Shown one piece after another: positions 1 to 64,000 of a stretch of DNA of 64,000 nucleotides (the stretch's first letter is position 1; each line of letters starts with the position of its first letter). The stretch spans positions 20,405 through 84,404 of the forward strand of contig JBEDDM010000001.1 of assembly GCA_041176225.1 (NCBI GenBank). Reading direction: 5' to 3'. The notes under the pieces were generated by a model. The model searched no databases. It had not been told where the DNA came from and worked only from the letters and a program-made list of their open reading frames with translations. The position numbers and the translations under genes were made by a program. This DNA comes from Chloroflexota bacterium. Lineage in GTDB: Bacteria > Chloroflexota > Limnocylindria > Limnocylindrales > Limnocylindraceae.

Positions 1-1104
1 GAGGTACGCAAGCGTGAGTACCCCCCATGTGTTGGCAATCAACACCAGCGCGGTTACGGCGGCGATCGGACGCCAGCGCGGGAGCGCCGCGGCGAGTGCA
101 AGGGTGAGCGGAACTGCGGGGAAGAGGTAGCGCTCATGGACGCGCGTTGGGAGGACGAAGAAGGCGATCGCGATCAGCGCGAGGGCGGCGACCGTTCTGG
201 TGCGCTCGTCGTGTCGTGCCGCCCACACCGCCGCGGCGATCGCCACAACGAGCAATAGTGTGCCGATAAAGAGTGCCGGTGGGCCGAAGCCAAAGAGAGG
301 AGCGGTGTCGCTCCCCCAACCTCCGTTCAGGAGGATGCCTGTCCCACCACTATCCGCGAGCGCCCAGAGACTCCACGCGTTCACGCTCAAGTATGGGTAG
401 GTTGCCGCCGCCTCGCCAACCCTCTGGATCAGGTCAATCACGGTTAGGCCAAATGGAAGTGCCGCAACGGAGACTACCGCCGTGCCGGTGAGGGCAATGA
501 GTGGGAGTGACCAAACATCGCCGCTGCGACGCGCGCGGACGATTGCAATCACCGCAATCAGGGGGATGAGGATTCCGAACTGCGGCTTGATCACTGCGGC
601 GAGTGCGGCGAGTGCGGCGGCGCGGACGGTGCGCCCTTTGATTAGCTCTGTGACTGCAACGACCAGCACGCTCGTTCCAACGGCATCGACCTGCCCCCAG
701 ACTGCAGAGTTCAGCCACGTGATTGGTGTGAACGCAAGGAGGAGGGCGACCACGCGCTGCGCGCGCGTTGATGCACCGAGCTCGCTCGCCAACCGAACCG
801 TGGCAACGATCAGTAGGCCGTCGGCAAGGATCCCTGGGAGCTTGATCAGCGCACCAGGATCAAACGATCCTGTGAGCACACTGCTGAGTGCGCCGAGTGG
901 CCAGAGGATCCAGAGATAGCCAGGGAGATAATCAAGAAAGTAGCCGCGTGTGTATGCGCCGAGCGGACCGTTCGCACCAAGGTCTGCCGCCCAGAAACGA
1001 AATGCTTCGAGGTCTGCGGTGAACCCAGCGTTCGCCGGAAGGAACACGTATGCGATGATCATGCGCAACAGAAGTGCGAAGACGACGATCAGCGCAGTGC
1101 TCAT
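1..1104 (-). CDS. Polytopic membrane protein, probable GT-C-type glycosyltransferase (ArnT/PMT/DUF2029-like). The 3' end runs off the window start, so it is absent from the ORF track (no in-window stop).
   Basis: Manual reverse-complement translation from an ATG at 1104 gives an uninterrupted reading frame to position 1 (MSTALIVVFALLLRMIIAYVFLPANAGFTADLEAFRFWAADLG...YFLDYLPGYLWILWPLG...). It has multiple hydrophobic helices and is divergent from a GT2 gene. The start codon is uncertain: no SD and no in-frame stop are visible upstream. Confidence 0.55.
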   Translation of the reverse strand, partial: MSTALIVVFALLLRMIIAYVFLPANAGFTADLEAFRFWAADLGANGPLGAYTRGYFLDYLPGYLWILWPLGALSSVLTGSFDPGALIKLPGILADGLLIVATVRLASELGASTRAQRVVALLLAFTPITWLNSAVWGQVDAVGTSVLVVAVTELIKGRTVRAAALAALAAVIKPQFGILIPLIAVIAIVRARRSGDVWSLPLIALTGTAVVSVAALPFGLTVIDLIQRVGEAAATYPYLSVNAWSLWALADSGGTGILLNGGWGSDTAPLFGFGPPALFIGTLLLVVAIAAAVWAARHDERTRTVAALALIAIAFFVLPTRVHERYLFPAVPLTLALAAALPRWRPIAAVTALVLIANTWGVLTLAYL

Positions 1105-1132
1105 GGGGTGAGTGTAGCCGTGGAGGAGGCAG

Positions 1133-1879
1133 GTGAAGATACCGATTAACGAGCTCTCCCTCTTCTTTCCGTGTCACAACGAGGCGGAGAACCTTGACGC
1201 GCTTGTTGCTGAGGCGCTGAGCGCACTCCCTACGCTCGCTGAGCGGTATGAGGTGATCCTTGTTGATGACGGCTCTACGGATGCAACCCCTGCCGTCGCG
1301 GCGCGGCTTGAAGCGGCTCACCCGAACGTTGTTCGCGTGATTCGACACGACATAAATCGCGGGTATGGCGGAGCGCTCCGCTCCGGGTTTGGTGGCGCGC
1401 GCTACGAGTGGATTGCGTTCACCGATGGGGATCGGCAGTTCCGCGTTGCTGATCTTGCAGCGCTTATCTCGGCCGTGCCAAATAGCGAAACGGTTGCACT
1501 TGGTTATCGCATCAAGCGTGCCGACCCTGCGCTACGGAAGATCTACGCCGCGGTGTATCGTCTCGCGAATCGTCTCTGGTTTGGCCTTCCGGTGCGCGAT
1601 GTGGACTGTGCAATGAAGCTCTTCCCTCGCACCGCGCTGCACGGCGTTGCCGTTGCATCGAACGGGGCGTTCTTTTCCGCAGAGCTGCTTATCAAGCTGC
1701 GGGCGCGTGGCGTGCAGATGGTTGAAGTCGGTGTTCCGCACTTCCCGCGCGTTGCCGGATCTGCCAGCGGCGCTCGGCCCTCCGTGGTGTTTGCGGCGGT
1801 GCGTGACTTCTGGTCGCTTCGTGGTGCGCTCTGGTTCCGCCGCGCAAGTGCACTTGCGCGGGGGGTTCGGCTCCTCTAG
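1133..1879 (+). CDS. Family 2 glycosyltransferase (polyprenyl-phosphate sugar synthase / DPM1-like)
   Basis: 248-aa ORF with an ...ILVDDGSTDAT... DxD-region and a GT2 fold signature. GTG start at 1133 is preceded by GGAGGAGG (1122-1129). Confidence 0.8.
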   Translation: MKIPINELSLFFPCHNEAENLDALVAEALSALPTLAERYEVILVDDGSTDATPAVAARLEAAHPNVVRVIRHDINRGYGGALRSGFGGARYEWIAFTDGDRQFRVADLAALISAVPNSETVALGYRIKRADPALRKIYAAVYRLANRLWFGLPVRDVDCAMKLFPRTALHGVAVASNGAFFSAELLIKLRARGVQMVEVGVPHFPRVAGSASGARPSVVFAAVRDFWSLRGALWFRRASALARGVRLL

Positions 1880-1880
1880 T

Positions 1881-2387
1881 TCAGCGCTCCGGGTCGCTCC
1901 CCTTCACGTCGTTCGGCTGGTCACCGTCGAGCGAGTTCACAAAGTCTCGGAAGAGCGAAAGGCGCTCCTCCTCGGCGGCCTCAGGAACGATCCCTTCGGC
2001 TGCGAGGAGGTCGAGTGAGATAAAGATTGGTGCGTTGGCGCGGAGGGCAAGTGCGACGGCGTCGCTTGGTCGGGCGTCGAGTTCCTGTACTGCGCCGCCC
2101 GTAGGGGCAACCAGCATTCGCGCGCGAAATGTTTCGTCTCGAAGCTCCACGATTCGAACCTCGCGCAGCTCTGCGCCGAGCGCGTTCATCATGAGTGTTG
2201 CAATGTCATGGGTGAGCGGGCGCTCGGGGCGCACCCCTTGCAGGTGATACGCGATCGCGTTCGCTTCGTTTGGACCGATCGGGATTGGAAGATATCGTCG
2301 CTCTTCTGCATCACGGAGGAGCAAGATGTGTGTTCCAGAGATCATCTGGACGCGAACCCCCTCAACAACCGCTCGTCGTAGATCCAT
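1881..2387 (-). CDS. Bifunctional nuclease family protein (DUF151/BFN domain)
   Basis: ORF 1881..2468; likely start at the internal Met (MDLRRAVVEGVRVQMISGTHILLL...RYLPIPIGPNEANAIA), matching the DUF151 motif pattern. Confidence 0.6.
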   Translation of the reverse strand: MDLRRAVVEGVRVQMISGTHILLLRDAEERRYLPIPIGPNEANAIAYHLQGVRPERPLTHDIATLMMNALGAELREVRIVELRDETFRARMLVAPTGGAVQELDARPSDAVALALRANAPIFISLDLLAAEGIVPEAAEEERLSLFRDFVNSLDGDQPNDVKGSDPER

Positions 2388-2442
2388 GCGGTGATGATCC
2401 CACCCTTCGCCGTGCCGTGCGCGCCGCACACAGCACCGCGTG

Positions 2443-4914
2443 TTACGGCTGAGTGCTTGGTAGTTCAATCACAGGAGCGGCGGTGGCGGCTGGGGTTGGA
2501 GTGCCGCCAGGGGCTACCGCTGCGCCGAGTACCGCACCTCTGATGCGCCCCTCTTCAGCCCAGATGAACGTCGGCGCTCCGCCATCTCGTGCAAGCGCGA
2601 TGTAGCCACCAACGATGTTGGAGACAACGCCATCGGGGGCCACAAGTTGATACTGCGCGAGCACGCTCCCGGAGGCCGCCTTGCTGTACGCGAGCATTCG
2701 CTGGTTGCGGACATCCCAGCCGTAAAGCACGCCTGTCCGGCTTGCGCCTGCGGAGAGGATGAGTCGAATTTCTGGGCTGCTGCGGATCACGCTGTCACCA
2801 GGGTCCGCTGGGACCCACTCGTCCACAGCGCCGCCAACATACCTTTGAACCAGGCCGTCTTGCGCAAGGTAGAGGTCGCCGTCAATTTCCATGGCGTCCA
2901 CACCGGTGAGCGACGTTGGGTTAATCAGATACCCGGTTGGTGGGGCCGGATAGCCCGTCCCATCGGGCGCGGGCGTGTATCGCAAGATTTGTCGCGCTGA
3001 GGGGTCAACTACATAGATTCTATACAGGCCTGTCCCCTCATCAGCAGCAAACCCGGAGATGATCGTTACGTCGCTCCCCCAAAGTTCGCCGTCCCGCACA
3101 CGGAGCTTCACGAGTGTTCCTTTCCCGCTTAGGTCGGCCGGCCGCCATCGCCAAAGGTTTGACGAGGCGTCAAAGATGAGGATGTCTGGTCCTGACGCGC
3201 TGATTGTCTGCGCGCGGCCCGTGGTGCTACCAAATAGTTCGTATCCGGGCTGGTAAATTACGGTTGCGCGAGGGTTTGGTTGCGCCGCCGGGTCGACTCG
3301 GTATACCGCTCCTGAGTAATCATCAAGGATATAGCTGTATCCGTCCGGCCCTTGGGTGATTGCCGTGATCTTGATGGGAACTGTTGCAGATGCGAAATCA
3401 AACACATCAAAAACTGAGGCGCGAGTGAGGAGGAAGAGTTTGTCGAGTGGCGCCTCCATCCTTTTGCGAAGTGCGTTGATCTCTGACACCGAGGCGCCAC
3501 CCGCTTCGGCGATCGCGAGTTTCTCTGTTGCACCAACCAGCAGTGTTCGCGCACGGTCTGGGTCACTTACAAGCAAATTGGTGACTGGGTTGAGTGCCTC
3601 ATCAACGGCTCGTGTTGCTTCAGCGAGGGACTCACGCGCATTTGCTGCAGCATCAAGCGTTGGATTCGTTTGATTCAGATAGACGCTTGCAGCACCGCCA
3701 ATTGCGGTGATGAGAATTGCTGTGAGCAACACGCTTGCGCTGCGCCGTCGGCTTTGAGCAATCGCCTGCTTCGGTGACACCTCACGTCTACGTTCAATAT
3801 CTAGGCTAGGTTCTGGCACTCGAGAGGCAGCCCACGGGAAGCGCCTCTCAGCTGCGCTAATGAGCCGTCTCGCCGCAGTGTGGAGCCGCGAAGGGGGTGT
3901 GGGCCCACGCTCAGCGCGGGAGCGCTCAATCTCTGGCTCAGCCCCGGGGCTGCGCTCCGCGCGCGCTCGTGCGGCTCGGCGGATCGCCTCGCGGTTTCTT
4001 GCATCACGGCTTGGTTGAGCCACGCGCGCCGCCGGACCGCGTGTTGACACCCCGCCACGCGCGCCGCTGCCTCGGCGCTCGGCGAGCACCTCTTGGGCGG
4101 CTCGATCAATTGGGGTGTACGGCTCCGTTGGATGTTCCGGGCGGCGGCGGTCCGCCTCTGGTTTTGGCGGCACAGCGGCGGCGATGAGCTCACTCCGTTC
4201 GTCGTTCCCCCCCTCCCATCTCGCGCGTGCCCGCGCTTTAGCCTGGGCGATGTTGTCTGTAGGGATTGCCAGGAGTGTGTCGTTTGCCTGCGAGGCGCTG
4301 CGCGGTGGTGGTAGCGCAGGTTCTTCGCTTGCAAGAAGGAGTGCGAGCTCTGCACCGTCGTTTGTCGGTCCTGGCCGACGCTTCAAAAGTTCTCGCCCCT
4401 CCTCTTCGCTGGCCGCAAGCGCGATTCGATCGCCGGGTGCAAGTGCAACACGCCCAGTGACAACCCCTTGCCGTTGCGCAGCTTTGGTTGACGCACCCGG
4501 CGCACCAGAGGGGAACAAGACAGTGACGTGTCGGCTTTCGCGGAGGAGTGAGGCGACGGCAGTGAGGTTTCCGCCTGATGCGGCCCACGCTTCACGACGA
4601 AGGAGGCCGACCATGCAGACCTCGCTCTGTTCGCCGAGCTGCTCGCGAAGCGCAACGATGATGGTGCGCGCACGCTCACCGGCGCCCCCTTCTCCTTGGT
4701 CAAAAAGATTCAGTGCGCGCTCGGCTGCCGCCTTGAGTTGAGATGTGTTCGATCCTGGGGCGGAGAGTAGAACCGCGCGCGCGCCGAGCGTGCGTGCGGT
4801 TGTGGGGCTCGTCGGCATGCGCAGTAGAAGTGCGCGGTCGCCCGCGGTGACCAGCGTCGCCGAGCCAACCAAGAGGGTTGGTTGCGCGTTAGTTGTTCGA
4901 AGGTTGTCGTTCAT
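2443..4914 (-). CDS. Large single-pass membrane protein of unknown function. It has an N-terminal cytoplasmic domain (~200 aa), an Arg/Pro/Glu-rich linker, one TM helix, and a C-terminal ~450-aa extracytoplasmic repeat (beta-propeller-like) domain.
   Basis: 823-aa ORF. TM segment SVLLTAILITAIGGAASVYL. The C-terminal region shows repeated ~45-aa units with G-x-(L/V)Y-x-x-D and W/Y motifs. The N-terminal segment weakly resembles the C-terminal half of PP2C/SpoIIE (…GRVALAPGDRIALAASEE…). Starts 17 nt downstream of the DUF721 gene. Confidence 0.5.
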   Translation of the reverse strand: MNDNLRTTNAQPTLLVGSATLVTAGDRALLLRMPTSPTTARTLGARAVLLSAPGSNTSQLKAAAERALNLFDQGEGGAGERARTIIVALREQLGEQSEVCMVGLLRREAWAASGGNLTAVASLLRESRHVTVLFPSGAPGASTKAAQRQGVVTGRVALAPGDRIALAASEEEGRELLKRRPGPTNDGAELALLLASEEPALPPPRSASQANDTLLAIPTDNIAQAKARARARWEGGNDERSELIAAAVPPKPEADRRRPEHPTEPYTPIDRAAQEVLAERRGSGARGGVSTRGPAARVAQPSRDARNREAIRRAARARAERSPGAEPEIERSRAERGPTPPSRLHTAARRLISAAERRFPWAASRVPEPSLDIERRREVSPKQAIAQSRRRSASVLLTAILITAIGGAASVYLNQTNPTLDAAANARESLAEATRAVDEALNPVTNLLVSDPDRARTLLVGATEKLAIAEAGGASVSEINALRKRMEAPLDKLFLLTRASVFDVFDFASATVPIKITAITQGPDGYSYILDDYSGAVYRVDPAAQPNPRATVIYQPGYELFGSTTGRAQTISASGPDILIFDASSNLWRWRPADLSGKGTLVKLRVRDGELWGSDVTIISGFAADEGTGLYRIYVVDPSARQILRYTPAPDGTGYPAPPTGYLINPTSLTGVDAMEIDGDLYLAQDGLVQRYVGGAVDEWVPADPGDSVIRSSPEIRLILSAGASRTGVLYGWDVRNQRMLAYSKAASGSVLAQYQLVAPDGVVSNIVGGYIALARDGGAPTFIWAEEGRIRGAVLGAAVAPGGTPTPAATAAPVIELPSTQP

Positions 4915-4930
4915 TGCACTGAGGATACGC

Positions 4931-5281
4931 CTAGTGTCGCTCGGTATCGTCGTTGCCCTGTCTAAGGCGCACGGTTAGCCCGATCGCGCGCGCGCCGCCT
5001 GGGTGGCTCGAATAGGCGCTGGCAATCTCGGCGCTACGTAGGTGGAGCTCTTGCGCGGTTGCGCGATCGTCAACCTCAATCGCAAGTCGGCCCCCTTCAC
5101 TCCCCGCCGTGAGTCGGCAGTGCGGCGCAAGGTGTGGCGCAATCTGCACGAGAAGCTCGTGAAAGACACGAGCGCGTTGTGAAAGTTCAAGCTCTTCTTG
5201 AAAGCCGAGCGCACGCGCCGCTTCAGGAATCAGTGTGCTCAACTTCTGCGGCTTCCCTTTACGTTGACGCTTATCGTTCAC
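4931..5281 (-). CDS. DUF721 family protein (the recF-downstream gene found in origin regions)
   Basis: 116-aa ORF overlapping the recF stop; position and size are typical of DUF721. Confidence 0.65.
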   Translation of the reverse strand: MNDKRQRKGKPQKLSTLIPEAARALGFQEELELSQRARVFHELLVQIAPHLAPHCRLTAGSEGGRLAIEVDDRATAQELHLRSAEIASAYSSHPGGARAIGLTVRLRQGNDDTERH

Positions 5282-6431
5282 GTTTCACCTCGCTTCCGCG
5301 CGGACCTCGAACCACCTCTTGGCATGCGCTGGCGGCGACGAGCCGCGGAGCGAGATCGCCGAGCGTCGTGGTGGTGATGATGGTCTGGGGGAGTGAGGTC
5401 AGGCGCTGGACGAGATGATCGCGTCGCTCCGGATCAAGCTCCGAGAATGCATCGTCGAGCAGAAGGAGAGGCGGCTCGCCGTGATCGGTAGTCAGCAGCT
5501 CAATCTCCGCAAAAAGAAGTGCGAGAAGTAGGCTGCGCTGTTGTCCGCGCGATGCGATCGGCGCGAGGTCCTTTCCGTCCGCCTTAAACGTCAGGTCATC
5601 ACGGTGTGGGCCGACCAGCGTGTGTCCTTGATAACCCTCGCTCTCCGCGGTTTCGTCAAACGATCTGCGTAGGTGGGTCGCGGCGGCGTCCGCGTCGTCA
5701 TCTAGAAGGTGCGCTTCACGCGAAACATAGTGGGCGGTGAGATCGCCCTCTGTAGGGGCAACCTCACGGTGCGCGGTTGTGAGGGGGCCTGCGAGTGCGC
5801 GCAGCAGTTCGTTGCGAGCCGCAACAATCTCTGCGCCGCTACTGATCAAGAGCTCAGTCCATGGTTTCATCTCTGCGCTGATCGCCCGCCGCTCGGCACC
5901 GTCGCTCTCGAGCGCATCCTTCAAGAGCCGGTTGCGCTGCTTGAGCGTGCGTTCATACCTGGTGAGGGCGGCACGGTAGCCCGCCTTCCACTGGATTGCC
6001 ATTCGGTCCAGGGCGGCGCGGCGCACAGAGGGGGCCCCGACGACGAGGCCTGTCTCTTCCGGAACAAAGGCGGCGATCTTGAGCTTCTCGCCGAGCGTCT
6101 CGCTCCTTCGCGCGGTGCCGTTCACGAGATACCGGGTGCGCTCCGAGCGGCCGATCTCTGCGGCGAGTGTGGTTGCCGCAAGCGGATCGTCCTGCGCCTC
6201 GCGCGGATCTCGGAGGGTGACGGTGAACGCACCGCTGCTTGCCCCCTCCTGGACGAGTTCGCGGAGCGCGCTCGCTCGGTGTGAGCGCCCAGTGGCCGCC
6301 ACGAGCAGCGCCTCAATCGCGGTGGTCTTCCCAGCGCCATTCGCCCCCCAGAGGATCTGTGGCCCTGCAGAGAAGCGGATCTCTCCGGCGGTCCAGCTCC
6401 GAATCTGTTGGAGGCGCACGCGCTCAATCAC
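5271..6431 (-). CDS. recF: DNA replication/repair protein RecF
   Basis: Walker A GANGAGKTT near the N-terminus and a C-terminal LLLDDAFSELD signature; sits downstream of dnaN. Confidence 0.95.
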   Translation of the reverse strand: MIERVRLQQIRSWTAGEIRFSAGPQILWGANGAGKTTAIEALLVAATGRSHRASALRELVQEGASSGAFTVTLRDPREAQDDPLAATTLAAEIGRSERTRYLVNGTARRSETLGEKLKIAAFVPEETGLVVGAPSVRRAALDRMAIQWKAGYRAALTRYERTLKQRNRLLKDALESDGAERRAISAEMKPWTELLISSGAEIVAARNELLRALAGPLTTAHREVAPTEGDLTAHYVSREAHLLDDDADAAATHLRRSFDETAESEGYQGHTLVGPHRDDLTFKADGKDLAPIASRGQQRSLLLALLFAEIELLTTDHGEPPLLLLDDAFSELDPERRDHLVQRLTSLPQTIITTTTLGDLAPRLVAASACQEVVRGPRGSEVKRER

Positions 6432-6495
6432 TTTCGTCCACTCCTCTTCATCGGTTCACGGGCGTGTGTGCCGCGCGGTGTGCGGCACCGTCTGA

Positions 6496-7641
6496 TCAGG
6501 AGGGGGTGCGCACCGGCATCACGACGTGGAGGTAGTCGCGCCCGTCAAGCGGACGGAGCAGCCCTGGTGCGATCGGTCCGGTGAGCTCCAGGGAGAACTG
6601 GTCTGCTTCCACGCGAGAGAGGACATCCACAAGATACTTCGCGTTAAACGCAATTGTTGTCCCTTCCCCTTCAACCTTAGCCTCAACGTGTGCCGCGTGA
6701 TCGCCAACGTCTGCGGCGGCGGTGATGTCAATTGCTCCACCGCCTTCAGATGTAATCGCGAATCGCACGATGTGCGCTGACGCGTCGGCAACAACTTGCG
6801 CAAGGCGAACGGCGCGCAAGAAATCGTCGCGCACGATAGTTACCTTTGTGGTGTGAGACGTTGGGATCACTTGCTGGAATGGTGGGAACTGCCCATCAAT
6901 AAGTCGGCTGACCAACACGGTGTCGCCGAGCTTGAACTGCAGTTGGTTCTTTGCCGGTGTCAACGTGATCTCAACGAGGTCATCAACGTCTGAGAGCAGA
7001 CGAAGGAGTTCGGCATACGCGCGCGCAGGCACAATGATGCTCGTCTCTGGTGCCGCCTCTGCAAGCGCAGCGCCAGCGACTGCGATGCGGTAGTTGTCCG
7101 CGGCGGCAAACGTTGCCTTCTCTCCAGTGAGGCTTGTGAGCACGCCGGTGAGGATCGGTCGCGCTTCGTCGCCCGCGGCGGCAAACACGGTTGAGTCGAG
7201 TGCGGCGCGCAGCTCTTTCTGGGAGATCCGCGCCGTGACGCGCTCGCCAGCGGCCCCAACTTGAGGGAAGTCGTCGGCGGGTGTTGCGCGAAGGTGTGAT
7301 GCGCTGCGACCGCACTTCAGGTGAACACGGCCGTCCGGGAGAAGCGAGATATCAATCTTCTCGTTCGGGAGCCCGTTCACCACGTCGCTGAGGAGGCGTG
7401 CTGGGATCGTTGTTGCACCCTTCTCTTCAATCTTGGCGGGGACCCAGTGGGTCACCGCGATCTCGAGGTTGGTTGCCACAAGGCGGAGCCCGCCGTCTTC
7501 GGTGCCGAGGTAGACGTTCGAGAGGATCGGAAGCGTGTTCCGAGAGGCCACGCCGTGACCTACAACCGCCAGGCCGCGTGCAAGGTTCTCCTGAATCACC
7601 GATAGCTTCATTTCAACTCCTCCACATACCCCTCTAGGCAT
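6496..7641 (-). CDS. dnaN: DNA polymerase III beta sliding clamp
   Basis: 381 aa; MKLSVIQENLARGL...TNLEIAV matches DnaN; lies between dnaA and recF. Confidence 0.95.
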   Translation of the reverse strand: MPRGVCGGVEMKLSVIQENLARGLAVVGHGVASRNTLPILSNVYLGTEDGGLRLVATNLEIAVTHWVPAKIEEKGATTIPARLLSDVVNGLPNEKIDISLLPDGRVHLKCGRSASHLRATPADDFPQVGAAGERVTARISQKELRAALDSTVFAAAGDEARPILTGVLTSLTGEKATFAAADNYRIAVAGAALAEAAPETSIIVPARAYAELLRLLSDVDDLVEITLTPAKNQLQFKLGDTVLVSRLIDGQFPPFQQVIPTSHTTKVTIVRDDFLRAVRLAQVVADASAHIVRFAITSEGGGAIDITAAADVGDHAAHVEAKVEGEGTTIAFNAKYLVDVLSRVEADQFSLELTGPIAPGLLRPLDGRDYLHVVMPVRTPS

Positions 7642-7912
7642 CTTGCTAATAGTGTCTTATCTCTTTAACCCCGTCACCGCCGTATTCGTAGTGTGGAACC
7701 TGTGGAGCCTACGCGTAAACCCTCGTCCAGGAACCGTGGGGAACCTCCCCTAAAGTGTGAACCACGCACCCCCGGTGCGCGTAAACCCCACCGTTTCTCG
7801 GGAGAGGCTGGGGGGAACCCTAGGCCGGTTCTCCACATCGTGTCCTCAGGCGCTCACGCCCCCCGTGCGTGAGGGCGGTGTTTCCACCACTTCTCCACCA
7901 GATATCCACAGG
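7642..7912. other. Probable chromosomal replication origin (oriC) with a DnaA-box cluster and an AT-rich unwinding element
   Basis: Non-coding dnaA-dnaN spacer. Near-consensus DnaA boxes in one orientation: TTCTCCACA (7819-7827), TTTCCACCA (7871-7879), TTCTCCACC (7881-7889), ATATCCACA (7893-7901). Inverted TGTGGAACC/TGTGGAGCC boxes at 7682-7699. AT-rich stretch at 7629-7660 beside the dnaN start. Confidence 0.7.
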
Positions 7913-9343
7913 CTATGCGGAGGCGGCAGCCCCCTGGCCGTATCGAAGGAGCGCCTCGCGCAGAAGGGCCACCTCTCGGCGGAGTTCCGCGTCGTAGCTC
8001 ATCTCGCGCTCGATCTTGCTGCAGGCGTGAATGATCGTGGAGTGGTCTCGCCCCCCGAGCGCACCGCCAATACGAACGAGCGACGCGTCAGTCTCCTCGC
8101 GCGAGAGGTAGGCGGCGATCTGGCGAGGAACCACAATCTCGCGGTCGCGCTTCGGGCCACGCAGCTGCTCAACGGTCACGCCGTAGTGTTCGGCGACAAC
8201 GGCAACCACCTGCTCCGGCTCAAGGATGCGCTTCGGGCTCGGATAGACCGCCTCGCTCAACACCCGTGCGGCGAGCTCCATCGTGACCGGCATGCCGCTG
8301 AGGCGCCCCACCGCAACGAGACGGGTGAGCGCCCCTTCAAGCTCGCGCACATTACTCTGCACGCGGCGTGCGACCTGCTCTAACACGTCGTCTGCAACGA
8401 TCACGCCACTCTCTTCTACCTTGCTGCGCAGAATGGCGATTCGCGTCTCAAGATCAGGCGAAGAGATGTCTGCAATCAAGCCCCACTCAAAGCGAGAGCG
8501 TAGGCGCTCTTCAAGGAGCGAGATTTCCTTTGGCGTGCGATCCGAAGTGATCACGATCTGCTTCCCTGCGGAGTGGAGGGTGTTGAACGTGTGGAAGAAC
8601 TCTTCTTGCGTCCGCTCCTTGTCCGCAATGAATTGGATGTCGTCGATCAGCAACACGTCAATCTTCCTGAAGCGCGAACGGAACGCATCGGCCGCACCCT
8701 GCTGGATGCCGAGAATAAACTCATTGGTGAACGCTTCACCAGTGATGTAAAGAACACGTCGCTTTGGCGAACGCTCCATCACTGCGTTCCCAATCGCGTG
8801 AAGCAGGTGTGTCTTCCCGAGACCAGTACCGCCGTAAAGGAAGAGCGGGTTGTATGCGCCACCTGGCCGCTCGGAGACAGACTGCGATGCAGCGTGTGCA
8901 AGCCGGCTCGCGGAACCAACGACATACGTCGCGAATGTGTATCGCGCGTTCAGGTTGGTTGGTCGCGCTGGCTCGCTCGCATCAACAACGCGAACCGAAT
9001 CGCTCGAAGGCGTGTGTGCGCGCACCTGTGACACGTTGTCTGTTGACGCACTCTTCTTCCCTGCGAGCGCACCTTGCGCATCAAGCTCATCCTCGCTCAC
9101 AACTTCTACCTGAAGCGTCACGCTATAGCCAACAATCTTTGCGATTGTTTGTGCGATGAGTGAGCGGTAGCGCTCTTCAATCCAATCCTTTGCAAAACCA
9201 GAAGCAACACCGAGCGTGAAAGTGCTGCTCTGTTCGTCAACGCGAAGGAGTGCTGTTCGACGGAACCAGGTTTCGAAGGTCGCCTGGGAGAGGCTGATCT
9301 CTAGCTCTCCGAGAGTGGCGCGCCAGACCTGTCGTCGATCCAT
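7913..9343 (-). CDS. dnaA: Chromosomal replication initiator DnaA
   Basis: 476 aa; AAA+ Walker A GGTGLGKTHLL and a C-terminal DnaA-box-binding domain (…HSTIIHAC…). Confidence 0.97.
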   Translation of the reverse strand: MDRRQVWRATLGELEISLSQATFETWFRRTALLRVDEQSSTFTLGVASGFAKDWIEERYRSLIAQTIAKIVGYSVTLQVEVVSEDELDAQGALAGKKSASTDNVSQVRAHTPSSDSVRVVDASEPARPTNLNARYTFATYVVGSASRLAHAASQSVSERPGGAYNPLFLYGGTGLGKTHLLHAIGNAVMERSPKRRVLYITGEAFTNEFILGIQQGAADAFRSRFRKIDVLLIDDIQFIADKERTQEEFFHTFNTLHSAGKQIVITSDRTPKEISLLEERLRSRFEWGLIADISSPDLETRIAILRSKVEESGVIVADDVLEQVARRVQSNVRELEGALTRLVAVGRLSGMPVTMELAARVLSEAVYPSPKRILEPEQVVAVVAEHYGVTVEQLRGPKRDREIVVPRQIAAYLSREETDASLVRIGGALGGRDHSTIIHACSKIEREMSYDAELRREVALLREALLRYGQGAAASA

Positions 9344-9693
9344 GCCGCAGCGCCTCCCTCTCTTTTCCCCGCGTCAGAGAGTCAGTGGGGCAGCGTTGCG
9401 GCCGCCCGGACCCTGTTGGGGGGACGCGGAGAATAGCAGCAACTTCTCAACCTGTACGACGCGTCGCGCGAGCATTGTTACACCCAGGGGCGGAGCGCCT
9501 CTGGGCTACAGCCAGCCTCCCCGCAACGCCATCGGCGGAGGGGCTACCGTGCCTGAATTGACACCCTGGCGGCTCCCCGACGATACTTCCCTTCCTAGAT
9601 CCGCCCACCTCGCGGCCCTAGGCCAGGCAGCCCTCTTGGTACCCGGTCCGCACGGCGGAGCGACGCCAAGGCCACATTGACGGGAGCGATCAA

Positions 9694-9828
9694 CATGAAG
9701 CGAACGCACCAGCCAAAGAAGCGACAGCGATTCCGCGAACACGGTTTCCGTAAGCGCATGTCGACGACGTCGGGCCGTAAGGTCTTGGCTCGTCGCCGCG
9801 CACGCGGCCGCAAGCGCCTCACAGTCTG
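9694..9828 (+). CDS. rpmH: 50S ribosomal protein L34
   Basis: Found by eye; below the 60-aa ORF-track cutoff. [44 protein letters not shown], stop TGA at 9826-9828. Confidence 0.9.
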
Positions 9829-9864
9829 AGCGGGCCGGCGCACTCGCGCCCCGCAGGTTTCGAC

Positions 9865-10212
9865 ATGATTCGAACCGCAGCTGACTTTACGGCTCTTGCC
9901 GCCGCGCCCGGTGTCAACTCACCACTGCTCGGCGTTCGCTTCGCCGTGCGCGATCGCGCCGTACCCGCGTTGCGCATTGGAATTGCCGCAAGCAAGAAGG
10001 TTGGCGGCGCAGTGGTGCGCAACCGCATTCGCCGCCGGCTCAAGGCAATCACACGAGACCTGGCGCCAGCGGTTGTACCTGGCACAGACCTTCTGATTGG
10101 CGTGCGCGCTTCGGCCGCAACTGCATCGAGCGAGCAGCTCCGCGCCGCACTCACCGACTGCCTCCGGCGCGCAAAACTTCTCTCTGGCGCCAATAGCGAG
10201 ACACGCGCGTGA
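9865..10212 (+). CDS. rnpA: Ribonuclease P protein component
   Basis: 115 aa, basic, …VRNRIRRRLK… motif; directly follows rpmH. Confidence 0.85.
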   Translation: MIRTAADFTALAAAPGVNSPLLGVRFAVRDRAVPALRIGIAASKKVGGAVVRNRIRRRLKAITRDLAPAVVPGTDLLIGVRASAATASSEQLRAALTDCLRRAKLLSGANSETRA

Positions 10213-10415
10213 AGCGACTCGCCGTTGCCTTCATCCATCTCTATCGAATCCTCTTTGCATGGCTGCCATCAAGCTGCCGATTTGAGCCGAGCTGCTCTCG
10301 CTACACGGAAGAGGCGATCATGAAGTACGGCGTCCTTAAGGGGAGCTGGATGGGTGCGCGCCGAATTGCGCGCTGCTCCCCACTCAGCGCCGGCGGATGG
10401 GATCCGGTCCGATGA
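10209..10415 (+). CDS. yidD: Membrane protein insertion efficiency factor YidD
   Basis: 68 aa with CxxC…C cysteines (PSSCRFEPSCSRY); between rnpA and yidC. Confidence 0.85.
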   Translation: MKRLAVAFIHLYRILFAWLPSSCRFEPSCSRYTEEAIMKYGVLKGSWMGARRIARCSPLSAGGWDPVR

Positions 10416-11533
10416 TCAACCGAGCGCGTCAACTGCTGCCAACGGTTCTCGTTCTGACACTCGTCGCGCTTGCTGTTGGTGCGTGCGACGCTGCCTCGGT
10501 CGTTGTTCCGCCATCTCCGCCAGCGCCTCTCGTTCCAGCATCACCAGGCGCTGATCCGTTCAGCCTCCTCTCTTGGCTGTTCACACCAGTCTTCCAGGCG
10601 CTCTTCATTGGCCTGGTCTTCTTTGACAACCTGACGGGAGATATCGGAATCTCAATTCTTTTGCTCACGATCGTCATCCGCATCGTCTTGATTTCGCCGT
10701 ACCGACGCCAACTCGTTTCACAGAAGCGCACGCAGCTACTCGCGCCAGAAGTGGAAGAGATCAAGCGTCGCTATAAAGGCGATCGAATGAAGATCCAGCA
10801 GGCGCAGGCGGAGCTGTACAAGACGCGCGGCATCAATCCGCTGAGCGGATGTCTGCCGACCCTGCTTCAGTTCATCGTGCTCATCCCAATGTATTCCGTG
10901 ATTGATCAAGGACTTAAGACGAGCGATCCAACCGCCATGCTGAGCATCTTCGGCTTTCAGGTCTTGGATCCAGGATGCGTGAACGGTCTCGCTGACGGTG
11001 TCCGCTGTTTTGACACAACAGTGGGATGGCTTGGCGGGCTTGATGTTTCGCAACCATGGGCTCCACTTATTCTTCTCGGGATCGGCATCTCCCCGCTTGC
11101 GCTCGGCAGTGCGCTGTTGCAGGTGCTACAGACGCGCATGACGCTTCCAAAGGGCGGAGCAGTAAAGGGCGATCCGGCAGCGGCAATGCAGAGCCAGACG
11201 CTGGTGATCCTGCCGCTGATCTCAATCCTGTACGGCGGCATCTTGCCAGCAGGACTCTTTATCTACTGGATTGCGTCTACGGTCTTCTCGTTGGCGCAGC
11301 AGTATTTGATCCTCGGCTACGGCGGACTCTTCCCACTCTTTGGGTGGACTCCGGCCTTCGCCGTGAACCATGCACCGCGATTCCCCGTGGCGATGCCGGA
11401 GAGCGCTCCGGCGGGCGACGTGGTTGAAGGGGCACCACAATCCCGCACGGATCTTGACCGCGCCGCATCTGCGGCCGCCACGATCCGTTCGGCCAAGAAG
11501 CGCGACCGACACGGTCGCCGAGGGGGCAGATAA
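10397..11533 (+). CDS. yidC: Membrane protein insertase YidC/Oxa1 family
   Basis: 378 aa; multi-TM with conserved YidC core; basic C-terminal tail KKRDRHGRRGGR. Confidence 0.9.
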   Translation: MGSGPMINRARQLLPTVLVLTLVALAVGACDAASVVVPPSPPAPLVPASPGADPFSLLSWLFTPVFQALFIGLVFFDNLTGDIGISILLLTIVIRIVLISPYRRQLVSQKRTQLLAPEVEEIKRRYKGDRMKIQQAQAELYKTRGINPLSGCLPTLLQFIVLIPMYSVIDQGLKTSDPTAMLSIFGFQVLDPGCVNGLADGVRCFDTTVGWLGGLDVSQPWAPLILLGIGISPLALGSALLQVLQTRMTLPKGGAVKGDPAAAMQSQTLVILPLISILYGGILPAGLFIYWIASTVFSLAQQYLILGYGGLFPLFGWTPAFAVNHAPRFPVAMPESAPAGDVVEGAPQSRTDLDRAASAAATIRSAKKRDRHGRRGGR

Positions 11534-12432
11534 TGGCGAGCGAGAGCGCATACCAGGAGTTCACAGGCAAGAGCGTTGAAGAGGCGCTCAAGATCGCATG
11601 CGAATCCTTCAAGGTTGGACTCGCCGACCTCGACTTTGAAATCATCGCGCCAGGCTCCAAGGGTGTTCTCGGCATGGGTGCTGAGCCAGCGCGGATCGTT
11701 GCAGCGCCAGCAAGCGCAATCGCAGGCAGCACGCCAAAGCGCGCGACCGAACCTGCACCACGCGCTGCGGCACCACGAGATGCTGCACCCCGCGACTCCG
11801 AACCGCGACCGGCACGCAGCGCACGAACAGAGCGTGCACCAGCGGCACGTGCGGAGCGACCCGCACGAGCACCGCGCCCTGAACGTGCTGATCGGCCAGC
11901 CCGAGCGCCGCGTGAAGCGGGCGAGACACGAGAGCCACGCGAGCGCCGCGAGCGCAGCGAGACCACACCAGAGATGATTGCCGGCGGCAAGGAGATCCTT
12001 GAGACGCTGATCAAGCACCTCGACTTTGAGGCAGAGATTCGCCTGAGCGGCGAAGGCTCCGAGACCGTGCTGAATGTGGCGGGCACGTCACCAGAAGCTG
12101 CGGAGGAACTCGGCAGCTTGATTGGCCGACGCGGCGAGCGCCTTCAGGCGATCCAGCACCTTGTCAACTTGATGTTGAGCCGCAAGCTCGGCGAGTGGGC
12201 GCGCGTGACCGTAGACATTGAAGAGTATCGTGGTCGACGTGAAGCGCAGCTCCGCGCACTTGCGCGCAAGGCGGGCGAGCGTGTTCGAGAGACCGGTCGC
12301 GCCGTTCAACTTGAGCCAATGACCGCGCTTGAGCGCCGTTGGGTGCACATGGAACTACAGGGTGCACCTGGGATTGCAACCGAGTCGGCGGGCGAAGAGC
12401 CAGAACGCCGCGTGGTCGTGATCCCGGCGTAA
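11533..12432 (+). CDS. jag: Jag/KhpB RNA-binding protein (Jag_N - disordered linker - KH - R3H)
   Basis: N-terminal Jag_N motif (MASESAYQEFTGKSVEEALKIACESF), C-terminal R3H region (…LEPMTALERRWVHMEL…); an Arg/Pro/Ala/Glu-rich linker of about 90 aa. Confidence 0.85.
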   Translation: MASESAYQEFTGKSVEEALKIACESFKVGLADLDFEIIAPGSKGVLGMGAEPARIVAAPASAIAGSTPKRATEPAPRAAAPRDAAPRDSEPRPARSARTERAPAARAERPARAPRPERADRPARAPREAGETREPRERRERSETTPEMIAGGKEILETLIKHLDFEAEIRLSGEGSETVLNVAGTSPEAAEELGSLIGRRGERLQAIQHLVNLMLSRKLGEWARVTVDIEEYRGRREAQLRALARKAGERVRETGRAVQLEPMTALERRWVHMELQGAPGIATESAGEEPERRVVVIPA

Positions 12433-12448
12433 CGAGCGAACGGCCATC

Positions 12449-13003
12449 ATGCCGACAAGAGATCCAAAACGGGAAGCGCACTTCCCTGCAATTGAGAAAC
12501 GTTACGGCGAACCGATGAAACACTGGTTTGCGGTAATGAAGAGTGTTGCAGGGAAGCGCTACCCAGAGCAGATCGCACACCTGCGAGAGAACTACGGGTT
12601 CTCACAAGCGCACGCCAACGCACTGGTGATGTTCACTCGCGGCTCGACCACGGCACATCGACACGCAACACCGGCGGACTACTTCAAGACGATTGGTCCG
12701 CAGCAAGCGCGCACCATGAAGGGCATGTTCAAGGTGTTGCGCGCGGCGTATCCAGACCTGAAGCTTGTGATCTCCTGGAATCAGCCAATCTTGCGCACCG
12801 AGAAGTACTACGTGTTCGGCGCTTCGGCCTCATCGAAGTACCTGCTGATCAACCCCTTTAGTAAGGCGGTGATTGATGCGTTCACACCGAAACTGAAGGG
12901 GTACCGCGTACTCAAGCACACCATCACGATTCCGAACGATTGGGAGATCGACGAGAAGCTCCTTGTGGCGATGGCGAAGGCGCGCATCAAAGAGATTAGG
13001 TAG
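12449..13003 (+). CDS. DUF4287/DUF5655-like protein of unknown function
   Basis: 184-aa ORF; N-terminal …EAHFPAIEKRYG… matches the DUF4287 pattern. Codon composition is somewhat less GC-rich than jag. Confidence 0.5.
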   Translation: MPTRDPKREAHFPAIEKRYGEPMKHWFAVMKSVAGKRYPEQIAHLRENYGFSQAHANALVMFTRGSTTAHRHATPADYFKTIGPQQARTMKGMFKVLRAAYPDLKLVISWNQPILRTEKYYVFGASASSKYLLINPFSKAVIDAFTPKLKGYRVLKHTITIPNDWEIDEKLLVAMAKARIKEIR

Positions 13004-13030
13004 CGCGCGATCCGCGCCTCGTGCAAGTGT

Positions 13031-13406
13031 TGGTGGAGATGGAGGAGAGTCGAACTCCTCGTCCGAAAAGCCTGCCAAGAGACCACTACGAGCGTGTCCT
13101 GCGGTTTAGTCTGAGTTGAGGCGCTCCCACAGGCCGGATCGACCCTCAACCGAGTCACATGCCCCTAAATCGGGCTTGATCAGTGGCTATGTGTCACTCA
13201 CCACTGTTGCAGCTTCGCTTAATGACGCTTCCACGACCCGCGAAGCGGGGGCCGCTTCCACGCTCACCTTACTGCCTTAGGCAGCGAGGGCGAGAGCAGG
13301 CTGGCGATTGCCAGTTACTTCTTTTTGCTACCGGTTTAACGAGGCCTGATAGCAACCTCGACTCGCGTTCTCAAGGTGCGGTTTCCCGTCGAAACCACGC
13401 ATCCCC
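13031..13406 (-). ncRNA. ssrA: Transfer-messenger RNA (tmRNA, SsrA)
   Basis: Minus-strand 5' end GGGGATGCGTGGTTTCGACGGG (conserved UUCGACGGG). 3' end …GGACGAGGAGTTCGACTCTCCTCCATCTCCACCA (T-arm plus acceptor plus encoded CCA). Acceptor stem GGGGAUG/CAUCUCC carries the G3:U70 Ala identity pair. Internal tag reading frame …PALALAA followed by UAA. Immediately downstream of smpB. Confidence 0.85.
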
Positions 13407-13441
13407 AAGAGGGGAATCCTACACGCTGGCGCGTGTGGCGA

Positions 13442-13930
13442 CTAGCCCCCGCGCTTCCAGTCCGAGAGCTCGCGCTCCGCTTCACGCTTCCCTTCTCGGT
13501 CAGCGATTGACTTGCGCTTGTCGAACTCCTTCTTTCCTCGCCCAAGGCCAATCTCAACCTTGCAGCGACCCCGGCTCAAATAAAGGCGGAGCGGGATCAG
13601 CGTGAGCCCCTTCACCTTCACCTTGGTGCCGATCGAGATGATTTCTTCTTTATGGAGGAGGAGGCGGCGCGTCCGTTTCGGCTCGTGCTGTTGGCTGGCA
13701 GCACCGGGCCACTCGGCAATATGCATGCCGATCATGCGAGCCTCGCCTTGGTCAAGACGAATGTAGGCGTCACCGATGTCTGCCTTCCCCGCGCGAATGG
13801 ACTTGATCTCTGTCCCCGTGAGCACCACACCCGCCTCAAAACGATCGAGAATCTCGTACTCGTGGGTGGCCTTCCGGTTCGAAGACAGCGTCGTACCGTC
13901 AGCGATGACGAGCGACTTCTTCGTAGCCAT
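13442..13930 (-). CDS. smpB: SsrA-binding protein SmpB
   Basis: 162 aa; MATKKSLVIADGTT…NRKATHEYEIL…LLLHKEEI matches SmpB. Confidence 0.95.
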   Translation of the reverse strand: MATKKSLVIADGTTLSSNRKATHEYEILDRFEAGVVLTGTEIKSIRAGKADIGDAYIRLDQGEARMIGMHIAEWPGAASQQHEPKRTRRLLLHKEEIISIGTKVKVKGLTLIPLRLYLSRGRCKVEIGLGRGKKEFDKRKSIADREGKREAERELSDWKRGG

Positions 13931-14194
13931 GAGACCTCCTTGCTGGGTGAGCGGCGCGACCCTGCGGGCTGGTGCGTATAGACGCGGTCTGGTGCGAATA
14001 GAAAGGGCGCTGACCTTGCGGCCAGCGCCCTCTCAGAACGTTACCGCTCTCGGGATCGGTTATTCGCCGACCTCACGAGAGGCGGTCGTACAACTGTCTA
14101 TTGACACTGCACACCACCTCCTTCCGTCTGCCGTAGACGATACGGCTCAGCGGGGCAAGGCGCAAGGGGTGGCGCGCATCCACCCGCGCCCCCG

Positions 14195-15436
14195 CTACTT
14201 GAGGAGGTCCAGAGCCTTCTTCAGGGCCGGATCACCCTCACCAGGAGTTGGGGGTGTTGGCACCGGGTAGTCGGGGGCGAGCCCCACCTTGTTCACCCAG
14301 GTGCCGTTCGGTGTGAGCCACTTTGCGATCGTGAGCTTCAAGCCAGAGCCATCCTTGAGGTCGATAAACGTTTGCACCACACCCTTGCCAAAGGTTGTCT
14401 CACCGACGAGGACCGCGCGGCCGCGATCGCGCAACGCACCAGCGAGAATCTCACTCGCAGACGCACTCCCCTTATTGATCAGCACGACCACCTTGATTGT
14501 TGGATCTGTTGCGATGCCACCACCGTTCGCTGACGTTTCGGTTCGTTTCCCGTCGCTTGTCTCTTCCATGTAGACCACACCATCAGCGATGAATTCACTC
14601 GCAATCTGAAGTGCGGTGGAAAGGTAGCCGCCTGGGTTGTCTCGCAGGTCAAGGATGATTCGTGTGATACCAGCATCAACCACCTCTTGCAGCGCTTGAT
14701 CAAACTGATCACCTGCAACCTCACTGAACTCCGCAAGGCGCAGGTAGCCAACAGGAGAACTATCCGATGTCTCGAGCGTCTCCGGCTCAACAGCAGGGAC
14801 GGTGATCACGTCACGGATGATTGTCAGATTTAGCGGGGCCGCATCACCACGGAGGATCGTGATTACCACGCTTGTCCCCTTCGCACCACGAACACGAAGC
14901 ACCGCTTCGTCCAGCGTCTCGCCATCTACAGTGAGACCGTCAACGAGCGTGATGCGGTCGCCGCTCTGCACACCCGCAGCCTTTGCGGGCGAGCCGTCAA
15001 TTGGTGAGACCACAAGGAGATAGCAGTCTGGACCAAGCGTGGTGCAGGCTTCACCTGCGGGACCGCGACTCTCGATTACTGCGCCAATCCCCTCAAAGCT
15101 TCCAGAGAGACCCTCAACGAGCGCATCCATCTCTTCGCCAGTGAGGTATTGCGAGTACGGATCATTAAGTGACTCAACGAGCCCCTTGATGGCGCCGTCA
15201 ATAAGGGCCTCTTCGGTTTTGTCGCCAACGTGTCGTGTCTCAACAAGGTCAAGCACCTCGTTGAATCGGGAGAGATCAATCGCCCCAGATGCGCCAGTGA
15301 CGCCGGCTGCGCTACTGCCGCTGTTGTAGCCAAGGTTGTATGCGCCGACAGCGAGTAGCAGGGCGAGAAGGAGTGCCCCTGCGCGCGTCACGAGCGGAGG
15401 ACGTCCGTTACCGCTCAGACCAAAACGTTGTTGCAC
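14195..15436 (-). CDS. ctpA: Carboxyl-terminal processing protease (S41 family, PDZ-containing)
   Basis: 413 aa; signal/TM N-terminus, PDZ region, S41 catalytic motifs GSASASE and TFGKG. Confidence 0.9.
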   Translation of the reverse strand: MQQRFGLSGNGRPPLVTRAGALLLALLLAVGAYNLGYNSGSSAAGVTGASGAIDLSRFNEVLDLVETRHVGDKTEEALIDGAIKGLVESLNDPYSQYLTGEEMDALVEGLSGSFEGIGAVIESRGPAGEACTTLGPDCYLLVVSPIDGSPAKAAGVQSGDRITLVDGLTVDGETLDEAVLRVRGAKGTSVVITILRGDAAPLNLTIIRDVITVPAVEPETLETSDSSPVGYLRLAEFSEVAGDQFDQALQEVVDAGITRIILDLRDNPGGYLSTALQIASEFIADGVVYMEETSDGKRTETSANGGGIATDPTIKVVVLINKGSASASEILAGALRDRGRAVLVGETTFGKGVVQTFIDLKDGSGLKLTIAKWLTPNGTWVNKVGLAPDYPVPTPPTPGEGDPALKKALDLLK

Positions 15437-15472
15437 ACGCCCTCCTTGCCGCTATTGGTTGAATCAACGCTG

Positions 15473-16384
15473 CTATGAGCTCAGTCGACCACGAAGTGAG
15501 AGTAGTGCACCGAGTGCGCCGAGCCCAAACCCAGCAAGCAACACCGTGACCGCAACCTCTCCGAGCAAGATTCCAGACGTCTCGATTGGTAGGACACGGA
15601 AGAGGTTCAGCATGACGGTGCTGATCCCAGCACCAAGGATTCCGAAGATAAAGAGGGTGATCAGTGCGCCCGCGCCACCAATGATCAACCCCTCAATGAT
15701 GAACGGGAGTCGCACCCAGGTGGACGTTGCGCCAACAAGGCGCATGATCGCAATCTCATCACTTCGCGCAAGGATGGCGAGTCGAATCGCGTTGACGACC
15801 ACGGCGAGGACGGCAAACGAGAATCCAATCAGGACAATGAGGCCGGCGATACGAAGCGCCGAAGTGATGCTGGCAAGACTTTCCGCAACGGCACGACCAT
15901 CAACGATGCGCGAGAAGAGCGCGGCAGAGGGGAGGCGACTGAGTGCGTCTGCAACGCTCGCCGTCTCACTTGGGCTGTCCAGCGCGATCTCAAAGCTTGC
16001 GGGGAGCGGGTTCTGCTCAAGCTCACCAGTGAGGTCTGGCTCACCGCGCTCCTTCAGCCGCTCACGGAATGCAGCGAGCGCTTCATCAGCGGTGATGTAC
16101 GTGGCCTCCTTCACTCCGTCGATCTTGAGGATCTCGTTGCGCAGTGAGTTCGCACGCTCTTCGGAGGCGCCGACCTTCAGGTAGGCGACCACCTCAACCT
16201 TGGAGTCCGCATAGCTGAGCGCAGCGTCAAGTCCGGCGCGAATCACAAGGACTGAGGCGAGGACGAGCAGCATCAACGTCATGGTCATGGTGGCGGCAAC
16301 CGTGGCGAGCCTGTTGCGTGAGAGACCATTCACCGCAGCGGAGACGCTCAGGCGAATCAGCCGACCGTTCTGCGCCCTACTCAC
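15473..16384 (-). CDS. ftsX: Cell-division ABC transporter permease-like protein FtsX
   Basis: 303 aa; 4-TM FtsX topology with a large extracytoplasmic loop; follows ftsE. Confidence 0.9.
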   Translation of the reverse strand: MSRAQNGRLIRLSVSAAVNGLSRNRLATVAATMTMTLMLLVLASVLVIRAGLDAALSYADSKVEVVAYLKVGASEERANSLRNEILKIDGVKEATYITADEALAAFRERLKERGEPDLTGELEQNPLPASFEIALDSPSETASVADALSRLPSAALFSRIVDGRAVAESLASITSALRIAGLIVLIGFSFAVLAVVVNAIRLAILARSDEIAIMRLVGATSTWVRLPFIIEGLIIGGAGALITLFIFGILGAGISTVMLNLFRVLPIETSGILLGEVAVTVLLAGFGLGALGALLSLRGRLSS

Positions 16385-16411
16385 GAACGACCCCCTTCAC
16401 CGTTCACCCGC

Positions 16412-17158
16412 TCACCCTGCACGATGGTATGTCCCACGCGCTTCGTCGCGGATAAGGCGTCCACCCTCAAGTCCGATCACACGTTTTCGCAGTGTGGTGA
16501 CTACGTCTGAATCGTGTGTTGCGACAAGGACGGTGACGCCAAGCTGATTGATCTGCCCGAGCAGCTCCATGATCTCCCAGCTGATGAGTGGATCAAGGTT
16601 CCCCGTTGGCTCATCGGCAATGAGCAGCTCAGGGTTGCCAACGATGGCGCGCGCGATCGCAGCGCGCTGCTGCTCGCCACCCGAGAGCGCGTCAGGGTAT
16701 CGCTCCGCGAGCGCAGTGAGACCAACAATGCGAAGGGCGCGCTCAACAGCGGCGTCAACCTCTTCGCGTGGCGCGCCGGTGACCTCCAGCGCAAAGGCGG
16801 TGTTCTCGCGAACGGTGCGTCTCTGCAGGAGTCGGAAGTCTTGGAAGACCACGCCAACACGTCGGCGCAAGTAGGGGACCTCGCTCGGTTGAAGGGTGTG
16901 TACCGCGTGCCCCGCAACGTGCACCTCACCAGAGAGAGGAATCACGTCGCGCACGAGGAGGCCGATCAGCGACGACTTCCCCGCGCCAGAAGGCCCAACA
17001 AGGAAGGCGAACTCACCAGGGTTGATGGTGAGGCTGACGCCCGCGAGTGCTGTGTGTCCGCTTGGGTATTGAACGCGGACATCTCGCAGCGTAACGACCG
17101 GCTCAACTGCCAGAAGCTCTGCAGCACCATCAGTGTTCATGGGCTCTAGGTTACTCAT
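16412..17158 (-). CDS. ftsE: Cell-division ATP-binding protein FtsE
   Basis: ABC ATPase motifs (GPSGAGKSS, LSGGEQQR, LLIADEPTGNLD). The ORF-track start at 17230 overlaps prfB; an internal Met at 17158 is the more likely start. Confidence 0.9.
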   Translation of the reverse strand: MSNLEPMNTDGAAELLAVEPVVTLRDVRVQYPSGHTALAGVSLTINPGEFAFLVGPSGAGKSSLIGLLVRDVIPLSGEVHVAGHAVHTLQPSEVPYLRRRVGVVFQDFRLLQRRTVRENTAFALEVTGAPREEVDAAVERALRIVGLTALAERYPDALSGGEQQRAAIARAIVGNPELLIADEPTGNLDPLISWEIMELLGQINQLGVTVLVATHDSDVVTTLRKRVIGLEGGRLIRDEARGTYHRAG

Positions 17159-18282
17159 CGTCTGGCCCCGCCGCTGCCACAGGTGCGCCGATCGCCAACC
17201 GTTCAAGTTCCGCAAGGATGAAGGGGTCAAAGTCGCCGTCCATCACACCAGTGGTATCTGCGGTCTGATGTCCACTGCGGTGATCTTTCACCATCTGATA
17301 CGGGTGGAAGACGTAGCTGCGAATCTGGCTCCCCCAGCCGGCGACCACAGTCTCGCCGCGCACGCGTGCCAGCTCATCTTCGCGCGCGCGAATCTTCAGT
17401 TCGATCAACTTACCCCGCAGCATCTTCTCCGCGGTCTCGCGATTCTGCATCTGCGAGCGCTGATTCTGGCTTGACACGGCGATGTTGGTGGGAAGGTGCG
17501 TGAGACGAACCGCCGACTCGGTCTTGTTGACGTGTTGGCCACCCGCGCCACTGGAGCGGAAGGTATCAACGCGAATCTCGTCCCAATTCAACACCACGTC
17601 TTGATCATCCTCAACTTCTGGGATCACTTCGAACATGGCGAAGGTGGTCTGTCGTCGTTTCTGTCCATCAAACGGAGAGATGCGCACCATCCGGTGCACG
17701 CCACGTTCCGCGCGCAACCAGCCGAACACATTGCGACCACGAATCTCAAGGGCAACGCTTCGGTAGCCGGCGCCTTCGCCTTCGGTGAAGTCAACAATCT
17801 CGTGCGCGAATCCGTGACGCTCCGCCCACCGCATGTACGCGCGTAGGAGCATGGCGGTCCAGTCGCACGCTTCGGTTCCGCCTGCGCCGGCTTGGATCGT
17901 CACGACAGCATCTGCATCTGCGTATTCGCCCGCGAAGAGGAGGGAGGTGCGTGCCTGTTGGAAGTCCTGTTCTACCCGAGCACTCTTCTCTGAGACTTCG
18001 GCGAGGAGCGCCTCATCACCTTCGGAGGTTGCAAGCTCGAAGAGCTCGCCGAGGTCGCGCGCGGCGGTGGTTAGCTGCTGCCACCGCGTGATCTCTTCGC
18101 GCAGGCCCTCCGCTTCACGGGCGAGTCGACGGGCGCTGCGTTGGTCGTCCCAGAAGCCTGGAGCGAGCATCTGCGTCTCAATTGCTGCGAGACGCGCCCC
18201 CTTTACGGCTGGGTCAAAGACGCCCCGACGTTGCCTCGATACGTCCGAGCAGGTCGCGCAGGCCGGCAGCGTCGACGCTCAC
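17151..18282 (-). CDS. prfB: Peptide chain release factor 2, made by a programmed +1 frameshift. The short 0-frame leader (GTG at 18282) joins the 339-aa track ORF at a CUU UGA C site.
   Basis: The track ORF has the SPFD…GGQHVNKTESAVRLTHLPT core including the GGQ motif. Upstream, the minus strand reads GTG AGC GTC … TCG GGG CGT CTT TGA C: leader MSVDAAGLRDLLGRIEATSGRL, then +1 frame DPAVKGARLAAIETQMLAPGFWDD… The SD-like GGGG, 3-nt spacer and CUU-UGA-C match the canonical RF2 autoregulatory site. Confidence 0.9.
18213..18219 (-). other. prfB: Programmed +1 ribosomal frameshift site of prfB (CUU UGA C with an upstream SD-like GGGG)
   Basis: Minus-strand CTTTGAC at 18213-18219 (plus strand gtcaaag), with GGGGCG immediately 5'. 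Confidence 0.85.
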
Positions 18283-18355
18283 CGGGGGCGCTCACTCGGT
18301 CGCACGAAGGCGACGACGGGGTTTTGCTGCTTCACGTTCGCGATCGTAGCAGGGG

Positions 18356-21076
18356 CTATGCCCCGTGGCACTTCTTGAACTTCTTCCCCGAGCCACACGG
18401 ACAGGCGTCGTTTCGACCCGCCTTCATTGAGGGTGTTGTCGTAGCGGATGCAGACGGAGTGGCAACCGCCGCCTCAGAGCTCCCACCAACGGTCTTCACG
18501 GCTACGGGCGTAGGTGCGCGCTGCGCTTGCACGAGGCTGACGCGCAAGACGGCACGGCCAATGCTGACGCGAATGAGCGACTGAAACTCTTCGTACAGTT
18601 TGAATGCTTCAATCTTGAAGGCGTTGAGCGGGTCAACCTGCGCATGTCCACGCAGCCCGATACCGCGGCGAAGATCATCAACCTCAGTAAGGTGCTCCAC
18701 CCAGAGCTGATCAATGCTGCGCAGGATGACGGCGCGCTCTACGCGCGGCCAGAGCTCTTCACCAACCTCAACCGCCTTCTTCTCAAGTGCAGCATCCGCT
18801 GCGGCGTCCACCGCCTCATACAAGAGTGAGTCTTCAACAAGGGTGTCGAGCGATGCAGGCGGCTCAATGCCGAGGCGCTTCAGTTCTGTGGCGAGCGCGC
18901 TGCGGTTCCACTCACCAGTGAGCCCCGGTGGACAGTGGGTGACGGCGAGTGCGCGTACTTCACCGTGCAGCGCATCTTGGATGGTGAGGGTGAGGTTTTC
19001 GCCGCGGAGCACTCGATCGCGTTCGCCATAGACCGTGGCACGCTGCATGTTGATAACGTCGTCAAACTCTACGACGCGCTTTCGGATATCAAAGTTGTAC
19101 CCCTCAACGCGCGTCTGCGCCCCTTCAATGGTGCGACTCACCATTGTGGATTCAAGCGCCTGACTCTCGTCAAATCCGAGTCGATCCATCAGGCCGACGA
19201 CACGTTCACCGGCGAAGCGCTTCATTAGATCGTCTTCAAGGGAGAGGTAGAAGCGCGAGGAGCCAGGGTCACCCTGTCGTCCCGCTCGCCCTCGCAACTG
19301 GTTGTCAATGCGGCGTGATTCGTGCCGCTCGGTGCCGACAATGCGCAAGCCACCTGCGGCAAGCACAACCTCGCGCTCGGATGCGCAAGTGCGCTCAGCG
19401 TCGGCGAGTGCTGCGGCGTAGGTCTCTGGATCTACTTCGGCGGGGTTCAAGCCTTTGATGCGGAGGGCTTCAGAGGCGAGACCAGCTGGGTCTCCACCAA
19501 GCTTGATGTCTGTTCCGCGACCGGCCATGTTGGTGGCGATCGTGACGGTTCCTGGTCGCCCCGCCTGCGCAACCACAGGCGCTTCGCGTTCATGCTGCTT
19601 TGCGTTCAGGACGTTGTGCGCGACACCCTCACGTTTCAACATTGCGGCGAGGTGCTCCGAGCGTTCAACAGATGTGGTGCCAACGAGCACCGGCTGGCCA
19701 GCCGCGCTCCGCTCCTTGATGTGCGCAACGATCGCCGCATCTTTCGCGCGGACGGTGCGGTAGACAAGATCAGGTTCATCCACGCGGATCATTGGGCGAT
19801 GTGTTGGAATAGATGTCACGTCAAGGCTGTAGATCTTGCTGAACTCTTCCGCCTCCGTCATGGCGGTACCCGTCATTCCGGCGAGCTTCTTGTAGAGGCG
19901 GAAGTAATTCTGGAAGGTGATCGTGGCCATCGTGACCGATTCACGCTGGACGCGGAGCCCCTCTTTCGCCTCAACCGCTTGATGAAGTCCTTCGGACCAG
20001 CGGCGGCCTGGCATCTTGCGTCCTGTGAATTCGTCCACGATGACAATCTCACCGTCTTCAATGATGTAATCACGATCACGCTTAAAGAGTGCGTGTGCGC
20101 GAAGTGCCGACTCAAAGTGTCGGGCCATCAGCGGGTCGCCGCTGTAGAGGTTCTCTACACCGAGCGCCTTCTCAATCTTCGAGACACCCTCTTCCGTTGG
20201 TGAAACCGCCTTATCTTTCGCATCAACAAAATAGTCACCACCCTCAAGCGCGCCAGCCGGACGCTCCTTGAGGCGAGGGACAAGTTTCGCGAAGACTTGG
20301 TAGAGGTCCTGCGATTCGGCGGCCTGGCCACTGATGATGAGTGGCGTCCTGGCCTCGTCAATGAGGATGTTGTCCACCTCGTCCACGATCGCGAAGGCGT
20401 GACCACGCTGCGCCCGAGCTTCGAGCTCGGTGACCATGTTGTCTCGCAGGTAGTCGAAGCCGAACTCGTTGTTCGTGCCGTAGGTGACGTCGGCGGCGTA
20501 CGCCTCCCTCCGCGTAACGGGGCGCAGGCGCGCCGTGCGCTCTTCGCCGCTGCTGAACTCAGCGTCGTAGAGATACGAGGCGTCGTGCGTGATGACGCCG
20601 AGCGAGATGCCGAGAAAGGAGAAGAGTGGGCCCATCCACTGCGCGTCGCGTCGCGCCAGGTAGTCGTTGACGGTGATGACGTGTACGCCGTCGCCTGTGA
20701 GGGCGTTCGCGGCAGCGGCGAGCGGAGCGACGAGCGTCTTCCCTTCGCCAGTGCGCATCTCTGGAATCTTTCCTTGATGAAGGACGATCGCGCCAAGGAT
20801 CTGCACGTCGTACGGGCGTAGACCGATCGTGCGCTTTGCCGCCTCGCGAGCGGCGGCCAGGATCTCTGGGAGCACCTCTTCAAGTCGCTGCTTCTGATCG
20901 TCGCCGCTTCGCGCTCGCAGGTCTGCCGCGATCGCCTCCATCCGCCCGCGAATCTCTTCGGCGCTTGTTGACTCCATCTCGTCGGCACGCGCGTTGACGG
21001 CGTCAAGGATTGGCGCGAGCCGTTTGAGCTCGCGGTCGTTGGAGTCAACAAGACGTGAGAGGAAGCCGAACACCAC
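18356..21076 (-). CDS. secA: Preprotein translocase ATPase SecA
   Basis: 906 aa; DEAD-like motor motifs and a C-terminal zinc finger CPCGSGKKFKKCHG. Confidence 0.97.
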   Translation of the reverse strand: MVFGFLSRLVDSNDRELKRLAPILDAVNARADEMESTSAEEIRGRMEAIAADLRARSGDDQKQRLEEVLPEILAAAREAAKRTIGLRPYDVQILGAIVLHQGKIPEMRTGEGKTLVAPLAAAANALTGDGVHVITVNDYLARRDAQWMGPLFSFLGISLGVITHDASYLYDAEFSSGEERTARLRPVTRREAYAADVTYGTNNEFGFDYLRDNMVTELEARAQRGHAFAIVDEVDNILIDEARTPLIISGQAAESQDLYQVFAKLVPRLKERPAGALEGGDYFVDAKDKAVSPTEEGVSKIEKALGVENLYSGDPLMARHFESALRAHALFKRDRDYIIEDGEIVIVDEFTGRKMPGRRWSEGLHQAVEAKEGLRVQRESVTMATITFQNYFRLYKKLAGMTGTAMTEAEEFSKIYSLDVTSIPTHRPMIRVDEPDLVYRTVRAKDAAIVAHIKERSAAGQPVLVGTTSVERSEHLAAMLKREGVAHNVLNAKQHEREAPVVAQAGRPGTVTIATNMAGRGTDIKLGGDPAGLASEALRIKGLNPAEVDPETYAAALADAERTCASEREVVLAAGGLRIVGTERHESRRIDNQLRGRAGRQGDPGSSRFYLSLEDDLMKRFAGERVVGLMDRLGFDESQALESTMVSRTIEGAQTRVEGYNFDIRKRVVEFDDVINMQRATVYGERDRVLRGENLTLTIQDALHGEVRALAVTHCPPGLTGEWNRSALATELKRLGIEPPASLDTLVEDSLLYEAVDAAADAALEKKAVEVGEELWPRVERAVILRSIDQLWVEHLTEVDDLRRGIGLRGHAQVDPLNAFKIEAFKLYEEFQSLIRVSIGRAVLRVSLVQAQRAPTPVAVKTVGGSSEAAVATPSASATTTPSMKAGRNDACPCGSGKKFKKCHGA

Positions 21077-21085
21077 GAGCGAGCC

Positions 21086-21319
21086 TTAGCGCCAGAAGCC
21101 GGAGCCGTACCCCAGCATCAGGATTCCAAAAGTAATGATGCCGAGGACGAGCCAGTAGATGACGCTCGCAGGGCGACTCGTTGGATTCATTTCAGGATTC
21201 TTGAGCGGTGCAGCGTTCCAGCGCGGACTCTTCAGGGTCGCGCGCCAATCTGCGCGCCTCTCTGGTGCGTGTGAGGTGATCACGCCACGCTCATCCGGAC
21301 GGTGCAGCTTCAGTGTCAC
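21086..21319 (-). CDS. Small C-terminally membrane-anchored protein, unknown function
   Basis: 77-aa ORF; basic N-terminus and one C-terminal TM helix (VIYWLVLGIITFGILMLGYG); 3-nt gap after prs. Confidence 0.4.
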   Translation of the reverse strand: MTLKLHRPDERGVITSHAPERRADWRATLKSPRWNAAPLKNPEMNPTSRPASVIYWLVLGIITFGILMLGYGSGFWR

Positions 21320-21321
21320 GG

Positions 21322-22386
21322 CTACTTTGCGCGTCGCTTTGCGCCCGCGACTCCAATCGCCGCGCGGCCGTTCCCATTTGCTGCTGACGGGAGGCCAGCA
21401 TGCTCGCCATCCCAGAAGACCATCTCTTCAGCCATGGATGCCTCTTTGCCGAAGAGGGCACCGACAGATTCACCGAGATGGATGCGCTTGATCGCTTCGC
21501 CGAAGAGTGGAGCAGAGGAGAGGCGCTTGATCTTTGGACTACTCACTCCAGCAGGCATTGGGATGGAGTCGGTGACGATCACCTCTTGCACAGTTGATGC
21601 ATCAATGCGCTCGATTGCAGGGCCAGAGAAGACACCGTGCGTTGCGCATGCAATCACTTCGATCGCGCCGGCCTTCTCAATGGCGCGAACGGTCTCCGTC
21701 AACGTACCCGCCGTGTCAATCTCGTCGTCAACAATCACGACTCGCTTCCCCTTCACATCACCGATGACGTTCAGGACCTCGGCATGATCATCATTCCCTT
21801 CGCGTCGCTTTTCGACGATCGCGAGCGGTGCATCAAGAAGTTCTGCAAAGGTGCGCGCACGCTTTGCGAAACCAAGGTCTGTCACAACGGCAAGGTTCTC
21901 AGTCCCCTTCTGCCTGATGTAGTTGGAGAGCATGTGCACTGCGGTGAGTTCATCAACGGGCACGTTGAAGAATCCCTGGAGCTGTCCTTGGTGAAGGTCC
22001 ATCGTGAGGATTCGGTTTGCGCCAGCAACTTGCAGCATGTCTGCCACGAGTCGGGCGGTGATCGGCACACGCGGCTGATCTTTCTTGTCTGATCGTCCAT
22101 ATCCGTAGTACGGGATCACGGCGGTGATGCGTCCGGCAGAGGCGCGCTTGAATGCGTCAATCATGATCAGCAGCTCCATGATGGAGGTGCTCACTGGCCG
22201 CGATGTCGGCTGAACAATGAAGACGTCTTTTTCACGCGCGTTATCAAGGATCTTCACGAAGATGTTCTCGTTGGCGAAGGCGAACACTTCAGCCTTGCCG
22301 AGTTCGCGGCCGAGGTAGCGTGCAATCTTGCTCGCAAGCTCCGGGTTTGCGTTCCCCGTATAGACGTCGATCGAATCTGCTCTCAT
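21322..22386 (-). CDS. prs: Ribose-phosphate pyrophosphokinase (PRPP synthetase), with a ~40-aa C-terminal extension
   Basis: N-terminal PRS domain and PRPP-binding loop (…VVIVDDEIDTAGTL…). The extra tail …GKEASMAEEMVFWDGEHAGLPSAANGNGRAAIGVAGAKRRAK lies beyond the usual end. Confidence 0.9.
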   Translation of the reverse strand: MRADSIDVYTGNANPELASKIARYLGRELGKAEVFAFANENIFVKILDNAREKDVFIVQPTSRPVSTSIMELLIMIDAFKRASAGRITAVIPYYGYGRSDKKDQPRVPITARLVADMLQVAGANRILTMDLHQGQLQGFFNVPVDELTAVHMLSNYIRQKGTENLAVVTDLGFAKRARTFAELLDAPLAIVEKRREGNDDHAEVLNVIGDVKGKRVVIVDDEIDTAGTLTETVRAIEKAGAIEVIACATHGVFSGPAIERIDASTVQEVIVTDSIPMPAGVSSPKIKRLSSAPLFGEAIKRIHLGESVGALFGKEASMAEEMVFWDGEHAGLPSAANGNGRAAIGVAGAKRRAK

Positions 22387-22402
22387 CGCCGTCCTCCGAT
22401 CC

Positions 22403-25141
22403 CTATCGCCGCTTGGTAGGTTTCGTCGTTGTCGTCTTCGCCGTCTTCGCCTTCACCTTAGCCGCTGGCTTCGCCTTCCCTTTGGATACGGTCTTAGGTG
22501 CCGCTTTGGCCGTGACCTTTGCAACTTTCGCACGAGGGGGACTGGCCTCCCCCTCAGGGGCCTCCTCATTCTCGCCGTCGGCGTCGCGCTTTGCTAGCCC
22601 CGTGCGGAAGGCGGCGATCCCCGCCACCTTATCCCCCTCACGGAGGGACATCACGCGTACACCCTGGGAGCTGCCGTCATTACGGGTGGCGATCGATTCG
22701 AGCTTTGTGCGCACCACCTGCCCCTCAGCGCTGATCAGGATGACCTCTTCGTCGGCCTCGCTCACCTGGCGAACGGCGACCACAGGCCCGGTCTTGCGAC
22801 CCTCAAGAGGGATGAGCCGAACGCCCTGGGTGCCGCGGTGCTTGCGGCTGAATGCTCCAACCGGGACGCGCTTTCCGAAGCCGGTCTCGGTGAGGACAAG
22901 GAGGTCGGCTCCAGGCTCCACCACCGCCGCGGCCACCACAAGGTCTCCCTGTCGAGCGATGCGGATGCCAATGACGCCGCCAGCGGAGCGCCCCATCGGT
23001 CGCGCCTCCTTCTCATGGAAGCGGCAGATGCGACCCTGTCGCGTGGCGAGCACAATGTCGTCTTCACCAGATGTTGGGATCACTTGCGCAAGCTCATCGC
23101 CCTTATCAAGGGTGATCGCGATGATTCCCGACGAGCGCACCTTCTCAAACTGCTCGAGCGCCGTCTTCTTGATGACACCCTTCTTTGTGGAGAAGGCGAG
23201 GTAGCCACCCGCACTGAAGTTCTGCAAGATCACCGTTGCAACCGGGACTTCGCCGGACTCAACCTGTACGCCAGGAAGATTGACGATCGGGATCCCCTTG
23301 TTCTGACGCGACGCGTCTGGAATCTCGTGCACCTTTGTGCTGAAGCAGCGACCCTTATTCGTGAAGAAGAAGGCCCAGTCGTGCGTGTTCGCGACCTGGA
23401 GCGACTTCACTGCGTCCTCTTCGCGGGTTGTCATCCCGCGCACGCCCTTCCCGCCGCGATGCTGCTGGCGGTATGCGGTGAGCGGCTGGCGCTTGATGTA
23501 GCCACGACCACTGATCGTGATCACCACGTCTTCGTCGGCAATGAGATCTTCATCAGACATTTCGCGGGTTGCATCTTGGGCAATTCGCGTGCGGCGCTTG
23601 TCGCCGAACTTCTCCTTCATCTTCGCGTACTCCGCCGCAATGATCTTGGAGACGCGCTTTGGATTGGCGAGGATATCTTGCAGCTCCTTGATCAGCGCGA
23701 GCACTTCCAAGTACTCGTCTTCGATCTTCTTGCGCTCGAGTGCGGCGAGCCGCGCGAGTCGCATGTCGAGGATCGCCTGCGCCTGCAGCTCGCTGAGTTT
23801 GAATTTGGCCATCAACTGTTCGCGTGCAACATCAACATCTGCGGCGGCGCGGATCGTCTTGATCACTGCATCAAGGTTGTCCAGCGCAATCTTGAGGCCT
23901 TCCAAGATGTGCGCGCGCTCTTGTGCCTTCTTCAGTTCAAACTCGGTGCGGCGGCGAACGATGATGCGGCGGTGTTCAATGTGGTGTTGCAGCACCGACT
24001 TAAGTGAGAGCGTCTGCGGCTGTCCATCAACCAGCGCGAGCATGTTCATGCTGAACGCGGCGCGGAGTGGCGTGAGCTTCAGCAACTTGTTGAGCACCTT
24101 GTGCGGATTACCGTCTCGCTTTACTTCAACGTAGATGCGCATTCCGTCGCGGTCTGATTCGTCGCGGAGATCGGAGATCCCTTCAATACGCCCCTCTTTC
24201 ACGAGGTCGGCGATCTTCTCAACGAGTGTTGCCTTGTTTACCTGGTATGGGAGCTCATGAATGATGATTGCGGTGCGATCACCGCGTGCCTCTTCGAAGC
24301 TCGTCTTCCCTTCCACAACAACACGTCCGCGACCGTGCGCGTACATCTGTCGGATCGCGTCCACGCGCTCCGACTTTCCGGTGAGTGGATTCTTGACATT
24401 GTCGTAGCGGTAGAGGACGCCGCCTGTTGGGAAGTCCGGCGCAAGGACGAGCGCACTCAACTCTTCGGCGGTGAGTTGTGGGTTTTCGACGAGAGCGATC
24501 GCGGCGTCGGCAATCTCGCCAAGGTTGTGCGGCGGAATGTTTGTTGCCATTCCAACGGCGATTCCTGCAGAACCGTTGACGAGAAGGTTTGGCATGCGCG
24601 ATGGGAGGACGCTCGGCTCCTTCTGCGTGCCGTCGTAGTTTGGCGTGAAGTCAACAGTGTCGTGATCGATGTCGGCGAGCATCTCGCCTGCGATGGCGGT
24701 GAGTCGTGCCTCGGTGTATCGCATTGCAGCGGCGGAGTCGCCGTCAACGGATCCGAAGTTTCCCTGACCATCAACGAGTGGATGGCGCATGGAGAAGTCC
24801 TGCGCCAGGCGGACAAGCGCGTCATAAAGAGCGCCGTCGCCGTGTGGATGGTACTTACCCATGACCTCACCGACGATCGCGGCGCACTTGCGATACGCGG
24901 AGCCTCCAGAGAGGCCCATCTCGCCCATGGTGTAGAGGATGCGGCGGTGAACGGGCTTGAGGCCGTCACGCACGTCTGGAAGGGCGCGGGCCACGATCAC
25001 GCTCATGGCGTAATCGAGGTAGCTCGTGCGCATCTCGTCTTCAATGCGGATCGACTTCACGCTGGTGACGCTCACGCCGCCCGGGCTGATCCCGTCTGCG
25101 CCGTTATCTACCGGACCCTTCCCTGTTGGACCCTTCGCCAT
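22403..25141 (-). CDS. gyrA: DNA gyrase subunit A, with a Lys/Ala-rich C-terminal tail
   Basis: 912 aa; active-site region …[10 protein letters not shown]…; GyrA-box beta-pinwheel repeats; tail …[42 protein letters not shown]. Confidence 0.97.
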
Positions 25142-25198
25142 CTCGTCACCTCCTTTCTTGTGTGCAATGTCTGGGCTGGTTTGATGTGATTCGTTTGA

Positions 25199-28065
<2,867 letters not shown>

Positions 28066-28084
28066 GGTCAAACCCCCCTGCTCC

Positions 28085-28921
28085 TCACGCCGCACTCCCA
28101 AAGACGCGGGTTGCGAACTCGCTTGCCGCCTGAGCATACGACTCTGCGCCGGAACTCCCTGGTGCGTAGCTCCGAATTGAAATGCCATGGCTCGGCGCCT
28201 CGGCGAGGCGCACGGAGCGGGGCACTCGAGCGCGGTAGACGAGCTCCCCAAAGTGACTCTCCACCTCTCGCACCACATCTCCGCCGAGCTTGGTGCGTGG
28301 GTCAAGCATAGTGAGTAGGAAGCCGTTGACCTCTAGATCCGGGTTGAGGCGATCACGGACAAGGCGGATCGTTGCCATCAACTGGGAGAGGCCTTCGAGC
28401 GCGTAGTATTCGCACTGCACGGGGACGAGCACCGAATCTGCCACCGCAAAGGCGCTGATTGTTACTAAACCGAGGGACGGAGGGGTGTCCACGAGCACAA
28501 CTTCCGCCTCGCCAGCCAGTCGCAGGCCCGCAGCAAGTTGGCGCTCCCCGGTCTCATCTCCTGCCGCGAGCTCAACGTCAATCCCCGCGAGGTCGGCGGA
28601 CCCTGGAATGAGGCTGAGGTTCGGGATGGAGGTCGGCTGGGCCAGCTCGTGAGCTGGACGGCGCCCAAGGAGGAGGTCGTAGGCGGTTGGGGCACCTTGC
28701 GGTGTAACAAAGCCGAGGCCACTGGTGAGGTTGCGCTGGGGGTCAAGGTCGACGACAAGGACTTTGTGCCCTGCGTGGGCGAGCTCCGCGGCAAGATTGA
28801 GCACGGTGGTGGTCTTCCCCACACCACCCTTCTGGTTGGCACAGACAATGACCTGCGCACGGCCGAGGTTCCTTGGTTCTATGACCTCTCCCACAGGTTG
28901 AGTGTAGCAGGAGGGGCTCAC
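28085..28921 (-). CDS. parA: Chromosome partitioning ATPase ParA/Soj
   Basis: Deviant Walker A KGGVGKTT; 278 aa. Confidence 0.9.
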   Translation of the reverse strand: MSPSCYTQPVGEVIEPRNLGRAQVIVCANQKGGVGKTTTVLNLAAELAHAGHKVLVVDLDPQRNLTSGLGFVTPQGAPTAYDLLLGRRPAHELAQPTSIPNLSLIPGSADLAGIDVELAAGDETGERQLAAGLRLAGEAEVVLVDTPPSLGLVTISAFAVADSVLVPVQCEYYALEGLSQLMATIRLVRDRLNPDLEVNGFLLTMLDPRTKLGGDVVREVESHFGELVYRARVPRSVRLAEAPSHGISIRSYAPGSSGAESYAQAASEFATRVFGSAA

Positions 28922-28943
28922 TCAGCCCAGCGGCGCGTTTCAC

Positions 28944-29471
28944 GTGGAACAGGAGTATCCTCACCCCATGGTAAACCGCAGCACGCTCCTCTTCGTCGTG
29001 CTCATCACGAGCGCGCTGGTTCAGGCACGCCTCTTTCCAGAGGTTGGCCTTGACCGATGGATCAGCCTCCCGCTACTCCTCACCCTTCTTTACAGCACGC
29101 CGAGACGCCGCCCAGTCCTCATCGCCGCAGGTCTGATCGGGGGACTCTTGATTGACACCCTCCTCTGGCGACCCCTCGGCCTCACGTCTGCTGCGCTGAT
29201 TGCCGCCACACTCGTCGCGGCTAACGTCCGCGGTAGTGCCGCGCCCGGGTGGGTGAGGAGAAGCGCTGCCGGGCTCGTCGGTTTCGCTGCCGCAGAGCTG
29301 TTCCTCGCCCTTGCCGGAGGGCTGCTGGGTGAGTCCGGAGGGGCACGCGGCGAGGAAGAGCCACTTCGACTCCTGCTAAATGTTGCGCTGCTCATCCTTG
29401 CAGCGTTCATTGGCGCGCGACGCCGAGACGCGCAACTGCGAGAGCGGCCGCTCGATGATCGACTCGGATAA
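28944..29471 (+). CDS. MreD-like rod-shape membrane protein (small polytopic protein directly upstream of PBP2/rodA)
   Basis: 175-aa hydrophobic ORF, 4-5 predicted TM helices; position matches the mreD-mrdA-rodA convention. No mreB/mreC adjacent. Confidence 0.45.
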   Translation: MEQEYPHPMVNRSTLLFVVLITSALVQARLFPEVGLDRWISLPLLLTLLYSTPRRRPVLIAAGLIGGLLIDTLLWRPLGLTSAALIAATLVAANVRGSAAPGWVRRSAAGLVGFAAAELFLALAGGLLGESGGARGEEEPLRLLLNVALLILAAFIGARRRDAQLRERPLDDRLG

Positions 29472-29474
29472 CAC

Positions 29475-31364
29475 ATGAGCAGCACTCACGTAATTCGTCG
29501 ACCACTTCGCTACATCTCCGCCGTTGTCCTTACTGCGTTGATTGGCGGACTCCTCAGTGTGCGACTCGTTACGGTGCAAGCGAGCGGTGACGGCGCAGCG
29601 ACACGCAGTATCACGACACTGAGCGACGGTAACCGCATCATTGAAGAGATCATTGCACCACCACGCGGGCTGATCCTTGATCGCGCAGGTCGCGTCCTTG
29701 CAGAAAATATTGCAACGTACGCTGTGCAGATTCGACCAGGAGATTTACCGCTCACGATTCGACCAGGCGTGGTGAAGCGTCTTGCAGAGATCCTCAATAT
29801 TGATCCAGTGCGAATCACCATGACACTTGATCGCGCCACTGGATCTATTTGGGAACCTGTGCGCATTGCAAGCGTCGTTGATGAGCGCATCACACGATTC
29901 ATTGAAGAGGAGCGCGCCGCACTACCGGGCGTTGAGACGCTCTTTGAAGCACGACGTGCATACCCACTCGGAGAGCTAACGAGTCAAGTTGTGGGCTACG
30001 TTGGCCGCATTGATGCCCTTGAGCTAAGCGCACTCTCTGCAGCGGGATACAATGAACTTGATTACATCGGTCGCGCAGGTGTGGAGCAGAGTTATGAAGA
30101 GGTGCTGCGCGGCACGCCGGGCATTCGCCAAATTGAAATTGATGTCCAGGGGCGAGAGATCCGTGAACTTGGCGTCACTAAACTTCCAGTTGCTGGAAAG
30201 AGTGTGGTGTTGACGATTGATGCTGAGGCGCAGCAGCGGGCGTTTGATGCGCTTAGCTGGGGAGTGAAGGCAGCGGGAAACAAGCAGGGTGTAGTGACGA
30301 GCATGAACCCACAGAACGGCCAGATTATTGCAATGGTATCACTCCCCACCTATGACAACAATCTCTTCTCGGCGGGCATCACCACGGAGCAGTACCAGAA
30401 ATACCTTGACAACAAGAATGCTCCACTGCTGAACCATGCAACCGGATCCCACTTTCCGCCAGGGAGCACGTACAAGCTGGTGACCTTCTCGTGTGCGCTT
30501 GACGAAGGTGTTGTTCGGGAAGAGGAGACGCTCGCCTCCCTTCCATACCTAGAAGTTGGCGATCAGAAGTTCTACGAATGGAATCGTGCCGGATTTGGCC
30601 GCAGGCTCACCCCAGCGCAAGGCTTCTCGTATAGCTCGGCGGTTGTGACCTATCAGCTTGCGCAACGTCTGAAGATCGATCGGCTCGCCGACTGCGGAGG
30701 AGCGTGGGGCTTCGGACGTCCAACTGGCATTGATCTGCCGAACGAGATTGGCGGGCTGGTTCCAGATCAAGACTGGGCGCGAAGTGCGATCAGACGCACC
30801 CTATATGACGGTGAAGTGCTGCAATCGGCGCTCGGGCAGGGGTATGACCTCGCCACGCCGCTGCAGGTTCTGAACTCTTTTTCAGCGCTCGCAAACGGTG
30901 GGACACTCTGGAAGCCGCATGTCGTCCTTGAGATTCGCGAACCCGACGGGACGCTTGCTGAGACCAAGGCGCCTGTTGCTGCAGCGAGCGTTGAGATGCG
31001 AAACAGCACCATGACTGAGATGCGTCGGGCGTCGCGACTTGTGGTGACGAATGAGTTCATGACAAAGAATCTCGGGCAGATCCCCCTCTTTCTCACCGGG
31101 AAGACGGGGACGGCAGAGTACGGCGTGCGTGATAAGCAGGGCCGACTCCCGTACCACCACTGGATCTCAGGCTTTGTGGCCCCAACGAATGATTGGAGCC
31201 GCACCGACGCCGACTTCGCCTATGTGGTCTTCATGCACGGATCAAACACCGCCTCCAACGCAGCCATTGAGGTGCTCAAGCGGTACTTGCAGCTGCAGTA
31301 TGACTTCCCGCGCGACTATAGGATCCCAGGCGCAATGTCGATCGGAAACTACTATGGCGAGTAG
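29475..31364 (+). CDS. mrdA: Penicillin-binding protein 2 (elongation-specific peptidoglycan transpeptidase)
   Basis: 629 aa; N-terminal TM anchor, PBP dimerisation domain and transpeptidase motifs (STYK, SSN-like, KTGTA). Confidence 0.9.
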   Translation: MSSTHVIRRPLRYISAVVLTALIGGLLSVRLVTVQASGDGAATRSITTLSDGNRIIEEIIAPPRGLILDRAGRVLAENIATYAVQIRPGDLPLTIRPGVVKRLAEILNIDPVRITMTLDRATGSIWEPVRIASVVDERITRFIEEERAALPGVETLFEARRAYPLGELTSQVVGYVGRIDALELSALSAAGYNELDYIGRAGVEQSYEEVLRGTPGIRQIEIDVQGREIRELGVTKLPVAGKSVVLTIDAEAQQRAFDALSWGVKAAGNKQGVVTSMNPQNGQIIAMVSLPTYDNNLFSAGITTEQYQKYLDNKNAPLLNHATGSHFPPGSTYKLVTFSCALDEGVVREEETLASLPYLEVGDQKFYEWNRAGFGRRLTPAQGFSYSSAVVTYQLAQRLKIDRLADCGGAWGFGRPTGIDLPNEIGGLVPDQDWARSAIRRTLYDGEVLQSALGQGYDLATPLQVLNSFSALANGGTLWKPHVVLEIREPDGTLAETKAPVAAASVEMRNSTMTEMRRASRLVVTNEFMTKNLGQIPLFLTGKTGTAEYGVRDKQGRLPYHHWISGFVAPTNDWSRTDADFAYVVFMHGSNTASNAAIEVLKRYLQLQYDFPRDYRIPGAMSIGNYYGE

Positions 31365-31370
31365 GCGGCG

Positions 31371-32519
31371 ATGAGTCTCGGATCTTCGGTCACGCGTGGG
31401 CCGTTCGGTGCGGCGAGTTGGATCGGCAGCATCGTCCGTCGCATGGATTGGCTTGCAACCTCTGGGATGTTGCTCTTGATGCTCTCCGGAATCGGCATGG
31501 CGTGGATCAATGCACGGAGCTACGACCAAGAGCTGTTGAGCCTCTCGTCAATCTTCTTGCGCTCCATCATCTGGACGCTCCTCGGGCTGGCCACCTTTGC
31601 AGTCACCACCGCGATCAACTGGCGTTGGATTCGCACGTTTGCATGGCCGCTTTACGCAGCGAATCTACTGCTGCTGGTTGCAACGTTGATCTTCGGTCAA
31701 GACTCAGGGGGAAACTCCCGCGCGATCGCGATCTTCGGGATCGCCATCCAGTCGAGCGAGGTTGCAAAGATCCTGACGCTTGTGGCGCTCGCCACTGTGC
31801 TGACACGTGATAATGCACAGCCAGACGATCTGAACGCAACGCTCCTCGCTGTGATCGTTGTTGCGGCACCGTTCCTCTTGGTTGCGGTGCAGCCAGACGC
31901 AGGGACCGCCGTGATCATCCTCGCCGCACTCTTCGGCGCGCTACTTCTTTACGGTGTGGCTACGCGCTGGGTTGCTGCGCTCGCCGCACTCGGCGTGCTG
32001 GCGGTGCCGTTTGCTTGGGCCTTCTTGATCGCGGATTATCAGAAGGAGCGACTGATCGCCTTTATTGATCCGAATGCAGACCCTGCAGGGCCGAAGTATC
32101 AACTCACGCAAGCGCTCGACGCGATTTCCAGCGGCGGGCTTTTTGGGATCGGCTTTGACGGAACTGGGAGCATCGCGCCACTCCCCGTACAAGAGAGCGA
32201 CTTCGTCTTTGCGGCGCTCGTTCGAAGTTTCGGAGCGTTTGGCGGCCTGCTGATTATTGCGCTGCTCGGCCTGATCGTGATCCGGCTGATTTGGCACGCG
32301 TGGGAGGCTGAGGATCGCTTTGGCATCGTCCTTGCGGGAGGGCTCGCGGCGATCTTCCTGATCCAGGCGGGGGTCAACATTGGAATGAACCTCGGGATGG
32401 CGCCAATTACAGGGATCCCCCTCCCCTTTGTGAGCTACGGCGGCGCCTCACTGATCTCCCTTTCCTTTGGGCTTGGCCTCGTACAGAGCCATCGGGTGCA
32501 TCAGGGGGGCGGCGCCTAG
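31371..32519 (+). CDS. rodA: SEDS-family peptidoglycan polymerase RodA/FtsW
   Basis: 382 aa; 10-TM SEDS pattern (…SDFVFAAL…PFVSYGGASL…). Confidence 0.9.
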   Translation: MSLGSSVTRGPFGAASWIGSIVRRMDWLATSGMLLLMLSGIGMAWINARSYDQELLSLSSIFLRSIIWTLLGLATFAVTTAINWRWIRTFAWPLYAANLLLLVATLIFGQDSGGNSRAIAIFGIAIQSSEVAKILTLVALATVLTRDNAQPDDLNATLLAVIVVAAPFLLVAVQPDAGTAVIILAALFGALLLYGVATRWVAALAALGVLAVPFAWAFLIADYQKERLIAFIDPNADPAGPKYQLTQALDAISSGGLFGIGFDGTGSIAPLPVQESDFVFAALVRSFGAFGGLLIIALLGLIVIRLIWHAWEAEDRFGIVLAGGLAAIFLIQAGVNIGMNLGMAPITGIPLPFVSYGGASLISLSFGLGLVQSHRVHQGGGA

Positions 32520-32529
32520 GGGTGCGCCA

Positions 32530-32548
32530 GGCGTGCCGTGAGCACGCC
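32530..32548 (+). terminator. Possible GC-rich hairpin after rodA (GGCGTGC-cgtga-GCACGCC), with no U-tract
   Basis: Inverted repeat seen directly in the sequence, 10 nt after the rodA stop. Confidence 0.25.
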
Positions 32549-32563
32549 CTGAGCGTGCCGCGG

Positions 32564-32593
32564 TTGACGAGGGAGCGCGGGTACACCTAGACT
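32564..32593 (+). promoter_or_regulatory. Putative sigma-70-type promoter for rplU-rpmA (TTGACG - 18 nt - TAGACT)
   Basis: TTGACG at 32564-32569 and TAGACT at 32588-32593, about 90 nt upstream of the rplU ATG. Confidence 0.4.
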
Positions 32594-32680
32594 CTCCCTC
32601 CCGCGCCTGACCTCTTCGTCAGCCCGCGACACGGTGGCTCGGCCGCCGCGGAAGTCTCGAATAAGAAGGGTGAATTAAGC

Positions 32681-33214
32681 ATGTACGCAGTGATCGAAAC
32701 CGGTGGGAAGCAGTATCGCGTGGAGCTCGGCAGCGAGCTGCACGTTGAGTTGCTCGACGCTACCCCAGGTAGCGAGGTCACCTTCGATCGCGTCCTCCTT
32801 GTGCGCACCGCAACCTCAACAGAGGTTGGAACCCCAGTAGTCAGCGGCGCAAAGGTCACCGCACTCGTGGTTGGCCAGGAGCGCGGCGTAAAGACGATCA
32901 GCTTCAAGTACCGACCAAAGGCGCGCAGCCGCATCACCAAGGGCCACCGCCAAGAGCTGCACCTTATTAAGGTCACAGAAGTTGCAGTGAATGGCACCAG
33001 CGCAAAGGCGCTCTGGGAGGCCGGCGCTGCAGAGCGCGAACAGGCGAAGGCTGCATCAAAGGCTGCCGCCGCTGAAAAGGCGAAGGCCGACGCCGCGCTC
33101 GCCGAGAAGTTGAAGGTGGAAGCGCCTGCGGAGAAGAGCGCACCAAAGAAGACGGCGGCGAAGAAGCCAGCTGCAAAGAAGACGGCGGCGAAGAAGCCAG
33201 CTGACGCTGAATAA
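32681..33214 (+). CDS. rplU: 50S ribosomal protein L21 with a ~70-aa Ala/Lys-rich C-terminal extension
   Basis: MYAVIETGGKQYRVE… core (about 105 aa), then …AKAASKAAAAEKAKADAALAEKLKVEAPAEKSAPKKTAAKKPAAKKTAAKKPADAE. Confidence 0.95.
   Translation: MYAVIETGGKQYRVELGSELHVELLDATPGSEVTFDRVLLVRTATSTEVGTPVVSGAKVTALVVGQERGVKTISFKYRPKARSRITKGHRQELHLIKVTEVAVNGTSAKALWEAGAAEREQAKAASKAAAAEKAKADAALAEKLKVEAPAEKSAPKKTAAKKPAAKKTAAKKPADAE
33144..33203 (+). repeat. Perfect 30-bp tandem duplication (caaagaagacggcggcgaagaagccagctg x2) inside the rplU tail
   Basis: Copies at 33144-33173 and 33174-33203; together they encode repeated KKTAAKKPAA. Confidence 0.9.
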
Positions 33215-33246
33215 TCAAGTAGTCGCAAGAAACCAAGGAGGACGTC

Positions 33247-33513
33247 ATGGCACATAAGAAGGCAGGATCAAGCAGCCGCAACGGACGCGACAGCGCTGGC
33301 CAGCGCCTTGGCGTGAAGGTTGGCGACGGCGAGTTCATCAATGCAGGCGGCATCATTGTGCGCCAGCGTGGAACGCAGTTCGCCGCAGGGCGCGGCGTTG
33401 GCCTTGGTAGCGACTACACCATCTATGCAACCGTCACAGGTCGCGTGAAGTTTGACTACGCGTCGCGCTTGAAGAAGCGCGTCAACGTGGTCGCCTCCGC
33501 GCCGGACGCCTAG
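33247..33513 (+). CDS. rpmA: 50S ribosomal protein L27
   Basis: [24 protein letters not shown]… matches L27. Confidence 0.95.
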
Positions 33514-33523
33514 AGAGCCGCTG

Positions 33524-33733
33524 ATGAAGCCGGAGATTCATCCCAAGTACAACCAGATCGAGATCACGTGTCTCGCATGCAGCACCAAGTTCAGCGTTGG
33601 TTCAACGCGCACGAGCGAGATGAAGACCGAAGTCTGCTCGAACTGCCACCCGTTCTTTACGGGGAAGCAGATCTTGCTCGACACCGCTGGACAGGTGGAG
33701 CGATTCCAGAAGCGCCTCGGGCGCTCGCGCTGA
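33524..33733 (+). CDS. rpmE: 50S ribosomal protein L31 (zinc-ribbon type)
   Basis: MKPEIHPKY…; CLAC…CSNCH cysteine motif. Confidence 0.95.
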   Translation: MKPEIHPKYNQIEITCLACSTKFSVGSTRTSEMKTEVCSNCHPFFTGKQILLDTAGQVERFQKRLGRSR

Positions 33734-33738
33734 TCTCC

Positions 33739-34770
33739 ATGCGACGCCACTGTGGCGTCGTTGCTCGACGCGCATCACACCTCATCGCACTGGCGCTCGC
33801 GGCTGTCGCTGCGCCCACTCGCACGTTGGCGTATGGCGGACAGGCGCTTGTAGACGGCATCCTGATGCGCGGACCGATGCACATCGGTGTGGCGATTCGC
33901 GTTCCAGACGGCAGCATCCTCACCACGAGCGAGCAGCTTCCTAACGGACGAGTGCGCCAGCTTGCGGCGCGACTCCCGATTGCGCGCGGTGTGGTGATCC
34001 TTGTTGAGACGCTGATCCTTGGGAGTCGATGGTTGATGCACAGCGCAGAGATATCGACTGGCCAGGCGAGCATTGGCGTCAAGAGCAGTAGATCCGACCG
34101 CGCGATCTCAGGCGTGACGGTGGTGCTTACCTTTGCCTTTGTGATTGCGCTTTTCAATATCATCCCCGCACTCGGCGCATCGTTTGCGCTTGGCGCTGCC
34201 GGGTTTGATTCACTGCTTGCGGAGCGCGTGTTGGACGGCGTGTTGCAGATCGGTGTACTTCTTGCGTATCTCACGCTTGCTGGGCGTAGTCGCGACATTG
34301 ATCGAACATATCGATATCACGGAGCAGAGCACCGGGCGATCCACGCGCTGGAGAACGGCGCCGCGTTGACGCGCGCCGAACTCACTCGATGGCCAACAGC
34401 GCACCCGCGTTGCGGCACCGAGTTCCTCGTTGTGGTGATCCTTGTCAGCCTGGTGAGCTTCTCGCTTCTTGGCCGACTCGATGCGCTCGCTACTGTGGCG
34501 AGCCGCGTGATCGGCATCCCGCTCGTTGCGGGAGTCTCCTACGAAATCTTGCGACTCCTTGGGAAGTACCGCACCAATCCGATCGCCCGTGCGTTGGCCG
34601 CCCCCGGACTCGCCGTGCAGCGAATCACCACGCGCAAGCCTGACGACGAGATGCATGACGTGGCCATTGCCGCGCTCACGGTGGCGGTAGAGGCGGAAGG
34701 CGGAAGCGCACCCGCAGGATCCGAGCGCCCGGCGTGGGGGAGCCTGACGGCGGAGGCGCCACATGGCTGA
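33739..34770 (+). CDS. DUF1385 family membrane-associated protein (YqhQ-like, commonly upstream of prfA)
   Basis: The track ORF (33568..34770) overlaps rpmE out of frame; an internal Met at 33739 sits 6 nt after the rpmE stop. Conserved …YHGAEH… motif and hydrophobic segments. Confidence 0.7.
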   Translation: MRRHCGVVARRASHLIALALAAVAAPTRTLAYGGQALVDGILMRGPMHIGVAIRVPDGSILTTSEQLPNGRVRQLAARLPIARGVVILVETLILGSRWLMHSAEISTGQASIGVKSSRSDRAISGVTVVLTFAFVIALFNIIPALGASFALGAAGFDSLLAERVLDGVLQIGVLLAYLTLAGRSRDIDRTYRYHGAEHRAIHALENGAALTRAELTRWPTAHPRCGTEFLVVVILVSLVSFSLLGRLDALATVASRVIGIPLVAGVSYEILRLLGKYRTNPIARALAAPGLAVQRITTRKPDDEMHDVAIAALTVAVEAEGGSAPAGSERPAWGSLTAEAPHG

Positions 34771-35848
34771 CCTCGCACAACTTGAGGCACGACTAGCGAT
34801 CGCACTGCGCACCCGAGCGGAGCTAGAGGAGCAGCTCACACAGCCAGAGGTGCTTGCAGACCACACGGCGCTTGCACGAATCGGGCGCGAACTTTCGCGC
34901 ACCGCACCGCTCGCAGAAACGGCGGCGGCTCTCACAGACGCACGTGCACGTCAGACGGATGCAAAGGGGATGGAGCTTGACCCTGGCGCGGACGCGGAGA
35001 TGCGGGCTCTTGCCGCTGCAGAGCGAGCCGCCGCGGAGGAGATTGAGCGCGACATTATTGAGCGACTTCCCGCACTCCTCCTTGATCCAGATCCGAACGA
35101 CGGAAAGGACGTGCTCATTGAGGTTCGTCCTGGGGCGGGTGGTGACGAAGCGGGGATCTTCGCCGGTGAACTCTTCCGTGCATACCTGCGGTACGCCGAA
35201 CGACGCGGCTGGAAGGTTGAAGTAGACGGACTGAGCGAGACGGCACTCGGTGGCGTGCGTGAGGCGATGGCCGAGGTGAGTGGGACCGGTGCATGGGCCG
35301 CCTTCAAATGGGAGTCGGGGGTGCATCGCATTCAGCGCGTCCCCGCCACCGAATCTTCTGGACGCATCCACACCAGCACCGCCACGGTGGTGGTACTCCC
35401 AGTCGCAGAGGCGGTGGACTTCGTCATTCCAGAGGGTGACATTCGCATTGATGTGAAGCGCGCCTCCGGCCACGGCGGTCAAGGCGTCAACACCACAGAC
35501 TCCGCCGTTCGCATCACGCACATTCCGAGCGGCACGGTGGTTGAAATGCAAGACGAGCGCAGCCAGTTGCGCAATAAAGAGAAGGGGCTCGCAATCTTGC
35601 GCAGCAGACTCCTAGCCGCAGAAGAGGAGCGTAAGCGCAGTGCGAACTCTGTTGCTCGCAAGGCGCTCATTGGAAGCGGCGATCGAAGCGAAAAGATTCG
35701 CACCTACAACGGTCCGCAGAATCGCGTAACCGATCATCGCATTGGACTAGACAAGTTTGATGTCGATGGCGTGTTGAGCGGCGACCTCTCCGTCTTTCAT
35801 GATGCACTTGCTGCCGCCGAGCAGGCGGAGCGTCTGGCGGGCGAGTGA
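34763..35848 (+). CDS. prfA: Peptide chain release factor 1
   Basis: 361 aa; GGQ motif (SGHGGQGVNTTDSAVRITHIPSG) and PxT-type decoding region; overlaps the upstream stop by 8 nt. Confidence 0.95.
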   Translation: MADLAQLEARLAIALRTRAELEEQLTQPEVLADHTALARIGRELSRTAPLAETAAALTDARARQTDAKGMELDPGADAEMRALAAAERAAAEEIERDIIERLPALLLDPDPNDGKDVLIEVRPGAGGDEAGIFAGELFRAYLRYAERRGWKVEVDGLSETALGGVREAMAEVSGTGAWAAFKWESGVHRIQRVPATESSGRIHTSTATVVVLPVAEAVDFVIPEGDIRIDVKRASGHGGQGVNTTDSAVRITHIPSGTVVEMQDERSQLRNKEKGLAILRSRLLAAEEERKRSANSVARKALIGSGDRSEKIRTYNGPQNRVTDHRIGLDKFDVDGVLSGDLSVFHDALAAAEQAERLAGE

Positions 35849-36966
35849 ACGACCGAGATATCCAAAACGATCGACTCATCCACAGCGAAGCGGACGGACC
35901 AGCACTGCTACGCACCGCCACGGACGCACTTGAAGCTGCAGGGAGTTCGAGCCCGCGCCTCGATGCAGAACTTCTCCTCGCCGCACTGCTCGGTACGCGT
36001 GTTGCCACGTTGCGCACCGCAGTCGCTGCTGGATTTCCACTCCCACTACCGAGCAGCGCACTCTTGCCCGAACCAGAACCACTCAGCGAGCGACACCCTG
36101 AGCTTTCGGAAGCGCTGCGCGCGGCACGCGCCGCGCTCGCCGCAGGTGACGCACCCGCCGCACTCGCAGCGCTGGTGAGTGAACGCGCGAAGGGCCGACC
36201 AGTGAGTCATCTCACCGGCACGCGCGGTTTTCGTGCACTCGAACTTCTTGTCACACCAGATGTGTTGGACCCGCGTCCAGAGAGCGAACTCCTTGTTGAG
36301 ACGGCACTCGCCTATTTGGCTGACCGCGCCGCTGCCGCGCGCACACTGGGACGTGCACCTCAACCACTGAACGCTGCGGAGATTGGCACGGGGAGCGGGG
36401 CGATTGCGCTCGCGCTTGTGACCGAGTCACCCGTCCCTCTGCGCTTTACCGCCACCGACCTTTCGGGGGATGCGCTCGCAGTTGCACGAGCAAACGCGCT
36501 CCGTTCCGGCGTTGCATCGCGAGTGACGTTCTTGCACGGCGATCTTGCTGAACCACTCCTTGCGGGCCGTGCCCCAGGGGATCCACCGCACCTTGATCTC
36601 CTTGTCGCCAACCTCCCGTATGTGCCGACGGCCGAAGTGGATGCGGCAAAAGACGCCGCCCGCTTCCAGCGCGCAGGACAGCGGGACGAGACCGCCGCCC
36701 CGCTTAGCCTCGCCGAAGTGGCGATCGCCGCCGAGCCGCGCATGGCGCTCGACGGCGGGAGCGACGGCCTTGAGTGCATTCGCCGCCTGATCGCCGAGCT
36801 TCCACGACTCCTTCGCCCAGGTGGTGCGGCGGCACTCGAGTTTGGCGATGGTCAAGCCGACGCGGTGAGCGCACTCGTCGCCGGCCTCGGCCTTGGGTGG
36901 CGCTGCAGCATTCGCGGAGATCTCTCGGGACGCGCACGCGTCGCGGAGATCCGCCGTAGCGGCTAG
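35845..36966 (+). CDS. prmC: Release-factor glutamine N5-methyltransferase PrmC/HemK, with an extended N-terminal region
   Basis: GTGA start/stop overlap with prfA; MTase motif I (EIGTGSGAIAL) and …ANLPYV… substrate motif; 373 aa versus a typical ~280. Confidence 0.85.
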   Translation: MNDRDIQNDRLIHSEADGPALLRTATDALEAAGSSSPRLDAELLLAALLGTRVATLRTAVAAGFPLPLPSSALLPEPEPLSERHPELSEALRAARAALAAGDAPAALAALVSERAKGRPVSHLTGTRGFRALELLVTPDVLDPRPESELLVETALAYLADRAAAARTLGRAPQPLNAAEIGTGSGAIALALVTESPVPLRFTATDLSGDALAVARANALRSGVASRVTFLHGDLAEPLLAGRAPGDPPHLDLLVANLPYVPTAEVDAAKDAARFQRAGQRDETAAPLSLAEVAIAAEPRMALDGGSDGLECIRRLIAELPRLLRPGGAAALEFGDGQADAVSALVAGLGLGWRCSIRGDLSGRARVAEIRRSG

Positions 36967-36975
36967 GTTGAGCAG

Positions 36976-37833
36976 ATGAGTGATTCACCGATCAAGTTGC
37001 TGGTCATGGATCTTGATGGCACGCTGCTCCCCCATGGCGGTGCGATCTCCGTGCGCACCGCTGCCGCAATCCGTGCGGCACGCGAGCGCGGGGTGATCAC
37101 CACGATCTCCTCGGGTCGAAACATCCCAAGCTTTATTGAGTACGCACGAACTGCGGGCGTGAATGGACCGCTCATTGGCATGCAAGGAGCGATCGCGCGC
37201 GAGCTGCCAGCACCTGGCGAGACCGGAAGCGGCGCGCTGCTTCGGCATGTGCCGTTCACTTCAACACTTGCCGCACGTGCCGTTGAGTGGTGCCGACAGA
37301 ATGATCTTTGGGGACACGCCGTCATTCAAGACGACTACGCTTTTGATGCAACCGACCCGCACTACGAAACGTATCAAGGCTGGCTTGCGGGTAACTCTGT
37401 TGAGCGTCTGCACTCGATCAAGGATCTCGCGCATCACCTGCGTCAAAAAAACGATGAGATCTCCAAAATCGTCGCGCACGCGCCCGCCGGTCACCCAGAG
37501 ACGGTGTTGGAGCAAGCACGCGAAGCCTTTGGTGGAGAGCTCGACATCACGATCAGCCACCCCGAGTACTTGGAGTTCACTGCACCTGGCGTCAATAAAG
37601 GGACGGCCCTCGCGTGGCTTGCGTCGCGCCTCAACATCCCGCTCGCGGAGACCATGGCGATTGGCGACCAGCACAACGACCTTGAGATGCTGCTCGCCGC
37701 AGGCCACGGCGTGGCGATGCATGGCGCCCCTGAGCCAGTTCAGCGCGCCGCACGCTACCTCGCACCACCGAGCGAAGCGGACGGCGCCGCGCGAATGATT
37801 GAGCGCCTGATTCTCGGTTTGGACGGAGAATAG
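36976..37833 (+). CDS. HAD-superfamily hydrolase, Cof-like (subfamily IIB)
   Basis: N-terminal DLDGTLL motif and a C-terminal GDQHNDLEML motif. Confidence 0.8.
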   Translation: MSDSPIKLLVMDLDGTLLPHGGAISVRTAAAIRAARERGVITTISSGRNIPSFIEYARTAGVNGPLIGMQGAIARELPAPGETGSGALLRHVPFTSTLAARAVEWCRQNDLWGHAVIQDDYAFDATDPHYETYQGWLAGNSVERLHSIKDLAHHLRQKNDEISKIVAHAPAGHPETVLEQAREAFGGELDITISHPEYLEFTAPGVNKGTALAWLASRLNIPLAETMAIGDQHNDLEMLLAAGHGVAMHGAPEPVQRAARYLAPPSEADGAARMIERLILGLDGE

Positions 37834-37837
37834 GGGC

Positions 37838-39187
37838 ATGAATTCGCGACCCACACCAGAGGAGATCCAGGCGCAGCGAGATCCGCGTGCCGATCAGTCG
37901 CTGCGCGAGGTTGACCCTGCGCTGAACGCGATCCTTGAACGCGAAGCGGTGCGCCAGCGCGATCATATTGAGCTGATCGCCTCTGAGAATTACGCCTACG
38001 CCGCAGTTCGCGAGGCACAGGGAACGATTCTCACCAACAAGTACGCCGAGGGATACCCCGGGAAGCGCTACTACGCCGGGTGTGAACACATTGACTCCGT
38101 TGAAGATCTCGCCCGCACACGCGCGCTGCAACTCTTCCCTGGGAGCGAGCATGTGAACGTGCAGCCACACTCTGGAGCCTCCGCGAACATCGCCGCATTC
38201 GATACGTTGATGAAGCCAGGTGATCCGTTTGTTGCCATGAGCCTCTCCCAAGGCGGTCACCTTTCGCACGGCGCCTCTGTCAACGTCTCTGGGAAGTGGT
38301 TCACGCCGCACTTCTACGGCGTGCGCGAAGACGACGGCCTCATTGATTGGGAGGGAGTCGAGCGCGCCGTTGCCGAGGCGAAGCCGAAGGCGCTGATCGC
38401 TGGCGCATCCGCGTACCCACGCACACTCGACTTCAAACGATTCGCAGAGATCGCCCACGCTGCGGGGGCAAAACTGATGGTGGACATGGCGCACATTTCA
38501 GGCGTGATTGCGGCAGGGCTCCACCCTTCACCATTCCCGCACGCAGACGTTGTCACCAGCACCACGCACAAGACGCTGCGTGGTCCGCGCGGTGGAATCG
38601 CCTTTGGTCGCGGCGCAGACGGCGCCGCCATTGATAAGAGTGTCTTCCCTGGGAGCCAGGGCGGCCCACTGATGCACGTTATTGGTGCAAAGGCGGTCGC
38701 CTTCTCACTCGCACGTGAACCAGAATTCCGAAGTTATATGAAGCGCACGCTCCAGAACGCGCAGGTGCTCGCCGCCGCACTGAAGTCGAACGGATTCGGC
38801 GTGGTGACCGGCGGAACAGATAATCACCTCATCCTCTGCGACGTCACACCACTCGGTGTCACTGGGAAAGAGGCGACCGCCGCGCTAGAAACCGCAGGGA
38901 TCACGATCAACAAGAACAGCATTCCGGGTGAAACGCGTTCGCCGATGGTGACGAGCGGCGTTCGCTACGGCACGCCTGCAGCGACCACGCGCGGCATGGG
39001 CTCCGCTGAAATGGAACAGATTGCCGTCTGGTCAGCAGAGGCGATCGCGCGCCGCGAAGATCCTACGGCACTTGCACGTATTGAGGCCGAAGTGATCAAG
39101 ATGGCGCGCGCCTTCCCAGTCCCTGGTGCCGACGCGTCAGCGCTTGCACAAGCAGGCGACGCGCAACCTTCACGCAGCACAACATGA
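37838..39187 (+). CDS. glyA: Serine hydroxymethyltransferase
   Basis: 449 aa; PLP-lysine region …VVTSTTHKTLRGPRGG…. Confidence 0.95.
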   Translation: MNSRPTPEEIQAQRDPRADQSLREVDPALNAILEREAVRQRDHIELIASENYAYAAVREAQGTILTNKYAEGYPGKRYYAGCEHIDSVEDLARTRALQLFPGSEHVNVQPHSGASANIAAFDTLMKPGDPFVAMSLSQGGHLSHGASVNVSGKWFTPHFYGVREDDGLIDWEGVERAVAEAKPKALIAGASAYPRTLDFKRFAEIAHAAGAKLMVDMAHISGVIAAGLHPSPFPHADVVTSTTHKTLRGPRGGIAFGRGADGAAIDKSVFPGSQGGPLMHVIGAKAVAFSLAREPEFRSYMKRTLQNAQVLAAALKSNGFGVVTGGTDNHLILCDVTPLGVTGKEATAALETAGITINKNSIPGETRSPMVTSGVRYGTPAATTRGMGSAEMEQIAVWSAEAIARREDPTALARIEAEVIKMARAFPVPGADASALAQAGDAQPSRSTT

Positions 39188-40224
39188 TCTTCGCTGCCGC
39201 AGCGCTTGTCGCTGCGTTGACAGCTGGTATGGGAACGCTCGTGATGCGCGCGATCGCGCGAAAGTACAACATTGCCGATCACCCGAGCGAGCGAAGGATT
39301 AACACCAAACCAGTGCCGCGAGCAGGCGGCCTCGCCGTTGCAGGTGCGTTCGCGCTGATCGGAACACTTCTTGTGATCTTCTCCGCGCAACTCGGACTCA
39401 GCGCAGGAAGTGGTTCGGCGGAACTGACGAGTGATGGCGCCGCTGCACTCTTGCTCGGTACGGTGATCGCTGGAGTGATCGGACTGATTGACGACCGTTA
39501 CGATCTGCGCGCGCGCTGGCAGATCATTGGACAGTTTCTGATTGCGCTAATCCCAATCGCCTTTGGGTTGCGGATCGCCTTCATCTCAAATCCGCTCGGC
39601 GCGGGCGACCTCCTCTTCCCCGACGCGATCGCGCTTGGCGTCACGATCTTCTGGACGCTCGGCATGCAGAACAGCATGAATTTCATTGACGGACTGGACG
39701 GACTCTCTGGAGGGATCTCGCTCTTCGCCGCTGTCACACTCGGCGTCATCGCACTCCCAACAAGTCCGCTGCTCGCCGCGCTCAGCTTTACGCTCGCGGG
39801 CGCACTCGCCGGTTTCTTGCGCTTCAACTTCTACCCGGCATCCATCTATATGGGGACGAGCGGCATTCTCGCGGTGGCGTACGCGCTGGCCGTCCTTGCA
39901 CTTCTCGGTACGGCGAAGGTGGCCGCGGCGCTTCTCATCCTTGGCGTGCCCATTATTGATGCACTCTTTGTCATCGTTGGGCGAATCGTCGCCGGACGAT
40001 CTCCATATACGCCGGACGAGAGCCACATCCATCGCCGCCTCCTCAGCTACGGCTTCTCGCACCGCGGCTCCGTCCTCGTCCTCTATGCCCTTACCGCAGC
40101 ACTCTCCATCCTTGCGCTCCTCCTGACTGGAAGCGCCACGCTCTACGCCTTCATGGGCCTCTTGGTGGTACTTGGCGGCGTGGTCGCTTACCTCTCTCGT
40201 GCAACCGAGCGGACCTCCAAGTGA
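39184..40224 (+). CDS. Polyprenyl-phosphate N-acetylhexosamine-1-phosphate transferase (WecA/TagO/Rfe-like, MraY family)
   Basis: 11-TM protein with …DDRYDL… and NFIDGLDGL motifs; ATGA overlap with glyA. Its position immediately before atpI-atpB mirrors the actinobacterial rfe-atp arrangement. Confidence 0.75.
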   Translation: MIFAAAALVAALTAGMGTLVMRAIARKYNIADHPSERRINTKPVPRAGGLAVAGAFALIGTLLVIFSAQLGLSAGSGSAELTSDGAAALLLGTVIAGVIGLIDDRYDLRARWQIIGQFLIALIPIAFGLRIAFISNPLGAGDLLFPDAIALGVTIFWTLGMQNSMNFIDGLDGLSGGISLFAAVTLGVIALPTSPLLAALSFTLAGALAGFLRFNFYPASIYMGTSGILAVAYALAVLALLGTAKVAAALLILGVPIIDALFVIVGRIVAGRSPYTPDESHIHRRLLSYGFSHRGSVLVLYALTAALSILALLLTGSATLYAFMGLLVVLGGVVAYLSRATERTSK

Positions 40225-40601
40225 GCCTCCCTGAGCGTGCCCCTGGAGAGCAGCGCGAGAGTCAGACCCCTCGGCTAGAATCGCCGCGGAACCCCAACGA
40301 GCCGCCTGCGGAGGCTGCCTTCGAAGGGAAGAGCGCCTACCTCGTGCTCTTCTCGCAGATCGGCGCAATGCTCCTCGTGGCGAACCTTGGTGGGGCACTC
40401 CTCGGGAACTGGCTGGACGGGCTTCTTGGGAGTGGACCACTCTTCTTGGTGGTTGGATTCCTCGGGGGCTTCGCGGTCGGCTCGATCGGAGCGGCACGCA
40501 CCGTCCGCCGGGCGCTGAACATGATTGACGAAGAGGATCGCCGGCGACGAGAGAAGAAACTAGAGGCGCGAGTCAACGAGAAGTCTGGAAGGAGCGAGTA
40601 G
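40221..40601 (+). CDS. ATP synthase protein I-like small membrane protein (AtpI/AtpZ family)
   Basis: 126 aa, 2 TM helices; GTGA overlap with the upstream gene and TAGTG overlap with atpB. Confidence 0.5.
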   Translation: MSLPERAPGEQRESQTPRLESPRNPNEPPAEAAFEGKSAYLVLFSQIGAMLLVANLGGALLGNWLDGLLGSGPLFLVVGFLGGFAVGSIGAARTVRRALNMIDEEDRRRREKKLEARVNEKSGRSE

Positions 40602-41560
40602 TGAGCATCGCGGCTCCCCGCACGTCCGCGACACGACGCACCCTCTTGATTGCAGCGCTCGGCGTCCTCCTGCTCGATGCCTTCGCCATCGTGATGTTTG
40701 GCGGCGTTGGACTCAACGGTTTCCCGGGCGACGTGATCAAGCGCGCGCTCGAACCAATTGTTCCTTACACGGTGATTGATCTTGGTGGCGACCCAACGCA
40801 TGTTGCGTCGCTCTTTGACTTCTATCCGAGTATCACGGGCTCGATCATCATGAGTTGGATTGTGATGGCGGTGATCATCGTTTCATTCTCACTTCTTGCG
40901 CGACGTCTCAAAGAGATCCCGAGTGGCGTGCAGAACGCGGTTGAGTTTGCGATCGAGGGTCTAACGAACTTTGCGATGGGCATTGGTGGTCCGGGTGCAA
41001 AGCGCTTCATCACCTTCTTCCTCGCCTGCTTCCTCTTCATCTCGATTTCAAACTGGTCGGGGCTGATCCCTGGCGTTGGACGCGTGCATGAGTTCCGTGC
41101 ACCAACAAGCGACGTCAATGTGACCGTCGGCCTTGCCCTCGTCGCCTTCGTCTACTTCCACTACCAAGGGTTCCGTGCGCTCGGCATCGGCGGCTACCTG
41201 GGCAAGTTCTTCACGCTGAAAGGGGGTCCGGTCGGCCTCTTCGTCGGCGTTCTCGAGTTCTTCTTGGAGCTCGTCAAACCAGTGACGCTTGCGATGCGAC
41301 TCTTCGGCAACATCTACGGCGGAGAGCTCGCGCTCACTGTGATGACTACAATCACGCTCGCGTTCATTCCCCTCGCCCTGTATGGCCTCGAGCTCTTCGT
41401 CGGCCTGATGCAGGGGATCATCTTCAGCGTGCTCGTCCTGGTCTTCACCATGCTTGCCATGGAGGGGCACCACGAAGAGGGGCACGATGAGCATCACGAA
41501 CCTGCTGGGGCAGGTGAAGGCTCCGTAGCAGGAGCAGAATCACAAGTTGCGGCACACTAG
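40601..41560 (+). CDS. atpB: F0F1 ATP synthase subunit a, with a His-rich C-terminal tail
   Basis: MRLFGNIYGGE essential-Arg motif; tail …MEGHHEEGHDEHHEPAGAGEGSVAGAESQVAAH. Confidence 0.95.
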   Translation: MSIAAPRTSATRRTLLIAALGVLLLDAFAIVMFGGVGLNGFPGDVIKRALEPIVPYTVIDLGGDPTHVASLFDFYPSITGSIIMSWIVMAVIIVSFSLLARRLKEIPSGVQNAVEFAIEGLTNFAMGIGGPGAKRFITFFLACFLFISISNWSGLIPGVGRVHEFRAPTSDVNVTVGLALVAFVYFHYQGFRALGIGGYLGKFFTLKGGPVGLFVGVLEFFLELVKPVTLAMRLFGNIYGGELALTVMTTITLAFIPLALYGLELFVGLMQGIIFSVLVLVFTMLAMEGHHEEGHDEHHEPAGAGEGSVAGAESQVAAH

Positions 41561-41631
41561 CCGTAGCTGAGAGACAGCAAGACCGACCGAGCGGAAGCGT
41601 CCGGACGGCGGTCACAGTAGGAGGTAGGAAG

Positions 41632-41841
41632 ATGGATCAGCTCCAGGCGGGCATCGCAGCCCTCGGCGTCATTGGGCCGGCCCTCGGTGTCGGTATCGCA
41701 ACCGCAGCGGCGGCAAGCGCGATCGGTCGAAATCCAGAGGCGGCCGGCGCAATCCGCGGCGTCTTCATCATCGGTGCAGCGTTCGCAGAAGGCCTCGGCG
41801 TTCTCGCGATCGTGCTCGGCATCCTTTCACTCGTTCTTTAA
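41632..41841 (+). CDS. atpE: F0F1 ATP synthase subunit c
   Basis: 69-aa hairpin; GRNPE loop and conserved acidic residue (…AFAEGLGVLA…). Confidence 0.95.
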   Translation: MDQLQAGIAALGVIGPALGVGIATAAAASAIGRNPEAAGAIRGVFIIGAAFAEGLGVLAIVLGILSLVL

Positions 41842-41850
41842 TCAGCAAAC

Positions 41851-42438
41851 GTGCAGATCGTTGAGGCGCAGATGATTGAGTTGATTCAGGGAGTGCTCGG
41901 AGCCTTCCCGTACGCTGAGGCCGCCGCTGGCGAAGCCGAAGGTGCGGGCTTGAGCTTCAATCTCTTCTGGATCTTGATCTCTGCGGCGAACTTCGGCTTC
42001 TTCATTATTGTCTTGCGTGCAGCAGCGCTCGGTCCCATCACAAAGATGTTGGATGAGCGACGCGAACGCATTGAGCGCGGCCTTCGCGACGCGGCAGACG
42101 CCGCACTCGCAAAGGGGCGCGCAATTGAAGCGGCTGACGCCTCCTTGGCAGAAGCACGACGTGAGTCAAACGAGATTCGCGCCAACGCGGAGAAGGCGGC
42201 GGCGCAGATTCGCGAACAGCAGGCGGCGTCACTCAAGGTCGAACTTGAGAAGATGCGAGCCGACGCAACCGCAGAGATTGAGGCGGCGCGCGTCAGCGCA
42301 CTCGCGTCTATTCGAAGTGAGGTTGCTGACCTTGCAATCAGCGCGGCGACCAAGGTGGTCGGCGCATCAATGGACGGTGATCGTCAGCGTGCACTCGTTG
42401 GCGAATTCCTGGACGAGCAGCGCGGGAAGGGGAACTGA
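41851..42438 (+). CDS. atpF: F0F1 ATP synthase subunit b
   Basis: N-terminal TM helix followed by a long Ala/Glu/Arg-rich coiled coil. Confidence 0.85.
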   Translation: MQIVEAQMIELIQGVLGAFPYAEAAAGEAEGAGLSFNLFWILISAANFGFFIIVLRAAALGPITKMLDERRERIERGLRDAADAALAKGRAIEAADASLAEARRESNEIRANAEKAAAQIREQQAASLKVELEKMRADATAEIEAARVSALASIRSEVADLAISAATKVVGASMDGDRQRALVGEFLDEQRGKGN

Positions 42439-42440
42439 TC

Positions 42441-42986
42441 GTGGATCGACCCCTCGGCTCTGCACGACGATACGCAGCGGCACTCCTCTCCCTTGCGGGT
42501 GAGGGTGGGGCGGCAGAGGCCCTCGTGGCTGAGCTTGATCGAGTGGCGGAGGTAGTGAACACCCCAGGGGCCCGCACAATTCTGGATGATCCGCGCACCC
42601 CACCGGCGGCACGCGTCGGCGCGCTTGAGGCGGCAACCGGAGCAACGGTGAGCCCAGCCGTGCACACGCTCATGGGAGCGCTCGCTTCGCGTCGAACGTT
42701 GGGACGACTTCCCGCGATCGCAGAGGCAACGCACGAGGCGCTGGACGCTCGCAACGGGATCGCGACTGCGCGCGTGAGCACACCTTCAGAGATTGGCGCA
42801 GACGAGCGCAGCAAGATTGAGGCGCAGGCGAAAGAGATCGCTGGTGGCAGCGTGCGCGTCAGCTATGACATTGACCCAAGCCTTGTTGGAGGCGTCACGC
42901 TTCGCGTGGGCGACCTCCTCATTGATGGAAGCGTCAAAGGAAAACTCGCGCGCATGCGTGAGCGCATCCTTTCGGCAGCCGGCTGA
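42441..42986 (+). CDS. atpH: F0F1 ATP synthase subunit delta
   Basis: 181 aa, OSCP-like; position between atpF and atpA. Confidence 0.85.
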   Translation: MDRPLGSARRYAAALLSLAGEGGAAEALVAELDRVAEVVNTPGARTILDDPRTPPAARVGALEAATGATVSPAVHTLMGALASRRTLGRLPAIAEATHEALDARNGIATARVSTPSEIGADERSKIEAQAKEIAGGSVRVSYDIDPSLVGGVTLRVGDLLIDGSVKGKLARMRERILSAAG

Positions 42987-43024
42987 ACCGGCGCAGCGCG
43001 TAGAGCAGCGAGGAGCAGAGAACC

Positions 43025-44556
43025 ATGGCAATCAAGTCAGACGAGATCATCAGCATCTTGAAGTCGCAGATCGCGGGCTTTGACGGCGGCGCCGAGTCGC
43101 GCACCGTTGGCACGGTGGTCGAAGTGGGCGACGGTATTGCGCAGGTCTATGGACTCTCTGGCGCTCTCTCGTCTGAACTTCTGGAGTTCCCTGGCGGCGT
43201 GGCCGGCATGGCACTCAACCTTGGCGAAGAGACGGTCGGCGCCGTGCTCCTTGGTGATGCGAAGAGCATTAAAGAGGGCGACACCGTTAAGACCACCGGT
43301 CGCGTTGTTGAGGTTCCAGTTGGACCAGAACTCATTGGTCGCGTGGTTGATCCGCTCGGTCGTCCACTGGACGGCAAGGGTCCAATCAACGCAAAGAAGA
43401 GCCGCCCCGTTGAGCGAATTGCGCCGGGCGTGATCAGCCGCAAATCAGTCACCACACCAGTGCAGACTGGTATCAAGGCGGTTGACGCACTCATCCCAAT
43501 CGGTCGCGGCCAGCGCGAGTTGATCATCGGTGACCGCCAGACCGGCAAGACCGCCGTGGCGATCGACACGATCATCAATCAGAAGGGGAAGGGCCTCATC
43601 TGCATCTACGTTGCAATCGGCCAGAAGCTCTCCACGGTGCGCACCGTTGTTGCCATGTTGGAGAAGCAGGGCGCCATGGGGCACACCGTCGTTGTGGTCG
43701 CAGGCGCCGAAGATCCAGCACCACTGCAGTACCTTGCGCCGTTCGCCGGTTGCGCGATTGCAGAAGAGATCATGGAAGAGGGCGTCACCGTTGACGGGAA
43801 GGAAGTGCGCGACGCACTCTGCGTCTACGACGATCTCTCCAAGCACGCGGTTGCGTATCGCGAGATGGCGCTCCTCTTGCGCCGACCGCCAGGACGCGAA
43901 GCGTATCCAGGCGACGTCTTCTATCTGCACAGCCGACTCCTTGAGCGCGCCGCGCGACTCTCGGACGATCTGGGCGGCGGTTCAATTACGGCGCTTCCAA
44001 TCATTGAGACGCAGGCGGGCGACGTTTCGGCGTACATCCCAACAAACGTCATCTCTATTACAGACGGACAGATCTTCCTTGAGACCGACCTCTTCAACGC
44101 GGGTCAGCGACCGGCGGTGAACGTTGGTATCTCCGTCTCGCGTGTGGGTTCCGCCGCGCAGACGAAGGCAATGAAGAAGGTTGCCGGACCGTTGAAGCTC
44201 GACCTTGCGCAGTACCGAGAGCTCGCGGCGTTCGCGCAGTTCTCTGGCGACCTTGACAAGTCAACGCGCGATCAGCTGACGCGCGGTGAGAAGCTCTCCG
44301 CCATCACACGCCAGCCACAGTACGCACCAGTGGCGGTGGAGAAGCAGGTCGCCATCCTCTACGTTGCGTCAAAGGGGAAGCTGGATGACGTCCCTACACC
44401 GCGCGTGAGTGAATTCGAGAGCGGCTTCTACACGTTCCTTGATCGCGAGCGCCCACAGGTGCTCGCCGAACTCGCTAAGGAGCAGGCGTTGACGGACAAC
44501 GCCGCGAAGGGCCTCGACGAGGCCGTTGACGTCTTCCGAAAGAGCTTCCTCGCCTA

Positions 44557-44557
<1 letters not shown>
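43025..44557 (+). CDS. atpA: F0F1 ATP synthase subunit alpha
   Basis: 510 aa; P-loop GDRQTGKT. Confidence 0.97.
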
Positions 44558-46852
<2,295 letters not shown>

Positions 46853-46855
46853 CGC

Positions 46856-47275
46856 ATGTCATTCTCATTGGAGATCGTGACGCCGGAGCGACTCACCTGG
46901 AGCGGTGAGGCAACGGCGCTCGTCCTTCCAACAGTTGACGGAGAGATCGGGATCCTGCCCAAGCACGAGCCGTACGTCACCGTGCTCGGACTCGGCGAGG
47001 GTCGGATCACCTTGAAGGACGGGAGCGTGGAGCTCTTGGCGATCATCGGCGGCTTCGTGCAGGTGCGTCCAGACCGCGTTCTGGTGCTGGCAGAGTCTGC
47101 AGATCTCGCCGCGGACCTTGACGTGGAGGCCATTGAAAAGGCAAAGGCGGTCGCCGAGCAGGCGCTCGCGCAGGTGGATCAGGCAGACCCAGGAGCCGTT
47201 GCTGCGGCTCGAGCCAGCATGGCCCGCGCACTCCTTCAGTCGAGCCTTGCGGAGCGCCGCCGCCGCCGCGGCTGA
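46856..47275 (+). CDS. atpC: F0F1 ATP synthase subunit epsilon
   Basis: 139 aa; N-terminal beta-sandwich plus C-terminal helices. Confidence 0.9.
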   Translation: MSFSLEIVTPERLTWSGEATALVLPTVDGEIGILPKHEPYVTVLGLGEGRITLKDGSVELLAIIGGFVQVRPDRVLVLAESADLAADLDVEAIEKAKAVAEQALAQVDQADPGAVAAARASMARALLQSSLAERRRRRG

Positions 47276-47372
47276 TCTCCCTGACGCTTCGCATCACCCT
47301 GCGAACAACGCCCCAGCGAACAAGAAGTTGCTCGGTTGGACGCCGTGAGGGGAGAGGGGCGAGAATCCACGC

Positions 47373-48725
47373 ATGAGTAAGGAACCGATGCCCAAGCCCT
47401 TCTCCTGGGAGTACCGCCCCACGGTGCTCGCCAAAGAGGCGTTCCACATCACAGGTGGTCGTCCGCTCAGTGGCAGCGTGCGCGTATCCGGCGCAAAGAA
47501 TGCCGCCCTCAAGATGATGGCCGCGTCGGTCCTCACTGGCGAAACACTTCGCCTTGAGAACGTTCCAGAGATCCTTGACATTGAGGTGCTGCGCGACACA
47601 CTCCGCGATCTTGGTGTTGCGGTGGAACGCGAAACAGATGGCACGATGGATCTCACCGCGGGTGACGTGGAGTGGCTCTTCGTTCCGTTGGAAGCGGCGG
47701 CCAAGATGCGCGCGAGCTTCATGTTGCTCGGCCCACTCCTTGCGCGATTCGGTCGCGTCATCATCAGCAATCCTGGCGGCGATCGGATTGGACGACGCCC
47801 CGTCAATCTCCATGTAGATGCAATGCGCGCGCTCGGCGCAGAGATTGATTATCGCGATGGCTACTACTTTGCAAAGAGCAGCGGTAGACTGCGCGGCGCA
47901 GATATCACCTTCCCGCACGTCACCGTGATGGGGACAGAGAATGCAATGCTCGCCGCAGTCCTCGCAAAAGGGACGACGCGCATCCAGCCTGCTGCGCAGG
48001 AGCCAGAGGTGGACGATCTCATCACGCTCCTCAATGCAATGGGCGCGCAGGTCCAGCGCACTGCACCAGATGTGATTGAAATCCAAGGCGTTGATGCGCT
48101 GCACGGTGCAACACACCGCGTGATGCCTGATCGAATTGAAGCGGGAACATTCGCAACCGCCGCCGCAGTGATTGGCGGCAGCATTGAGATTACGGAGATT
48201 GAACCGGCGCACCTTGGTGGTTTCTTACAAGTGTTGGAGCGAATGGGCGTTGAGCACAGCGTGACGGGAAAAACTCTACGGGTCAGCGGTACGCCACAGG
48301 GTGAAGGTTCGTACAAGGCGGTCGATATCACGACCGCTCCGTATCCAGGGCTCGCCACCGACCTCCAGCCTTCCGCAGGACTGATCCTGACGCGCGCTGC
48401 GGGCGTCAGCAACATCCATGAGACGATCTTTGAAGATCGACTTGAATGGCTGGTAGGCCTGCGCAACTTTGGCGCACAGGTGGAGATCCTCGACCCGCGG
48501 CACGCGCGGATCAGTGGGCCAACCACATTCACTGCGGCTGAGGCGGATATCCCAGATCTGCGCGCAGGAGCCACGCTCATGCTTGCCGCACTCGCCGCCC
48601 CTGGCGAGAGCAGGATCCACGGCGCGCACCACGTCCGCCGTGGCTATGCCACCATTGAGGAGAAGTTCCGTGGCCTTGGCGCGGAGCTGACGCACGTCAG
48701 CGAAGAGGAGAAGAGCCCAGCATGA
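47373..48725 (+). CDS. murA: UDP-N-acetylglucosamine 1-carboxyvinyltransferase
   Basis: …[16 protein letters not shown]…; EPSP-synthase fold; follows atpC as in actinobacteria. Confidence 0.93.
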
Positions 48726-49720
48726 AGATTGGAATTGACCTCGGCACCGCAAACGTGCTGGTTTTCGTGCAGGGTCAAGGGATCACCGTGCGTGAGCCGA
48801 GCGTCGTGGCAATTGACGCGGACGACCGAATCGTTGCCGTTGGCACCGAGGCGAAGGAGATGGTTGGACGAACCCCAGGCTCCATCACCGCCATTCGCCC
48901 ACTCCGCGACGGAGTGATCGCTGACTATGTAGTGACCGAAGCAATGCTTCGCTACTTCATCAAGAAGGGGACGGCGGGGAAGATCTCCTTCGGTCGCCCC
49001 GACGTCCTTGTGAGCGTTCCTGCCGGCTCAACCTCCGTGGAGAAGCGCTACGTCCTGGATGCCGCGCGACAAGCAGGTGCTGGCAAGGCGTATCTGATCG
49101 AAGAGCCAATGGCGGCAGCGATCGGCGCGCAACTGCCAATCAGCGGTCCGTCGGGGAACATGATCGTGAACATTGGCGGCGGTACGGCCGAGATTGCGGT
49201 GATCTCAATGTCTGACATCGTGGTGGCTAAGAGTCACCGAGTTGGTGGGAACCGTTTTGATGAAGCGATCGCCCTCTACATCCGCCGCAAGTACAACCTC
49301 ATGATTGGGGACCGCACCGCGGAGCAGGTGAAACTGGAGATCGGAAGTGCCCTCTCTCTTGAAGAGGAGTTGACCATGAGCGTCAAGGGCCGAGACATGA
49401 TCGCCGGTCTCCCCCGAGAGGCGATGATCACCTCAACGGAGATCACGGAGGCGATGGAGGTGCCGCTGCGAAACCTCACCGACGCCATCCGTGGCGTGCT
49501 CGAGCAGACGCCACCAGAGCTCAGTGCAGACATCATCGACAAGGGGATCGTCCTCTCGGGCGGCGGCGCGCTGCTACGCAACATTGACCGCCTCATCACC
49601 AACGTAACCGGCGTTGCCGCCCATGTGGCACCAGATCCGCTGAGCTGCGTGGCGAAGGGGACAGGGATTGCGCTCGAGCACTTTGACGTCTTCGCCAAGT
49701 CGCTGACGTCACAAGCCTGA
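48722..49720 (+). CDS. mreB: Rod-shape-determining actin homologue MreB
   Basis: [16 protein letters not shown]…; 332 aa; ATGA overlap with murA. Confidence 0.93.
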
Positions 49721-49723
49721 TCC

Positions 49724-50473
49724 GTGCCTCTGCTCCAGCGCGAAGGCTGGCCGCAGGAGGGTGCCCCTAAGGCATTCGTTGACCTCCACTCCCACTCTTC
49801 GTCCAGCTTTGACTCACTGAGCGATCCCATCGCGCTCACGCGCGCCGCTGCAGCTCGCGGCATCACCCATCTCGCAATCACCGATCATGATCGCGTTGAC
49901 GGCGCACAACGGGCACGTGACGCGCAGATCCCCGGCATCACCGTCCTTGTTGGTTCCGAAGTGCGCACGCGTGATGGTGACATGATCGCGCTCTTCATTG
50001 AGCGACCCATCAAGGTTGGACTCCCGCCGGCGGAGGCCATCGCAGCGATTCGTGAGCAAGGCGGCCTCGTTGGAATTCCGCACCCGTTTGACGGCACACG
50101 CGGCTCGCTACTCCTCAAGGAAGAACATGCAGAACTCATCACGCTCGTTGACTGGATTGAAGGGTGGAACGCGCGACTGTGGACGCCTGGTGGCAACGCG
50201 CGTGCAGCAGCGCTTGCGGCAACACACGGGATTCCGAGCGTTGCATCGTCAGATGCGCACAGCATCATGGAGATTGGAAACGCAGCAACGGTGCTCGCTG
50301 GCGATCCATCAACGCCAGCACTGATGCGCGCGGCGCTCGCTGCGCCGCATGAACTCATCACTGGTCGTAGTGCGCTGCTCGCGCGCTTGGTGATGCCGTT
50401 TGTCAAAGTGATCAATGCGACACGTGGAAACCGACGCATCAAGCCCGGCGTCACCTACGGCGAGCAGGGATGA
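49724..50473 (+). CDS. PHP-domain (polymerase/histidinol-phosphatase-like) metal-dependent phosphoesterase
   Basis: DLHSHSSSSFD and …HLAITDHD… His/Asp motifs. Confidence 0.75.
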   Translation: MPLLQREGWPQEGAPKAFVDLHSHSSSSFDSLSDPIALTRAAAARGITHLAITDHDRVDGAQRARDAQIPGITVLVGSEVRTRDGDMIALFIERPIKVGLPPAEAIAAIREQGGLVGIPHPFDGTRGSLLLKEEHAELITLVDWIEGWNARLWTPGGNARAAALAATHGIPSVASSDAHSIMEIGNAATVLAGDPSTPALMRAALAAPHELITGRSALLARLVMPFVKVINATRGNRRIKPGVTYGEQG

Positions 50474-50486
50474 TCGGCGAGACGGA

Positions 50487-51515
50487 ATGAGCGAGGCGAA
50501 AACCTCGTTCAGCATTGGCGAGCGGATACGGCGTCCCTCAACGATCGCAGGACTTCTCTTTACCGTGGTCCTGCTGGTTGGACTCTGGCGCGCTGCGAGC
50601 GCGTTCAACCTTGATCAAGTTGCAACACTGATCGGATCCGCGAATCCACTCGCGCTGGTTGCAGCGCTTGCGGCAACACTCGCCACGCTGCTCCTTCGTG
50701 GACTGCGATGGCGCGAACTTCTCAGTGTGGTGAACCTCTCAATCTCGCGTCGTGCCGCGATTGAGATCCTCGCACTCTCTTTCTGGGTCAACGTCGTGCT
50801 GCCCGCAAAGATTGGTGACTTCTATCGCGCGTGGCTTCTGAAGCGCAATGGAGGCCCCTCGTTTGGTCGCGGTGTTGGCACCGTGGTCTTGGAGCGCGCG
50901 CTCGATCTCATCACGGTCGCACTTCTTGGTGCGCTCTCTGGCGCCGTTGCGTTCGGCGGTGAGCTTCCCGCCGCTGTGTTGGTACTGATGGTGTTTGCCC
51001 TCGCACTCGCACTGGTGGGGATCCTCGTGCTCCTTGCTGCGCGCGGTCCAGCCAGCAGGCTGAGCAAGCGGCTGCCACTTCCCAGGCAGGCCGCCGAACC
51101 ACTGGAGCGCGCCTTCGACGCGCTGAAGGAGGGGAGCACGCGCGGCGGGATCGTGCGCGTTGCACCGCACACGTGTGCGATCTGGGCGCTCCAAGCGCTG
51201 CGACTCGGCGCTGTCGCCGCTGCACTCGGACTCTTTCAGGTCGACCCAGCAGCCGGTGCGATCGGCCCTTCCGCGGTGCTCTTCACTGCGCTCGCGTCTG
51301 CCGTGTTGAGCACCGTCCCGTTCACCCCAGCAGGCTTGGGCATTGTTGAGGCGGGGAGTGTTGGCATCTTGGTTGGGATCTTCGGAATGACTCCTGAGTC
51401 GGCGATCGCCCTCATGCTGCTTGACCGCATCGCAGATATCGGCTCGCTGATGGCTGGCGGGGCCGTTCTCTTTGCCGTGTCACCATTCCGGCGCGGTGCC
51501 GGAAGTCTCCGCTAG
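50487..51515 (+). CDS. Flippase-like membrane protein (LPG_synthase_TM / UPF0104, MprF C-terminal-like)
   Basis: Polytopic protein; the conserved …GDFYRAWLL… and …PAGLGIVEAG… segments match TIGR00374-type proteins. The track start at 50415 overlaps the PHP gene; Met at 50487 is preferred. Confidence 0.65.
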   Translation: MSEAKTSFSIGERIRRPSTIAGLLFTVVLLVGLWRAASAFNLDQVATLIGSANPLALVAALAATLATLLLRGLRWRELLSVVNLSISRRAAIEILALSFWVNVVLPAKIGDFYRAWLLKRNGGPSFGRGVGTVVLERALDLITVALLGALSGAVAFGGELPAAVLVLMVFALALALVGILVLLAARGPASRLSKRLPLPRQAAEPLERAFDALKEGSTRGGIVRVAPHTCAIWALQALRLGAVAAALGLFQVDPAAGAIGPSAVLFTALASAVLSTVPFTPAGLGIVEAGSVGILVGIFGMTPESAIALMLLDRIADIGSLMAGGAVLFAVSPFRRGAGSLR

Positions 51516-52480
51516 CGCCGCTTCACACTCTTCTTCGCAGCAGGCTTCGGCGCCTTCGCCGCCTTCTTGACAGGCTTCGGCAGGCCTGGAGCCTCCGCTG
51601 GGAGCGGCTTCAGCTTTAGGTTCCCCTGCGCAAGCTGGATCGTGCGCTCAACGTTCAGCTTGTCCCAGCCCTCTTCCATCCCCGGTGTCTCCAGGTAGTA
51701 CGCGGCATGGGCGAGTTTCGGATGACTGATCAGCGCGGCGAGTCCGCGTGCGCCGACTTCGCCGCCGCCAATGTGTTGATGTCGATCCAGCTTAGAACCG
51801 TGCGCCGCCTTGCTGTCGTTGTAGTGGATCATCACGAGCTTCTCGAGGCCAATCTTGCGATCAAACTCTTCAATGACGCGATTAAGTTCATCAAGATCAG
51901 ACATCTCAACACCAGCGCCCCAGAGGTGCGCCGAGTCTAGGCAGTAGCCCACGCGCGACATGTCAACTCGTCGCTTCCCCATTGCTTCGTGAATTGCGAT
52001 CAACTCATCGATGCTTTCACCGATACCATTCCCTCCGCCCGCAGAGTTCTCAAGCACCAGGAGTGCATCGCTCGCCGTTGCTGGAACGCCGTCAAGGATC
52101 TGATCAACCGCCTCGGCGACGCGCTTCACACCCGCCTCAATCCCAGTACCGAGATGTGAACCAATGTGCACGTTGATGAACGACGCGCCGTATGCGGGAG
52201 CAACGCGTAGTTCGTGCTGCAACATTGCAATGCTCTTTTCGCGAACTTCTGGTCGAGGTCCTGCAAGGTTGGCAAGATATGCGGCGTGCACCGCGAGTGG
52301 GCCAAAGCCGTGCTCTTTCATCCGCGCGCGGAATTCTGGAAGCTCTTTCGGCAGCTCTGCGCGACGCGCCCAGCCGGTTGGGTTCCCAGTAAAGATCTGC
52401 AGTCCCATTGCGCCAACAGCGGCGGCACGGTCCGCCGCCTTGACTAAGCCAGGTCCAACAGCAAGGTGCGCGCCGAGCAT
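51512..52480 (-). CDS. nfo: Endonuclease IV (AP endonuclease family 2) with a Lys/Ala/Pro-rich C-terminal tail
   Basis: MLGAHLAVGPGL… start as in E. coli Nfo (track start 52540 is probably too long); metal-site His/Asp/Glu pattern; tail …PKPVKKAAKAPKPAAKKSVKRR. Confidence 0.88.
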   Translation of the reverse strand: MLGAHLAVGPGLVKAADRAAAVGAMGLQIFTGNPTGWARRAELPKELPEFRARMKEHGFGPLAVHAAYLANLAGPRPEVREKSIAMLQHELRVAPAYGASFINVHIGSHLGTGIEAGVKRVAEAVDQILDGVPATASDALLVLENSAGGGNGIGESIDELIAIHEAMGKRRVDMSRVGYCLDSAHLWGAGVEMSDLDELNRVIEEFDRKIGLEKLVMIHYNDSKAAHGSKLDRHQHIGGGEVGARGLAALISHPKLAHAAYYLETPGMEEGWDKLNVERTIQLAQGNLKLKPLPAEAPGLPKPVKKAAKAPKPAAKKSVKRR

Positions 52481-52626
52481 GCGATCGAGTCGCCCTGCGG
52501 CGGAGGGTGGTGCGGAACTCTTCCTACTCTTGGCGGCCATGCGTGCATCCTCTCACAACAGCGTCGGCGCACCCATGCGCAACTTCTTGATGCGTGACCG
52601 TTTGGGCGGAAGTGCGGGCGGAGCAG

Positions 52627-53115
52627 TTACTCCGGGAAGGCGGTGATGGTGATCTCGATCCCAAGGCCGTCCGTCAGCTCAACGGACGCAGCGCTCTCCA
52701 CGAGCTCGCCCATGACGCGAATTTCAGCAAGGCCGGCATCGACTGCGTTTGGAATCGTTGGGTTCGTGCTGCGACGCCAGATCTCAAGGAAGTCGGCGAG
52801 CGTTGCGAGTGTCTCGTCTGGAGCCTCTACGTGGAGCTGGCCGTCTGGTTCATGTGTGTGCAACCAGTACATGCAGTCCTCGTTGATGCCAATGTTCGGT
52901 GGAACCTCTGCGGTCGTTCCATCAGGTAGCTTGATCGTGAGCTGCGAGTGGATGTGATACGCCGCATCATGACCGCCGAAGTCACACGAGACGGCGCCTA
53001 CGTTCTCGCCAAATCCACCAACAGGATCCTTGACAGGTATGCCATCTTTATCTGTCCCAGAGCATGCGGCGACGAGGAGTGCGCCGACGAGGACCCCAAC
53101 AAGCTTCTTCTGCAT
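52627..53115 (-). CDS. Lipoprotein of unknown function
   Basis: Signal plus lipobox (LVGALLVAAC), 162 aa; several His/Cys (CDFGGHDAAYHIH…CMYWLHTHEPDG) suggest a metal site. Confidence 0.55.
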   Translation of the reverse strand: MQKKLVGVLVGALLVAACSGTDKDGIPVKDPVGGFGENVGAVSCDFGGHDAAYHIHSQLTIKLPDGTTAEVPPNIGINEDCMYWLHTHEPDGQLHVEAPDETLATLADFLEIWRRSTNPTIPNAVDAGLAEIRVMGELVESAASVELTDGLGIEITITAFPE

Positions 53116-53147
53116 GCGCCAATGATAGCAAGTTGTTCAGCGACACC

Positions 53148-53819
53148 TCAGCGCTCGTAGGCCACGCTCACCACGGCAATCCAGCGCACCCCTGCCACTC
53201 GCAGTGCTCGCGCCGCCTCACGCGCGGTTGCGCCACTCGTCTGGATGTCATCGACCAGCACGACGGCACTCGGTAGCTCCACGTCCTCCCTGCACGACAT
53301 GGCCCCCTGCATGATTAACGCTCGCGCGGAGCGAGTGGCGCCATGAAGGGGTTCGGTGCTTCGAACACGCGCAAGGAGCCTCCGAACGGGGAGGTGTGCA
53401 GCGGCTCCTGCTGCGGTCGCGAGCAGCGCCGCATGGTCAAAGCCGCGCTCGTGCACGCGACCCTGGTCCGTCGGGATTGGCACGAGCGTGACCTGAAACG
53501 CTGCACGTGCTGATACCTGCTTGATCGCGGGTACGAGTGCCTCACCAAGCTCCCGGGCGAGCCCCTGCACACCCCCGTACTTCATGGTGCGAATGGCCGC
53601 TCCGAGTCCGCCTTCGTAGGGGCCAAGCGCCGCAGCGGCGGAGAGGTTCCCCGCCGGCAGTGCCACCGCGCGGTCTGAGATCCACTCGGCACGACACTCC
53701 GCGCAGAGCAGCGCCCCCTCGCACTCGCAGATCCCACAACGGGGCGGAGCGAGGAGTTCAACCAACGGCGCGGCTACAGAGCGCACGAGGAGTTGGAGCT
53801 GTAGCGAAAACGTGCGCAT
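53148..53819 (-). CDS. ComF-family protein (double zinc-ribbon plus phosphoribosyltransferase domain)
   Basis: CGICEC…CAEC N-terminal Cys cluster and a PRTase motif VVLVDDIQTSGAT. The track ORF to 54011 adds a long Arg-rich leader; internal Met at 53819 is preferred. Confidence 0.75.
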   Translation of the reverse strand: MRTFSLQLQLLVRSVAAPLVELLAPPRCGICECEGALLCAECRAEWISDRAVALPAGNLSAAAALGPYEGGLGAAIRTMKYGGVQGLARELGEALVPAIKQVSARAAFQVTLVPIPTDQGRVHERGFDHAALLATAAGAAAHLPVRRLLARVRSTEPLHGATRSARALIMQGAMSCREDVELPSAVVLVDDIQTSGATAREAARALRVAGVRWIAVVSVAYER

Positions 53820-53866
53820 GCCGTGATCTTCCACGCTCAAGCGTACGGAGCGCGTACGATACGGAG

Positions 53867-54901
53867 ATGACGACCCCAGTAGGCTCCCTTGCCGTCTCCG
53901 CGACCCCGCTGGCTGGGGTGAGCAAAGACGAGTGGTCCGCGCTCTTGCAGGCCAACCCGAGCGCAAGCGCCTTTTCGCTCCGCGCGTTTCATCAGGCGTG
54001 GTGGAGCGCACACGGGGGTGGCGCGGAAGACGTCAGCATCGCTGTGCGAAGTGCATCAAGCGGCGAACTCCTCGGCTATCTCCCGCTGATGCGTCGACCG
54101 GACGGCGTGACCTACTCCGGTGCAACGCTGCACATTGATTATGCCACCGTGCTGCTCGCGCCACACACGGGCGCGCCGAGTCAAGAGTCCGATCCTGTTG
54201 CAGACGCACTTGCAACGGCACTCCTTGCGCTCAACTCGCCAATCAACATGATGCGCATTCGCCCCGCTGATGTCGCGCACGTTCGAATGGTCGCCGCAAT
54301 CCACCGCGCCGCGGTGGCTGCATCGCGCGCGGCAACATATGCGATTGAAGAGCCGGCGCCATACATTGATCTTCAAGGGATCCGCACGCTCGATGAACAT
54401 CTGGAGCGCCTTGATAAGAAGCAGCGCCACGAGATTCGGCGCAAGGTTCGCCGCGGTGAAGCGGCTGGCGTGCAGATCAGCGCGAGCGAAGATGTGCTCG
54501 CTGATCTTCCTGAGTTCGTTCGCTTGCATCGCGCGCGTTGGGGCGAACGCGGGCTCTTTACCGAAACACCTAAAGGCGTGGAAGAGGAAGTCTTCCTGCG
54601 CGAGCTCTTCGCCACAGCGCCGAGCGGCACGATCAGTATGTTGATGGCGCGAAACGATGAGTTTGGAACATTTGCAGCGGGTCTCTTCTTACGAGACGCG
54701 GGTGCGATTAGATACTGGAATGCTGGAGGCGACGCGGCCGCGCGCGCACTCTCGCCTGGAGTGCTTCTCTTCGTCCACGGCCTAACACTCGCAATTAACG
54801 AGGGACGCGCGCAGTTGGACTTTTTGCGAGGGAATGAGGCGTACAAGTACGAGTGTGGCGCAGTAGATGCGCGGGTGATGAAGTTGGAGATCCCTCGATG
54901 A
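53867..54901 (+). CDS. GNAT-fold acyltransferase of the FemAB/BioF2/CelD-like (Acetyltransf_6, PF13480) type
   Basis: C-terminal …LFVHGLTLAINEGRAQLDFLRGNEAYKYECGA is typical of PF13480. The track ORF starts at 53537 with an Arg/Pro-rich artefact; Met at 53867 (MTTPVGS…) is preferred. Confidence 0.6.
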   Translation: MTTPVGSLAVSATPLAGVSKDEWSALLQANPSASAFSLRAFHQAWWSAHGGGAEDVSIAVRSASSGELLGYLPLMRRPDGVTYSGATLHIDYATVLLAPHTGAPSQESDPVADALATALLALNSPINMMRIRPADVAHVRMVAAIHRAAVAASRAATYAIEEPAPYIDLQGIRTLDEHLERLDKKQRHEIRRKVRRGEAAGVQISASEDVLADLPEFVRLHRARWGERGLFTETPKGVEEEVFLRELFATAPSGTISMLMARNDEFGTFAAGLFLRDAGAIRYWNAGGDAAARALSPGVLLFVHGLTLAINEGRAQLDFLRGNEAYKYECGAVDARVMKLEIPR

Positions 54902-56124
54902 GCCGCATGGCTCACCAGAAGCCGTGCACGGGGCGCGCGCCTGCAGGGCCGCTCCCTGACGGCTCGCGTATCCGCGTGATGCAGCTCCTTGCCACAGGGA
55001 CCAATGGTGGGGCGCAGGAGAGCCTCGTCAATACGGTGCTGCGTCTGGATAACTCGCGCCACGATGTGTGCGTGGTTTCACTCTCGCACGGGAGCACGGT
55101 GAAGCGACTCGAACGTCTCAAGATTCCCGTTGAGGTGATTGAAGACGAGCACGATGATCGCGCGGCGGCGGCACTCGCCGAGCGGATGATCGCGCTGAAG
55201 ACGCAGGTGATCCATGCGCATATGTTCCGCGCCGATGTTGTTGCGGTATATGCGGCCGACCTTGTGGAGAAGCGCACAGGGGTTCGTCCACTTGTGGTCT
55301 CCACGCTGCACTCGAGTCGCTTCCGGTCTGCGGAGGATCGTGAACTACTGGAGAAACTCACGCCGCGTATCGACTGGCTGATCGCCGTGAGCGATGCGAT
55401 CGTGCGCAAGATCGTGGCAGAGAACCGCGACAGCACCGCCATCAGCAGGATCTACAACGGCGTGGACCTGGAACGTTTTGATGAAGCGCCTGGCCGCGAC
55501 GTCGTGCGCAAGGAGTTCGGCATCCCAAGTGACGCCCCAGTGGTGGCGGCGATTGGCCGTCTTGAGCCTGAGAAGGGGCACCCCACGCTCATTGAGGCCT
55601 GGCCGCTGGTGCACCACCATTTCCCGCAGGCGCGCCTCTTGATTGCTGGCGAGGGCTCAGAGCGCGATCGACTCGAGGGGCTCGCCGCTGCGCATCTACG
55701 CAGCGAACTCTGCTGCGACAGCGTTGCGTTCCTTGGTCGTCGTGACGACATCCCTGCGGTCTTGGCGGCAGCAGATGTGGTGGCAATGCCGAGCTACCGC
55801 GAAGCACAAGGGATCGCCATCCTTGAAGCCCTCGCAGCAGAGCGACCGGTAGTGGCGAGCAACGTGGGCGGAATTCCAGAGATGATCTCCGATGGCGAGA
55901 CAGGAATCTTAGTTCCGTCGCACGATCCATCCGCACTAGCAGCGGCGATCATTGCACTCTTCACACATCCAGATCGCGCGGCGAAACTCGCCACCGCTGG
56001 GCACGAGATGGTGCACGAAGAGTTCTGCATCGACTACATGATGCAAGATATTGAAGCGATCTATGCGCTCGCAGTAGGTGGTGATGCAACACTCGTCCCT
56101 GATCGGAACGGCGTTCGCGCGTAG
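54898..56124 (+). CDS. Family 4 (GT-B) glycosyltransferase
   Basis: …EGSERDRLEGLAAAH…, EAQGIAILEALAAERPVVASNVGGIPEMI (E-x7-E region); ATGA overlap with the preceding GNAT gene. Confidence 0.8.
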   Translation: MSRMAHQKPCTGRAPAGPLPDGSRIRVMQLLATGTNGGAQESLVNTVLRLDNSRHDVCVVSLSHGSTVKRLERLKIPVEVIEDEHDDRAAAALAERMIALKTQVIHAHMFRADVVAVYAADLVEKRTGVRPLVVSTLHSSRFRSAEDRELLEKLTPRIDWLIAVSDAIVRKIVAENRDSTAISRIYNGVDLERFDEAPGRDVVRKEFGIPSDAPVVAAIGRLEPEKGHPTLIEAWPLVHHHFPQARLLIAGEGSERDRLEGLAAAHLRSELCCDSVAFLGRRDDIPAVLAAADVVAMPSYREAQGIAILEALAAERPVVASNVGGIPEMISDGETGILVPSHDPSALAAAIIALFTHPDRAAKLATAGHEMVHEEFCIDYMMQDIEAIYALAVGGDATLVPDRNGVRA

Positions 56125-56136
56125 CGGCGCTCGCGC

Positions 56137-57225
56137 TTAGCGGCGGACAGCGCTCCAGTAGCGCTCGGCAGATCCAGAGCGACCAGTATCAAGCGCCACA
56201 CGCGCGCCGTGACCACGCACGGCGTCTGCCATCTTCTCGACTGAGCCAAAGAGGTGCGGTGTTTGCGATTCGTAAAGTGAGATCCCCTTGATCTTGGTCT
56301 CAATGACCGCACTCGTATCTACAATCTCAGGCGTCAGTGCAACATCCGCTGGCAGTTCGGCGGAATACTCTGCAGGGAGTCCACCCTGTGCGTTGAACTC
56401 GCTCCACCACGCGTATGGGAAGTCTTCATAGAACGAGATTCTGCTCGCCCAGTCGGGGCCAGGCATCTCCCACTTACGCGGTTCTGCCAGAAGTGCCGCA
56501 CCAACCTTGCGTGCGAGCTGATGATCAACATGTGATCCAATGCCGAGTGGGAAGTAGACCTGCTGCGGCTCAAGTCGCGCGATCTCCTGTGCGAGCAGTG
56601 CAACTGGTGCCACATCGCCGTCACGAACACGGCCAAGCAACTGTTCGTCACCTTCGTATCCACGGAAGACCGCGTCTGGGAGGTCAAGGAAGATCACCGC
56701 CGCCTCGCTGAAGAGTGCGTAGCGCTCATCTTCCATTTTGCGCTGCGCCATGGCGTCACCCGCCGCAGCTGCTACGGCAATGGCGCCCGGAGTTGTTGTC
56801 CCCTGTCCGCCAACCGCATCCACATCTTTTGCGTGCGGGAGTCCGCCGCCGCCACTGATATCTGCCTTGCGATACCAGGATGCGCGCTGCCAGAACTCTT
56901 TTGCGCTCGCATCCGCCTCCTGCTGCGTGGCGGCGAGCCGACCGCGCTCTGCCTGCCACGGCGCAAGCTCGCTCTCTGTTTCGCCAGGGACGTTCACGTC
57001 CGCAGCAACGGAGCCGCGATCAAAAGATTCCGTTGACGGCCAGATCGCCTTGCCACCAAAGCCGAGCGCCTGGCGCTGGTACGAGGACATGCGCGTGAGA
57101 TCACCATGCCCAGAGAAGACGCTGATGATGATCACGTTCTGCCCGAGTTCGCGCAGGTGGGCGATCAGTCCGCCACACGAGAGTGCCGCGTCATCTGGGT
57201 GTGGTGAGATGAAGATGTGGCTCAT
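56137..57225 (-). CDS. PIG-L/LmbE-family N-acetylglucosaminyl deacetylase, with an unusual ~130-aa insertion
   Basis: N-terminal ISPHPDDAALSCGG motif and a later GIGSHVDH motif; 362 aa versus about 230 typical. Confidence 0.7.
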   Translation of the reverse strand: MSHIFISPHPDDAALSCGGLIAHLRELGQNVIIISVFSGHGDLTRMSSYQRQALGFGGKAIWPSTESFDRGSVAADVNVPGETESELAPWQAERGRLAATQQEADASAKEFWQRASWYRKADISGGGGLPHAKDVDAVGGQGTTTPGAIAVAAAAGDAMAQRKMEDERYALFSEAAVIFLDLPDAVFRGYEGDEQLLGRVRDGDVAPVALLAQEIARLEPQQVYFPLGIGSHVDHQLARKVGAALLAEPRKWEMPGPDWASRISFYEDFPYAWWSEFNAQGGLPAEYSAELPADVALTPEIVDTSAVIETKIKGISLYESQTPHLFGSVEKMADAVRGHGARVALDTGRSGSAERYWSAVRR

Positions 57226-57265
57226 GGCGTGCCTTCAGCGCAACATGCCGCGCGCGGTAACTGCG

Positions 57266-57445
57266 CTACGGGCTAGGCGAGACGCTCGGCGACTCGGACG
57301 CGCTCGGCGCGGGGGTCGCGGAGAGCGCCTTGGGGAACGTCTTCAAGAAGCCATCACGACCAAAGATCATTGGGTAGGCGATCACGGCCGCAATGGCGAT
57401 CGTGCAGATCAGCACGAAGGTTCGGGGTCCGCGGTCTTTGGTCAT
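57266..57445 (-). CDS. Possible 59-aa small membrane protein (below the ORF-track cutoff)
   Basis: Hand translation gives MTKDRGPRTFVLICTIAIAAVIAYPMIFGRDGFLKTFPKALSATPAPSASESPSVSPSP; one TM helix; lies between the PIG-L start and the lipoprotein gene. Confidence 0.3.
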   Translation of the reverse strand: MTKDRGPRTFVLICTIAIAAVIAYPMIFGRDGFLKTFPKALSATPAPSASESPSVSPSP

Positions 57446-57464
57446 GCGGGTGATTCTAGCGGGG

Positions 57465-58613
57465 TCAGCGCAGGGAGGCGTATCCGGTGAGTTCCACGTA
57501 GGCGTCGCCTCGGACTGGGCGGCCGTTTAGGCTGCCGCGCACCACGTTGGATCCCTCCCAGTAGATGACCCCAGTGGTCGCTCGCGTATCGAGCTCCTGA
57601 TCCTTCACATCTGGGGTGATCGTGACCTGCAGGCCACGCGTAGGGATCTTGAGCTCCCAGCCGGAGGGCCAGGCCGCCCCCGTGTGTGGGCTCGTCCACT
57701 CGCCGGTCGGCGTCAGCTGGATCTCACTCCCGTCGATCCGTTCAAAGTCGCCGTCTCCGTTGATCCATGTGCCGTAGATGAGCGGGTAGCTGCCGTCCGC
57801 GGCACGGACAAAGGAGAGGGTCACCTCAATCCCGCGCGCACTCCCGTTATCCAGCGTGAGTGCGAACCAGTCCCATCCGCCACCACCCACCGCAATGAAG
57901 TCACCCCACTGATGGTCGAACCAGGATGTCCCCTGCACGGCGAGAACTTCACCATCCACAGTGAGCGTTCCACCGGTTGGCATGCGCGTGCGCGAGTAGT
58001 AGTAGGAACCGCCCGCAATATCAAAGTCCACCCAGCCGTCGTTGTCGTGCAGCACAGGCGCTTCGGGTGCGGCGAGCTGCAAGTTGAACCACTCCGCATC
58101 AATCTGCATGGAACCATCAAGCCCAACGATCATGCTCCATGGATCGTTCTCCAGCGTGGCGGGACTCAACGGATCTGCGCCAGTGATGGCAAAGGCCGCA
58201 GCGATCGGCGCGTCAATCATCGCGGTGATGTCCACCTGCGGACCAATCTCGGCACGCTCGTAGTAGGTAAACGATCCTTCACGTCCACCACGCGGTTTCT
58301 CTGTCAGCGCCATGTGTGACGCCCAGGTGACAGGGAAGTCGCCGCGAATCGCGCGGAAGATGACCGCCTCATATCCAAACGCGCGCGAACCATCCAGCGT
58401 GGTCAGGTGCCCAGTGACGTACCACCACTCGGTGAGTCGATCATGCGGCGCGTCGTCGCGCGGGAACTGCACCGGTTGCGGATCATTGCGCGGCGGCGGC
58501 GGCGTCGCCTTGACGATCGGCGCGCCAGCAACGGCTGGCGGATTCGCCAAGATTGGACCAGTGCAGGCGCTCACCGTGAAGAGCGCGAACACCAGTGCCA
58601 CTACCTTCATCAT
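57465..58613 (-). CDS. Lipoprotein with a CrtC/AttH-like lipocalin-type domain
   Basis: Lipobox LFTVSAC; …HDRLTEWWYVTGHL… resembles the hydroxyneurosporene-synthase/AttH family; ATGA overlap with the upstream MMPL gene. Confidence 0.6.
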   Translation of the reverse strand: MMKVVALVFALFTVSACTGPILANPPAVAGAPIVKATPPPPRNDPQPVQFPRDDAPHDRLTEWWYVTGHLTTLDGSRAFGYEAVIFRAIRGDFPVTWASHMALTEKPRGGREGSFTYYERAEIGPQVDITAMIDAPIAAAFAITGADPLSPATLENDPWSMIVGLDGSMQIDAEWFNLQLAAPEAPVLHDNDGWVDFDIAGGSYYYSRTRMPTGGTLTVDGEVLAVQGTSWFDHQWGDFIAVGGGGWDWFALTLDNGSARGIEVTLSFVRAADGSYPLIYGTWINGDGDFERIDGSEIQLTPTGEWTSPHTGAAWPSGWELKIPTRGLQVTITPDVKDQELDTRATTGVIYWEGSNVVRGSLNGRPVRGDAYVELTGYASLR

Positions 58614-60922
58614 CGGCTGCGCGCCTCCGCTTCCGCTTCACTGGCAATGCGACCGGCGAGTAGACGCTGCATCCACTTCGGCGACCACCAGTTCCAATCA
58701 CCAAAAAGGCGCATCGTTGCAGGAACCAAGAGGGCGCGAACGATCGTTGCATCGAGTGCTACGGCAATGGCAACGCCAACACCAAGCGCTTTAATCAACA
58801 CGATCTCCGCGAAGATGAACGACGCAGAGACAACAAAGACGATGAGTGCGGCAGAGGTGATGATGCGTCCACTGCGCTCAAGGCCACCCGCAACGGCGGC
58901 CACGTTGTCACCGGTGCGATCGTAAATCTCGCGCATGCGCGTGAGTAGGAAGACTTCGTAGTCCATTGAGAGACCGAAGAGGACGCAGAACAGGATCACC
59001 GGGATTGTTGTCTCCACAAACCCGAGCGGTGCAAATCCAAGGAGTGCGGAGAGGTTCCCATCTTGGAAGATCCAGACGAGTGCGCCGAAGCTCGCAAGGA
59101 TGGAGAGCATGTTCATGAAGACCGCCTTGATCGGCAACACAATTGAACGCAACAGCACCGCGAGGATGAGCAGTGTGCTGATGATCACCACCGCGGCGGA
59201 GCGTGGGAACTCTGCGGAGATGGTGTCCACCACATCCACAATCTCCGCGGCACCACCACCAATGAGTGCCTCAACACCATCAGGTGGCGTGATCGCACTC
59301 GGTTCTCCCGCGCCGAGCGCGTCTGGCCGAGCGGCGCGTAACTCTGCAACAAGTGCGCGCGACTCTGGTCGATTCGGACCGTAGGTTGGCGTGATGGAGA
59401 TCGCGGTGAGATCGTCCTTGGTGGTGAGCGAGAGGATCTGCACGGCGAATCGATCCGGTGGCGCACCAGCGGGCGACGCGTAGAGGAGTTGGTACTGCGC
59501 AAGGTTCATGCGCGGGTCAATGGAGACGAACGATTCCACACGCGCAATCCGCGGATCCGCCTGCATCTTCTGCACCCAGTTGTAGAGGAGGGTGATGTTC
59601 TCGGGGCTCGTGGCAGGTCCTTCGGTGCGAACGGCAATACTCATTGGACCGAACGAACCTTCACCGAAGGCCTCGGTCAGCGCGTCGAGCGCCTGCCTGC
59701 TCGGCACGCGTTCAGGGAGGACGCTCCCGTCAGGCGCGTTGAAGCGGACGCCGAGCCACGGGGTGCCGAGCGCCACCAGGAGCGCAAAGGTGGGGAGCGC
59801 CACGGCGAGTGGCCGGCGCATCACGGCGCGTGCGAGGCGGGCCCACGGCCCCTGCTCGTTCACCCGACCGCTGCCGAGCTTCCGGATGGCGAGGCGATTC
59901 ACCCGTGTGCCGAGCAGGCTCAGGAGGGCGGGCATCAGGGTGATGCTTGCGGCAACGGCAATGGAGACGGTTACCGCGCCCGCAATGCCAATGCTGCGCA
60001 GGATCGCAAAGTCGAAGAGGGCGAGCCCAGCAAGGCCGAGCATGACGGTCACGCCAGAGAAGAAGACGGCGCGTCCGGCGGTGGCCACCGTTCGTTGCAC
60101 TGCGTCGCCAATCGCCGCACCGCGCCCGAGCTCTTCACGGAAGCGAGAGACGAGCAGCAGCGCGTAGTCAACGCCAAGGCCGAGTCCGAGCAGTGTGGTG
60201 AGGTTCAACACGAAGATGCTCATGCGCGTTGCCTGCGCAATGCCGAAGATTGCGGCGAGCCCAACGATCACCGTTGCGCCACCAACGGCGAGTGGGAGTC
60301 CGGCGGCGACGGCGGAGCCAAACACCAACAGTAAGACGATCGCAGCGAGCGGGAGGCTGATCAGCTCGCTGCGCTGAAGATCTGTCTCCGAAACACTCTG
60401 AATGTCTGCATAGAACGAAGGACCGCCAGCGATTGCAACCTTGATCCCTGGAACCGACTTGATCGCCGCCTGGATCCCTTCAAGCGCCGCGGGCGAATCA
60501 TCGGGCTTCAAGTCGAGCAGGATCACGTCGTAGACGATCTTCTTATCAACGTTGACTTGCGACGGTGCAATCAGATGAGAGCGCGAGCCAACCACATGGG
60601 GCGCCTTCAGCACGCCAGCGACCGCCTCTCCTGCCGCAACTTCAAACTGCGGTGTGCCAGGGATGAACGTCTCTGAGCTGATCGCAAGCACAAGTGCCGA
60701 TGGTGGCGCGCTGAGCTCTTCTTCAAGGATCGCGCGCGCCCGCGCGCTCTCAAGCGTTGGCAGGTCGAAGCCGCCCGCTTGCAGTGCACCTGGCGCCTGC
60801 GGTGCAAATGGGAGTGCACATGCAATCAGCAGCACCCATGCGCCAATGACCCAGGTGCGGCGCGCATGCACCCATGCACCGAGTCGTTCAAACGGTGGGA
60901 GCGGAGCGGTGCGCTTCGCCAC
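58610..60922 (-). CDS. MMPL-family (RND superfamily) membrane transporter
   Basis: Two 6-TM bundles each followed by periplasmic domains. The track ORF runs to 61072; a GTG at 60922 forms a TAGTG overlap with the upstream metallophosphoesterase stop and is the preferred start. Confidence 0.85.
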   Translation of the reverse strand: MAKRTAPLPPFERLGAWVHARRTWVIGAWVLLIACALPFAPQAPGALQAGGFDLPTLESARARAILEEELSAPPSALVLAISSETFIPGTPQFEVAAGEAVAGVLKAPHVVGSRSHLIAPSQVNVDKKIVYDVILLDLKPDDSPAALEGIQAAIKSVPGIKVAIAGGPSFYADIQSVSETDLQRSELISLPLAAIVLLLVFGSAVAAGLPLAVGGATVIVGLAAIFGIAQATRMSIFVLNLTTLLGLGLGVDYALLLVSRFREELGRGAAIGDAVQRTVATAGRAVFFSGVTVMLGLAGLALFDFAILRSIGIAGAVTVSIAVAASITLMPALLSLLGTRVNRLAIRKLGSGRVNEQGPWARLARAVMRRPLAVALPTFALLVALGTPWLGVRFNAPDGSVLPERVPSRQALDALTEAFGEGSFGPMSIAVRTEGPATSPENITLLYNWVQKMQADPRIARVESFVSIDPRMNLAQYQLLYASPAGAPPDRFAVQILSLTTKDDLTAISITPTYGPNRPESRALVAELRAARPDALGAGEPSAITPPDGVEALIGGGAAEIVDVVDTISAEFPRSAAVVIISTLLILAVLLRSIVLPIKAVFMNMLSILASFGALVWIFQDGNLSALLGFAPLGFVETTIPVILFCVLFGLSMDYEVFLLTRMREIYDRTGDNVAAVAGGLERSGRIITSAALIVFVVSASFIFAEIVLIKALGVGVAIAVALDATIVRALLVPATMRLFGDWNWWSPKWMQRLLAGRIASEAEAEARSR

Positions 60923-61662
60923 TATCTGCCCACCGCAAGTCGCGATGCGAGTGAGTCGGGGAGCCCTGCGGCGTCGATCGCTTCTTGTGCACTCGGAATG
61001 TCGTACTCCACACGGCGCCACATCACGCGGCCAAGACCCGCGCTTGCTTCGTCGCGCTCCCAGAGCAGCCATGCGGCGCGCGGATCTCTGTCGCGCGGTT
61101 GACCAACAGATCCAGCATTCACCAGTGATGCGCCGTGCAGCGGGATCGGATCTTTGCTCACCGCAGTCAGATGCGCAACTTCGCCGCGCAACTCCCAGAT
61201 TGCTGGGATGTGCGTATGCCCATGGAAGAGGAGTGGCGTGTTGAGTCCGCGCAGATTCTCTTCTGCCGTAGCGGCATCAATGACGTACTCCATGATCGGA
61301 TCACGGAGCGACGCGTGCACCAGCGTTGCTGAGCCCATCTCTAGAACGCGCGGAAGTGCACGCAACCACTCTCTACTTGGTGCGGTGAGCACCTCACGCG
61401 TCCACATTGCCGCCGCATAGGCACCTTCGTTGAAGCTCTCCACAATCTCATCACCGAGTGCGGCAAGGTCGTGATTCCCCATCACGCCGGTTGCACCCAC
61501 GCGTTGCAACTCTTCAATCACCTCGTTCGGTGAGGCCCCGTATCCAACCACATCCCCGCAGTGCCAGATCGGCGCGTGCGGCGCAACCTTCGCAACATCA
61601 TCAAGCACGGCGCGCAGCGCCTGGATGTTGGCGTGCACGTCAGAGAGGATGACGACGCTCAT
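60922..61662 (-). CDS. Calcineurin-like metallophosphoesterase (YfcE/MPP_superfamily)
   Basis: MSVVILSDVHAN…GDVVGYG…GNHD motifs. Confidence 0.85.
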   Translation of the reverse strand: MSVVILSDVHANIQALRAVLDDVAKVAPHAPIWHCGDVVGYGASPNEVIEELQRVGATGVMGNHDLAALGDEIVESFNEGAYAAAMWTREVLTAPSREWLRALPRVLEMGSATLVHASLRDPIMEYVIDAATAEENLRGLNTPLLFHGHTHIPAIWELRGEVAHLTAVSKDPIPLHGASLVNAGSVGQPRDRDPRAAWLLWERDEASAGLGRVMWRRVEYDIPSAQEAIDAAGLPDSLASRLAVGR

Positions 61663-61683
61663 CAGGCGGCCGACTTCATCGCG

Positions 61684-62343
61684 TTACGACCGATTCCTAA
61701 AGCGCTTTAGCAGCCCAAGCCGCCATGCGCCAAGGAGCAGCAGCGCAGGGAGACCAATCGCCAAGAGGATCGTTTCGAATGGCGCAAGGTACTCCTGCAC
61801 CTCTTCCCATCGCGCACCGAGCGCGGCCCCGCCCCAGATGAGCGCCGCATTCCAGATCAGTGCGCCAACGGTGCTGTAGAGAAGGAACGGAACCAGCGGC
61901 ATGCGGGCGATCCCGGCGGGGAAGGAGATCGCGGTGCGGAGGAGCGGCACGAAGCGGCTCCAGAAGACCACCTTCCCTCCGTGACGGGCGAAGAAGCGAT
62001 CCGCGCGATCAAGGTCATCAGAAGAGATGCGCACGAAACGGCCGTAGCGCACGAGTAGGCGTCGGCCACCGTATGCGCCGATCGCATACGCGCCAAGGGT
62101 GCCAGCCGTGGAGCCGATCGTGGCGAAGAGGATCGTGGGGATCAGCTCCCAGCGGCCGCCCGTGAGTGGCTCGATCGCCGTTGGGTCCGCCACAAGGAAT
62201 CCGGCGAACGGGAGGATGAACTCCGAAGGGACGGGGAAGCTCGATGCGTCCACCGCCATCGCCACGGCAAGGCCGAGGTAGCCGACCGCCTCATAGAGGG
62301 AGGTGATCAGCGGGATCAGGATCTCATCAAGCCAAGCGAGCAT
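61684..62343 (-). CDS. DedA/SNARE-associated family membrane protein
   Basis: 219 aa; conserved DedA re-entrant region …FVPLLRTAISFPAGIARMP…. Confidence 0.8.
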   Translation of the reverse strand: MLAWLDEILIPLITSLYEAVGYLGLAVAMAVDASSFPVPSEFILPFAGFLVADPTAIEPLTGGRWELIPTILFATIGSTAGTLGAYAIGAYGGRRLLVRYGRFVRISSDDLDRADRFFARHGGKVVFWSRFVPLLRTAISFPAGIARMPLVPFLLYSTVGALIWNAALIWGGAALGARWEEVQEYLAPFETILLAIGLPALLLLGAWRLGLLKRFRNRS

Positions 62344-62352
62344 GCCTCTAGC

Positions 62353-62724
62353 GTGCCAGAGATCGCCCCCCAGCGAGCGGTTCGCTATGATTCGCGCATG
62401 ACACTCTTCACGCTTCCGTTTACGAACCCAATGGAGTTCTTCATCTCGCTCGCCATTGGCGGGGGGTTCGTCTACATCTTCCAGAAGGCCGCAATGAGCC
62501 AGGAGCAGCGCGAAACCTCATGGGTGAAGCGCTTCGTCACTGGCCCAAACAGCAAGGTCCTCTGGGGTGTGCTCTTCGTTGGCTGGGCAGTTGTCTTCGG
62601 CCTCCTGCTCGGAAGCTTTGAAGACAAGACCGCGCACTCGCCATACGGCTCCGTTGGCCTAATCGCGCTCTTCTCCGGCTTCTTCGTGATGATGGGATTC
62701 ATCTGGGCGAGCATCGGCGAATAG
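62353..62724 (+). CDS. Small polytopic membrane protein, unknown function
   Basis: 123-aa ORF with 3 predicted TM helices; the true start may be an internal Met. Confidence 0.4.
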   Translation: MPEIAPQRAVRYDSRMTLFTLPFTNPMEFFISLAIGGGFVYIFQKAAMSQEQRETSWVKRFVTGPNSKVLWGVLFVGWAVVFGLLLGSFEDKTAHSPYGSVGLIALFSGFFVMMGFIWASIGE

Positions 62725-62748
62725 CCGACTCACTCAAGAAGCAACCGT

Positions 62749-63996
62749 TTACTCGCCGCAGGCGTCGGCGTTCAGCGTCCCCATAATCCAACTCCAGCCG
62801 CGGAAGTTCCCCGTGCGCCCAACGTGGAGTGGGTGCGCGCAATCCCAGGCGGCGGCGAAGCTATCCAAGACATCACCCGCATCAAGGCGCGCCCCGTTGT
62901 GGAAGCGCACGTCGCGACGCAGCGCGCACTCCACTACGAGTCCGTCCGCAGTTGCAACACACTCAGTGGCAAGGCGCGGCTCGGCGGCAGTGCCTCCCAC
63001 CGCGTATCCGTAGAGGCCTTCCATCACCTGCGCGCAGATGCGCACCGCTTCGCGATCCTCTTCATCCATGCAGTAGAGCCCAGCAGGCTCGCCACCCTGC
63101 AACCAGGTGAAGGTGTTGCTCCCCTCAACGCTGACTCTGTCAAAGCGCTCCATCGCAACCGGTGACGCAACTAGGCCGCGCACTGCGGCACGCGTCGCAA
63201 TCAGTGATGCACCGTTCGCAATCGGCACCACAGGCACCTGCGTACGAATCTCGCTGTTGATCTGCGTGAAGAGCGCTTCACGCGCTGCAGGGTCTGATTC
63301 GCGTTGCGCCTCATCCAAGAGTGCAACAAGGCGCGGGTACTGATCGCCGTGCGCAGGACCAGAGGTTGAACCGAAGTCAATGCCGAGTGAGTTCCACGCC
63401 TCCGGATAGTCGGGAAGCGCGGCAGAGAACGACGCGCCGCGCAACTCACCAGAGAGCAGCTTCCCAATGTAGCCACCCGCCTCTTGGACATCGAGCGTGA
63501 CGCGGATCCCGACTGCGGCGAGTTGCGCCTGAATATCTGTTGCCACCGCCACAGGATCTGGGAGGAAGGCGCGCGGCGTTTCACGCAGCGAGAGCGTCAG
63601 GTCAATACCGTTCGGATAGCCGGCCTCCGTCAGGAGCGCACGCGCCGTAACAAGATCTTGCGCGTACCAGGCCTCACCAACACAGGCGCCGTCAATGACG
63701 CATGGCGGCACGTGTGTCGCGAGCGTTGTACCAGACGGATAGAAGAGGTCAACGATCCTCTGCCGGTCGAGCGCCTGCGCGATCGCCTGGCGGACGCGCA
63801 CGTCGTTCACCGGCGCATAGCGATTGTTGAAGTTCAGATAGAACGTGTTGAACCCTTCGCGCGTCAGGAGCGCGAGTGATGCGTCAGCAGCGATCGCCGC
63901 TTCATCCGTTGGCGCCGCGTTGTCCGCCGCATCCACTGTCCCTGCGCGCAGCTGCACCAGCCGCGCTGCGGACTCTGGCTCCCACTGGATCACCAC
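62749..63996 (-). CDS. ABC transporter substrate-binding protein, family 5 (peptide/nickel/opine type); N-terminus lies beyond the window end
   Basis: …YLNFNNRYAPVNDVRVRQAIAQALDRQRIVD… is a family 5 SBP signature; the ORF runs off the right edge. Confidence 0.8.
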   Translation of the reverse strand: MVIQWEPESAARLVQLRAGTVDAADNAAPTDEAAIAADASLALLTREGFNTFYLNFNNRYAPVNDVRVRQAIAQALDRQRIVDLFYPSGTTLATHVPPCVIDGACVGEAWYAQDLVTARALLTEAGYPNGIDLTLSLRETPRAFLPDPVAVATDIQAQLAAVGIRVTLDVQEAGGYIGKLLSGELRGASFSAALPDYPEAWNSLGIDFGSTSGPAHGDQYPRLVALLDEAQRESDPAAREALFTQINSEIRTQVPVVPIANGASLIATRAAVRGLVASPVAMERFDRVSVEGSNTFTWLQGGEPAGLYCMDEEDREAVRICAQVMEGLYGYAVGGTAAEPRLATECVATADGLVVECALRRDVRFHNGARLDAGDVLDSFAAAWDCAHPLHVGRTGNFRGWSWIMGTLNADACGE

Positions 63997-64000
63997 ACGC

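Follow-up and report, generated by a model that had tools for sequence, protein, structure and literature searches.

Introduction

Why a large membrane protein should be encoded directly beside the chromosomal replication genes is the question raised by a locus in a freshwater Limnocylindrus-type Chloroflexota genome. The standard envelope-sensing route of Terrabacteria runs through receptor-type Ser/Thr kinases and PPM phosphatases, such as PknB, PknD and PstP, and an earlier note on this DNA had placed the protein in such a context as a possible envelope-to-chromosome signalling device. Here, the gene, its predicted domains and its neighbourhood were analysed in the window, that is, the whole 64-kb stretch of DNA (64,000 nucleotides) from which all coordinates are given.

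Results

A conserved 823-residue protein outside the named families

The gene and the parts of its product are as follows.
2443..4914, minus strand: target gene, 823-aa bitopic membrane protein, ATG start, stop codon 2443-2445
4324..4893, minus strand: cytoplasmic minimal PPM/PP2C-fold domain (N-domain), residues ~8-197, catalytically degenerate
3739..4323, minus strand: cytoplasmic juxtamembrane linker, residues 198-392 (composition and conservation)
4195..4278, minus strand: linker motif 1, residues 213-240, TLLAIPTDNIAQAKARARARWEGGNDER (conservation in homologues)
4096..4170, minus strand: linker motifs 2 and 3, residues 249-273, PPKP ... PYTPIDRAA (conservation)
3676..3738, minus strand: single TM helix, residues 393-413, N-in/C-out (Kyte-Doolittle maximum 2.11)
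3436..3663, minus strand: extracytoplasmic three-helix stalk, residues 418-493, 76 aa (AF2 model)
2530..3429, minus strand: six-bladed NHL-type beta-propeller, residues 496-795 (structure model)
2446..2529, minus strand: Pro/Thr/Ala-rich C-terminal tail, residues 796-823, predicted disordered (composition)

Full-length homologues form 59 clusters at 47-99 % identity, which marks the single-pass reading frame described earlier as a real and conserved gene. An exhaustive profile search at E<=1e-3 assigned at least 567 representative clusters (50 % identity) to the family, relatives occur in 561 species-level genomes, and a domain census found the N-domain, stalk and propeller together in at least 23 representative clusters. 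Outside Chloroflexota, one Patescibacteria protein (Ca. Uhrbacteria) was found. When the broad N-domain profile was used for the homologue search, the matches listed were soil-clade fragments only, and a search with the cross-clade family alignment returned mostly close relatives, with P0214 as the sole addition. According to the family alignments, the target carries the full architecture and the family motifs (RTxG, GD; LWRWRP; DPSxxQILRY; IDGDLY), and its two AlphaFold models are of high confidence (pLDDT 88.9 and 86.8).

The earlier note had recognised no named family, and indeed no Pfam or NCBIfam model covers the 823-aa protein in single-sequence searches, nor did a single-sequence search of the PDB give anything useful; a new family model would therefore improve the annotation of hundreds of metagenome-assembled genomes. 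A FliL identity was rejected, as the match (E 0.005, 16.6 bits against a cut-off of 131) involved the TM region alone, and a reading as anti-phage defence was rejected as well, PADLOC having no match for the target, the BFN gene or DciA.

A degenerate PPM-fold domain in the cytoplasm

The N-domain model adopts the fold of the PPM/PP2C phosphatase superfamily (PF00481, PF07228, PF13672), in which helices flank a sandwich of two antiparallel beta-sheets. The top 13 Foldseek matches to this domain were all PPM phosphatases (best E 2e-6), and so were all 27 matches at E<=1e-3 except the PPM-fold effector SidD. The family N-domain profile matched tPphA at E 1.7e-5 over profile positions 42-220 (~180 positions); only this broader profile reached tPphA, whereas that of the aquatic clade alone found no match in the PDB, and full-length members gave no PP2C or SpoIIE match in Pfam even at E<=1. 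A faint resemblance to the C-terminal half of PP2C/SpoIIE phosphatases had been suggested earlier; the likeness to PP2C stands, while the half-domain gives way to a complete minimal PPM fold of ~190 aa.

Most of the metal ligands, nevertheless, are missing from the alignments with tPphA. At the position of D34 (motif II, DGxGG), 66 of 76 members have Ser, Thr or Val and one has Asp; that of D193 (motif VIII, (S)DG) is a gap, Arg, Thr or Pro, with one Asp among the 76 members, and that of D119 (the GDSR Asp, third metal) is Asn, Gly, Ser or Pro, again with a single Asp among 76. In the window protein the positions of D34, D193 and D119 correspond to S51, a deletion and N116, respectively, and the SDG segment is wholly deleted in the window clade. 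The position of D231 (motif XI, DN) is ambiguous there, being T184 with D186 two residues off, so that the motif XI aspartate may survive as D186. With most metal-binding aspartates substituted or deleted within a recognisable PPM fold, the N-domain is probably a pseudophosphatase, as had been suspected. Some residual or altered catalytic activity may nonetheless persist, since D186 is present in the window protein, a motif I-like Asp is kept in the soil clade and the motif II DG is kept in the Patescibacteria homologue.

The N-domain also evolves fast: between the window protein and P0057 it shares 32 % identity, as against 57 % for the propeller, the best-conserved part. This could reflect decay rather than a role as a docking surface. 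However, R41, G44, G161 and D162 are invariant over large distances in the cross-clade family alignment, and pure decay is unlikely because the fold and the linker motifs are conserved over such distances.

Linker, membrane helix, stalk and propeller

The linker joining the N-domain to the membrane had been described as disordered and rich in Arg, Pro and Glu. Its richness in Arg and Pro was borne out, but the composition is Arg/Ala/Pro-rich (Arg 19 %, Ala 18 %, Pro 12 %, net charge +14) and includes invariant motifs. Motif 1 follows the consensus TLLxIPxDxxAxAxAxARxRWExxNxER, in which T213, L214, P218, D220, A225, A227, A229, R230, R232, W233, E234, N237, E239 and R240 are invariant among homologues of 47-99 % identity. 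In motif 2 (PPKP, 249-252) and motif 3 (PYxPIDxAA, 265-273), P249, P250, K251, P252, D255, R258, P265, Y266, P268, I269, D270, A272 and A273 are invariant, and the PDRSPIPLAD motif of the soil clade is possibly their equivalent. Such an Arg-rich expansion of the linker sets the aquatic clade apart and is not family-wide.

The hydropathy maximum at residues 393-413 agrees with the single TM helix proposed before, and an RRR cluster on its N-terminal side indicates the N-in/C-out topology; G406, G407, A409 and Y412 are invariant within the helix. The outside part had been taken for ~450 aa of repeats of ~45 aa, which looked like a beta-propeller. A propeller is indeed predicted, yet the region divides into the 76-aa stalk and a propeller of 300 aa with blades of ~50 aa each, the AF2 model of the two together having a pLDDT of 86.8. 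The stalk consists of three helices (H5-27, H39-58 and H63-80 in domain numbering; pLDDT >90) and, according to the domain census, is confined to proteins that also bear the N-domain, while the tail falls below a pLDDT of 50 at domain residues 387-410.

The count of six blades is taken from the structure. The repeats are structural: aligning the propeller with itself in hhalign revealed no significant internal repeat at the sequence level. The NHL sequence profile (PF01436 clan) was not matched, and no Pfam family was hit at E<=1 by the full protein; membership of the NHL class would accordingly lie at the level of the modelled fold only. Conservation in the propeller falls on Gly, Arg, Asp, Trp, Tyr and Pro; there is neither an invariant His or Cys nor an acidic cluster hinting at a catalytic centre, and the absence of invariant His and Cys better fits a binding module than a metalloenzyme. 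Elsewhere, the propeller forms an extracytoplasmic module that follows a signal anchor as one copy or as a duplicate, or is fused to Kelch, PD40 or LysM modules; one such protein has a weak, sub-threshold match to zf-HC2 (anti-sigma-type) at its N-terminus.

The neighbourhood and its conservation

The genes relevant to the context of the target are as follows.
1..1095, minus strand: PMT/GT-C-like large membrane glycosyltransferase, N-terminal part, running off the window edge
1133..1879, plus strand: GT2 glycosyltransferase, polyprenyl-phosphate-sugar synthase-like, convergent (PF00535, E 1e-24)
1881..2387, minus strand: BFN/DUF151 (bifunctional-nuclease-domain) gene, downstream (PF02577, E 5e-35)
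4931..5281, minus strand: DciA (DUF721 family), upstream gene (PF05258, 27.4 bits against a cut-off of 24)
5271..6431: recF
6496..7641: dnaN
7913..9343: dnaA
29475..31364, strand opposite to the target: PBP2
31371..32519, strand opposite to the target: RodA

The adjacency to DUF721, recF, dnaN and dnaA reported earlier is thus in place. The dciA gene lies 16 nt from the target start and overlaps recF by 11 nt, and the BFN gene has its probable ATG at 2387, ~55 nt past the target stop, with a Shine-Dalgarno-like GAAGGGTGG. Given these short gaps and the overlap, and as no intrinsic terminator was found on the coding (minus) strand between recF, dciA, the target and BFN, the target very probably shares a transcript with recF, dciA and the BFN gene on its downstream side. 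The product of the GT2 neighbour had only sub-threshold matches in NCBIfam, and that of 1..1095 shares 59 % identity over 365 aa (tblastn) with a 1385-aa protein of locus L001, whose gene has Pfam PMT and GT87 matches. RodA and PBP2, which the earlier note had listed as present here as well, are in the window but are not neighbours, lying ~25 kb off on the opposite strand. Among ~50 window ORFs scanned against Pfam there was no Ser/Thr kinase or FHA gene and no partner-switching gene (RsbV/W-type, STAS), nor did the flanks that were examined show a Ser/Thr kinase, FHA or other signalling gene.

The order dnaA-dnaN-recF-dciA-X-(rhomboid)-BFN, where X is the target family gene, is kept in three Chloroflexota clades, as counted in Chloroflexota loci with enough flank. 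In the soil clade, recF and dciA were found in 66/66 loci each, and dnaA and dnaN in 57/57; in the P0183 clade, recF was found in 20/20, and dnaA and dnaN in 8/8. BFN is the same-strand downstream neighbour of X in 69/69 and 33/33 related loci, and an opposite-strand GT2 gene follows in 58/64 and 21/21 loci, then a large PMT/GT87-like GT-C gene. The order is kept although RecF among these loci has diverged to 36-44 % identity. The linkage of homologues to DUF721/recF, which had been posed as a check, therefore holds across the three clades, except that the Patescibacteria homologue, of the same architecture, lies away from the origin, with glycosyltransferase/MreB genes on one side and rplJL on the other; its flanks include three GT2 genes, a GT4, DUF4012 and MreB. 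The position in the origin region is thus a trait of the lineage and does not define the family; the arrangement in the dnaA operon region dates far back in this group of Chloroflexota and is in itself no evidence of a replication function.

In locus L004, a rhomboid gene (PF01694, E 4e-35; Pfam, that locus alone) lies directly between X and BFN, and a gap of ~0.7 kb occupies this position in most soil-clade loci. In the representative P0199, the reading frame seems to run on into the rhomboid through a frameshift. No rhomboid adjoins X in the window lineage or the P0183 clade, and tblastn found none in the 64-kb window.

Discussion

Based on these findings, we propose, with slightly better than even confidence, that the target is a receptor-like, catalytically dead PPM scaffold that combines a PstP-like topology with a PknD-like sensor. 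The propeller would recognise a ligand outside the membrane, whether part of the envelope or a molecule from the environment, and its occupancy or oligomeric state would be relayed by the stalk and TM helix. In response, the dead PPM domain, together with the linker motifs, could serve as a non-catalytic docking platform on which a cytoplasmic partner is bound or sequestered. TAB1 is a PPM pseudophosphatase that works as a docking platform in the manner of RssB. RssB itself is a PPM pseudophosphatase acting as an adaptor (PMC6546054). Few signal-transduction domains have been reported in Limnocylindrus, whose genomes are streamlined (PMC13212565), and the target gene is retained there despite this paucity. 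Nothing relevant was returned by literature searches for transmembrane pseudophosphatases in bacteria or for the target in papers on Limnocylindria.

Several other functions have to be weighed against this scaffold. The target might instead be a factor of envelope biogenesis or the cell surface, whose propeller has a cell-wall glycopolymer, lipid-linked sugar or glycoprotein as its ligand or substrate and works together with the GT2 and PMT/GT-C-like neighbours, the PPM remnant being largely vestigial or an anchor. The recurrent GT2 and GT-C genes, the glycosyltransferase and MreB flanks of the Patescibacteria homologue, the Pro/Thr/Ser-rich C-terminal tails, which may resemble O-glycosylation linkers, and the conservation of the propeller above the N-domain all point this way; but the GT2 gene, being on the opposite strand, is outside the target operon, the top structural matches of the propeller are non-enzymatic NHL binding domains, and its conserved residues suggest no catalytic centre, so that we regard such a function as unlikely. 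Regulated intramembrane proteolysis, in which the adjacent rhomboid of soil relatives would cut the TM helix, with its conserved GG, and free the pseudophosphatase and linker into the cytoplasm as a signal, is favoured by the rhomboid gene at L004, the gap in most soil-clade loci and the P0199 read-through, and the invariant G406 and G407 recall the helix-destabilising residues typical of rhomboid substrates. It is quite improbable, however, as the window lineage and the P0183 clade are without an adjacent rhomboid, the Pfam identification comes from a single locus, and the classical substrates of bacterial rhomboids are mostly N-out, unlike the type II (N-in) target. Least probable of all is an active atypical PPM-fold hydrolase with a rearranged metal site, either a PstP-like receptor phosphatase or SidD/Lem3-like. 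The fold is complete, the window protein keeps D26, D72, D162 and D186 as acidic positions beside the motif remnants of the soil and Patescibacteria members, and soil-clade fragments are annotated 'PrpC' or 'protein phosphatase' in some sources, one with a precomputed PF00481; yet the motif II and motif VIII aspartates are each missing in 75/76 aligned members, the SDG segment is deleted in the window clade, and full-length members match no PP2C/SpoIIE model.

The position of the gene raises the further idea, that of the earlier note, of a device reporting envelope or growth status to the DnaA, DnaN, RecF and DciA encoded upstream, for example by an Arg-rich linker and dead phosphatase that tether or sequester a replication protein or origin DNA at the membrane. 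In its favour, dnaA-dnaN-recF-dciA-X is invariant in all Chloroflexota loci with enough flank and survives the divergence of RecF, the genes are closely spaced in an operon-like way, the linker is highly basic, and many N-domain arginines are conserved (R32, R41, R46, R83, R148). This evidence is one of gene position alone, however, and shared ancestry accounts for much of the synteny, as all loci come from one class-level group; the only homologue of the same architecture found in another phylum is placed elsewhere, the Arg-rich expansion is limited to the aquatic clade, functionally unrelated passengers are common in the dnaA operon, and inspection by eye against the clamp-binding consensus QL[SD]LF revealed no motif of that type. 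We therefore consider such a device improbable, and rather more so its specific form as a checkpoint co-transcribed with dnaA-dnaN-recF-dciA, in which the propeller ligand would control membrane sequestration of DciA/DnaB, DnaN or DnaA through the dead PPM domain and linker motifs, with the soil-lineage rhomboid as a possible means of release. Were the checkpoint true, it would be a previously undescribed coupling of cell-surface status to the initiation of chromosome replication. More generally, a functional link to dciA and dnaN would offer a testable route from envelope to replication control, and without it the scaffold would still be a clear case of pseudoenzyme reuse in a receptor, kept by an abundant, uncultured group of soil and freshwater Chloroflexota in which its origin-operon position is fixed.

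Among known systems, the likeness to PstP drawn earlier is sound for topology, as the order of PP2C domain, TM helix and extracellular domain is common to the target and PstP (PMC3052367). PstP of Mycobacterium tuberculosis (Rv0018c), however, is catalytically active as a Mn2+ enzyme and has three metal sites, whose ligands are substituted or deleted in the target; its ectodomain of 191 residues is shorter than the stalk plus propeller, its gene adjoins rodA-pbpA-pknA-pknB (and fhaA/B) instead of dciA and a BFN-domain gene, and the two proteins share 8-14 % identity, with no detectable orthology beyond the fold. With rodA/PBP2 distant and no kinase or FHA gene found among the ~50 window ORFs scanned, the locus does not match the actinobacterial pstP-rodA-pbpA-pknAB cluster, and a PstP orthologue or PstP-type cluster was rejected on these grounds together with the divergent active centre.

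The minimal PPMs RsbX, the stressosome-associated SpoIIE-like 3zt9 and tPphA are active soluble enzymes of partner-switching or PII signalling. The C-terminal domain of Escherichia coli RssB and human TAB1 are PPM-fold pseudophosphatases but soluble, fused to receiver or other cytoplasmic modules, whereas the target is membrane-anchored with a large extracytoplasmic sensor, and its non-catalytic role is predicted from sequence. On the sensor side, the six-bladed propeller of PknD (PMC3322341; PDB 1rwi) and the NHL propellers of Brat, Mei-P26, TRIM71 and teneurin have the same six-bladed NHL-type fold as that modelled for the target. Unlike these, the target has a three-helix stalk between membrane and propeller, is unmatched by Pfam NHL models at E<=1, and bears the family-specific motifs LWRWRP and DPSxxQILRYxPAxDGxGYP; and where PknD has a cytoplasmic kinase, the target has a dead phosphatase. 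By joining the topology of PstP to the sensor fold of PknD, with the catalytic residues lost, the target is a candidate membrane-bound bacterial pseudophosphatase receptor.

Results

An unannotated membrane protein family next to the replication genes

The 823-codon ORF called in the earlier note at 2443..4914 (-), which opens with ATG, is a real gene: 59 near-full-length homologue clusters (47-99 % identity), one labelled Candidatus Limnocylindrus, were found in a large protein collection, and an exhaustive profile search collected 567 representative clusters at E<=1e-3, of which 98 reached E<=1e-30. No meaningful match was obtained in Pfam, NCBIfam or PDB sequences, and no curated family covers the whole protein, in agreement with its earlier placement in no named family. 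A few database sources label fragments from the related soil clade 'PrpC' or 'protein phosphatase', and one such fragment carries a precomputed PF00481 match. A pseudo-PPM domain, a TM helix, a stalk and a propeller are combined in at least 23 full-length clusters of the 150 best representatives.

Upstream of the target, on the same strand, lie DciA (DUF721 family; PF05258 at 27.4 bits, cut-off 24), recF, dnaN and dnaA, with rnpA-yidC-jag diverging from dnaA, and a bifunctional-nuclease-domain gene (BFN, PF02577) follows downstream. Since recF overlaps dciA by 11 nt, 16 nt separate dciA from the target, the probable BFN start is ~55 nt beyond the target, and no terminator-like site was found on the coding strand among these genes, recF, dciA, the target and BFN are likely co-transcribed. 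Other features of the window are as follows.

Features around the target gene
1-1095 (-), beginning of the gene for a PMT/GT87-like GT-C glycosyltransferase of very large size (1385 aa in L001, the locus of a 48 %-identical aquatic relative), at the left edge
482-919 (+), 145-aa ORF without a Pfam family at E<=1e-5 that overlaps the oppositely oriented GT-C gene; probably not a gene
1133-1879 (+), GT2 polyprenyl-phosphate-sugar-synthase-like gene, divergent from the GT-C gene
2411-2437 (-), imperfect, GC-rich inverted repeat GTGCTGTGTGCGGCGCGCACGGCAC within the ~55 nt that separate the target stop from the BFN start; not a canonical terminator, because no T-run follows
17151-18170 (-), class-I release-factor gene of 339 aa beginning at PCRF profile position 14, which would fit prfB with a programmed +1 frameshift upstream
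22403-28921 (-), gyrB-gyrA with parB-parA, ~17-24 kb off on the same strand
29.5-32.5 kb, other strand, PBP2 and RodA
32587-33255 (-), 222-aa ORF with no Pfam family at E<=1e-5
34763-35848 (+), second class-I release-factor gene

In many phyla gyrB-gyrA follows dciA; here the target and BFN fill that slot. The GT-C and GT2 pair accompanies the dciA-target-BFN block in all three clades.

The origin linkage is stable within one Chloroflexota group

Relatives of the target occur in 561 genomes of a species-representative scan; Chloroflexota / Candidatus Limnocylindrales MAGs make up nearly all of the best 80. Synteny was counted by tblastn with the window's own proteins, with loci having enough flank as denominators.

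Gene order around the target in the soil clade
recF upstream, same strand: 66/66
dciA upstream: 66/66
dnaA and dnaN upstream: 57/57
BFN downstream: 69/69
GT2 on the opposite strand: 58/64

The same order was found in a more divergent third clade from metagenomes (the P0183 clade; DnaA ~57 % and RecF ~36 % identical to the window's), with recF in 20/20, dnaA and dnaN in 8/8, BFN in 33/33 and GT2 in 21/21 loci, and a divergent DciA-like ORF in the gap scoring 21.6 bits, just below the Pfam cut-off. L001 keeps dciA-target-BFN-GT2. Between its dnaN and dciA an unannotated 223-aa gene is called at 6344-7015 (-), while the window's RecF matches the plus strand by tblastn at 6330-7286 (+); recF may be degraded or miscalled in this contig.

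The only same-architecture homologue recovered from another phylum, P0214 of Ca. Uhrbacteria (22 % identity), is located away from the origin, with a TsaD/GT2/DUF4012/MreB block on one side and rplJL on the other, which speaks against a family-wide functional tie. GT2 genes flank this homologue too. The linkage to DUF721-recF-dnaN-dnaA described earlier thus holds as an ancient and stable trait inside one Chloroflexota group, but it does not define the family.

A complete PPM fold that has most likely lost catalysis

Residues 1-200 were modelled with confidence by AlphaFold2 from a 12-sequence alignment (pLDDT 88.9, pTM 0.87); Foldseek matched the model to PppA, tPphA, PstP, RsbX and SpoIIE (best E 2e-6), and A6, a profile of wider-family N-domains, matched the bacterial phosphatase tPphA by sequence (E 1.7e-5, 180 positions). 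Therefore, the N-domain is a complete, minimal PPM fold of about RsbX size, so that the likeness to PP2C/SpoIIE seen earlier stands, whereas its restriction to their C-terminal half does not.

In an alignment of 76 family members to a tPphA fragment, the position of D34 in motif II (DGxGG) holds Ser, Thr or Val in almost all and Asp in one; that of D193 in motif VIII (SDG) shows a gap or else Arg, Thr or Pro, again with a single Asp; and the third-metal position, D119, is Asn, Gly, Ser or Pro. The window protein has S51, a deletion after A167 and N116, respectively, and T184 at the motif XI position, with D186 two residues off. Because two core ligands are missing throughout, the domain is most likely inactive, which bears out the suggested pseudo-phosphatase; residual or altered catalysis is very improbable, although an SxD segment resembling motif I retains an invariant Asp in the soil clade. 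R41, G44, G161, D162 and the fold survive across all clades. The DG of motif II (LLRDGR) is retained in P0214, the only Patescibacteria homologue, which may have degenerated less than its Chloroflexota counterparts; its gene (L083 10001-12160) apparently encodes two hydrophobic segments, near residues 291 and 350.

Sequence identity between the window (2443-9343) and L001
DnaA: 81 %
BFN: 81 %
DnaN: 79 %
YidC: 72 %
RecF: 63 %
DciA: 49 %
Target, whole: 47 %
Target propeller region: 57 %
Target N-domain: 32 %

No other member of the cluster evolves as fast as the target, whose apparently dead phosphatase domain is its least constrained part. Limnocylindrus reportedly has few signal-transduction domains (PMC13212565), and retention of an 823-aa gene there argues that it is useful.

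Linker, membrane helix and propeller

The linker (residues 198-392) is Arg/Ala/Pro-rich with a net charge of +14, and blocks at 213-240 (…IPxDxxAxAxAxARxRWExxNxER), 249-252 (PPKP), 265-273 (PYxPIDxAA) and 317-321 are invariant in homologues as distant as 47 % identity; the Arg/Pro richness described earlier is borne out, yet the segment is more than a plain spacer. The soil-clade linker is shorter and less basic, with its own conserved PDRSPIPLAD motif, which may be the counterpart of PYTPID. Hydropathy gives a single strong TM segment at 393-413 (Kyte-Doolittle 2.11), matching the one helix proposed, and the RRR preceding it implies an N-in/C-out topology.

Residues 414-823 were likewise modelled with confidence, from 14 sequences of both clades (pLDDT 86.8, pTM 0.83).

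Parts of the extracytoplasmic structure model
418-493, three-helix stalk
496-795, all-beta domain of ~24 strands in six four-stranded groups
C-terminal of the propeller, disordered Pro/Thr/Ala tail

The beta-propeller anticipated earlier is supported by the model, but not its sequence repeats: hhalign detected no significant internal repeat and Pfam NHL models did not match the target, and the repeats are structural. The residues that stay invariant from one clade to the other are Gly, Arg, Asp, Trp, Tyr and Pro (e.g. LWRWRP, R691, R711, D734, R739); none of them is His or Cys, a pattern more in keeping with a binding module than with a metalloenzyme.

Within the same 150 top representatives the stalk never appears without the N-domain. 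The propeller is also found following a signal anchor, as a single or duplicated copy, or in fusions with Kelch propellers, PD40 or LysM; therefore, it is a reusable extracytoplasmic module. Clusters lacking the pseudophosphatase include tandem duplicates (P0082, P0103) and Kelch fusions (P0096, P0101, P0138, and P0102, also with LysM); P0075 joins the propeller to PD40 and matches zf-HC2 (anti-sigma-type) weakly, below threshold, in its N-terminal part.

Discussion

Based on these findings, we consider a receptor-like pseudophosphatase the best-supported mechanism, and slightly favoured overall, wherein the propeller would bind a ligand outside the cell, the stalk and TM helix would couple the ligand state to the cytoplasmic side, and the dead PPM domain with the conserved linker motifs would serve as a non-catalytic docking surface. 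A role in envelope biogenesis with the neighbouring GT2 and GT-C genes is possible, if rather unlikely. Release of the protein by a rhomboid protease is improbable: soil relatives do carry a rhomboid gene that separates the target homologue from BFN (in locus L004 at 10278-10994 (+), PF01694, E 4e-35), and most of the related loci L003-L082 have a target-BFN gap at this position, but tblastn found no rhomboid anywhere in the 64 kb, and the gene is missing from that position in the window lineage and in the P0183 clade. Equally improbable is the envelope-to-chromosome coupling put forward in the earlier note, for which genomic position is the sole support, whereas P0214 lies away from the origin; the rodA/PBP2 genes adduced with it are present, yet distant and on the other strand.

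The target represents a clean, widespread and unannotated family of uncultured hosts; its combination of domains is unusual and its place in the operon very stable. Each element of the proposed receptor has a precedent: the target shares the PP2C-TM-ectodomain topology of PstP (PMC3052367), the PknD sensor is a six-bladed propeller (PMC3322341), and Escherichia coli RssB is a PPM pseudophosphatase working as an adaptor (PMC6546054). The target is not categorically new, but a variant combining known kinds, namely a receptor PPM, an NHL sensor and a PPM pseudoenzyme.

Follow-up and report, generated by a model that had tools for sequence, protein, structure and literature searches.

The prfB gene on the minus strand of this DNA, a 64,000-nucleotide stretch (64 kb; hereafter the window) from the freshwater lineage Candidatus Limnocylindrus (Chloroflexota), almost certainly carries the canonical site of the programmed +1 ribosomal frameshift by which bacterial prfB regulates itself. 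The consensus site is AGGGGG-NNN-CTT-TGA-C, with a Shine-Dalgarno (SD)-like element three nucleotides 5' of CTT; the slippery sequence CTTT consists of this codon and the first base of TGA, and the C that follows makes for poor termination (PMC12421855). The motif occurs in prfB of 64% of 12,753 RefSeq genomes and was probably already present in the last bacterial common ancestor (PMC12421855). The 3' end of the leader described here reads ...TCG GGG CGT CTT TGA C on the minus strand, and an earlier note that had called the site canonical (CUU UGA C with an upstream SD-like GGGG) is borne out by GGGG-CGT-CTT-TGA-C at the coordinates below. The SD-like element UCGGGG matches AGGGGG at four of six positions, all four in the GGGG, and keeps the 3-nt spacing of the consensus. 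The elements of the gene are as follows.

17151..18282, minus strand: complete recoded prfB, encoding RF2 of 376 aa by way of a +1 shift that skips one nucleotide (22 frame-0 codons, then 354 in the +1 frame)
18280..18282, minus strand: leader start GTG, the sole canonical start in the 0 frame; ATG in relative L005
18214..18282, minus strand: 0-frame leader ORF, 22 codons and TGA, VSVDAAGLRDLLGRIEATSGRL*, the product expected if RF2 terminates at the site
18223..18226, minus strand: SD-like G-run GGGG (context UCGGGG), 3 nt 5' of CTT, made of the third base of Ser TCG and of Gly GGG
18220..18222, minus strand: spacer (E-site) codon CGT; CGC, CGG or CGT among relatives
18217..18219, minus strand: slippery P-site codon CTT (Leu22), invariant across all relatives
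18214..18216, minus strand: in-frame TGA, codon 23, the RF2-specific stop codon that would sense the RF2 level
18213..18213, minus strand: C after the stop, giving the weak termination context UGAC (PMC12421855); also the third base of GAC 18215–18213, the first +1-frame codon
17151..18215, minus strand: +1-frame RF2 body, 354 codons and TAA (17153–17151), beginning DPAVKG... and containing SPF (RISPFD) and GGQ (SGAGGQHV)
17151..18170, minus strand: mechanically listed 339-aa ORF with an ATG start, an N-terminally truncated RF2
18279..18281, minus strand: TGA closing the +1 frame upstream of the site, overlapping the leader start (gGTGAgc)

The 22-codon 0-frame leader that the earlier note had translated by hand, from GTG to CGU CUU UGA, was recovered at 18214..18282 (minus strand). 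Its further claim that the +1 frame continues into the listed ORF also holds, as this frame is open for 354 codons from GAC 18215 and contains the entire 339-aa ORF. We sought ATG, GTG and TTG codons in the +1 frame upstream of ATG 18170, back to the TGA at 18281–18279, and found none. Because the +1 frame is closed at this TGA and has no start before ATG 18170, it cannot yield an unshifted full-length RF2, in agreement with the note, which had reported no alternative in-frame start for such a protein. No convincing SD sequence was found upstream of the leader GTG.

From its protein matches, the host gene is identified as one encoding RF2. The fused protein scores 458.5 bits on the NCBIfam prfB model TIGR00020 (cut-off 370) and covers model positions 4–352 of 353, compared with 444.3 bits and positions 33–352 for the 339-aa ORF alone, which is still above the prfB cut-off. 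The unshifted ORF thus lacks model positions 4–32, and joining leader, Asp and ORF regains these roughly 30 N-terminal positions, confirming that the listed ORF is truncated at its N-terminus. An RF1 (prfA) identity was considered and rejected: scores on TIGR00019 (234.9 bits, cut-off 423.25) and NF001859 (250.5 bits, cut-off 400) both fall below threshold, and the recognition-motif position reads SPF, not PxT.

The best matches among solved structures in the PDB are B. subtilis RF2 chains (9fy1 and 6szs, E about 1e-104). The earlier note had proposed aligning the fused protein with RF2 sequences, and this alignment gives a match to B. subtilis RF2 from residue 6 that crosses the junction (query 6–359; ...atsgrldpavkgarla... 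in the query against ...dfrgsldleskearia...). It extends equally to proteins from metagenome-assembled genomes (MAGs): full-length NCBI RF2 entries of Limnocylindrales and other Chloroflexota MAGs (374–379 aa) align at 57–60% identity and 98–99% query coverage, along the whole leader, with a junction that reads ...ATSGRLDL....

We examined how far the motif exceeds chance expectation. The bare heptamer CTTTGAC occurs 14 times on both strands of the window, against 7.2 expected, and one of 100 shuffles reached 14; this mild excess probably reflects codon or dipeptide composition. With 14 copies the bare heptamer is worthless as evidence by itself, and what counts is the longer motif together with its place in the gene. 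A second CTTTGAC within prfB (17226–17232, minus strand) is read in frame as C-TTT-GAC (GDFDP) and is irrelevant. The longer sequence GGGGNNNCTTTGAC has one copy in 64 kb against 0.05 expected, located where an alignment of RF2 genes places the site. The status of the site as more than a chance match rests mainly on its conservation across relatives.

These relatives came from a scan of species-representative genomes, which yielded MAGs of Candidatus Limnocylindrus and of other Limnocylindria and Chloroflexota; by protein identity, the 15 relative loci comprise L001–L006 (82–96%) and L007–L015 (57–61%). TCGGGGCGN-CTT-TGA-CC stands at the homologous position in all 15 Limnocylindria loci, with leaders of 20–22 codons. 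We compared codons across 16 sequences, the window and these 15 loci. Among 152 columns with an invariant amino acid, 96 have at least four synonymous codons, and only three of the 96 are also invariant in codon: Ser TCG (−3) and Gly GGG (−2), which supply the G-run, and Leu CTT (0), the slippery codon itself. Between them, the spacer codon for Arg is free among the 16 sequences; the Asp that follows the stop is encoded by GAC throughout, so that the C following UGA is preserved. On this comparative evidence, the G-run, CUU, UGA and C show nucleotide-level selection. Most relatives begin the leader with GTG, and L005 begins it with ATG (near position 3001), an exchange as would be expected of a real start codon; the overlapping +1-frame TGA is retained there. 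A search of Rfam at the frameshift site, using gathering thresholds, gave no match to a curated RNA family.

The shorter SD-like element, UCGGGG, is the only departure of the site from the textbook form. We calculated its predicted duplex with a generic anti-SD, ACCUCCUUA, on 9-nt cores, as long flanks gave spurious pairings; UCGGGG reached −5.4 kcal/mol against −10.2 kcal/mol for AGGGGGUAU. The 64-kb window contains no rRNA or tRNA gene detectable with Rfam, which matched only a tmRNA, or with ARAGORN, which reported nothing, and so holds no 16S 3' end or tRNA-Leu of its own. As a rough proxy for anti-SD use, 21 of 48 long ORFs have an SD-like core upstream, compared with a background of 17%.

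A rough count of stop codons over 48 non-overlapping, mechanically chosen ORFs of at least 150 aa gave 21 TAG, 15 TGA and 12 TAA. TGA is usually favoured in high-GC genomes, and the G+C content of the window is 61.5%; at this G+C, TAG rather than TGA seems to be the commonest stop of the Limnocylindria lineage. Across bacteria, genomes that have lost the motif tend towards high GC and high TGA usage, and those that retain it towards lower TGA usage (PMC12421855). The moderate TGA share seen here despite high GC fits this published pattern for motif-retaining lineages (PMC12421855).

In the mechanism we propose, translation would begin at GTG 18282 and read 22 codons, bringing peptidyl-tRNA-Leu onto CUU in the P site, with UGA in the A site and behind it a C that makes for poor termination. 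As described in the literature for E. coli and B. subtilis, plentiful RF2 would terminate at UGA and release a 22-residue peptide; scarce RF2 would leave the ribosome paused, allowing tRNA-Leu to slip from CUU to UUU. The GGGG three nucleotides before CUU may pair with the anti-SD tail of 16S rRNA and so aid slippage, after which decoding would resume at GAC in the +1 frame and yield the full RF2 of 376 residues. The slippage itself, the involvement of the anti-SD and feedback through the amount of RF2 are points that we infer from studies of E. coli and B. subtilis (cited in PMC12421855).

Two other readings do away with a programmed shift altogether. If there were no recoding, RF2 would be the 339-residue protein started at ATG 18170, and the 22-codon frame would be untranslated or an unrelated small ORF. 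That the 339-aa ORF passes the prfB cut-off by itself (444.3 bits) and is the form stored in many database entries speaks for this view, but such entries are what gene callers without a recoding rule produce. The leader, moreover, is conserved as protein and aligns with helix 1 of RF2 from B. subtilis and other bacteria; the 37 residues before Met38, spread over two frames, match RF2 model positions 4–32; Met38 is not kept as a start, the position being occupied by Thr or Val in L007–L015; and the codons that never vary are precisely those making up GGGG and CTT. We therefore regard production of RF2 from ATG 18170 as extremely unlikely. A sequencing or assembly indel, or a decaying pseudogene, has next to no chance of explaining the frame break. 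A single-base break near a run of T could in principle be an error, but it recurs at the same nucleotide in 15 independently assembled MAGs from different studies and carries the exact canonical motif, and both parts of the gene are under purifying selection, with a body intact for 354 codons.

A further reading accepts the shift but has it work unlike the E. coli model, for example largely independently of the anti-SD, or constitutively rather than in response to RF2, with an SD-like element of just four Gs. The predicted pairing is indeed weaker than for the consensus, and sites in Thermoleophilia that keep CTT TGA C and lack a G-rich element indicate that the stimulator may be dispensable in some lineages; Bacteroidia, according to the abstract of PMC10798248, also keep the site though their ribosomes fail to recognize SD sequences. 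Set against this, the G of TCG and the whole of GGG are synonymously frozen in 16 of 16 sequences while the spacer is free, which argues for a function of the G-run at the RNA level; the consensus spacing is kept exactly, and UGA, the RF2-specific stop, is invariant. A departure from the E. coli mode of action is thus very improbable in our assessment, and we retain the canonical, RF2-sensitive frameshift as the preferred reading.

The surrounding genes, in the order secA – prfB – ftsE – ftsX – S41 C-terminal processing peptidase, occupy 14195–21076 of the window (minus strand). Family matches in this neighbourhood are above or near cut-offs, with FtsX reaching the cut-off of none of the three lineage-specific FtsX models. 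The secA gene lies at 18356–21076 (minus strand), leaving a gap of 73 nt before prfB, and a promoter and terminator scan of 17000–18700, which includes this gap, returned nothing. At its other end, prfB shares its last 8 nt with a candidate ftsE start (17151–17158, minus strand; ATGAGTAA, with ATG at 17158–17156 and the prfB TAA at 17153–17151), which suggests that translation of prfB and ftsE may be coupled. The mechanically listed ftsE ORF begins further upstream, at TTG 17230, within prfB. Downstream of prfB, a tmRNA gene at 13031–13406 (minus strand) was matched by Rfam (RF00023, 119 bits, full-length model match); ARAGORN, whose search likewise covers tmRNA, made no gene call anywhere in the window.

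Outside the window, CTT TGA C was also observed at the homologous place of prfB in many loci labelled as Thermoleophilia (Actinomycetota), from Solirubrobacterales, Thermoleophilaceae, Conexibacter sp. and Gaiellales.

Near locus position 3003 in most: the site in Thermoleophilia MAG loci L021, L026, L028, L030, L034–L039, L044–L046, L050, L055, L057–L061, L066, L069, L071–L073, L075–L077 and L079
L081 301–450: a further Thermoleophilia locus with the site

The 0-frame leaders of these loci end in ...LLADYL* or ...WVRDYL*, and the body goes on as DP... in the +1 frame. The sequence before CTT is GCGGACTAY or CGTGATTAC, without a G-rich SD-like element, as in GCGGACTAT CTT TGA C. Within a few codons upstream of the site, the +1 frame of the Thermoleophilaceae and Conexibacter-type loci is closed, and the shift is therefore required there. 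Several Gaiellales-type loci have a +1 frame that is open further upstream and contains start codons, making an unshifted ORF formally possible; most of the loci listed have no unshifted full-length ORF. NCBI holds fused proteins for such Thermoleophilia MAGs (P0122, P0125 and P0143; ...LLADYLDPA...), and the cultured Conexibacter woesei has a contiguous GAC TAC GTC GAT CCG (ADYVDP) with no frameshift.

A 2025 survey reported the motif to be entirely absent from Actinomycetota (n = 2,658 RefSeq representative genomes; PMC12421855). Judged from the loci above, this absence appears not to extend to uncultured Thermoleophilia, and a literature search combining prfB, frameshift and Thermoleophilia found nothing. 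One could speculate that four Gs serve the Limnocylindria site as a minimal stimulator and that it forms, with the SD-less Thermoleophilia sites, a series of high-GC lineages that keep RF2 feedback and progressively dispense with the anti-SD interaction. We consider such a series unlikely; if it were real, some ribosomes would need no more than CUU-UGA-C, and the published scenario in which the motif was "lost in the Actinomycetota ancestor" would need revising.

The practical value of the site lies in annotation. The correct prfB product is a 376-aa protein with slippage at 18216/18215, neither the 339-aa ORF nor a pseudogene. The 15 closest database clusters (82–99% identity; ENA, JGI and Logan) are stored as N-terminally truncated proteins of 290–340 aa, most of them 339 aa long and starting with MLAPGFW, in keeping with the earlier note's remark that pipelines often miss such sites. 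NCBI entries for Limnocylindria and other Chloroflexota MAGs (e.g. P0023, P0018 and P0020) are full length (374–376 aa), with the slippage built in. These are orthologous variants of the present gene at 57–60% identity, sharing the junction ATSGRL-D and differing in a leader of 20 codons, compared with 22 here; Limnocylindrales loci L007–L015, in the same identity range (about 60%), have the DNA motif TCGGGGCGN CTT TGA CC. The Thermoleophilia MAG genes have CTT TGA C at the homologous position, as here, and lack the G-rich element, whereas the site in the window keeps its G-run.

Compared with prfB of E. coli and B. subtilis, the shift lies in the same gene and at the same place in the protein (...GYL/DY... 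in E. coli, ...GSL/DL... in B. subtilis and ...GRL/DP... here), and CUU, UGA, the 3' C and a G-rich element at 3-nt spacing are shared (PMC12421855). The leader, of 22 codons, is similar in length to that of E. coli, where codon 26 is the stop. Differences from the two model genes lie in the SD-like element, which is UCGGGG rather than AGGGGG, in the GTG with which the leader begins, and in the spacer (E-site) codon, which is CGU here, UAU in E. coli and UCU in Bacillaceae loci. The site is thus the standard, long-known RF2 recoding site in its expected gene, already known and ordinary; it raises no new question and adds one more Chloroflexota lineage to the bacterial majority that keeps RF2 autoregulation.

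Follow-up and report, generated by a model that had tools for sequence, protein, structure and literature searches.

A GT4 glycosyltransferase and a PIG-L deacetylase form the core of both the bacillithiol and the mycothiol pathways, and the question raised by this locus is what such a pair might make when it stands beside a FemX/CelD-like GNAT. The locus lies in a 64,000-nucleotide stretch of DNA (the window) from Candidatus Limnocylindrus (Chloroflexota). An initial annotation listed four genes between 53148 and 57225, encoding ComF, GNAT, GT4 and PIG-L; all four are found there (Table 1). It suggested either a variant low-molecular-weight (LMW) thiol pathway or a glycolipid or envelope-decoration pathway. 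Our comparison of the genes with their relatives suggests, as a roughly even call, that GNAT, GT4 and PIG-L (the trio) form the conserved core of a Limnocylindria cell-envelope glycoconjugate pathway. The most likely product is a glycolipid or glycan of the cell envelope rather than an antioxidant thiol.

Table 1. Features of the trio locus and its surroundings, in window positions
Feature	Position	Strand	Remarks
PF03706 (LPG_synthase_TM, flippase-like) membrane protein	50415..51515	+	PF03706 E = 3e-41, TIGR00374
ComF-like phosphoribosyltransferase	53148..~53816	-	ORF extends to 54011; module neighbour
GNAT, PF13480, FemX/CelD-type tandem-GNAT, 344 aa	53867..54901	+	PF13480 E = 3e-23
GT4 retaining glycosyltransferase, 408 aa	54898..56124	+	Glycos_transf_1 E = 7e-41, Glyco_transf_4 E = 6e-14
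PIG-L/LmbE-family de-N-acetylase, 362 aa	56137..57225	-	PF02585 E = 3e-14
HVDH (HxDH) motif of PIG-L, aa 232-235	56521..56532	-
PIG-L insertion, aa ~59-146	56788..57051	-	without counterpart in nearest insertion-less orthologues
HPDD metal-binding and catalytic motif of PIG-L, aa 9-12	57190..57201	-
59-aa single-pass membrane protein, Pro/Ser/Thr/Ala-rich tail	57266..57445	-	JGI call
AttH/CrtC-type lipocalin protein, lipoprotein-type N-terminus	57465..58613	-	Pfam matches
MMPL transporter	58610..61072	-	Pfam matches

GNAT and GT4 are translationally coupled

The GNAT stop codon overlaps the GT4 start in an ATGA at 54898-54901, as the initial annotation had reported. Of 20 related loci checked, 13 keep the overlap, in the form ATGA or GTGA; in six of the seven loci without it, the nearest candidate GT4 start lies at most 3 nt from the GNAT stop. 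The JGI gene call begins GT4 at a GTG at 54976. Because the N-terminal extension, and with it the overlap, is conserved, the true start is 54898 and not this GTG. A GT4 N-terminal motif, PC..GPLPDG..RIRVxxLLATGTNGGAQE, is likewise conserved among related loci.

The same annotation was right to call the GNAT FemAB/CelD-like rather than MshD-like: besides PF13480 it has a weak FemAB_like match in Pfam and no MshD match among NCBIfam models, and its JGI name is CelD/BcsL. Among 15 orthologues, Pfam matches were to PF13480 (all 15), FemAB_like (14), Mig-14 (13), FemAB (7) and LPG_synthase_C (2), and 10 of the 15 matched TIGR03019 (pepcterm_femAB). These matches point to a FemX/FemAB/Mig-14/MprF-C type, and we propose that the GNAT is a putative N-acyl or N-aminoacyl transferase. 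The PF13480-type model BspF carries the NCBIfam name crotonyl transferase, and a search for a solved sequence relative of the GNAT found none. The best NCBIfam match of GT4 was stp2 (148 bits, cut-off 409), a family of PEP-CTERM/XrtA EPS loci, and the GlcN_PG_synth model scored 73 bits (cut-off 480); every NCBIfam equivalog fell below its cut-off. The locus type shared by stp2 and pepcterm_femAB supports an envelope role.

PIG-L carries a lineage-specific insertion

The PF02585 match in PIG-L is limited to aa 5-51, and the intact motifs H9-P-D-D12 and H232-V-D-H235 are 223 aa apart. In alignments, TT1542 has the two motifs 98 aa apart and Orf2*T has them 145 aa apart. The nearest orthologues without the insertion have a spacing of ~143 aa, so that the window PIG-L exceeds TT1542 by ~125 aa and Orf2* and those orthologues by ~80 aa. 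The insertion of ~130 aa proposed earlier thus holds against a minimal PIG-L (TT1542); against the nearest orthologues (P0247, P0255, P0257, P0264 and P0265, which lack it) the lineage-specific part is ~80-90 aa, at aa ~59-146. Nor is it atypical within its own lineage, with more than 2,000 full-length PIG-L homologues and tblastn relatives in 540 species genomes. It contains an invariant motif, F111-W-Q-R-x-S-W-Y118 (FWQRxSWY), and column identity over block 111-120 is 0.94, on a par with the catalytic motifs. Structure prediction, which had been suggested as a check, indicated with low to moderate confidence that the segment comprises a loop, a long helix spanning 94-123 and a disordered linker. 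The insertion may be a lineage-specific substrate-binding or partner-binding element. The PIG-L fold is nearest to Dbv21/Orf2*, and with neither TM segment nor signal peptide evident in its sequence the protein appears cytoplasmic.

The trio is linked across Limnocylindria

GT4 and PIG-L lie tail-to-tail on opposite strands, 12 bp apart; being convergent, they cannot be co-transcribed and therefore do not form one operon. We examined 6 closer loci whose flanks were complete, together with 34 distant loci (PIG-L identity 40-65%) that had no less than 7.9 kb of downstream sequence. A GT4 orthologue was found near PIG-L in all 6 closer loci and in 21 of the 34 distant ones; the linked orthologues are 47-56% identical, lie 0.5-7.7 kb from PIG-L and are always convergent with it. 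In the remaining 13 distant loci GT4 was not within ~8 kb of PIG-L. Insertion-less PIG-L orthologues (P0247 in L093 and P0396 in L094/L095; 47-50% identity) retain the layout PIG-L> <GT4 <GNAT; farther out on the upstream side of GNAT come GT87 and GT2 genes, and past these a PMT_2 gene. Linkage of the trio is thus conserved across the class Limnocylindria, uncultured Chloroflexota of freshwater and soil. Convergent linkage of a GT4 orthologue with PIG-L, seen also where the insertion is absent, supports an envelope role; the position of PIG-L on the strand opposite GT4-GNAT and the 13 distant loci with no GT4 nearby, which may mean that PIG-L is simply a conserved flank of the locus, count against it.

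A variable gene block lies between PIG-L and the coupled GNAT-GT4 pair in distant relatives. The genes found among or beside the trio are of the envelope-glycosylation kind and include GT87 (1-4 copies), Mannosyl_trans2, PMT_2 and GT2 genes, UDP-glucose dehydrogenase, epimerase and methyltransferase genes, PF03706 flippase-like proteins and multi-TM proteins with weak GT-C matches. In the window itself, no polyprenyl-phosphate GT2 or GT-C gene adjoins the trio, which counts against an envelope role, and a Pfam scan of the window proteins found no PMT_2 gene. In an Anaerolineae MAG, a PIG-L of 32% identity adjoins a PMT_2 GT-C gene. This comparative context (GT-C, GT2, UDP-sugar enzyme and PF03706 genes) favours the glycolipid or envelope-decoration alternative of the initial annotation.

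The neighbouring genes are kept to different depths. ComF, which had been counted with the cluster, is a neighbour outside the conserved module: its adjacency is kept at about genus level only, and among the distant loci for which genes were read it is never next to GNAT. The protein scores 53 bits against TIGR00201 (cut-off 233) and has weak Pribosyltran and zinc-ribbon matches. The small membrane protein directly upstream of PIG-L has a counterpart of the same architecture and position in 30 of 30 closer loci (70-100% PIG-L identity) and 8 of 16 distant ones, and also in L094, where PIG-L lacks the insertion. The positive-inside rule predicts an extracellular tail, and the protein is a possible partner or substrate. 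The MMPL and lipocalin genes are syntenic only where PIG-L identity is at least 70% (about genus level). In this genus, a close-spaced same-strand run of DedA/VTT, Metallophos, MMPL, lipocalin protein and small ORF ends in PIG-L, an arrangement compatible with lipid export. PIG-L is also syntenic with the unrelated left-hand genes PCMT, DUF5317-MFS and HD protein, which counts against an envelope pathway common to the trio. The PF03706 gene lies 2.4 kb from GNAT and is syntenic across the closer loci, and in L085 the variable block has a member of the PF03706 family beside GT2. By analogy with GpgF, this membrane protein is a candidate flippase.

Alternative readings of the locus

In a variant LMW thiol pathway, GT4 would act as BshA/MshA to make GlcNAc-X and PIG-L as BshB/MshB; the ligase gene would lie elsewhere, or the FemX-like GNAT would take over the ligase role with Cys-tRNA. 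The GT4 and PIG-L pair is shared with both known thiol pathways, aminoacyl transfer to amines by FemX-type enzymes is the chemistry required, and BshA is the second-best NCBIfam match of GT4 (137 bits) and comes first among its solved relatives when PDB sequences are searched with a profile (143 bits, versus 117 for MshA and 116 for PimB'). Placement of GT4 in a generic LPS/EPS clade, which the initial annotation had held to speak against a thiol, is borne out only in part: stp2 is its best match, but BshA is a close second. However, the profile comparison with the Msh and Bsh families left every score far below its cut-off (in bits, GT4: BshA 137 against 273.7, MshA 110 against 462.5; PIG-L: BshB1 30 against 182.5, MshB 16 against 224), and GNAT had no match to MshD. 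A Pfam scan of ~45 window proteins (short ORFs left out) found no MshC-like (CysRS-like) or BshC-like domain, in line with the initial annotation, which saw no cysteine ligase in the window. In related genomes, moreover, the trio sits in loci for membrane and extracytoplasmic glycosylation, a context not expected for a soluble cytoplasmic thiol. The thiol pathway is thus unsupported, and we consider it very improbable.

A second alternative, which we regard as unlikely though by no means negligible, is that the genes share no pathway: PIG-L would belong to a left-hand block (small membrane protein, PCMT and MFS; here the MMPL operon), GNAT-GT4 would be a separate two-gene EPS or glycan module, and their abutment in Limnocylindrus would reflect only streamlining deletion of intervening DNA. 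The two units, 12 bp apart on opposite strands, share no promoter; in distant loci they lie anywhere between 0.5 kb and more than 8 kb apart, with no GT4 in the flank in 13 of 34; left-hand synteny of PIG-L is at least as stable as right-hand synteny; and the GNAT-GT4 counterparts are named in PEP-CTERM EPS loci in which PIG-L is not involved. Against this, the convergent layout persists to the insertion-less orthologues, the Anaerolineae PIG-L beside PMT_2 is an independent tie to envelope glycosylation, and pairings of a deacetylase with a probable N-acylating enzyme recur in biochemistry. We give very little credence to protein glycosylation, in which the trio would make or tailor an amino-sugar on the small tail protein or similar envelope proteins. 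The synteny of the tail protein with PIG-L throughout the class, the PMT_2-type protein mannosyltransferase genes of related loci and a weak GT4 match to SdgA (42 bits), of the GT4 kind that O-glycosylates Ser-rich adhesins, all fit it. However, this support is purely architectural, PMT_2 was not found in the window, and the predicted location of the tail is extracellular, whereas no export signal is present in GT4, PIG-L or GNAT.

A proposed envelope glycoconjugate pathway

In the envelope glycoconjugate pathway that we prefer, one molecule would be the substrate of all three enzymes at the cytoplasmic face. GT4 would transfer GlcNAc, probably from UDP-GlcNAc, onto a lipid-linked acceptor (a membrane glycerolipid or a polyprenyl-linked primer), PIG-L would remove the N-acetyl group to leave a free amine, and the FemX/CelD-type GNAT, co-translated with GT4, would re-acylate this amine from acyl-CoA or aminoacyl-tRNA. 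The product would then be flipped or exported. In relatives with larger genomes it may be extended outside the membrane by GT-C enzymes using polyprenyl-phosphate sugars, while the streamlined Limnocylindrus genome may have lost the variable extension genes between PIG-L and GT4 and kept the core. PimB' and PimA, GT4 relatives with similar scores, use GDP-mannose, which runs counter to this scheme.

Comparison with known systems

The trio would be an uncharacterised variant of an already known logic. Dbv21/Orf2*, lipoglycopeptide pseudoaglycone deacetylases of the PIG-L/LmbE family, are ~270 aa long and lack the aa 59-146 insertion; unlike the window PIG-L, they act on a glycopeptide aglycone and are encoded in antibiotic gene clusters. 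Their partner acyltransferase is not known to be of the PF13480 type. BshA/BshB/BshC and MshA/MshB/MshC/MshD have the GT4 and PIG-L pair in common with the window, whereas the window GNAT is FemX/CelD-type and not MshD-type, the context is envelope glycosylation and no ligase was found among the window proteins scanned. The PEP-CTERM/XrtA EPS loci hold the best named relatives of the coupled genes, stp2 (TIGR03088) and the FemAB-family TIGR03019, although the window scores lie far below the cut-offs and the families are biochemically uncharacterised. Deacetylases in these loci are CE4-type and are not known to be PIG-L enzymes. The GPI anchor core (PIG-A GT4, PIG-L, PIG-V/PIG-M GT-C) combines a cytoplasmic GT4 acting on lipid with subsequent extracytoplasmic GT-C steps, and actinobacterial PIM/LM/LAM synthesis (PimA/PimB' GT4, PimE GT87) follows the same order, the GT-C steps of both using polyprenyl-phosphate sugars. 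Related loci share PIG-L, Mannosyl_trans2 (PF04188), GT87 and GT2 with these systems, and PimB' and PimA are among the solved relatives of the window GT4; the likeness is one of family composition only, with no phosphatidylinositol or inositol acceptor indicated here.

In GpgSDF, a GT4, a deacetylase and a PF03706-type flippase produce GlcN-PG (PMC12713373). In this Pseudomonas aeruginosa system (GlcN-phosphatidylglycerol) and in HexSDF of Clostridioides difficile (an aminohexosyl glycolipid), GT4 puts GlcNAc on a membrane lipid and the deacetylase yields a cationic GlcN-lipid, with a PF03706/COG0392 flippase-like partner; the window likewise has a PF03706 gene 2.4 kb away. Unlike the window, these systems have no GNAT step, and GpgD is a COG3233-type deacetylase, not PIG-L. 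In the Caulobacter holdfast, a GlcNAc-containing envelope polymer, the FemX-like GNAT HfsK has been proposed as the acyltransferase for amines that the deacetylase HfsH exposes (PMC5362036), a role that resembles the one suggested for the window GNAT; unlike the window enzymes, HfsH is a CE4 enzyme and HfsK is under c-di-GMP control via its C-terminal tail. Finally, the tunicamycin cluster belongs to secondary metabolism and, unlike the window, involves radical-SAM and nucleotide chemistry, but compared by activity its tunC-tunD-tunE genes, encoding an N-acyltransferase, a glycosyltransferase that adds GlcNAc and an N-deacetylase (PMC6105854, PMC6965331), match the window trio in all three proposed activities and in gene order.

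Gene organisation around the GNAT, GT4 and PIG-L genes

The initial annotation had described a cluster of four genes at 53148-57225, and domain matches bore this out (see the table). It had also proposed that the GNAT and GT4 genes are translationally coupled. This is indeed the case: an ATGA at 54898-54901 is common to the GNAT stop codon and the GT4 start codon, and an overlap of this kind, either ATGA or GTGA, is present in 13 of 20 related loci. The JGI gene call on the identical contig begins GT4 at a GTG at 54976, 27 codons later (381 aa versus 408 aa). Since the overlap recurs in the related loci and the N-terminal extension contains a conserved motif (PC..GPLPDG..RIRVxxLLATGTNGGAQE), we consider 54898 to be the real start. 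The same call shortens the ComF-like protein to 145 aa from ~222 aa (53585-53816), and here too conservation favours the longer form. The ComF-like protein does show the zinc-ribbon plus phosphoribosyltransferase architecture, with a TIGR00201 (ComF) score of 53 bits, below the cut-off of 233.55. It was rejected as a member of the module because its adjacency is not conserved.

The GT4 and PIG-L genes lie tail-to-tail with their stop codons 12 bp apart; they are neighbours, not one operon. An inverted-repeat search of this junction detected no hairpin and nothing above background, promoter and terminator scans likewise gave nothing above background, and an Rfam scan found no riboswitch near the cluster. 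PIG-L is the final gene of a closely spaced same-strand run encoding a DedA/VTT protein, a metallophosphatase, an MMPL transporter, an AttH/CrtC-type lipocalin protein and a 59-aa membrane protein. The N-terminus of the lipocalin protein resembles a lipoprotein signal (…TVSAC). Together with the MMPL transporter, this protein, encoded immediately ahead of the small ORF and PIG-L, makes up a putative pair for lipid export. Conservation of the MMPL-lipocalin arrangement is limited to the closer loci (≥70% PIG-L identity).

Proteins of the window are 96-99% identical to those of MAGs named Candidatus Limnocylindrus (Chloroflexota), and the remainder of the window consists of core housekeeping genes around the replication origin (dnaA, dnaN, recF, gyrBA, parAB, yidC, secA, PBP2/RodA, ATP synthase, murA, mreB and tmRNA). 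The dnaA-yidC gap of ~1 kb lacks any ORF reaching 200 aa and is a candidate for oriC plus the small rpmH and rnpA genes. The tmRNA gene was not reported by ARAGORN, which found no tRNA in the entire 64 kb. An 823-aa ORF adjoining recF, dnaN and dnaA is predicted to have a single TM segment and lacks a Pfam match at E ≤ 1e-4. At the left edge, a GT2 gene and the gene for a truncated membrane protein point away from each other, and the membrane protein has weak likeness to GT87-like proteins of distant loci (tblastn E = 1e-4); the pair (1-1879) may be a relocated remnant of a polyprenyl-phosphate-sugar branch.

Features of the window, in order of position
Feature	Position	Strand	Remarks
Truncated membrane protein	~580-1026	-	
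GT2 gene	1133-1879	+	
823-aa ORF	2443-4914	-	
recF, dnaN, dnaA, yidC, jag	5271-12432		origin region
dnaA-yidC gap	9343-10397		
tmRNA gene	13031-13406	-	Rfam RF00023, 119 bits
gyrA, gyrB, parB, parA	22403-28921		origin region (continued)
Stand-alone PF03706 (MprF-type flippase-like) membrane protein	50415-51515	+	2.4 kb from GNAT
ComF-like zinc-ribbon + phosphoribosyltransferase protein (conserved part)	53148..~53816	-	domain matches
PF13480 GNAT	53867..54901	+	344 aa; Pfam
GT4 glycosyltransferase	54898..56124	+	408 aa; Pfam
PIG-L/LmbE deacetylase	56137..57225	-	362 aa; Pfam and motifs
Small single-pass membrane protein	57266-57445	-	59 aa; just upstream of PIG-L
MMPL transporter + AttH/CrtC-type double-lipocalin protein	57465-61072	-	genes overlap by 4 bp

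The PIG-L deacetylase carries a lineage-specific insertion

The PIG-L protein belongs to the PIG-L/LmbE superfamily as judged by PF02585 (gathering threshold 28.2 bits), the HPDD and HxDH motifs and the Rossmann-like fold. The spacing between its motifs, H9-P-D-D12 and H232-V-D-H235, is 223 aa, whereas TT1542 has 98 aa and Orf2*T 145 aa, so that the ~130-aa insertion noted at the outset is the right figure when measured against a minimal PIG-L such as TT1542. When 1.84 billion cluster representatives were searched exhaustively, 2,552 matches were returned, and the insertion was confined to about three full-length 50%-identity clusters. The next relatives are 255-296 aa long and 36-51% identical; in the alignment these shorter proteins contain the YQRxALGFG motif and lack residues ~59-146, and the extra 80-90 aa are therefore an insertion specific to the lineage. 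Insertion-bearing PIG-L is not rare: there are more than 2,000 homologues, the best 120 are nearly all ~360 aa, and tblastn located relatives in 540 species genomes. Two predicted proteins initially considered distant carriers of the insertion (P0288 and P0291) were dropped as apparently frame-shifted or mis-assembled, since clearly homologous stretches alternate in them with non-aligning Arg/Pro/Ser-rich stretches.

Conservation in one part of the insertion equals that of the active site. Column identity is 0.94 in block 111-120 (FWQRASWYRK), and L97, T100, Q101, D105, F111-R114 and S116-Y118 are invariant. AlphaFold2 with 112 sequences gave a confident PIG-L core (pLDDT ≥90 for most core blocks) and a partly modelled insertion, predicted with moderate confidence to form a long helix (aa 94-123) with unmodelled loops on either side; this run supersedes an earlier one with a 22-sequence alignment (pLDDT 62), in which the core helix was unresolved. 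With a hydrophobic moment below 0.3 over aa 85-123, an amphipathic membrane anchor was ruled out. Literature searches on 6IIY and on the Limnocylindria cell wall gave no useful information about function.

Family placement argues against a low-molecular-weight thiol pathway

GT4 shows both Glyco_transf_4 (52.9 bits) and Glycos_transf_1 (140.1 bits) above gathering, as well as the E-x7-E motif (E302-AQGIAIL-E310, numbered from M1 at 54898), with both glutamates invariant in 17 orthologues. A match to GT4-conflict (PF20706) was taken as generic GT4 cross-matching. The top NCBIfam model for GT4, stp2 (TIGR03088, of PEP-CTERM/XrtA EPS loci), scores 148 bits versus a cut-off of 409, and the model for the GlcNAc-PG synthase GpgS (NF053787) scores 72.7 versus 480. 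Against solved structures, the 17-orthologue profile ranks BshA first (143 bits), followed by MshA (117) and PimB' (116), a ranking that fits a UDP-GlcNAc-type donor and is not diagnostic.

The GNAT scores 83 bits against PF13480 (Acetyltransf_6, gathering 22 bits). FemABX-type membership would be indicated by this match together with co-linear weak FemAB-type matches and a tandem-GNAT fold. Among 15 orthologues, PF13480 is matched by all, FemAB_like by 14, Mig-14 by 13, FemAB by seven and LPG_synthase_C (the MprF C-terminal domain) by two, the last four being recurrent yet sub-threshold. Ten of the 15 also match pepcterm_femAB (TIGR03019; best E 1.5e-6, short of membership), which the window copy itself does not; the only other NCBIfam matches of the orthologues at E ≤ 1 are BspF and one spurious dihydroorotase model. 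The window GNAT matches no NCBIfam model at E ≤ 0.01, MshD included, and its description as FemAB/CelD type rather than MshD is probably right. PDB sequence searches for solved relatives, with single sequence and profile, gave spurious matches only, and literature searches on PF13480 gave no useful information about function.

The initial annotation had offered two interpretations, a variant low-molecular-weight thiol pathway or glycolipid/peptidoglycan decoration, and our results support the latter and not the former. All curated Bsh and Msh equivalog models fall far below their cut-offs: on GT4, BshA (TIGR03999, GlcNAc-malate synthase) scores 137 bits versus 273.7 and MshA (TIGR03449) 110 versus 462.5, while on PIG-L, BshB1 (TIGR04001) scores 30 versus 182.5, MshB (TIGR03445) 16 versus 224.4, and BshB2 (TIGR04000) is likewise below its cut-off of 195.3. 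MshC is a cysteine ligase paralogous to CysRS. As first noted, no such ligase is visible: neither a tRNA-synt_1e (MshC-like) nor a BshC Pfam domain occurs among the ~45 window proteins scanned. A thiol pathway would be chemically possible only if the GNAT replaced the ligase or the ligase were encoded elsewhere, and with nothing specific pointing to it we regard such a pathway via GT4 and PIG-L as very improbable. In practical terms, the outcome is negative for this more exciting reading.

The trio brackets a variable envelope-glycosylation block in relatives

The window arrangement is conserved within Limnocylindrus and Aquidulcis. In more distant Limnocylindria (40-65% PIG-L identity) the GT4 orthologue is located 0.5-7.7 kb downstream of PIG-L in 21 of the 34 loci with enough flank, convergent with PIG-L in every case, and the GNAT is upstream of GT4 wherever the flank extends that far. 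Between or beside the three genes are GT87 (up to four copies), PF04188 Mannosyl_trans2, GT2, UDP-glucose dehydrogenase, epimerase, methyltransferase and PF03706 flippase-like genes (the last paired with GT2 in the variable block of locus L085), as well as several multi-TM families with no Pfam or weak GT-C matches. PIG-L and GNAT-GT4 are therefore constant elements bracketing a variable envelope-glycosylation block, which is absent from the streamlined Limnocylindrus genome, where the constant elements abut. Orthologues lacking the insertion (L093, L094 and L095) retain the PIG-L> <GT4 <GNAT order; upstream of GNAT, at a greater distance, come GT87 and GT2 genes, and past these a PMT_2 gene. 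A 432-aa 'no Pfam' gene in L094, at first an apparent break in GNAT-GT4 pairing, is the GT4 orthologue (52% identity, BLAST). The PIG-L of an Anaerolineae MAG, 32% identical, also adjoins a PMT_2 gene. This comparative context is the decisive evidence for a probable role of the trio in envelope decoration.

One ~500-aa multi-TM family is represented in three distant loci (L087:11153-12688, L090:17074-18657 and L086:12173-13651), directly downstream of GT4 in L087 and L090 and two genes off in L086. Its members are 42-45% identical to each other, have 7-11 TM segments by simple hydropathy scan, and have no Pfam match even at E = 1 and no homologue in the window; a role as a partner of GT-C or polymerase-like type that has escaped recognition is conceivable. 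Some records with this Limnocylindria-type locus or its proteins have unexpected names, namely the MAGs of L019 and L047 ('Thermoflexus hugenholtzii JAD2 isolate MH-08apr19-222' and 'Candidatus Polarisedimenticolia') and two PIG-L homologues ('Candidatus Binatus'), likely reflecting mis-binning or mislabelling.

A proposed glycosylate, deacetylate and re-acylate pathway

Collectively, we propose that the trio follows the known 'glycosylate, deacetylate, re-acylate' logic in a form that is as yet uncharacterised. GT4 would place GlcNAc on a lipid-linked acceptor, PIG-L would de-N-acetylate it, the FemX-type GNAT would re-acylate the exposed amine, and the product would be flipped or exported, with GT-C enzymes probably extending it in relatives. 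The joint pathway of this combination of enzyme families has not previously been characterised, and the PIG-L insertion is both lineage-specific and motif-bearing.

The main alternative is that PIG-L and GNAT-GT4 are adjacent without sharing a pathway. Although unlikely in our estimation, this option has to be taken seriously, since PIG-L is also syntenic with its left-hand neighbours; the persistence of the convergent arrangement down to orthologues lacking the insertion argues for a common pathway. One of those neighbours, the 59-aa protein, suggests another option. A basic 'DRGPR' segment is followed in it by a TM helix, a G-x-DGF motif and a tail rich in Pro/Ser/Thr/Ala (e.g. TPAPSASESPSVSPSP). 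This architecture was found in 30 of 30 closer loci and eight of the 16 distant loci examined; loci that have it are L005-L036, L085, L090-L092 and L094:451-1200. In distant genomes the N-termini are longer and acidic. The protein may serve as a substrate for glycosylation or as a spacer. That the trio glycosylates this conserved membrane protein, a reading based on its architecture, strikes us as very improbable.

Within the re-acylation scheme, a more specific version has the GNAT transferring an aminoacyl group from aminoacyl-tRNA to the GlcN amine made by GT4 and PIG-L, which would create an undescribed class of N-aminoacyl-glucosamine envelope lipids; we hold this to be a long shot. The GlcN amine would be borne by a lipid or a small molecule, and the extreme version of this reading would have a Cys-GlcN thiol arise with no need for a ligase of the MshC or BshC type. 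Were the N-aminoacyl reading true, the conserved PIG-L insertion would be a docking element passing substrate between enzymes.

In fresh water and soil, Limnocylindria rank with the most abundant Chloroflexota; to our knowledge, the class has no cultured model organism and nothing is known of its envelope chemistry. Since even streamlining of the genome has left the core of GT4, PIG-L and FemX-like GNAT in place, and since in relatives this core flanks a variable block of glycosyltransferases, it is a good entry point to the surface glycolipid or lipoglycan of this class. It also offers a route to the first function for a CelD/BcsL-type PF13480 GNAT, a large family that is, as far as we know, almost uncharacterised.

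Every step proposed for the glycosylate, deacetylate and re-acylate scheme has a precedent in another system. The PIG-L/LmbE-family proteins Dbv21 and Orf2* act ahead of N-acylation. Similar to the trio, the tunC-tunD-tunE order comprises an N-acyltransferase, a glycosyltransferase and an N-deacetylase (PMC6105854, PMC6965331), and HfsK, a FemX-like GNAT, has been proposed to acylate the amines that the deacetylase HfsH uncovers (PMC5362036). GlcN-PG is produced by GpgSDF, a combination of GT4, deacetylase and PF03706-type flippase (PMC12713373), and the PF03706 protein of the window resembles GpgF of that system.

Follow-up and report, generated by a model that had tools for sequence, protein, structure and literature searches.

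Comparison of gene neighbourhoods indicates that an MMPL-family transporter gene and the AttH-like lipoprotein gene directly behind it are a conserved functional unit of two genes, inherited together and diverging in step. With a probability of roughly 0.65, we propose that in this unit a proton-driven MMPL pump passes a lipid of isoprenoid type to a tethered AttH-like partner, and that the DedA and phosphoesterase genes lying in front of it are bystanders.

A tightly packed gene string

The pair is encoded on the minus strand of the window (the whole 64-kb stretch of DNA analysed here), where four genes follow each other 5′ to 3′ in the order DedA, metallophosphoesterase, MMPL and lipobox lipoprotein (Table 1). 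The original prediction had read all four as one envelope-lipid export module. Reading of the sequence and its ORFs recovered the four ORFs at their coordinates, together with the three junctions described (21-nt gap, TAGTG and ATGA), and Pfam agreed with each gene identity (VTT_dom, Metallophos_2, MMPL, and CrtC N-terminal plus Lipocalin_9). The tight packing of these four genes in a genome-reduced Ca. Limnocylindrus chromosome is real. However, the window is ~94% coding, and a crude gene call over its 64 kb placed 28 of 45 same-strand neighbour pairs ≤25 nt apart, with 17 overlapping and a median gap of 6 nt, so that the tight spacing of the four genes carries little information. Members of the Limnocylindraceae have reduced genomes of ~1.3 Mb in which the spacers are shortened (PMC13212565). 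The lipoprotein gene had been called the terminal gene, but the string probably runs on along the same strand into a 59-aa ORF and a PIG-L-like gene, as no terminator-like site was found in the spacers from the lipoprotein gene through that ORF to the PIG-L-like gene. Homologues of the 59-aa ORF, of 67-90 aa, occupy the same position in loci L002, L005, L086 and L091, and the transcription unit may extend through it.

Table 1. Features of the locus, with positions in the 64-kb window
Feature	Position	Strand	Evidence or remark
DedA/VTT-domain membrane protein, 219 aa, UptA-like	61684..62343	-	PF09335 (VTT_dom) 8.6e-19
21-nt spacer DedA/phosphoesterase	61683-61663	-	sequence read
Calcineurin-like metallophosphoesterase, 246 aa	60922..61662	-	Pfam Metallophos_2 3.2e-18
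TAGTG junction phosphoesterase/MMPL	GTG start at 60922, its G the last base of phosphoesterase stop TAG	-	sequence read
MMPL-family RND transporter, 770 aa, MmpL3-like core	58610..60922	-	Pfam PF03176 4.9e-86
Asp252-Tyr253 (GVDYALL), TM4 proton-relay pair	60164..60169	-	aligns with DY of MmpL3 'giaiDYglfivsrfree'; codons gac tac
Asp654-Tyr655 (SMDYEVF), TM10 proton-relay pair	58958..58963	-	aligns with MmpL3 'glstDYevflvsrm'; codons read
ATGA stop/start overlap MMPL/lipoprotein	58610..58613	-	sequence read; GGAGG 10 nt upstream of ATG
AttH/CrtC-family two-barrel lipoprotein, 382 aa	57465..58613	-	PF07143 1.7e-25; PF17186 (Lipocalin_9) 2.9e-34
Signal peptide with V-S-A-C lipobox, MMKVVALVFALFTVSAC, Cys17	58563..58613	-	sequence read
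Pro-rich predicted-disordered tether, residues 18-58	58440..58562	-	pLDDT <50 at residues 15-30, 32-36, 50-58
N-terminal barrel (CrtC N-terminal lipocalin domain), residues 61-237, ending in W231-F-D233-H-Q-W-G	57903..58433	-	Pfam
C-terminal barrel (Lipocalin_9), residues 245-378; motifs GWDW, DQEL, YWEG, YVELTGY	57480..57881	-	Pfam; aligned to 2ICH and 7A0Q
59-aa single-TM ORF	57266..57445	-	19 nt past lipoprotein stop; conserved
PIG-L-like gene	57225-56137	-	further 40 nt past the 59-aa ORF
Small multi-TM protein, 123 aa (likelier start Met16 at 62398)	62353..62724	+	without Pfam or NCBIfam match

Conservation and natural fusion of the MMPL and AttH-like genes

The MMPL gene was found directly upstream of a co-oriented AttH-like gene in 58 loci, mostly from Chloroflexota with one from Rubrobacter, in which the AttH identity to the window protein ran from 96% down to ~34%. 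These loci take in Limnocylindria, Ktedonobacteria (including cultured Ktedonosporobacter rubrisoli, L045), Dehalococcoidales (L066) and a Rubrobacter MAG (L042), and across all 58 the identities of the MMPL and the AttH-like protein to the window proteins were correlated with r = 0.94. An identical 4-nt ATGA-type overlap joins the two genes in L001, L002, L005, L009, L022, L043, L086 and L091, while in 10 species-level genomes a single MMPL-AttH ORF takes the place of the overlap. The junctions of these fusions keep a basic stretch, a hydrophobic helix and the Cys, and the lipobox is retained at 10 of 10 of them as well as in most readable MMPL-linked loci. The former signal peptide at the junction could act as a thirteenth membrane helix, with the AttH domain outside the cell. 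Moreover, the metagenome protein P0121 (1141 aa) and the fragment P0158 combine MMPL, CrtC and Lipocalin_9 domains. Conserved adjacency and natural fusions thus strongly support the earlier idea that the pump and the lipoprotein cooperate, and the fusions suggest that the two proteins are in physical contact. Our literature search found no paper on this pairing.

Distant AttH homologues lay directly behind MacB/FtsX-type ABC permeases instead of MMPL genes, and one protein (P0263) is a fusion of MacB_PCD, FtsX and AttH; an association with ABC and LolD was already noted in the NE1406 structure paper (PMC2954199). The window pair resembles the AttE-H and NE1404-NE1406 systems (MacB/FtsX type VII ABC plus an AttH-like periplasmic protein) in that the partner is of the same protein family and its gene stands right behind the transporter gene, sometimes fused to it. 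In contrast to those systems, the motor would be a proton-driven MMPL and not an ATP-driven MacB-type permease, and the partner is a lipoprotein, whereas the ABC-linked homologues mostly carry plain signal peptides or anchors.

A small multi-TM protein was detected by HMM search in 36 of 85 loci, always upstream of the MMPL gene, from which it is usually divergent (same strand in L012, L013, L040 and L054), and this neighbourhood is conserved across Limnocylindria. It may be a third, unrecognised component of the pair.

The pump and its lipoprotein partner

The best PDB relatives of the MMPL protein were MmpL3 structures (2.9e-85), with 290 bits to MmpL3-type lipid exporters and ~130 to MmpL4/5; the NCBIfam MmpL3 model scored 343.7 bits, far short of its equivalog cut-off of 1400. 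By alignment, the protein retains both proton-relay Asp-Tyr pairs of MmpL3. The start is probably the GTG at 60922, since no other in-frame start codon occurs after the upstream stop and before FERLGAWVHARRTWVIG, a segment that appears to resemble the MmpL3 N-terminus; the MMPL gene of relatives likewise begins right behind the phosphoesterase stop.

MMPL proteins also export siderophores, and MmpL4/5 structures were among the PDB matches. The pump might accordingly serve efflux or secretion of a non-lipid cargo (siderophore, antibiotic or toxic hydrophobe), with the AttH-like protein as an MmpS-like accessory factor. The TIGR00833 'actII' MMPL subfamily model matched at 1.9e-60 (205.2 bits, under the cut-off of 874.7), and genes for the synthesis of a candidate lipid were not found conserved beside the pair in the neighbourhoods compared, both of which are compatible with such a role. 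However, we consider it highly improbable, the least probable of the readings weighed here: the pump is nearest to MmpL3-type lipid exporters, a biosynthetic gene cluster for a secreted metabolite is lacking, AttH-family proteins are linked to isoprenoid substrates, and the retention of the pair in a streamlined 1.3-Mb planktonic genome (PMC13212565 for the genome) favours a core envelope role.

Several mycobacterial MMPL exporters work with lipoprotein helpers (MmpL7-LppX, MmpL3-LpqN and LprG-Rv1410). Like them, the window system has an MMPL/RND pump whose core is MmpL3-like and whose Asp-Tyr relay pairs are conserved, together with a lipid-anchored extracytoplasmic protein of hydrophobic-ligand fold. 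It differs from them in its host, a Chloroflexota bacterium without mycolic acids, in the AttH two-barrel fold of the partner, which is not that of LppX/LprG, and in the encoding of the partnership by overlapping genes or a fusion. HpnN (hopanoids) and BstA/B/C (sterols) are also RND-superfamily pumps for isoprenoid lipids with dedicated periplasmic binders, but they serve the outer membrane in diderms, while Chloroflexota are generally held to be monoderm; the HpnN and BstA models matched the window MMPL weakly, far under their cut-offs (56.6 vs 751.85 bits and 23 vs 1400 bits).

For the lipoprotein, the AF2 model (pLDDT 82.6, pTM 0.80) gave PDB 2ICH as the top Foldseek match (E 3.7e-23, TM 0.66/0.78), and 2ICH was also matched at 2.1e-30 by sequence and at 1.4e-91 by profile search. 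The predicted structure thereby bears out the AttH/CrtC-type fold that had been proposed, and its N-terminus MMKVVALVFALFTVSAC bears out the lipobox anchor. Cys17 is invariant in 46 homologues, and a Pro/Ala-rich segment also follows in homologues. Among homologues of 31-51% identity, W231 and D233 do not vary, and the motif around them is common to kievitone hydratase (7A0Q), 2ICH and the window lipoprotein; invariant columns of the C-terminal barrel are W247, W249, E340, E353, G354 and E374. With kievitone hydratase the window protein shares the fold and the motifs W-x-D-x-Q-W-G, W-x-W-F, DQEL, EG and VE, although identity is only ~18%. The catalytic residues of CrtC are H239, W241, Y266 and D268; the comparison of the window protein covered the motifs aligned with kievitone hydratase and 2ICH.

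The characterised relatives returned were CrtC, kievitone hydratase, hydroxy-GDGT synthase, 25-phosphosteroid lyase and decalin Diels-Alderases. All characterised AttH-fold proteins among the search matches are enzymes, with isoprenoid, steroid or polyketide substrates, and three are hydratases that add water across an isoprene double bond; CrtC (carotenoid 1,2-hydratase), kievitone hydratase and hydroxy-GDGT synthase (Hgs) all work on isoprene units in hydrophobic molecules. The papers and database entries consulted on these three make no mention of a lipobox or a transporter partner. The lipoprotein had been described as a lipocalin-like acceptor; the fold held, but passive acceptance understates what the characterised members of the fold do.

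A LolA-, LppX- or LprG-like role, in which the pair is real and the lipoprotein carries the exported lipid unaltered to the wall or surface layer, is a tentative alternative that we find doubtful. The lipocalin-like fold agrees with it, and a lipid anchor with a flexible linker would suit a shuttle or adaptor. LolCDE-LolA and MmpL7-LppX are systems of an extractor and a carrier, a logic mirrored by the linkage or fusion of AttH-like proteins to two outer-leaflet extractor classes, MMPL and MacB/FtsX. On the other hand, no member of the AttH fold among the matches is a known carrier, a pump-fused domain cannot shuttle off unless cleaved, and the many invariant residues (acidic, His, Trp and Tyr) in common with a bona fide hydratase are unusual for a greasy carrier pocket. 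In E. coli YbbAP-TesA (PMC12646458), by way of precedent, a transporter presents lipid from the membrane to a periplasmic enzyme attached to it, although the transporter there is an ABC type VII protein with an SGNH esterase partner, that paper does not mention AttH, and the enzymatic activity of the window partner is putative.

DedA and phosphoesterase as neighbours of the pair

The best NCBIfam match of DedA was UptA (137.6 bits vs a cut-off of 250), and the protein is likely to be a UptA-type flippase for undecaprenyl phosphate. The phosphoesterase carries the motifs D8-x-H10, G36-D37, G62-N-H-D65 and GHTH and matched PDB 3RQZ (2.8e-47) and, weakly, ApaH and YfcE; it has neither a signal peptide nor a TM segment, and its closest named relatives are ApaH/YfcE-type enzymes and not lipid phosphatases, which speaks against the predicted action on a lipid or pyrophosphate head-group.

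The four proteins had been predicted to form a lipid pathway in which DedA flips, the phosphoesterase trims a phosphate or pyrophosphate head-group, MMPL exports and the lipoprotein receives. The genes are contiguous and co-oriented, with overlaps at two of the three junctions, and all four are kept together throughout the freshwater, genus-level Limnocylindrus clade down to ~53-60% identity, so that they may be co-expressed and have some functional link in that lineage. Envelope-related genes are also nearby (PIG-L, GT4, LPG_synthase_TM, MurA and MreB). With an UptA-like DedA handling polyprenyl phosphate and AttH-family enzymes acting on isoprenoids, a shared polyprenyl theme is conceivable, and the two could in principle share a substrate class. 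However, gene overlaps are the norm in this genome, and the entire region is syntenic in the clade, which makes the co-occurrence of the four genes there uninformative. Outside the clade, DedA and the phosphoesterase stood upstream of MMPL in 0 of 43 informative MMPL-AttH loci, so that for these two genes the prediction fails by its own yardstick, co-localisation of the homologues in related genomes. DedA orthologues (52-53% identity) in other Limnocylindrales lie in unrelated contexts, and no other member of the string occurs within 5 kb of them. Even in a close relative (L009), DedA and the phosphoesterase are separated by an unrelated oxidoreductase gene, which likewise has 4-nt overlaps. 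We therefore regard the four-protein pathway as improbable.

In the two-gene reading that we prefer, MMPL would draw on the proton gradient to extract a hydrophobic molecule from the outer leaflet of the cytoplasmic membrane and hand it to the two-barrel AttH-like protein, kept beside the pump by its lipid anchor and the ~40-residue flexible tether. This partner would bind the cargo and, because the characterised proteins of the fold are enzymes and three of them hydratases of this kind, may also modify it, for example by hydrating an isoprene double bond. Two points weigh against this reading: NE1406 has small enclosed pockets only and no large lipocalin cavity (PMC2954199), so that bulk lipid carriage by an AttH-like protein is not obvious, and the neighbourhoods compared showed no conserved lipid-synthesis gene beside the pair. 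The cargo would most likely be an isoprenoid-type lipid such as a carotenoid, a polyprenol or a quinone-like molecule, and DedA and the phosphoesterase would be housekeeping genes that came to adjoin the pair in the Limnocylindrus lineage.

Four adjacent genes in a compact genome

The four minus-strand open reading frames (ORFs) between 62343 and 57465 were found by sequence reading exactly as the original prediction had described them, and Pfam confirmed the identity proposed for each: DedA, metallophosphoesterase, MMPL transporter and AttH-like lipoprotein. The GTG at the TAGTG junction probably serves as the MMPL start codon, because no other in-frame start lies between the upstream stop and the N-terminal segment, which we take to resemble the MmpL3 N-terminus; in relatives the MMPL gene likewise begins directly past the phosphoesterase stop. 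Between 56.9 and 62.8 kb, a scan for promoters and terminators returned no promoter-like site, and terminator-like sites did not exceed the shuffled expectation, with none at a gene boundary. The string probably extends beyond the lipoprotein gene into a small single-TM ORF and a PIG-L-like gene; in the close relatives L002, L005, L086 and L091, the place of this small ORF is taken by ORFs of 67-90 aa.

Features of the window discussed in the text
Feature	Position	Strand	Length	Remark
DedA	62343-61684	-	219 aa	VTT_dom 8.6e-19, 68.7 bits (Pfam)
Spacer, DedA/metallophosphoesterase		-	21 nt	sequence
Metallophosphoesterase	61662-60922	-	246 aa	Metallophos_2 3.2e-18, 66.6 bits (Pfam)
TAGTG junction, metallophosphoesterase/MMPL		-		stop codon and putative GTG start share one G
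MMPL	60922-58610	-	770 aa	PF03176 4.9e-86 (Pfam)
ATGA junction, MMPL/lipoprotein		-		sequence
Lipoprotein	58613-57465	-	382 aa	CrtC N-terminal 1.7e-25 and Lipocalin_9 2.9e-34 (Pfam)
Single-TM ORF (MTKDRGPRTFVLICTIAIAAVIAYPMIF...)	57266-57445	-	59 aa	19 nt past lipoprotein stop, before same-strand PIG-L-like gene
Small multi-TM protein	62353-62724	+	123 aa as listed	likelier start Met16 at 62398
Downstream block	53148-57225			PIG-L-like deacetylase, GT4 glycosyltransferase, Acetyltransf_6/FemAB-like gene
ORF in downstream block	53148-54011	-		overlaps the next by ~470 nt
ORF in downstream block	53537-54901	+		opposite strand to the previous
F1Fo ATP synthase operon	40221-47275	+		AtpI-like, a, b, delta, alpha, gamma, beta, epsilon; complete

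The best matches, at 96-97% identity, were from Candidatus Limnocylindrus (Chloroflexota, class Limnocylindria). Genomes of Limnocylindraceae are reduced to ~1.3 Mb, and shortened spacers give them a higher coding density, as described in a comparative study (PMC13212565). By a crude gene call, the coding fraction of the whole window was ~94%, and 28 of 45 same-strand neighbour pairs lay at most 25 nt apart (17 overlapping; median gap 6 nt). Moreover, in the related locus L009 a luciferase-like (LLM-class) oxidoreductase gene (3986-4891) splits DedA from the phosphoesterase with 4-nt overlaps on both sides, indicating that unrelated genes acquire overlaps in the Limnocylindrus lineage. The tight packing of the four genes is hardly meaningful, and overlapping genes are poor support for a functional module in a genome-reduced organism.

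Pfam scans of 20 further window genes revealed housekeeping content, such as RF1, SHMT, the ATP synthase operon, MurA and MreB, and no carotenoid or isoprenoid genes among them. The genes ahead of the ATP synthase operon are a Glycos_transf_4 gene of WecA/MraY type, SHMT, a HAD hydrolase, PrmC and RF1, and the context is that of ordinary housekeeping. The downstream block is syntenic across the Limnocylindrus clade, the genus-level freshwater group to which the window belongs; only the first ~50 residues of its PIG-L-like deacetylase match the Pfam model. Beyond it lie AP_endonuc_2, LPG_synthase_TM, PHP, MreB and MurA genes, and the whole looks like an envelope-biogenesis neighbourhood. This envelope-type block was not conserved beside the MMPL and AttH-like genes outside the clade. 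Its two overlapping ORFs are annotated in relatives as phosphoribosyltransferase-like and Acetyltransf_6 genes (53148-54901) with much shorter N-termini, and thus their listed starts are probably too far upstream.

Conservation of the gene neighbourhood

We compared 85 loci around lipoprotein homologues, from 80 species-level genomes retrieved by a pattern scan and from contigs of selected metagenome proteins, using the window proteins as queries. An MMPL gene lay directly upstream of the AttH-like gene on the same strand in 58 of them, spanning Limnocylindria, Ktedonobacteria (including the cultured Ktedonosporobacter rubrisoli), Dehalococcoidales, other Chloroflexota and one Rubrobacter MAG, while lipoprotein identity to the window fell from 96% to ~34%. 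Across these 58 loci the identities of MMPL and lipoprotein to the window were closely correlated (r = 0.94). In ten species-level genomes (L011, L012, L013, L026, L034, L036, L037, L038, L039 and L040), the two proteins formed one continuous ORF. An exhaustive representative search, independent of the set of loci, also recovered the metagenome protein P0121 (1141 aa), which carries MMPL, CrtC and Lipocalin_9 domains, and a fragment of the same make-up, P0158. Adjacency, co-divergence and fusion all mark MMPL and the AttH-like lipoprotein as a two-gene unit, a conserved and sometimes fused pair.

The co-localisation expected in related genomes therefore held for MMPL and the lipoprotein, but not for the other two genes. 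Of all loci, only those of the freshwater Limnocylindrus clade (L002, L005, L008, L009, L086, L087 and L091) had DedA and the phosphoesterase upstream of MMPL; neither gene occupied the operon position in any of the 43 outside-clade loci whose upstream sequence extended over 2.5 kb or more. Within the clade the entire region is syntenic, PIG-L, GT4 and acetyltransferase genes included, and therefore the co-occurrence of four genes there says little. In other Limnocylindrales, orthologues of DedA (52-53% identity) sit elsewhere, one amid histidine-utilisation genes and the other amid DNA-repair genes, each without a phosphoesterase, MMPL or AttH gene at a distance of 5 kb or less. The four-gene functional module that had been proposed is not a system. 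We also considered DedA and the phosphoesterase as an independent conserved pair and rejected it, since in L089 and L090 the DedA orthologue has no phosphoesterase in its vicinity.

The phosphoesterase carries the calcineurin-like metal-binding motifs DxH, GD, GNH(D/E) and GHxH in its translation, begins straight at the first of them (SDVH) and lacks both a signal peptide and a membrane segment. Its nearest entry was 3RQZ (2.8e-47), a metallophosphoesterase without characterised function, and its similarity to ApaH and YfcE was weak, below the equivalog or subfamily cut-offs (36.5 vs 176 and 33.3 vs 56.25, respectively). A role as lipid pyrophosphatase was considered for this enzyme and set aside as lacking support, given its ApaH/YfcE-like sequence, the lack of an export signal and the unconserved neighbourhood. 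The best NCBIfam model for DedA was the undecaprenyl-phosphate transporter UptA, at 137.6 bits vs a cut-off of 250. Both genes are best read as housekeeping genes brought beside the MMPL-AttH pair during genome reduction, although they may have a link to the pair that is specific to the Limnocylindrus lineage.

Unbiased clustering of all ORFs in the 85 loci revealed no further conserved neighbours of the pair outside close relatives. The recurring clusters comprised ABC ATPases, a radical-SAM aminomutase-like gene, a small TM protein and antisense shadow ORFs, with no lipid-biosynthesis genes among them; likewise, this clustering and the Pfam scans of the window linked no biosynthetic genes to the pair. 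The small multi-TM protein, which matched no Pfam or NCBIfam family, was encoded upstream of the MMPL gene in 36/85 loci, all Limnocylindria-type (L001 5183-5518, L010 4045-4401, L012 4225-4671, the window and 32 further loci), and was missing from the loci of Ktedonobacteria, Dehalococcoidia and Rubrobacter in the set. Its gene is mostly divergent from MMPL, with the same strand used in L012, L013, L040 and L054, and the two are separated by DedA and the phosphoesterase in the Limnocylindrus clade. It may be a third partner, or its position may just reflect class-level synteny.

The MMPL transporter, the lipoprotein and their fusions

The window MMPL belongs to the MMPL family of the RND superfamily, with two stretches matching PF03176 (289.1 bits vs a cut-off of 20.5). 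Its closest solved relatives were MmpL3 structures (2.9e-85), ahead of MmpL4/5 (~1e-34 to 4e-37), while the NCBIfam equivalog for MmpL3, the trehalose monomycolate exporter (NF052608), gave 343.7 bits vs a cut-off of 1400. Judged by these scores, the protein is MmpL3-like and not an MmpL3 orthologue. The Asp-Tyr pairs D252/Y253 (TM4) and D654/Y655 (TM10) align with those of the MmpL3 proton relay, so that the relay is intact in the window protein; given that both pairs are conserved, the window MMPL should be an active proton-driven pump.

The lipoprotein begins with a predicted signal peptide ending in a lipobox (MMKVVALVFALFTVSAC); in MMKVVALVFALFT-VSAC, the lipobox VSAC fits the pattern [LVI][ASTVI][GAS]C. 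Its Cys17 was invariant in 46 homologues, consistent with the lipid-anchored terminal protein of the original prediction. The CrtC/AttH-type lipocalin-like fold foreseen there was likewise borne out. Both PF07143 (91.1 bits) and PF17186 (118.5 bits) passed their Pfam cut-offs, and the sequence matched the AttH structure 2ICH at 2.1e-30. In an AlphaFold2 model (pLDDT 82.6, pTM 0.80), a Pro-rich disordered stretch comes after the predicted lipid-anchor Cys and leads into two beta-barrels. Foldseek ranked 2ICH top with this model (E 3.7e-23, TM 0.66/0.78), followed by kievitone hydratase, 25-phosphosteroid lyase and the Fsa2/Phm7/CghA Diels-Alderases.

Conservation within this fold is enzyme-like. 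When homologues of 31-51% identity were aligned, acidic and aromatic residues made up most of the invariant positions (H57, E62, W63, Y65, W231, D233, W247, W249, W306, E340, Y351, E353 and E374), and the motifs W-x-D-x-Q-W-G, W-x-W-F, DQEL, EG and VE are common to the lipoprotein and kievitone hydratase. The characterised members of the family all hydrate isoprene double bonds: CrtC (PMC4717167), kievitone hydratase and, in a recent report, hydroxy-GDGT synthase (bioRxiv 10.1101/2025.10.20.683597). The catalytic residues of CrtC are H239, W241, Y266 and D268. Searches at E <= 0.001 recovered 4,747 cluster representatives of the AttH-like family.

The C-terminus of MMPL proteins is cytoplasmic, and therefore an extra membrane pass is needed to put a fused AttH domain outside. 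The junction, ~100-200 nt ahead of the AttH domain, retains a signal-peptide-like element in all ten fused ORFs, made up of basic residues and a hydrophobic helix together with L-x-[AG]-C. As this element is complete, lipid modification and cleavage at the internal lipobox may still take place in the fused proteins, which would then not persist as one chain.

The AttH-like family also occurs with a second class of transporter. P0263 is a fusion of MacB_PCD, FtsX and AttH domains, and distant AttH homologues in Nitrospira, Acidobacteriota, Melainabacteria and proteobacteria lie directly behind MacB/FtsX-type permeases. An association with ABC/LolD was already noted in the NE1406 structure paper (PMC2954199). 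These neighbours and fusions show that the AttH-like partner family has been recruited by two transporter classes, both of which act at the outer side of the cytoplasmic membrane. Among the metagenome representatives, P0133 (671 aa) joins AttH to a UbiA prenyltransferase, which points to isoprenoid chemistry. Another, P0185 (728 aa), joins Peripla_BP_6 to AttH.

A possible extract-and-process role for the pair

We propose that the pump would draw a hydrophobic cargo, most likely of isoprenoid type, out of the outer leaflet and pass it to the tethered AttH-like protein, which would bind it and possibly hydrate it. The association with transporters would fit a passive acceptor as well as an enzyme, and the record of the family and the conserved polar residues lean towards chemistry. 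In a bolder form of this proposal, the lipoprotein would work as an extracytoplasmic enzyme, a hydratase or lyase of isoprenoids, docked on the MMPL pump, which would lift a membrane isoprenoid to it; the substrate would be a carotenoid, polyprenol or quinone-type lipid taken from the bilayer, and the fused forms would perhaps be polyproteins cleaved at the retained internal lipobox. We consider this form rather unlikely as a whole. YbbAP-TesA, of the ABC class, offers a precedent for such an arrangement, and the docked enzyme, if real, would be the proton-driven, RND-class counterpart of that 'extract-and-process' machine.

RND/MMPL lipid pumps with a dedicated extracytoplasmic lipid-handling partner follow a known logic (MmpL7-LppX, MmpL3 helpers, HpnN and BstABC), and the link of AttH-like proteins to ABC transporters is already known. 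The apparent novelty lies in how specifically and widely an MmpL3-like MMPL lineage is coupled, in some cases by fusion, to an AttH-like lipoprotein in Chloroflexota. A full-text literature search found no paper on this pairing, which is no proof given the incomplete coverage of the search.

Chloroflexota is a large, mostly uncultured phylum with a poorly understood envelope, and MMPL/RND lipid pumps, well studied in mycobacteria, have hardly been studied in it; the AttH-like family is itself largely without characterisation. Given that the MMPL-AttH pair is co-inherited and sometimes fused, and that MacB-type ABC transporters in other phyla use the same partner family, both families gain a testable functional context: they would deal with a hydrophobic, probably isoprenoid, substance on the outer side of the membrane. 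The survival of the pair in a streamlined 1.3-Mb genome suggests that it has a core role.
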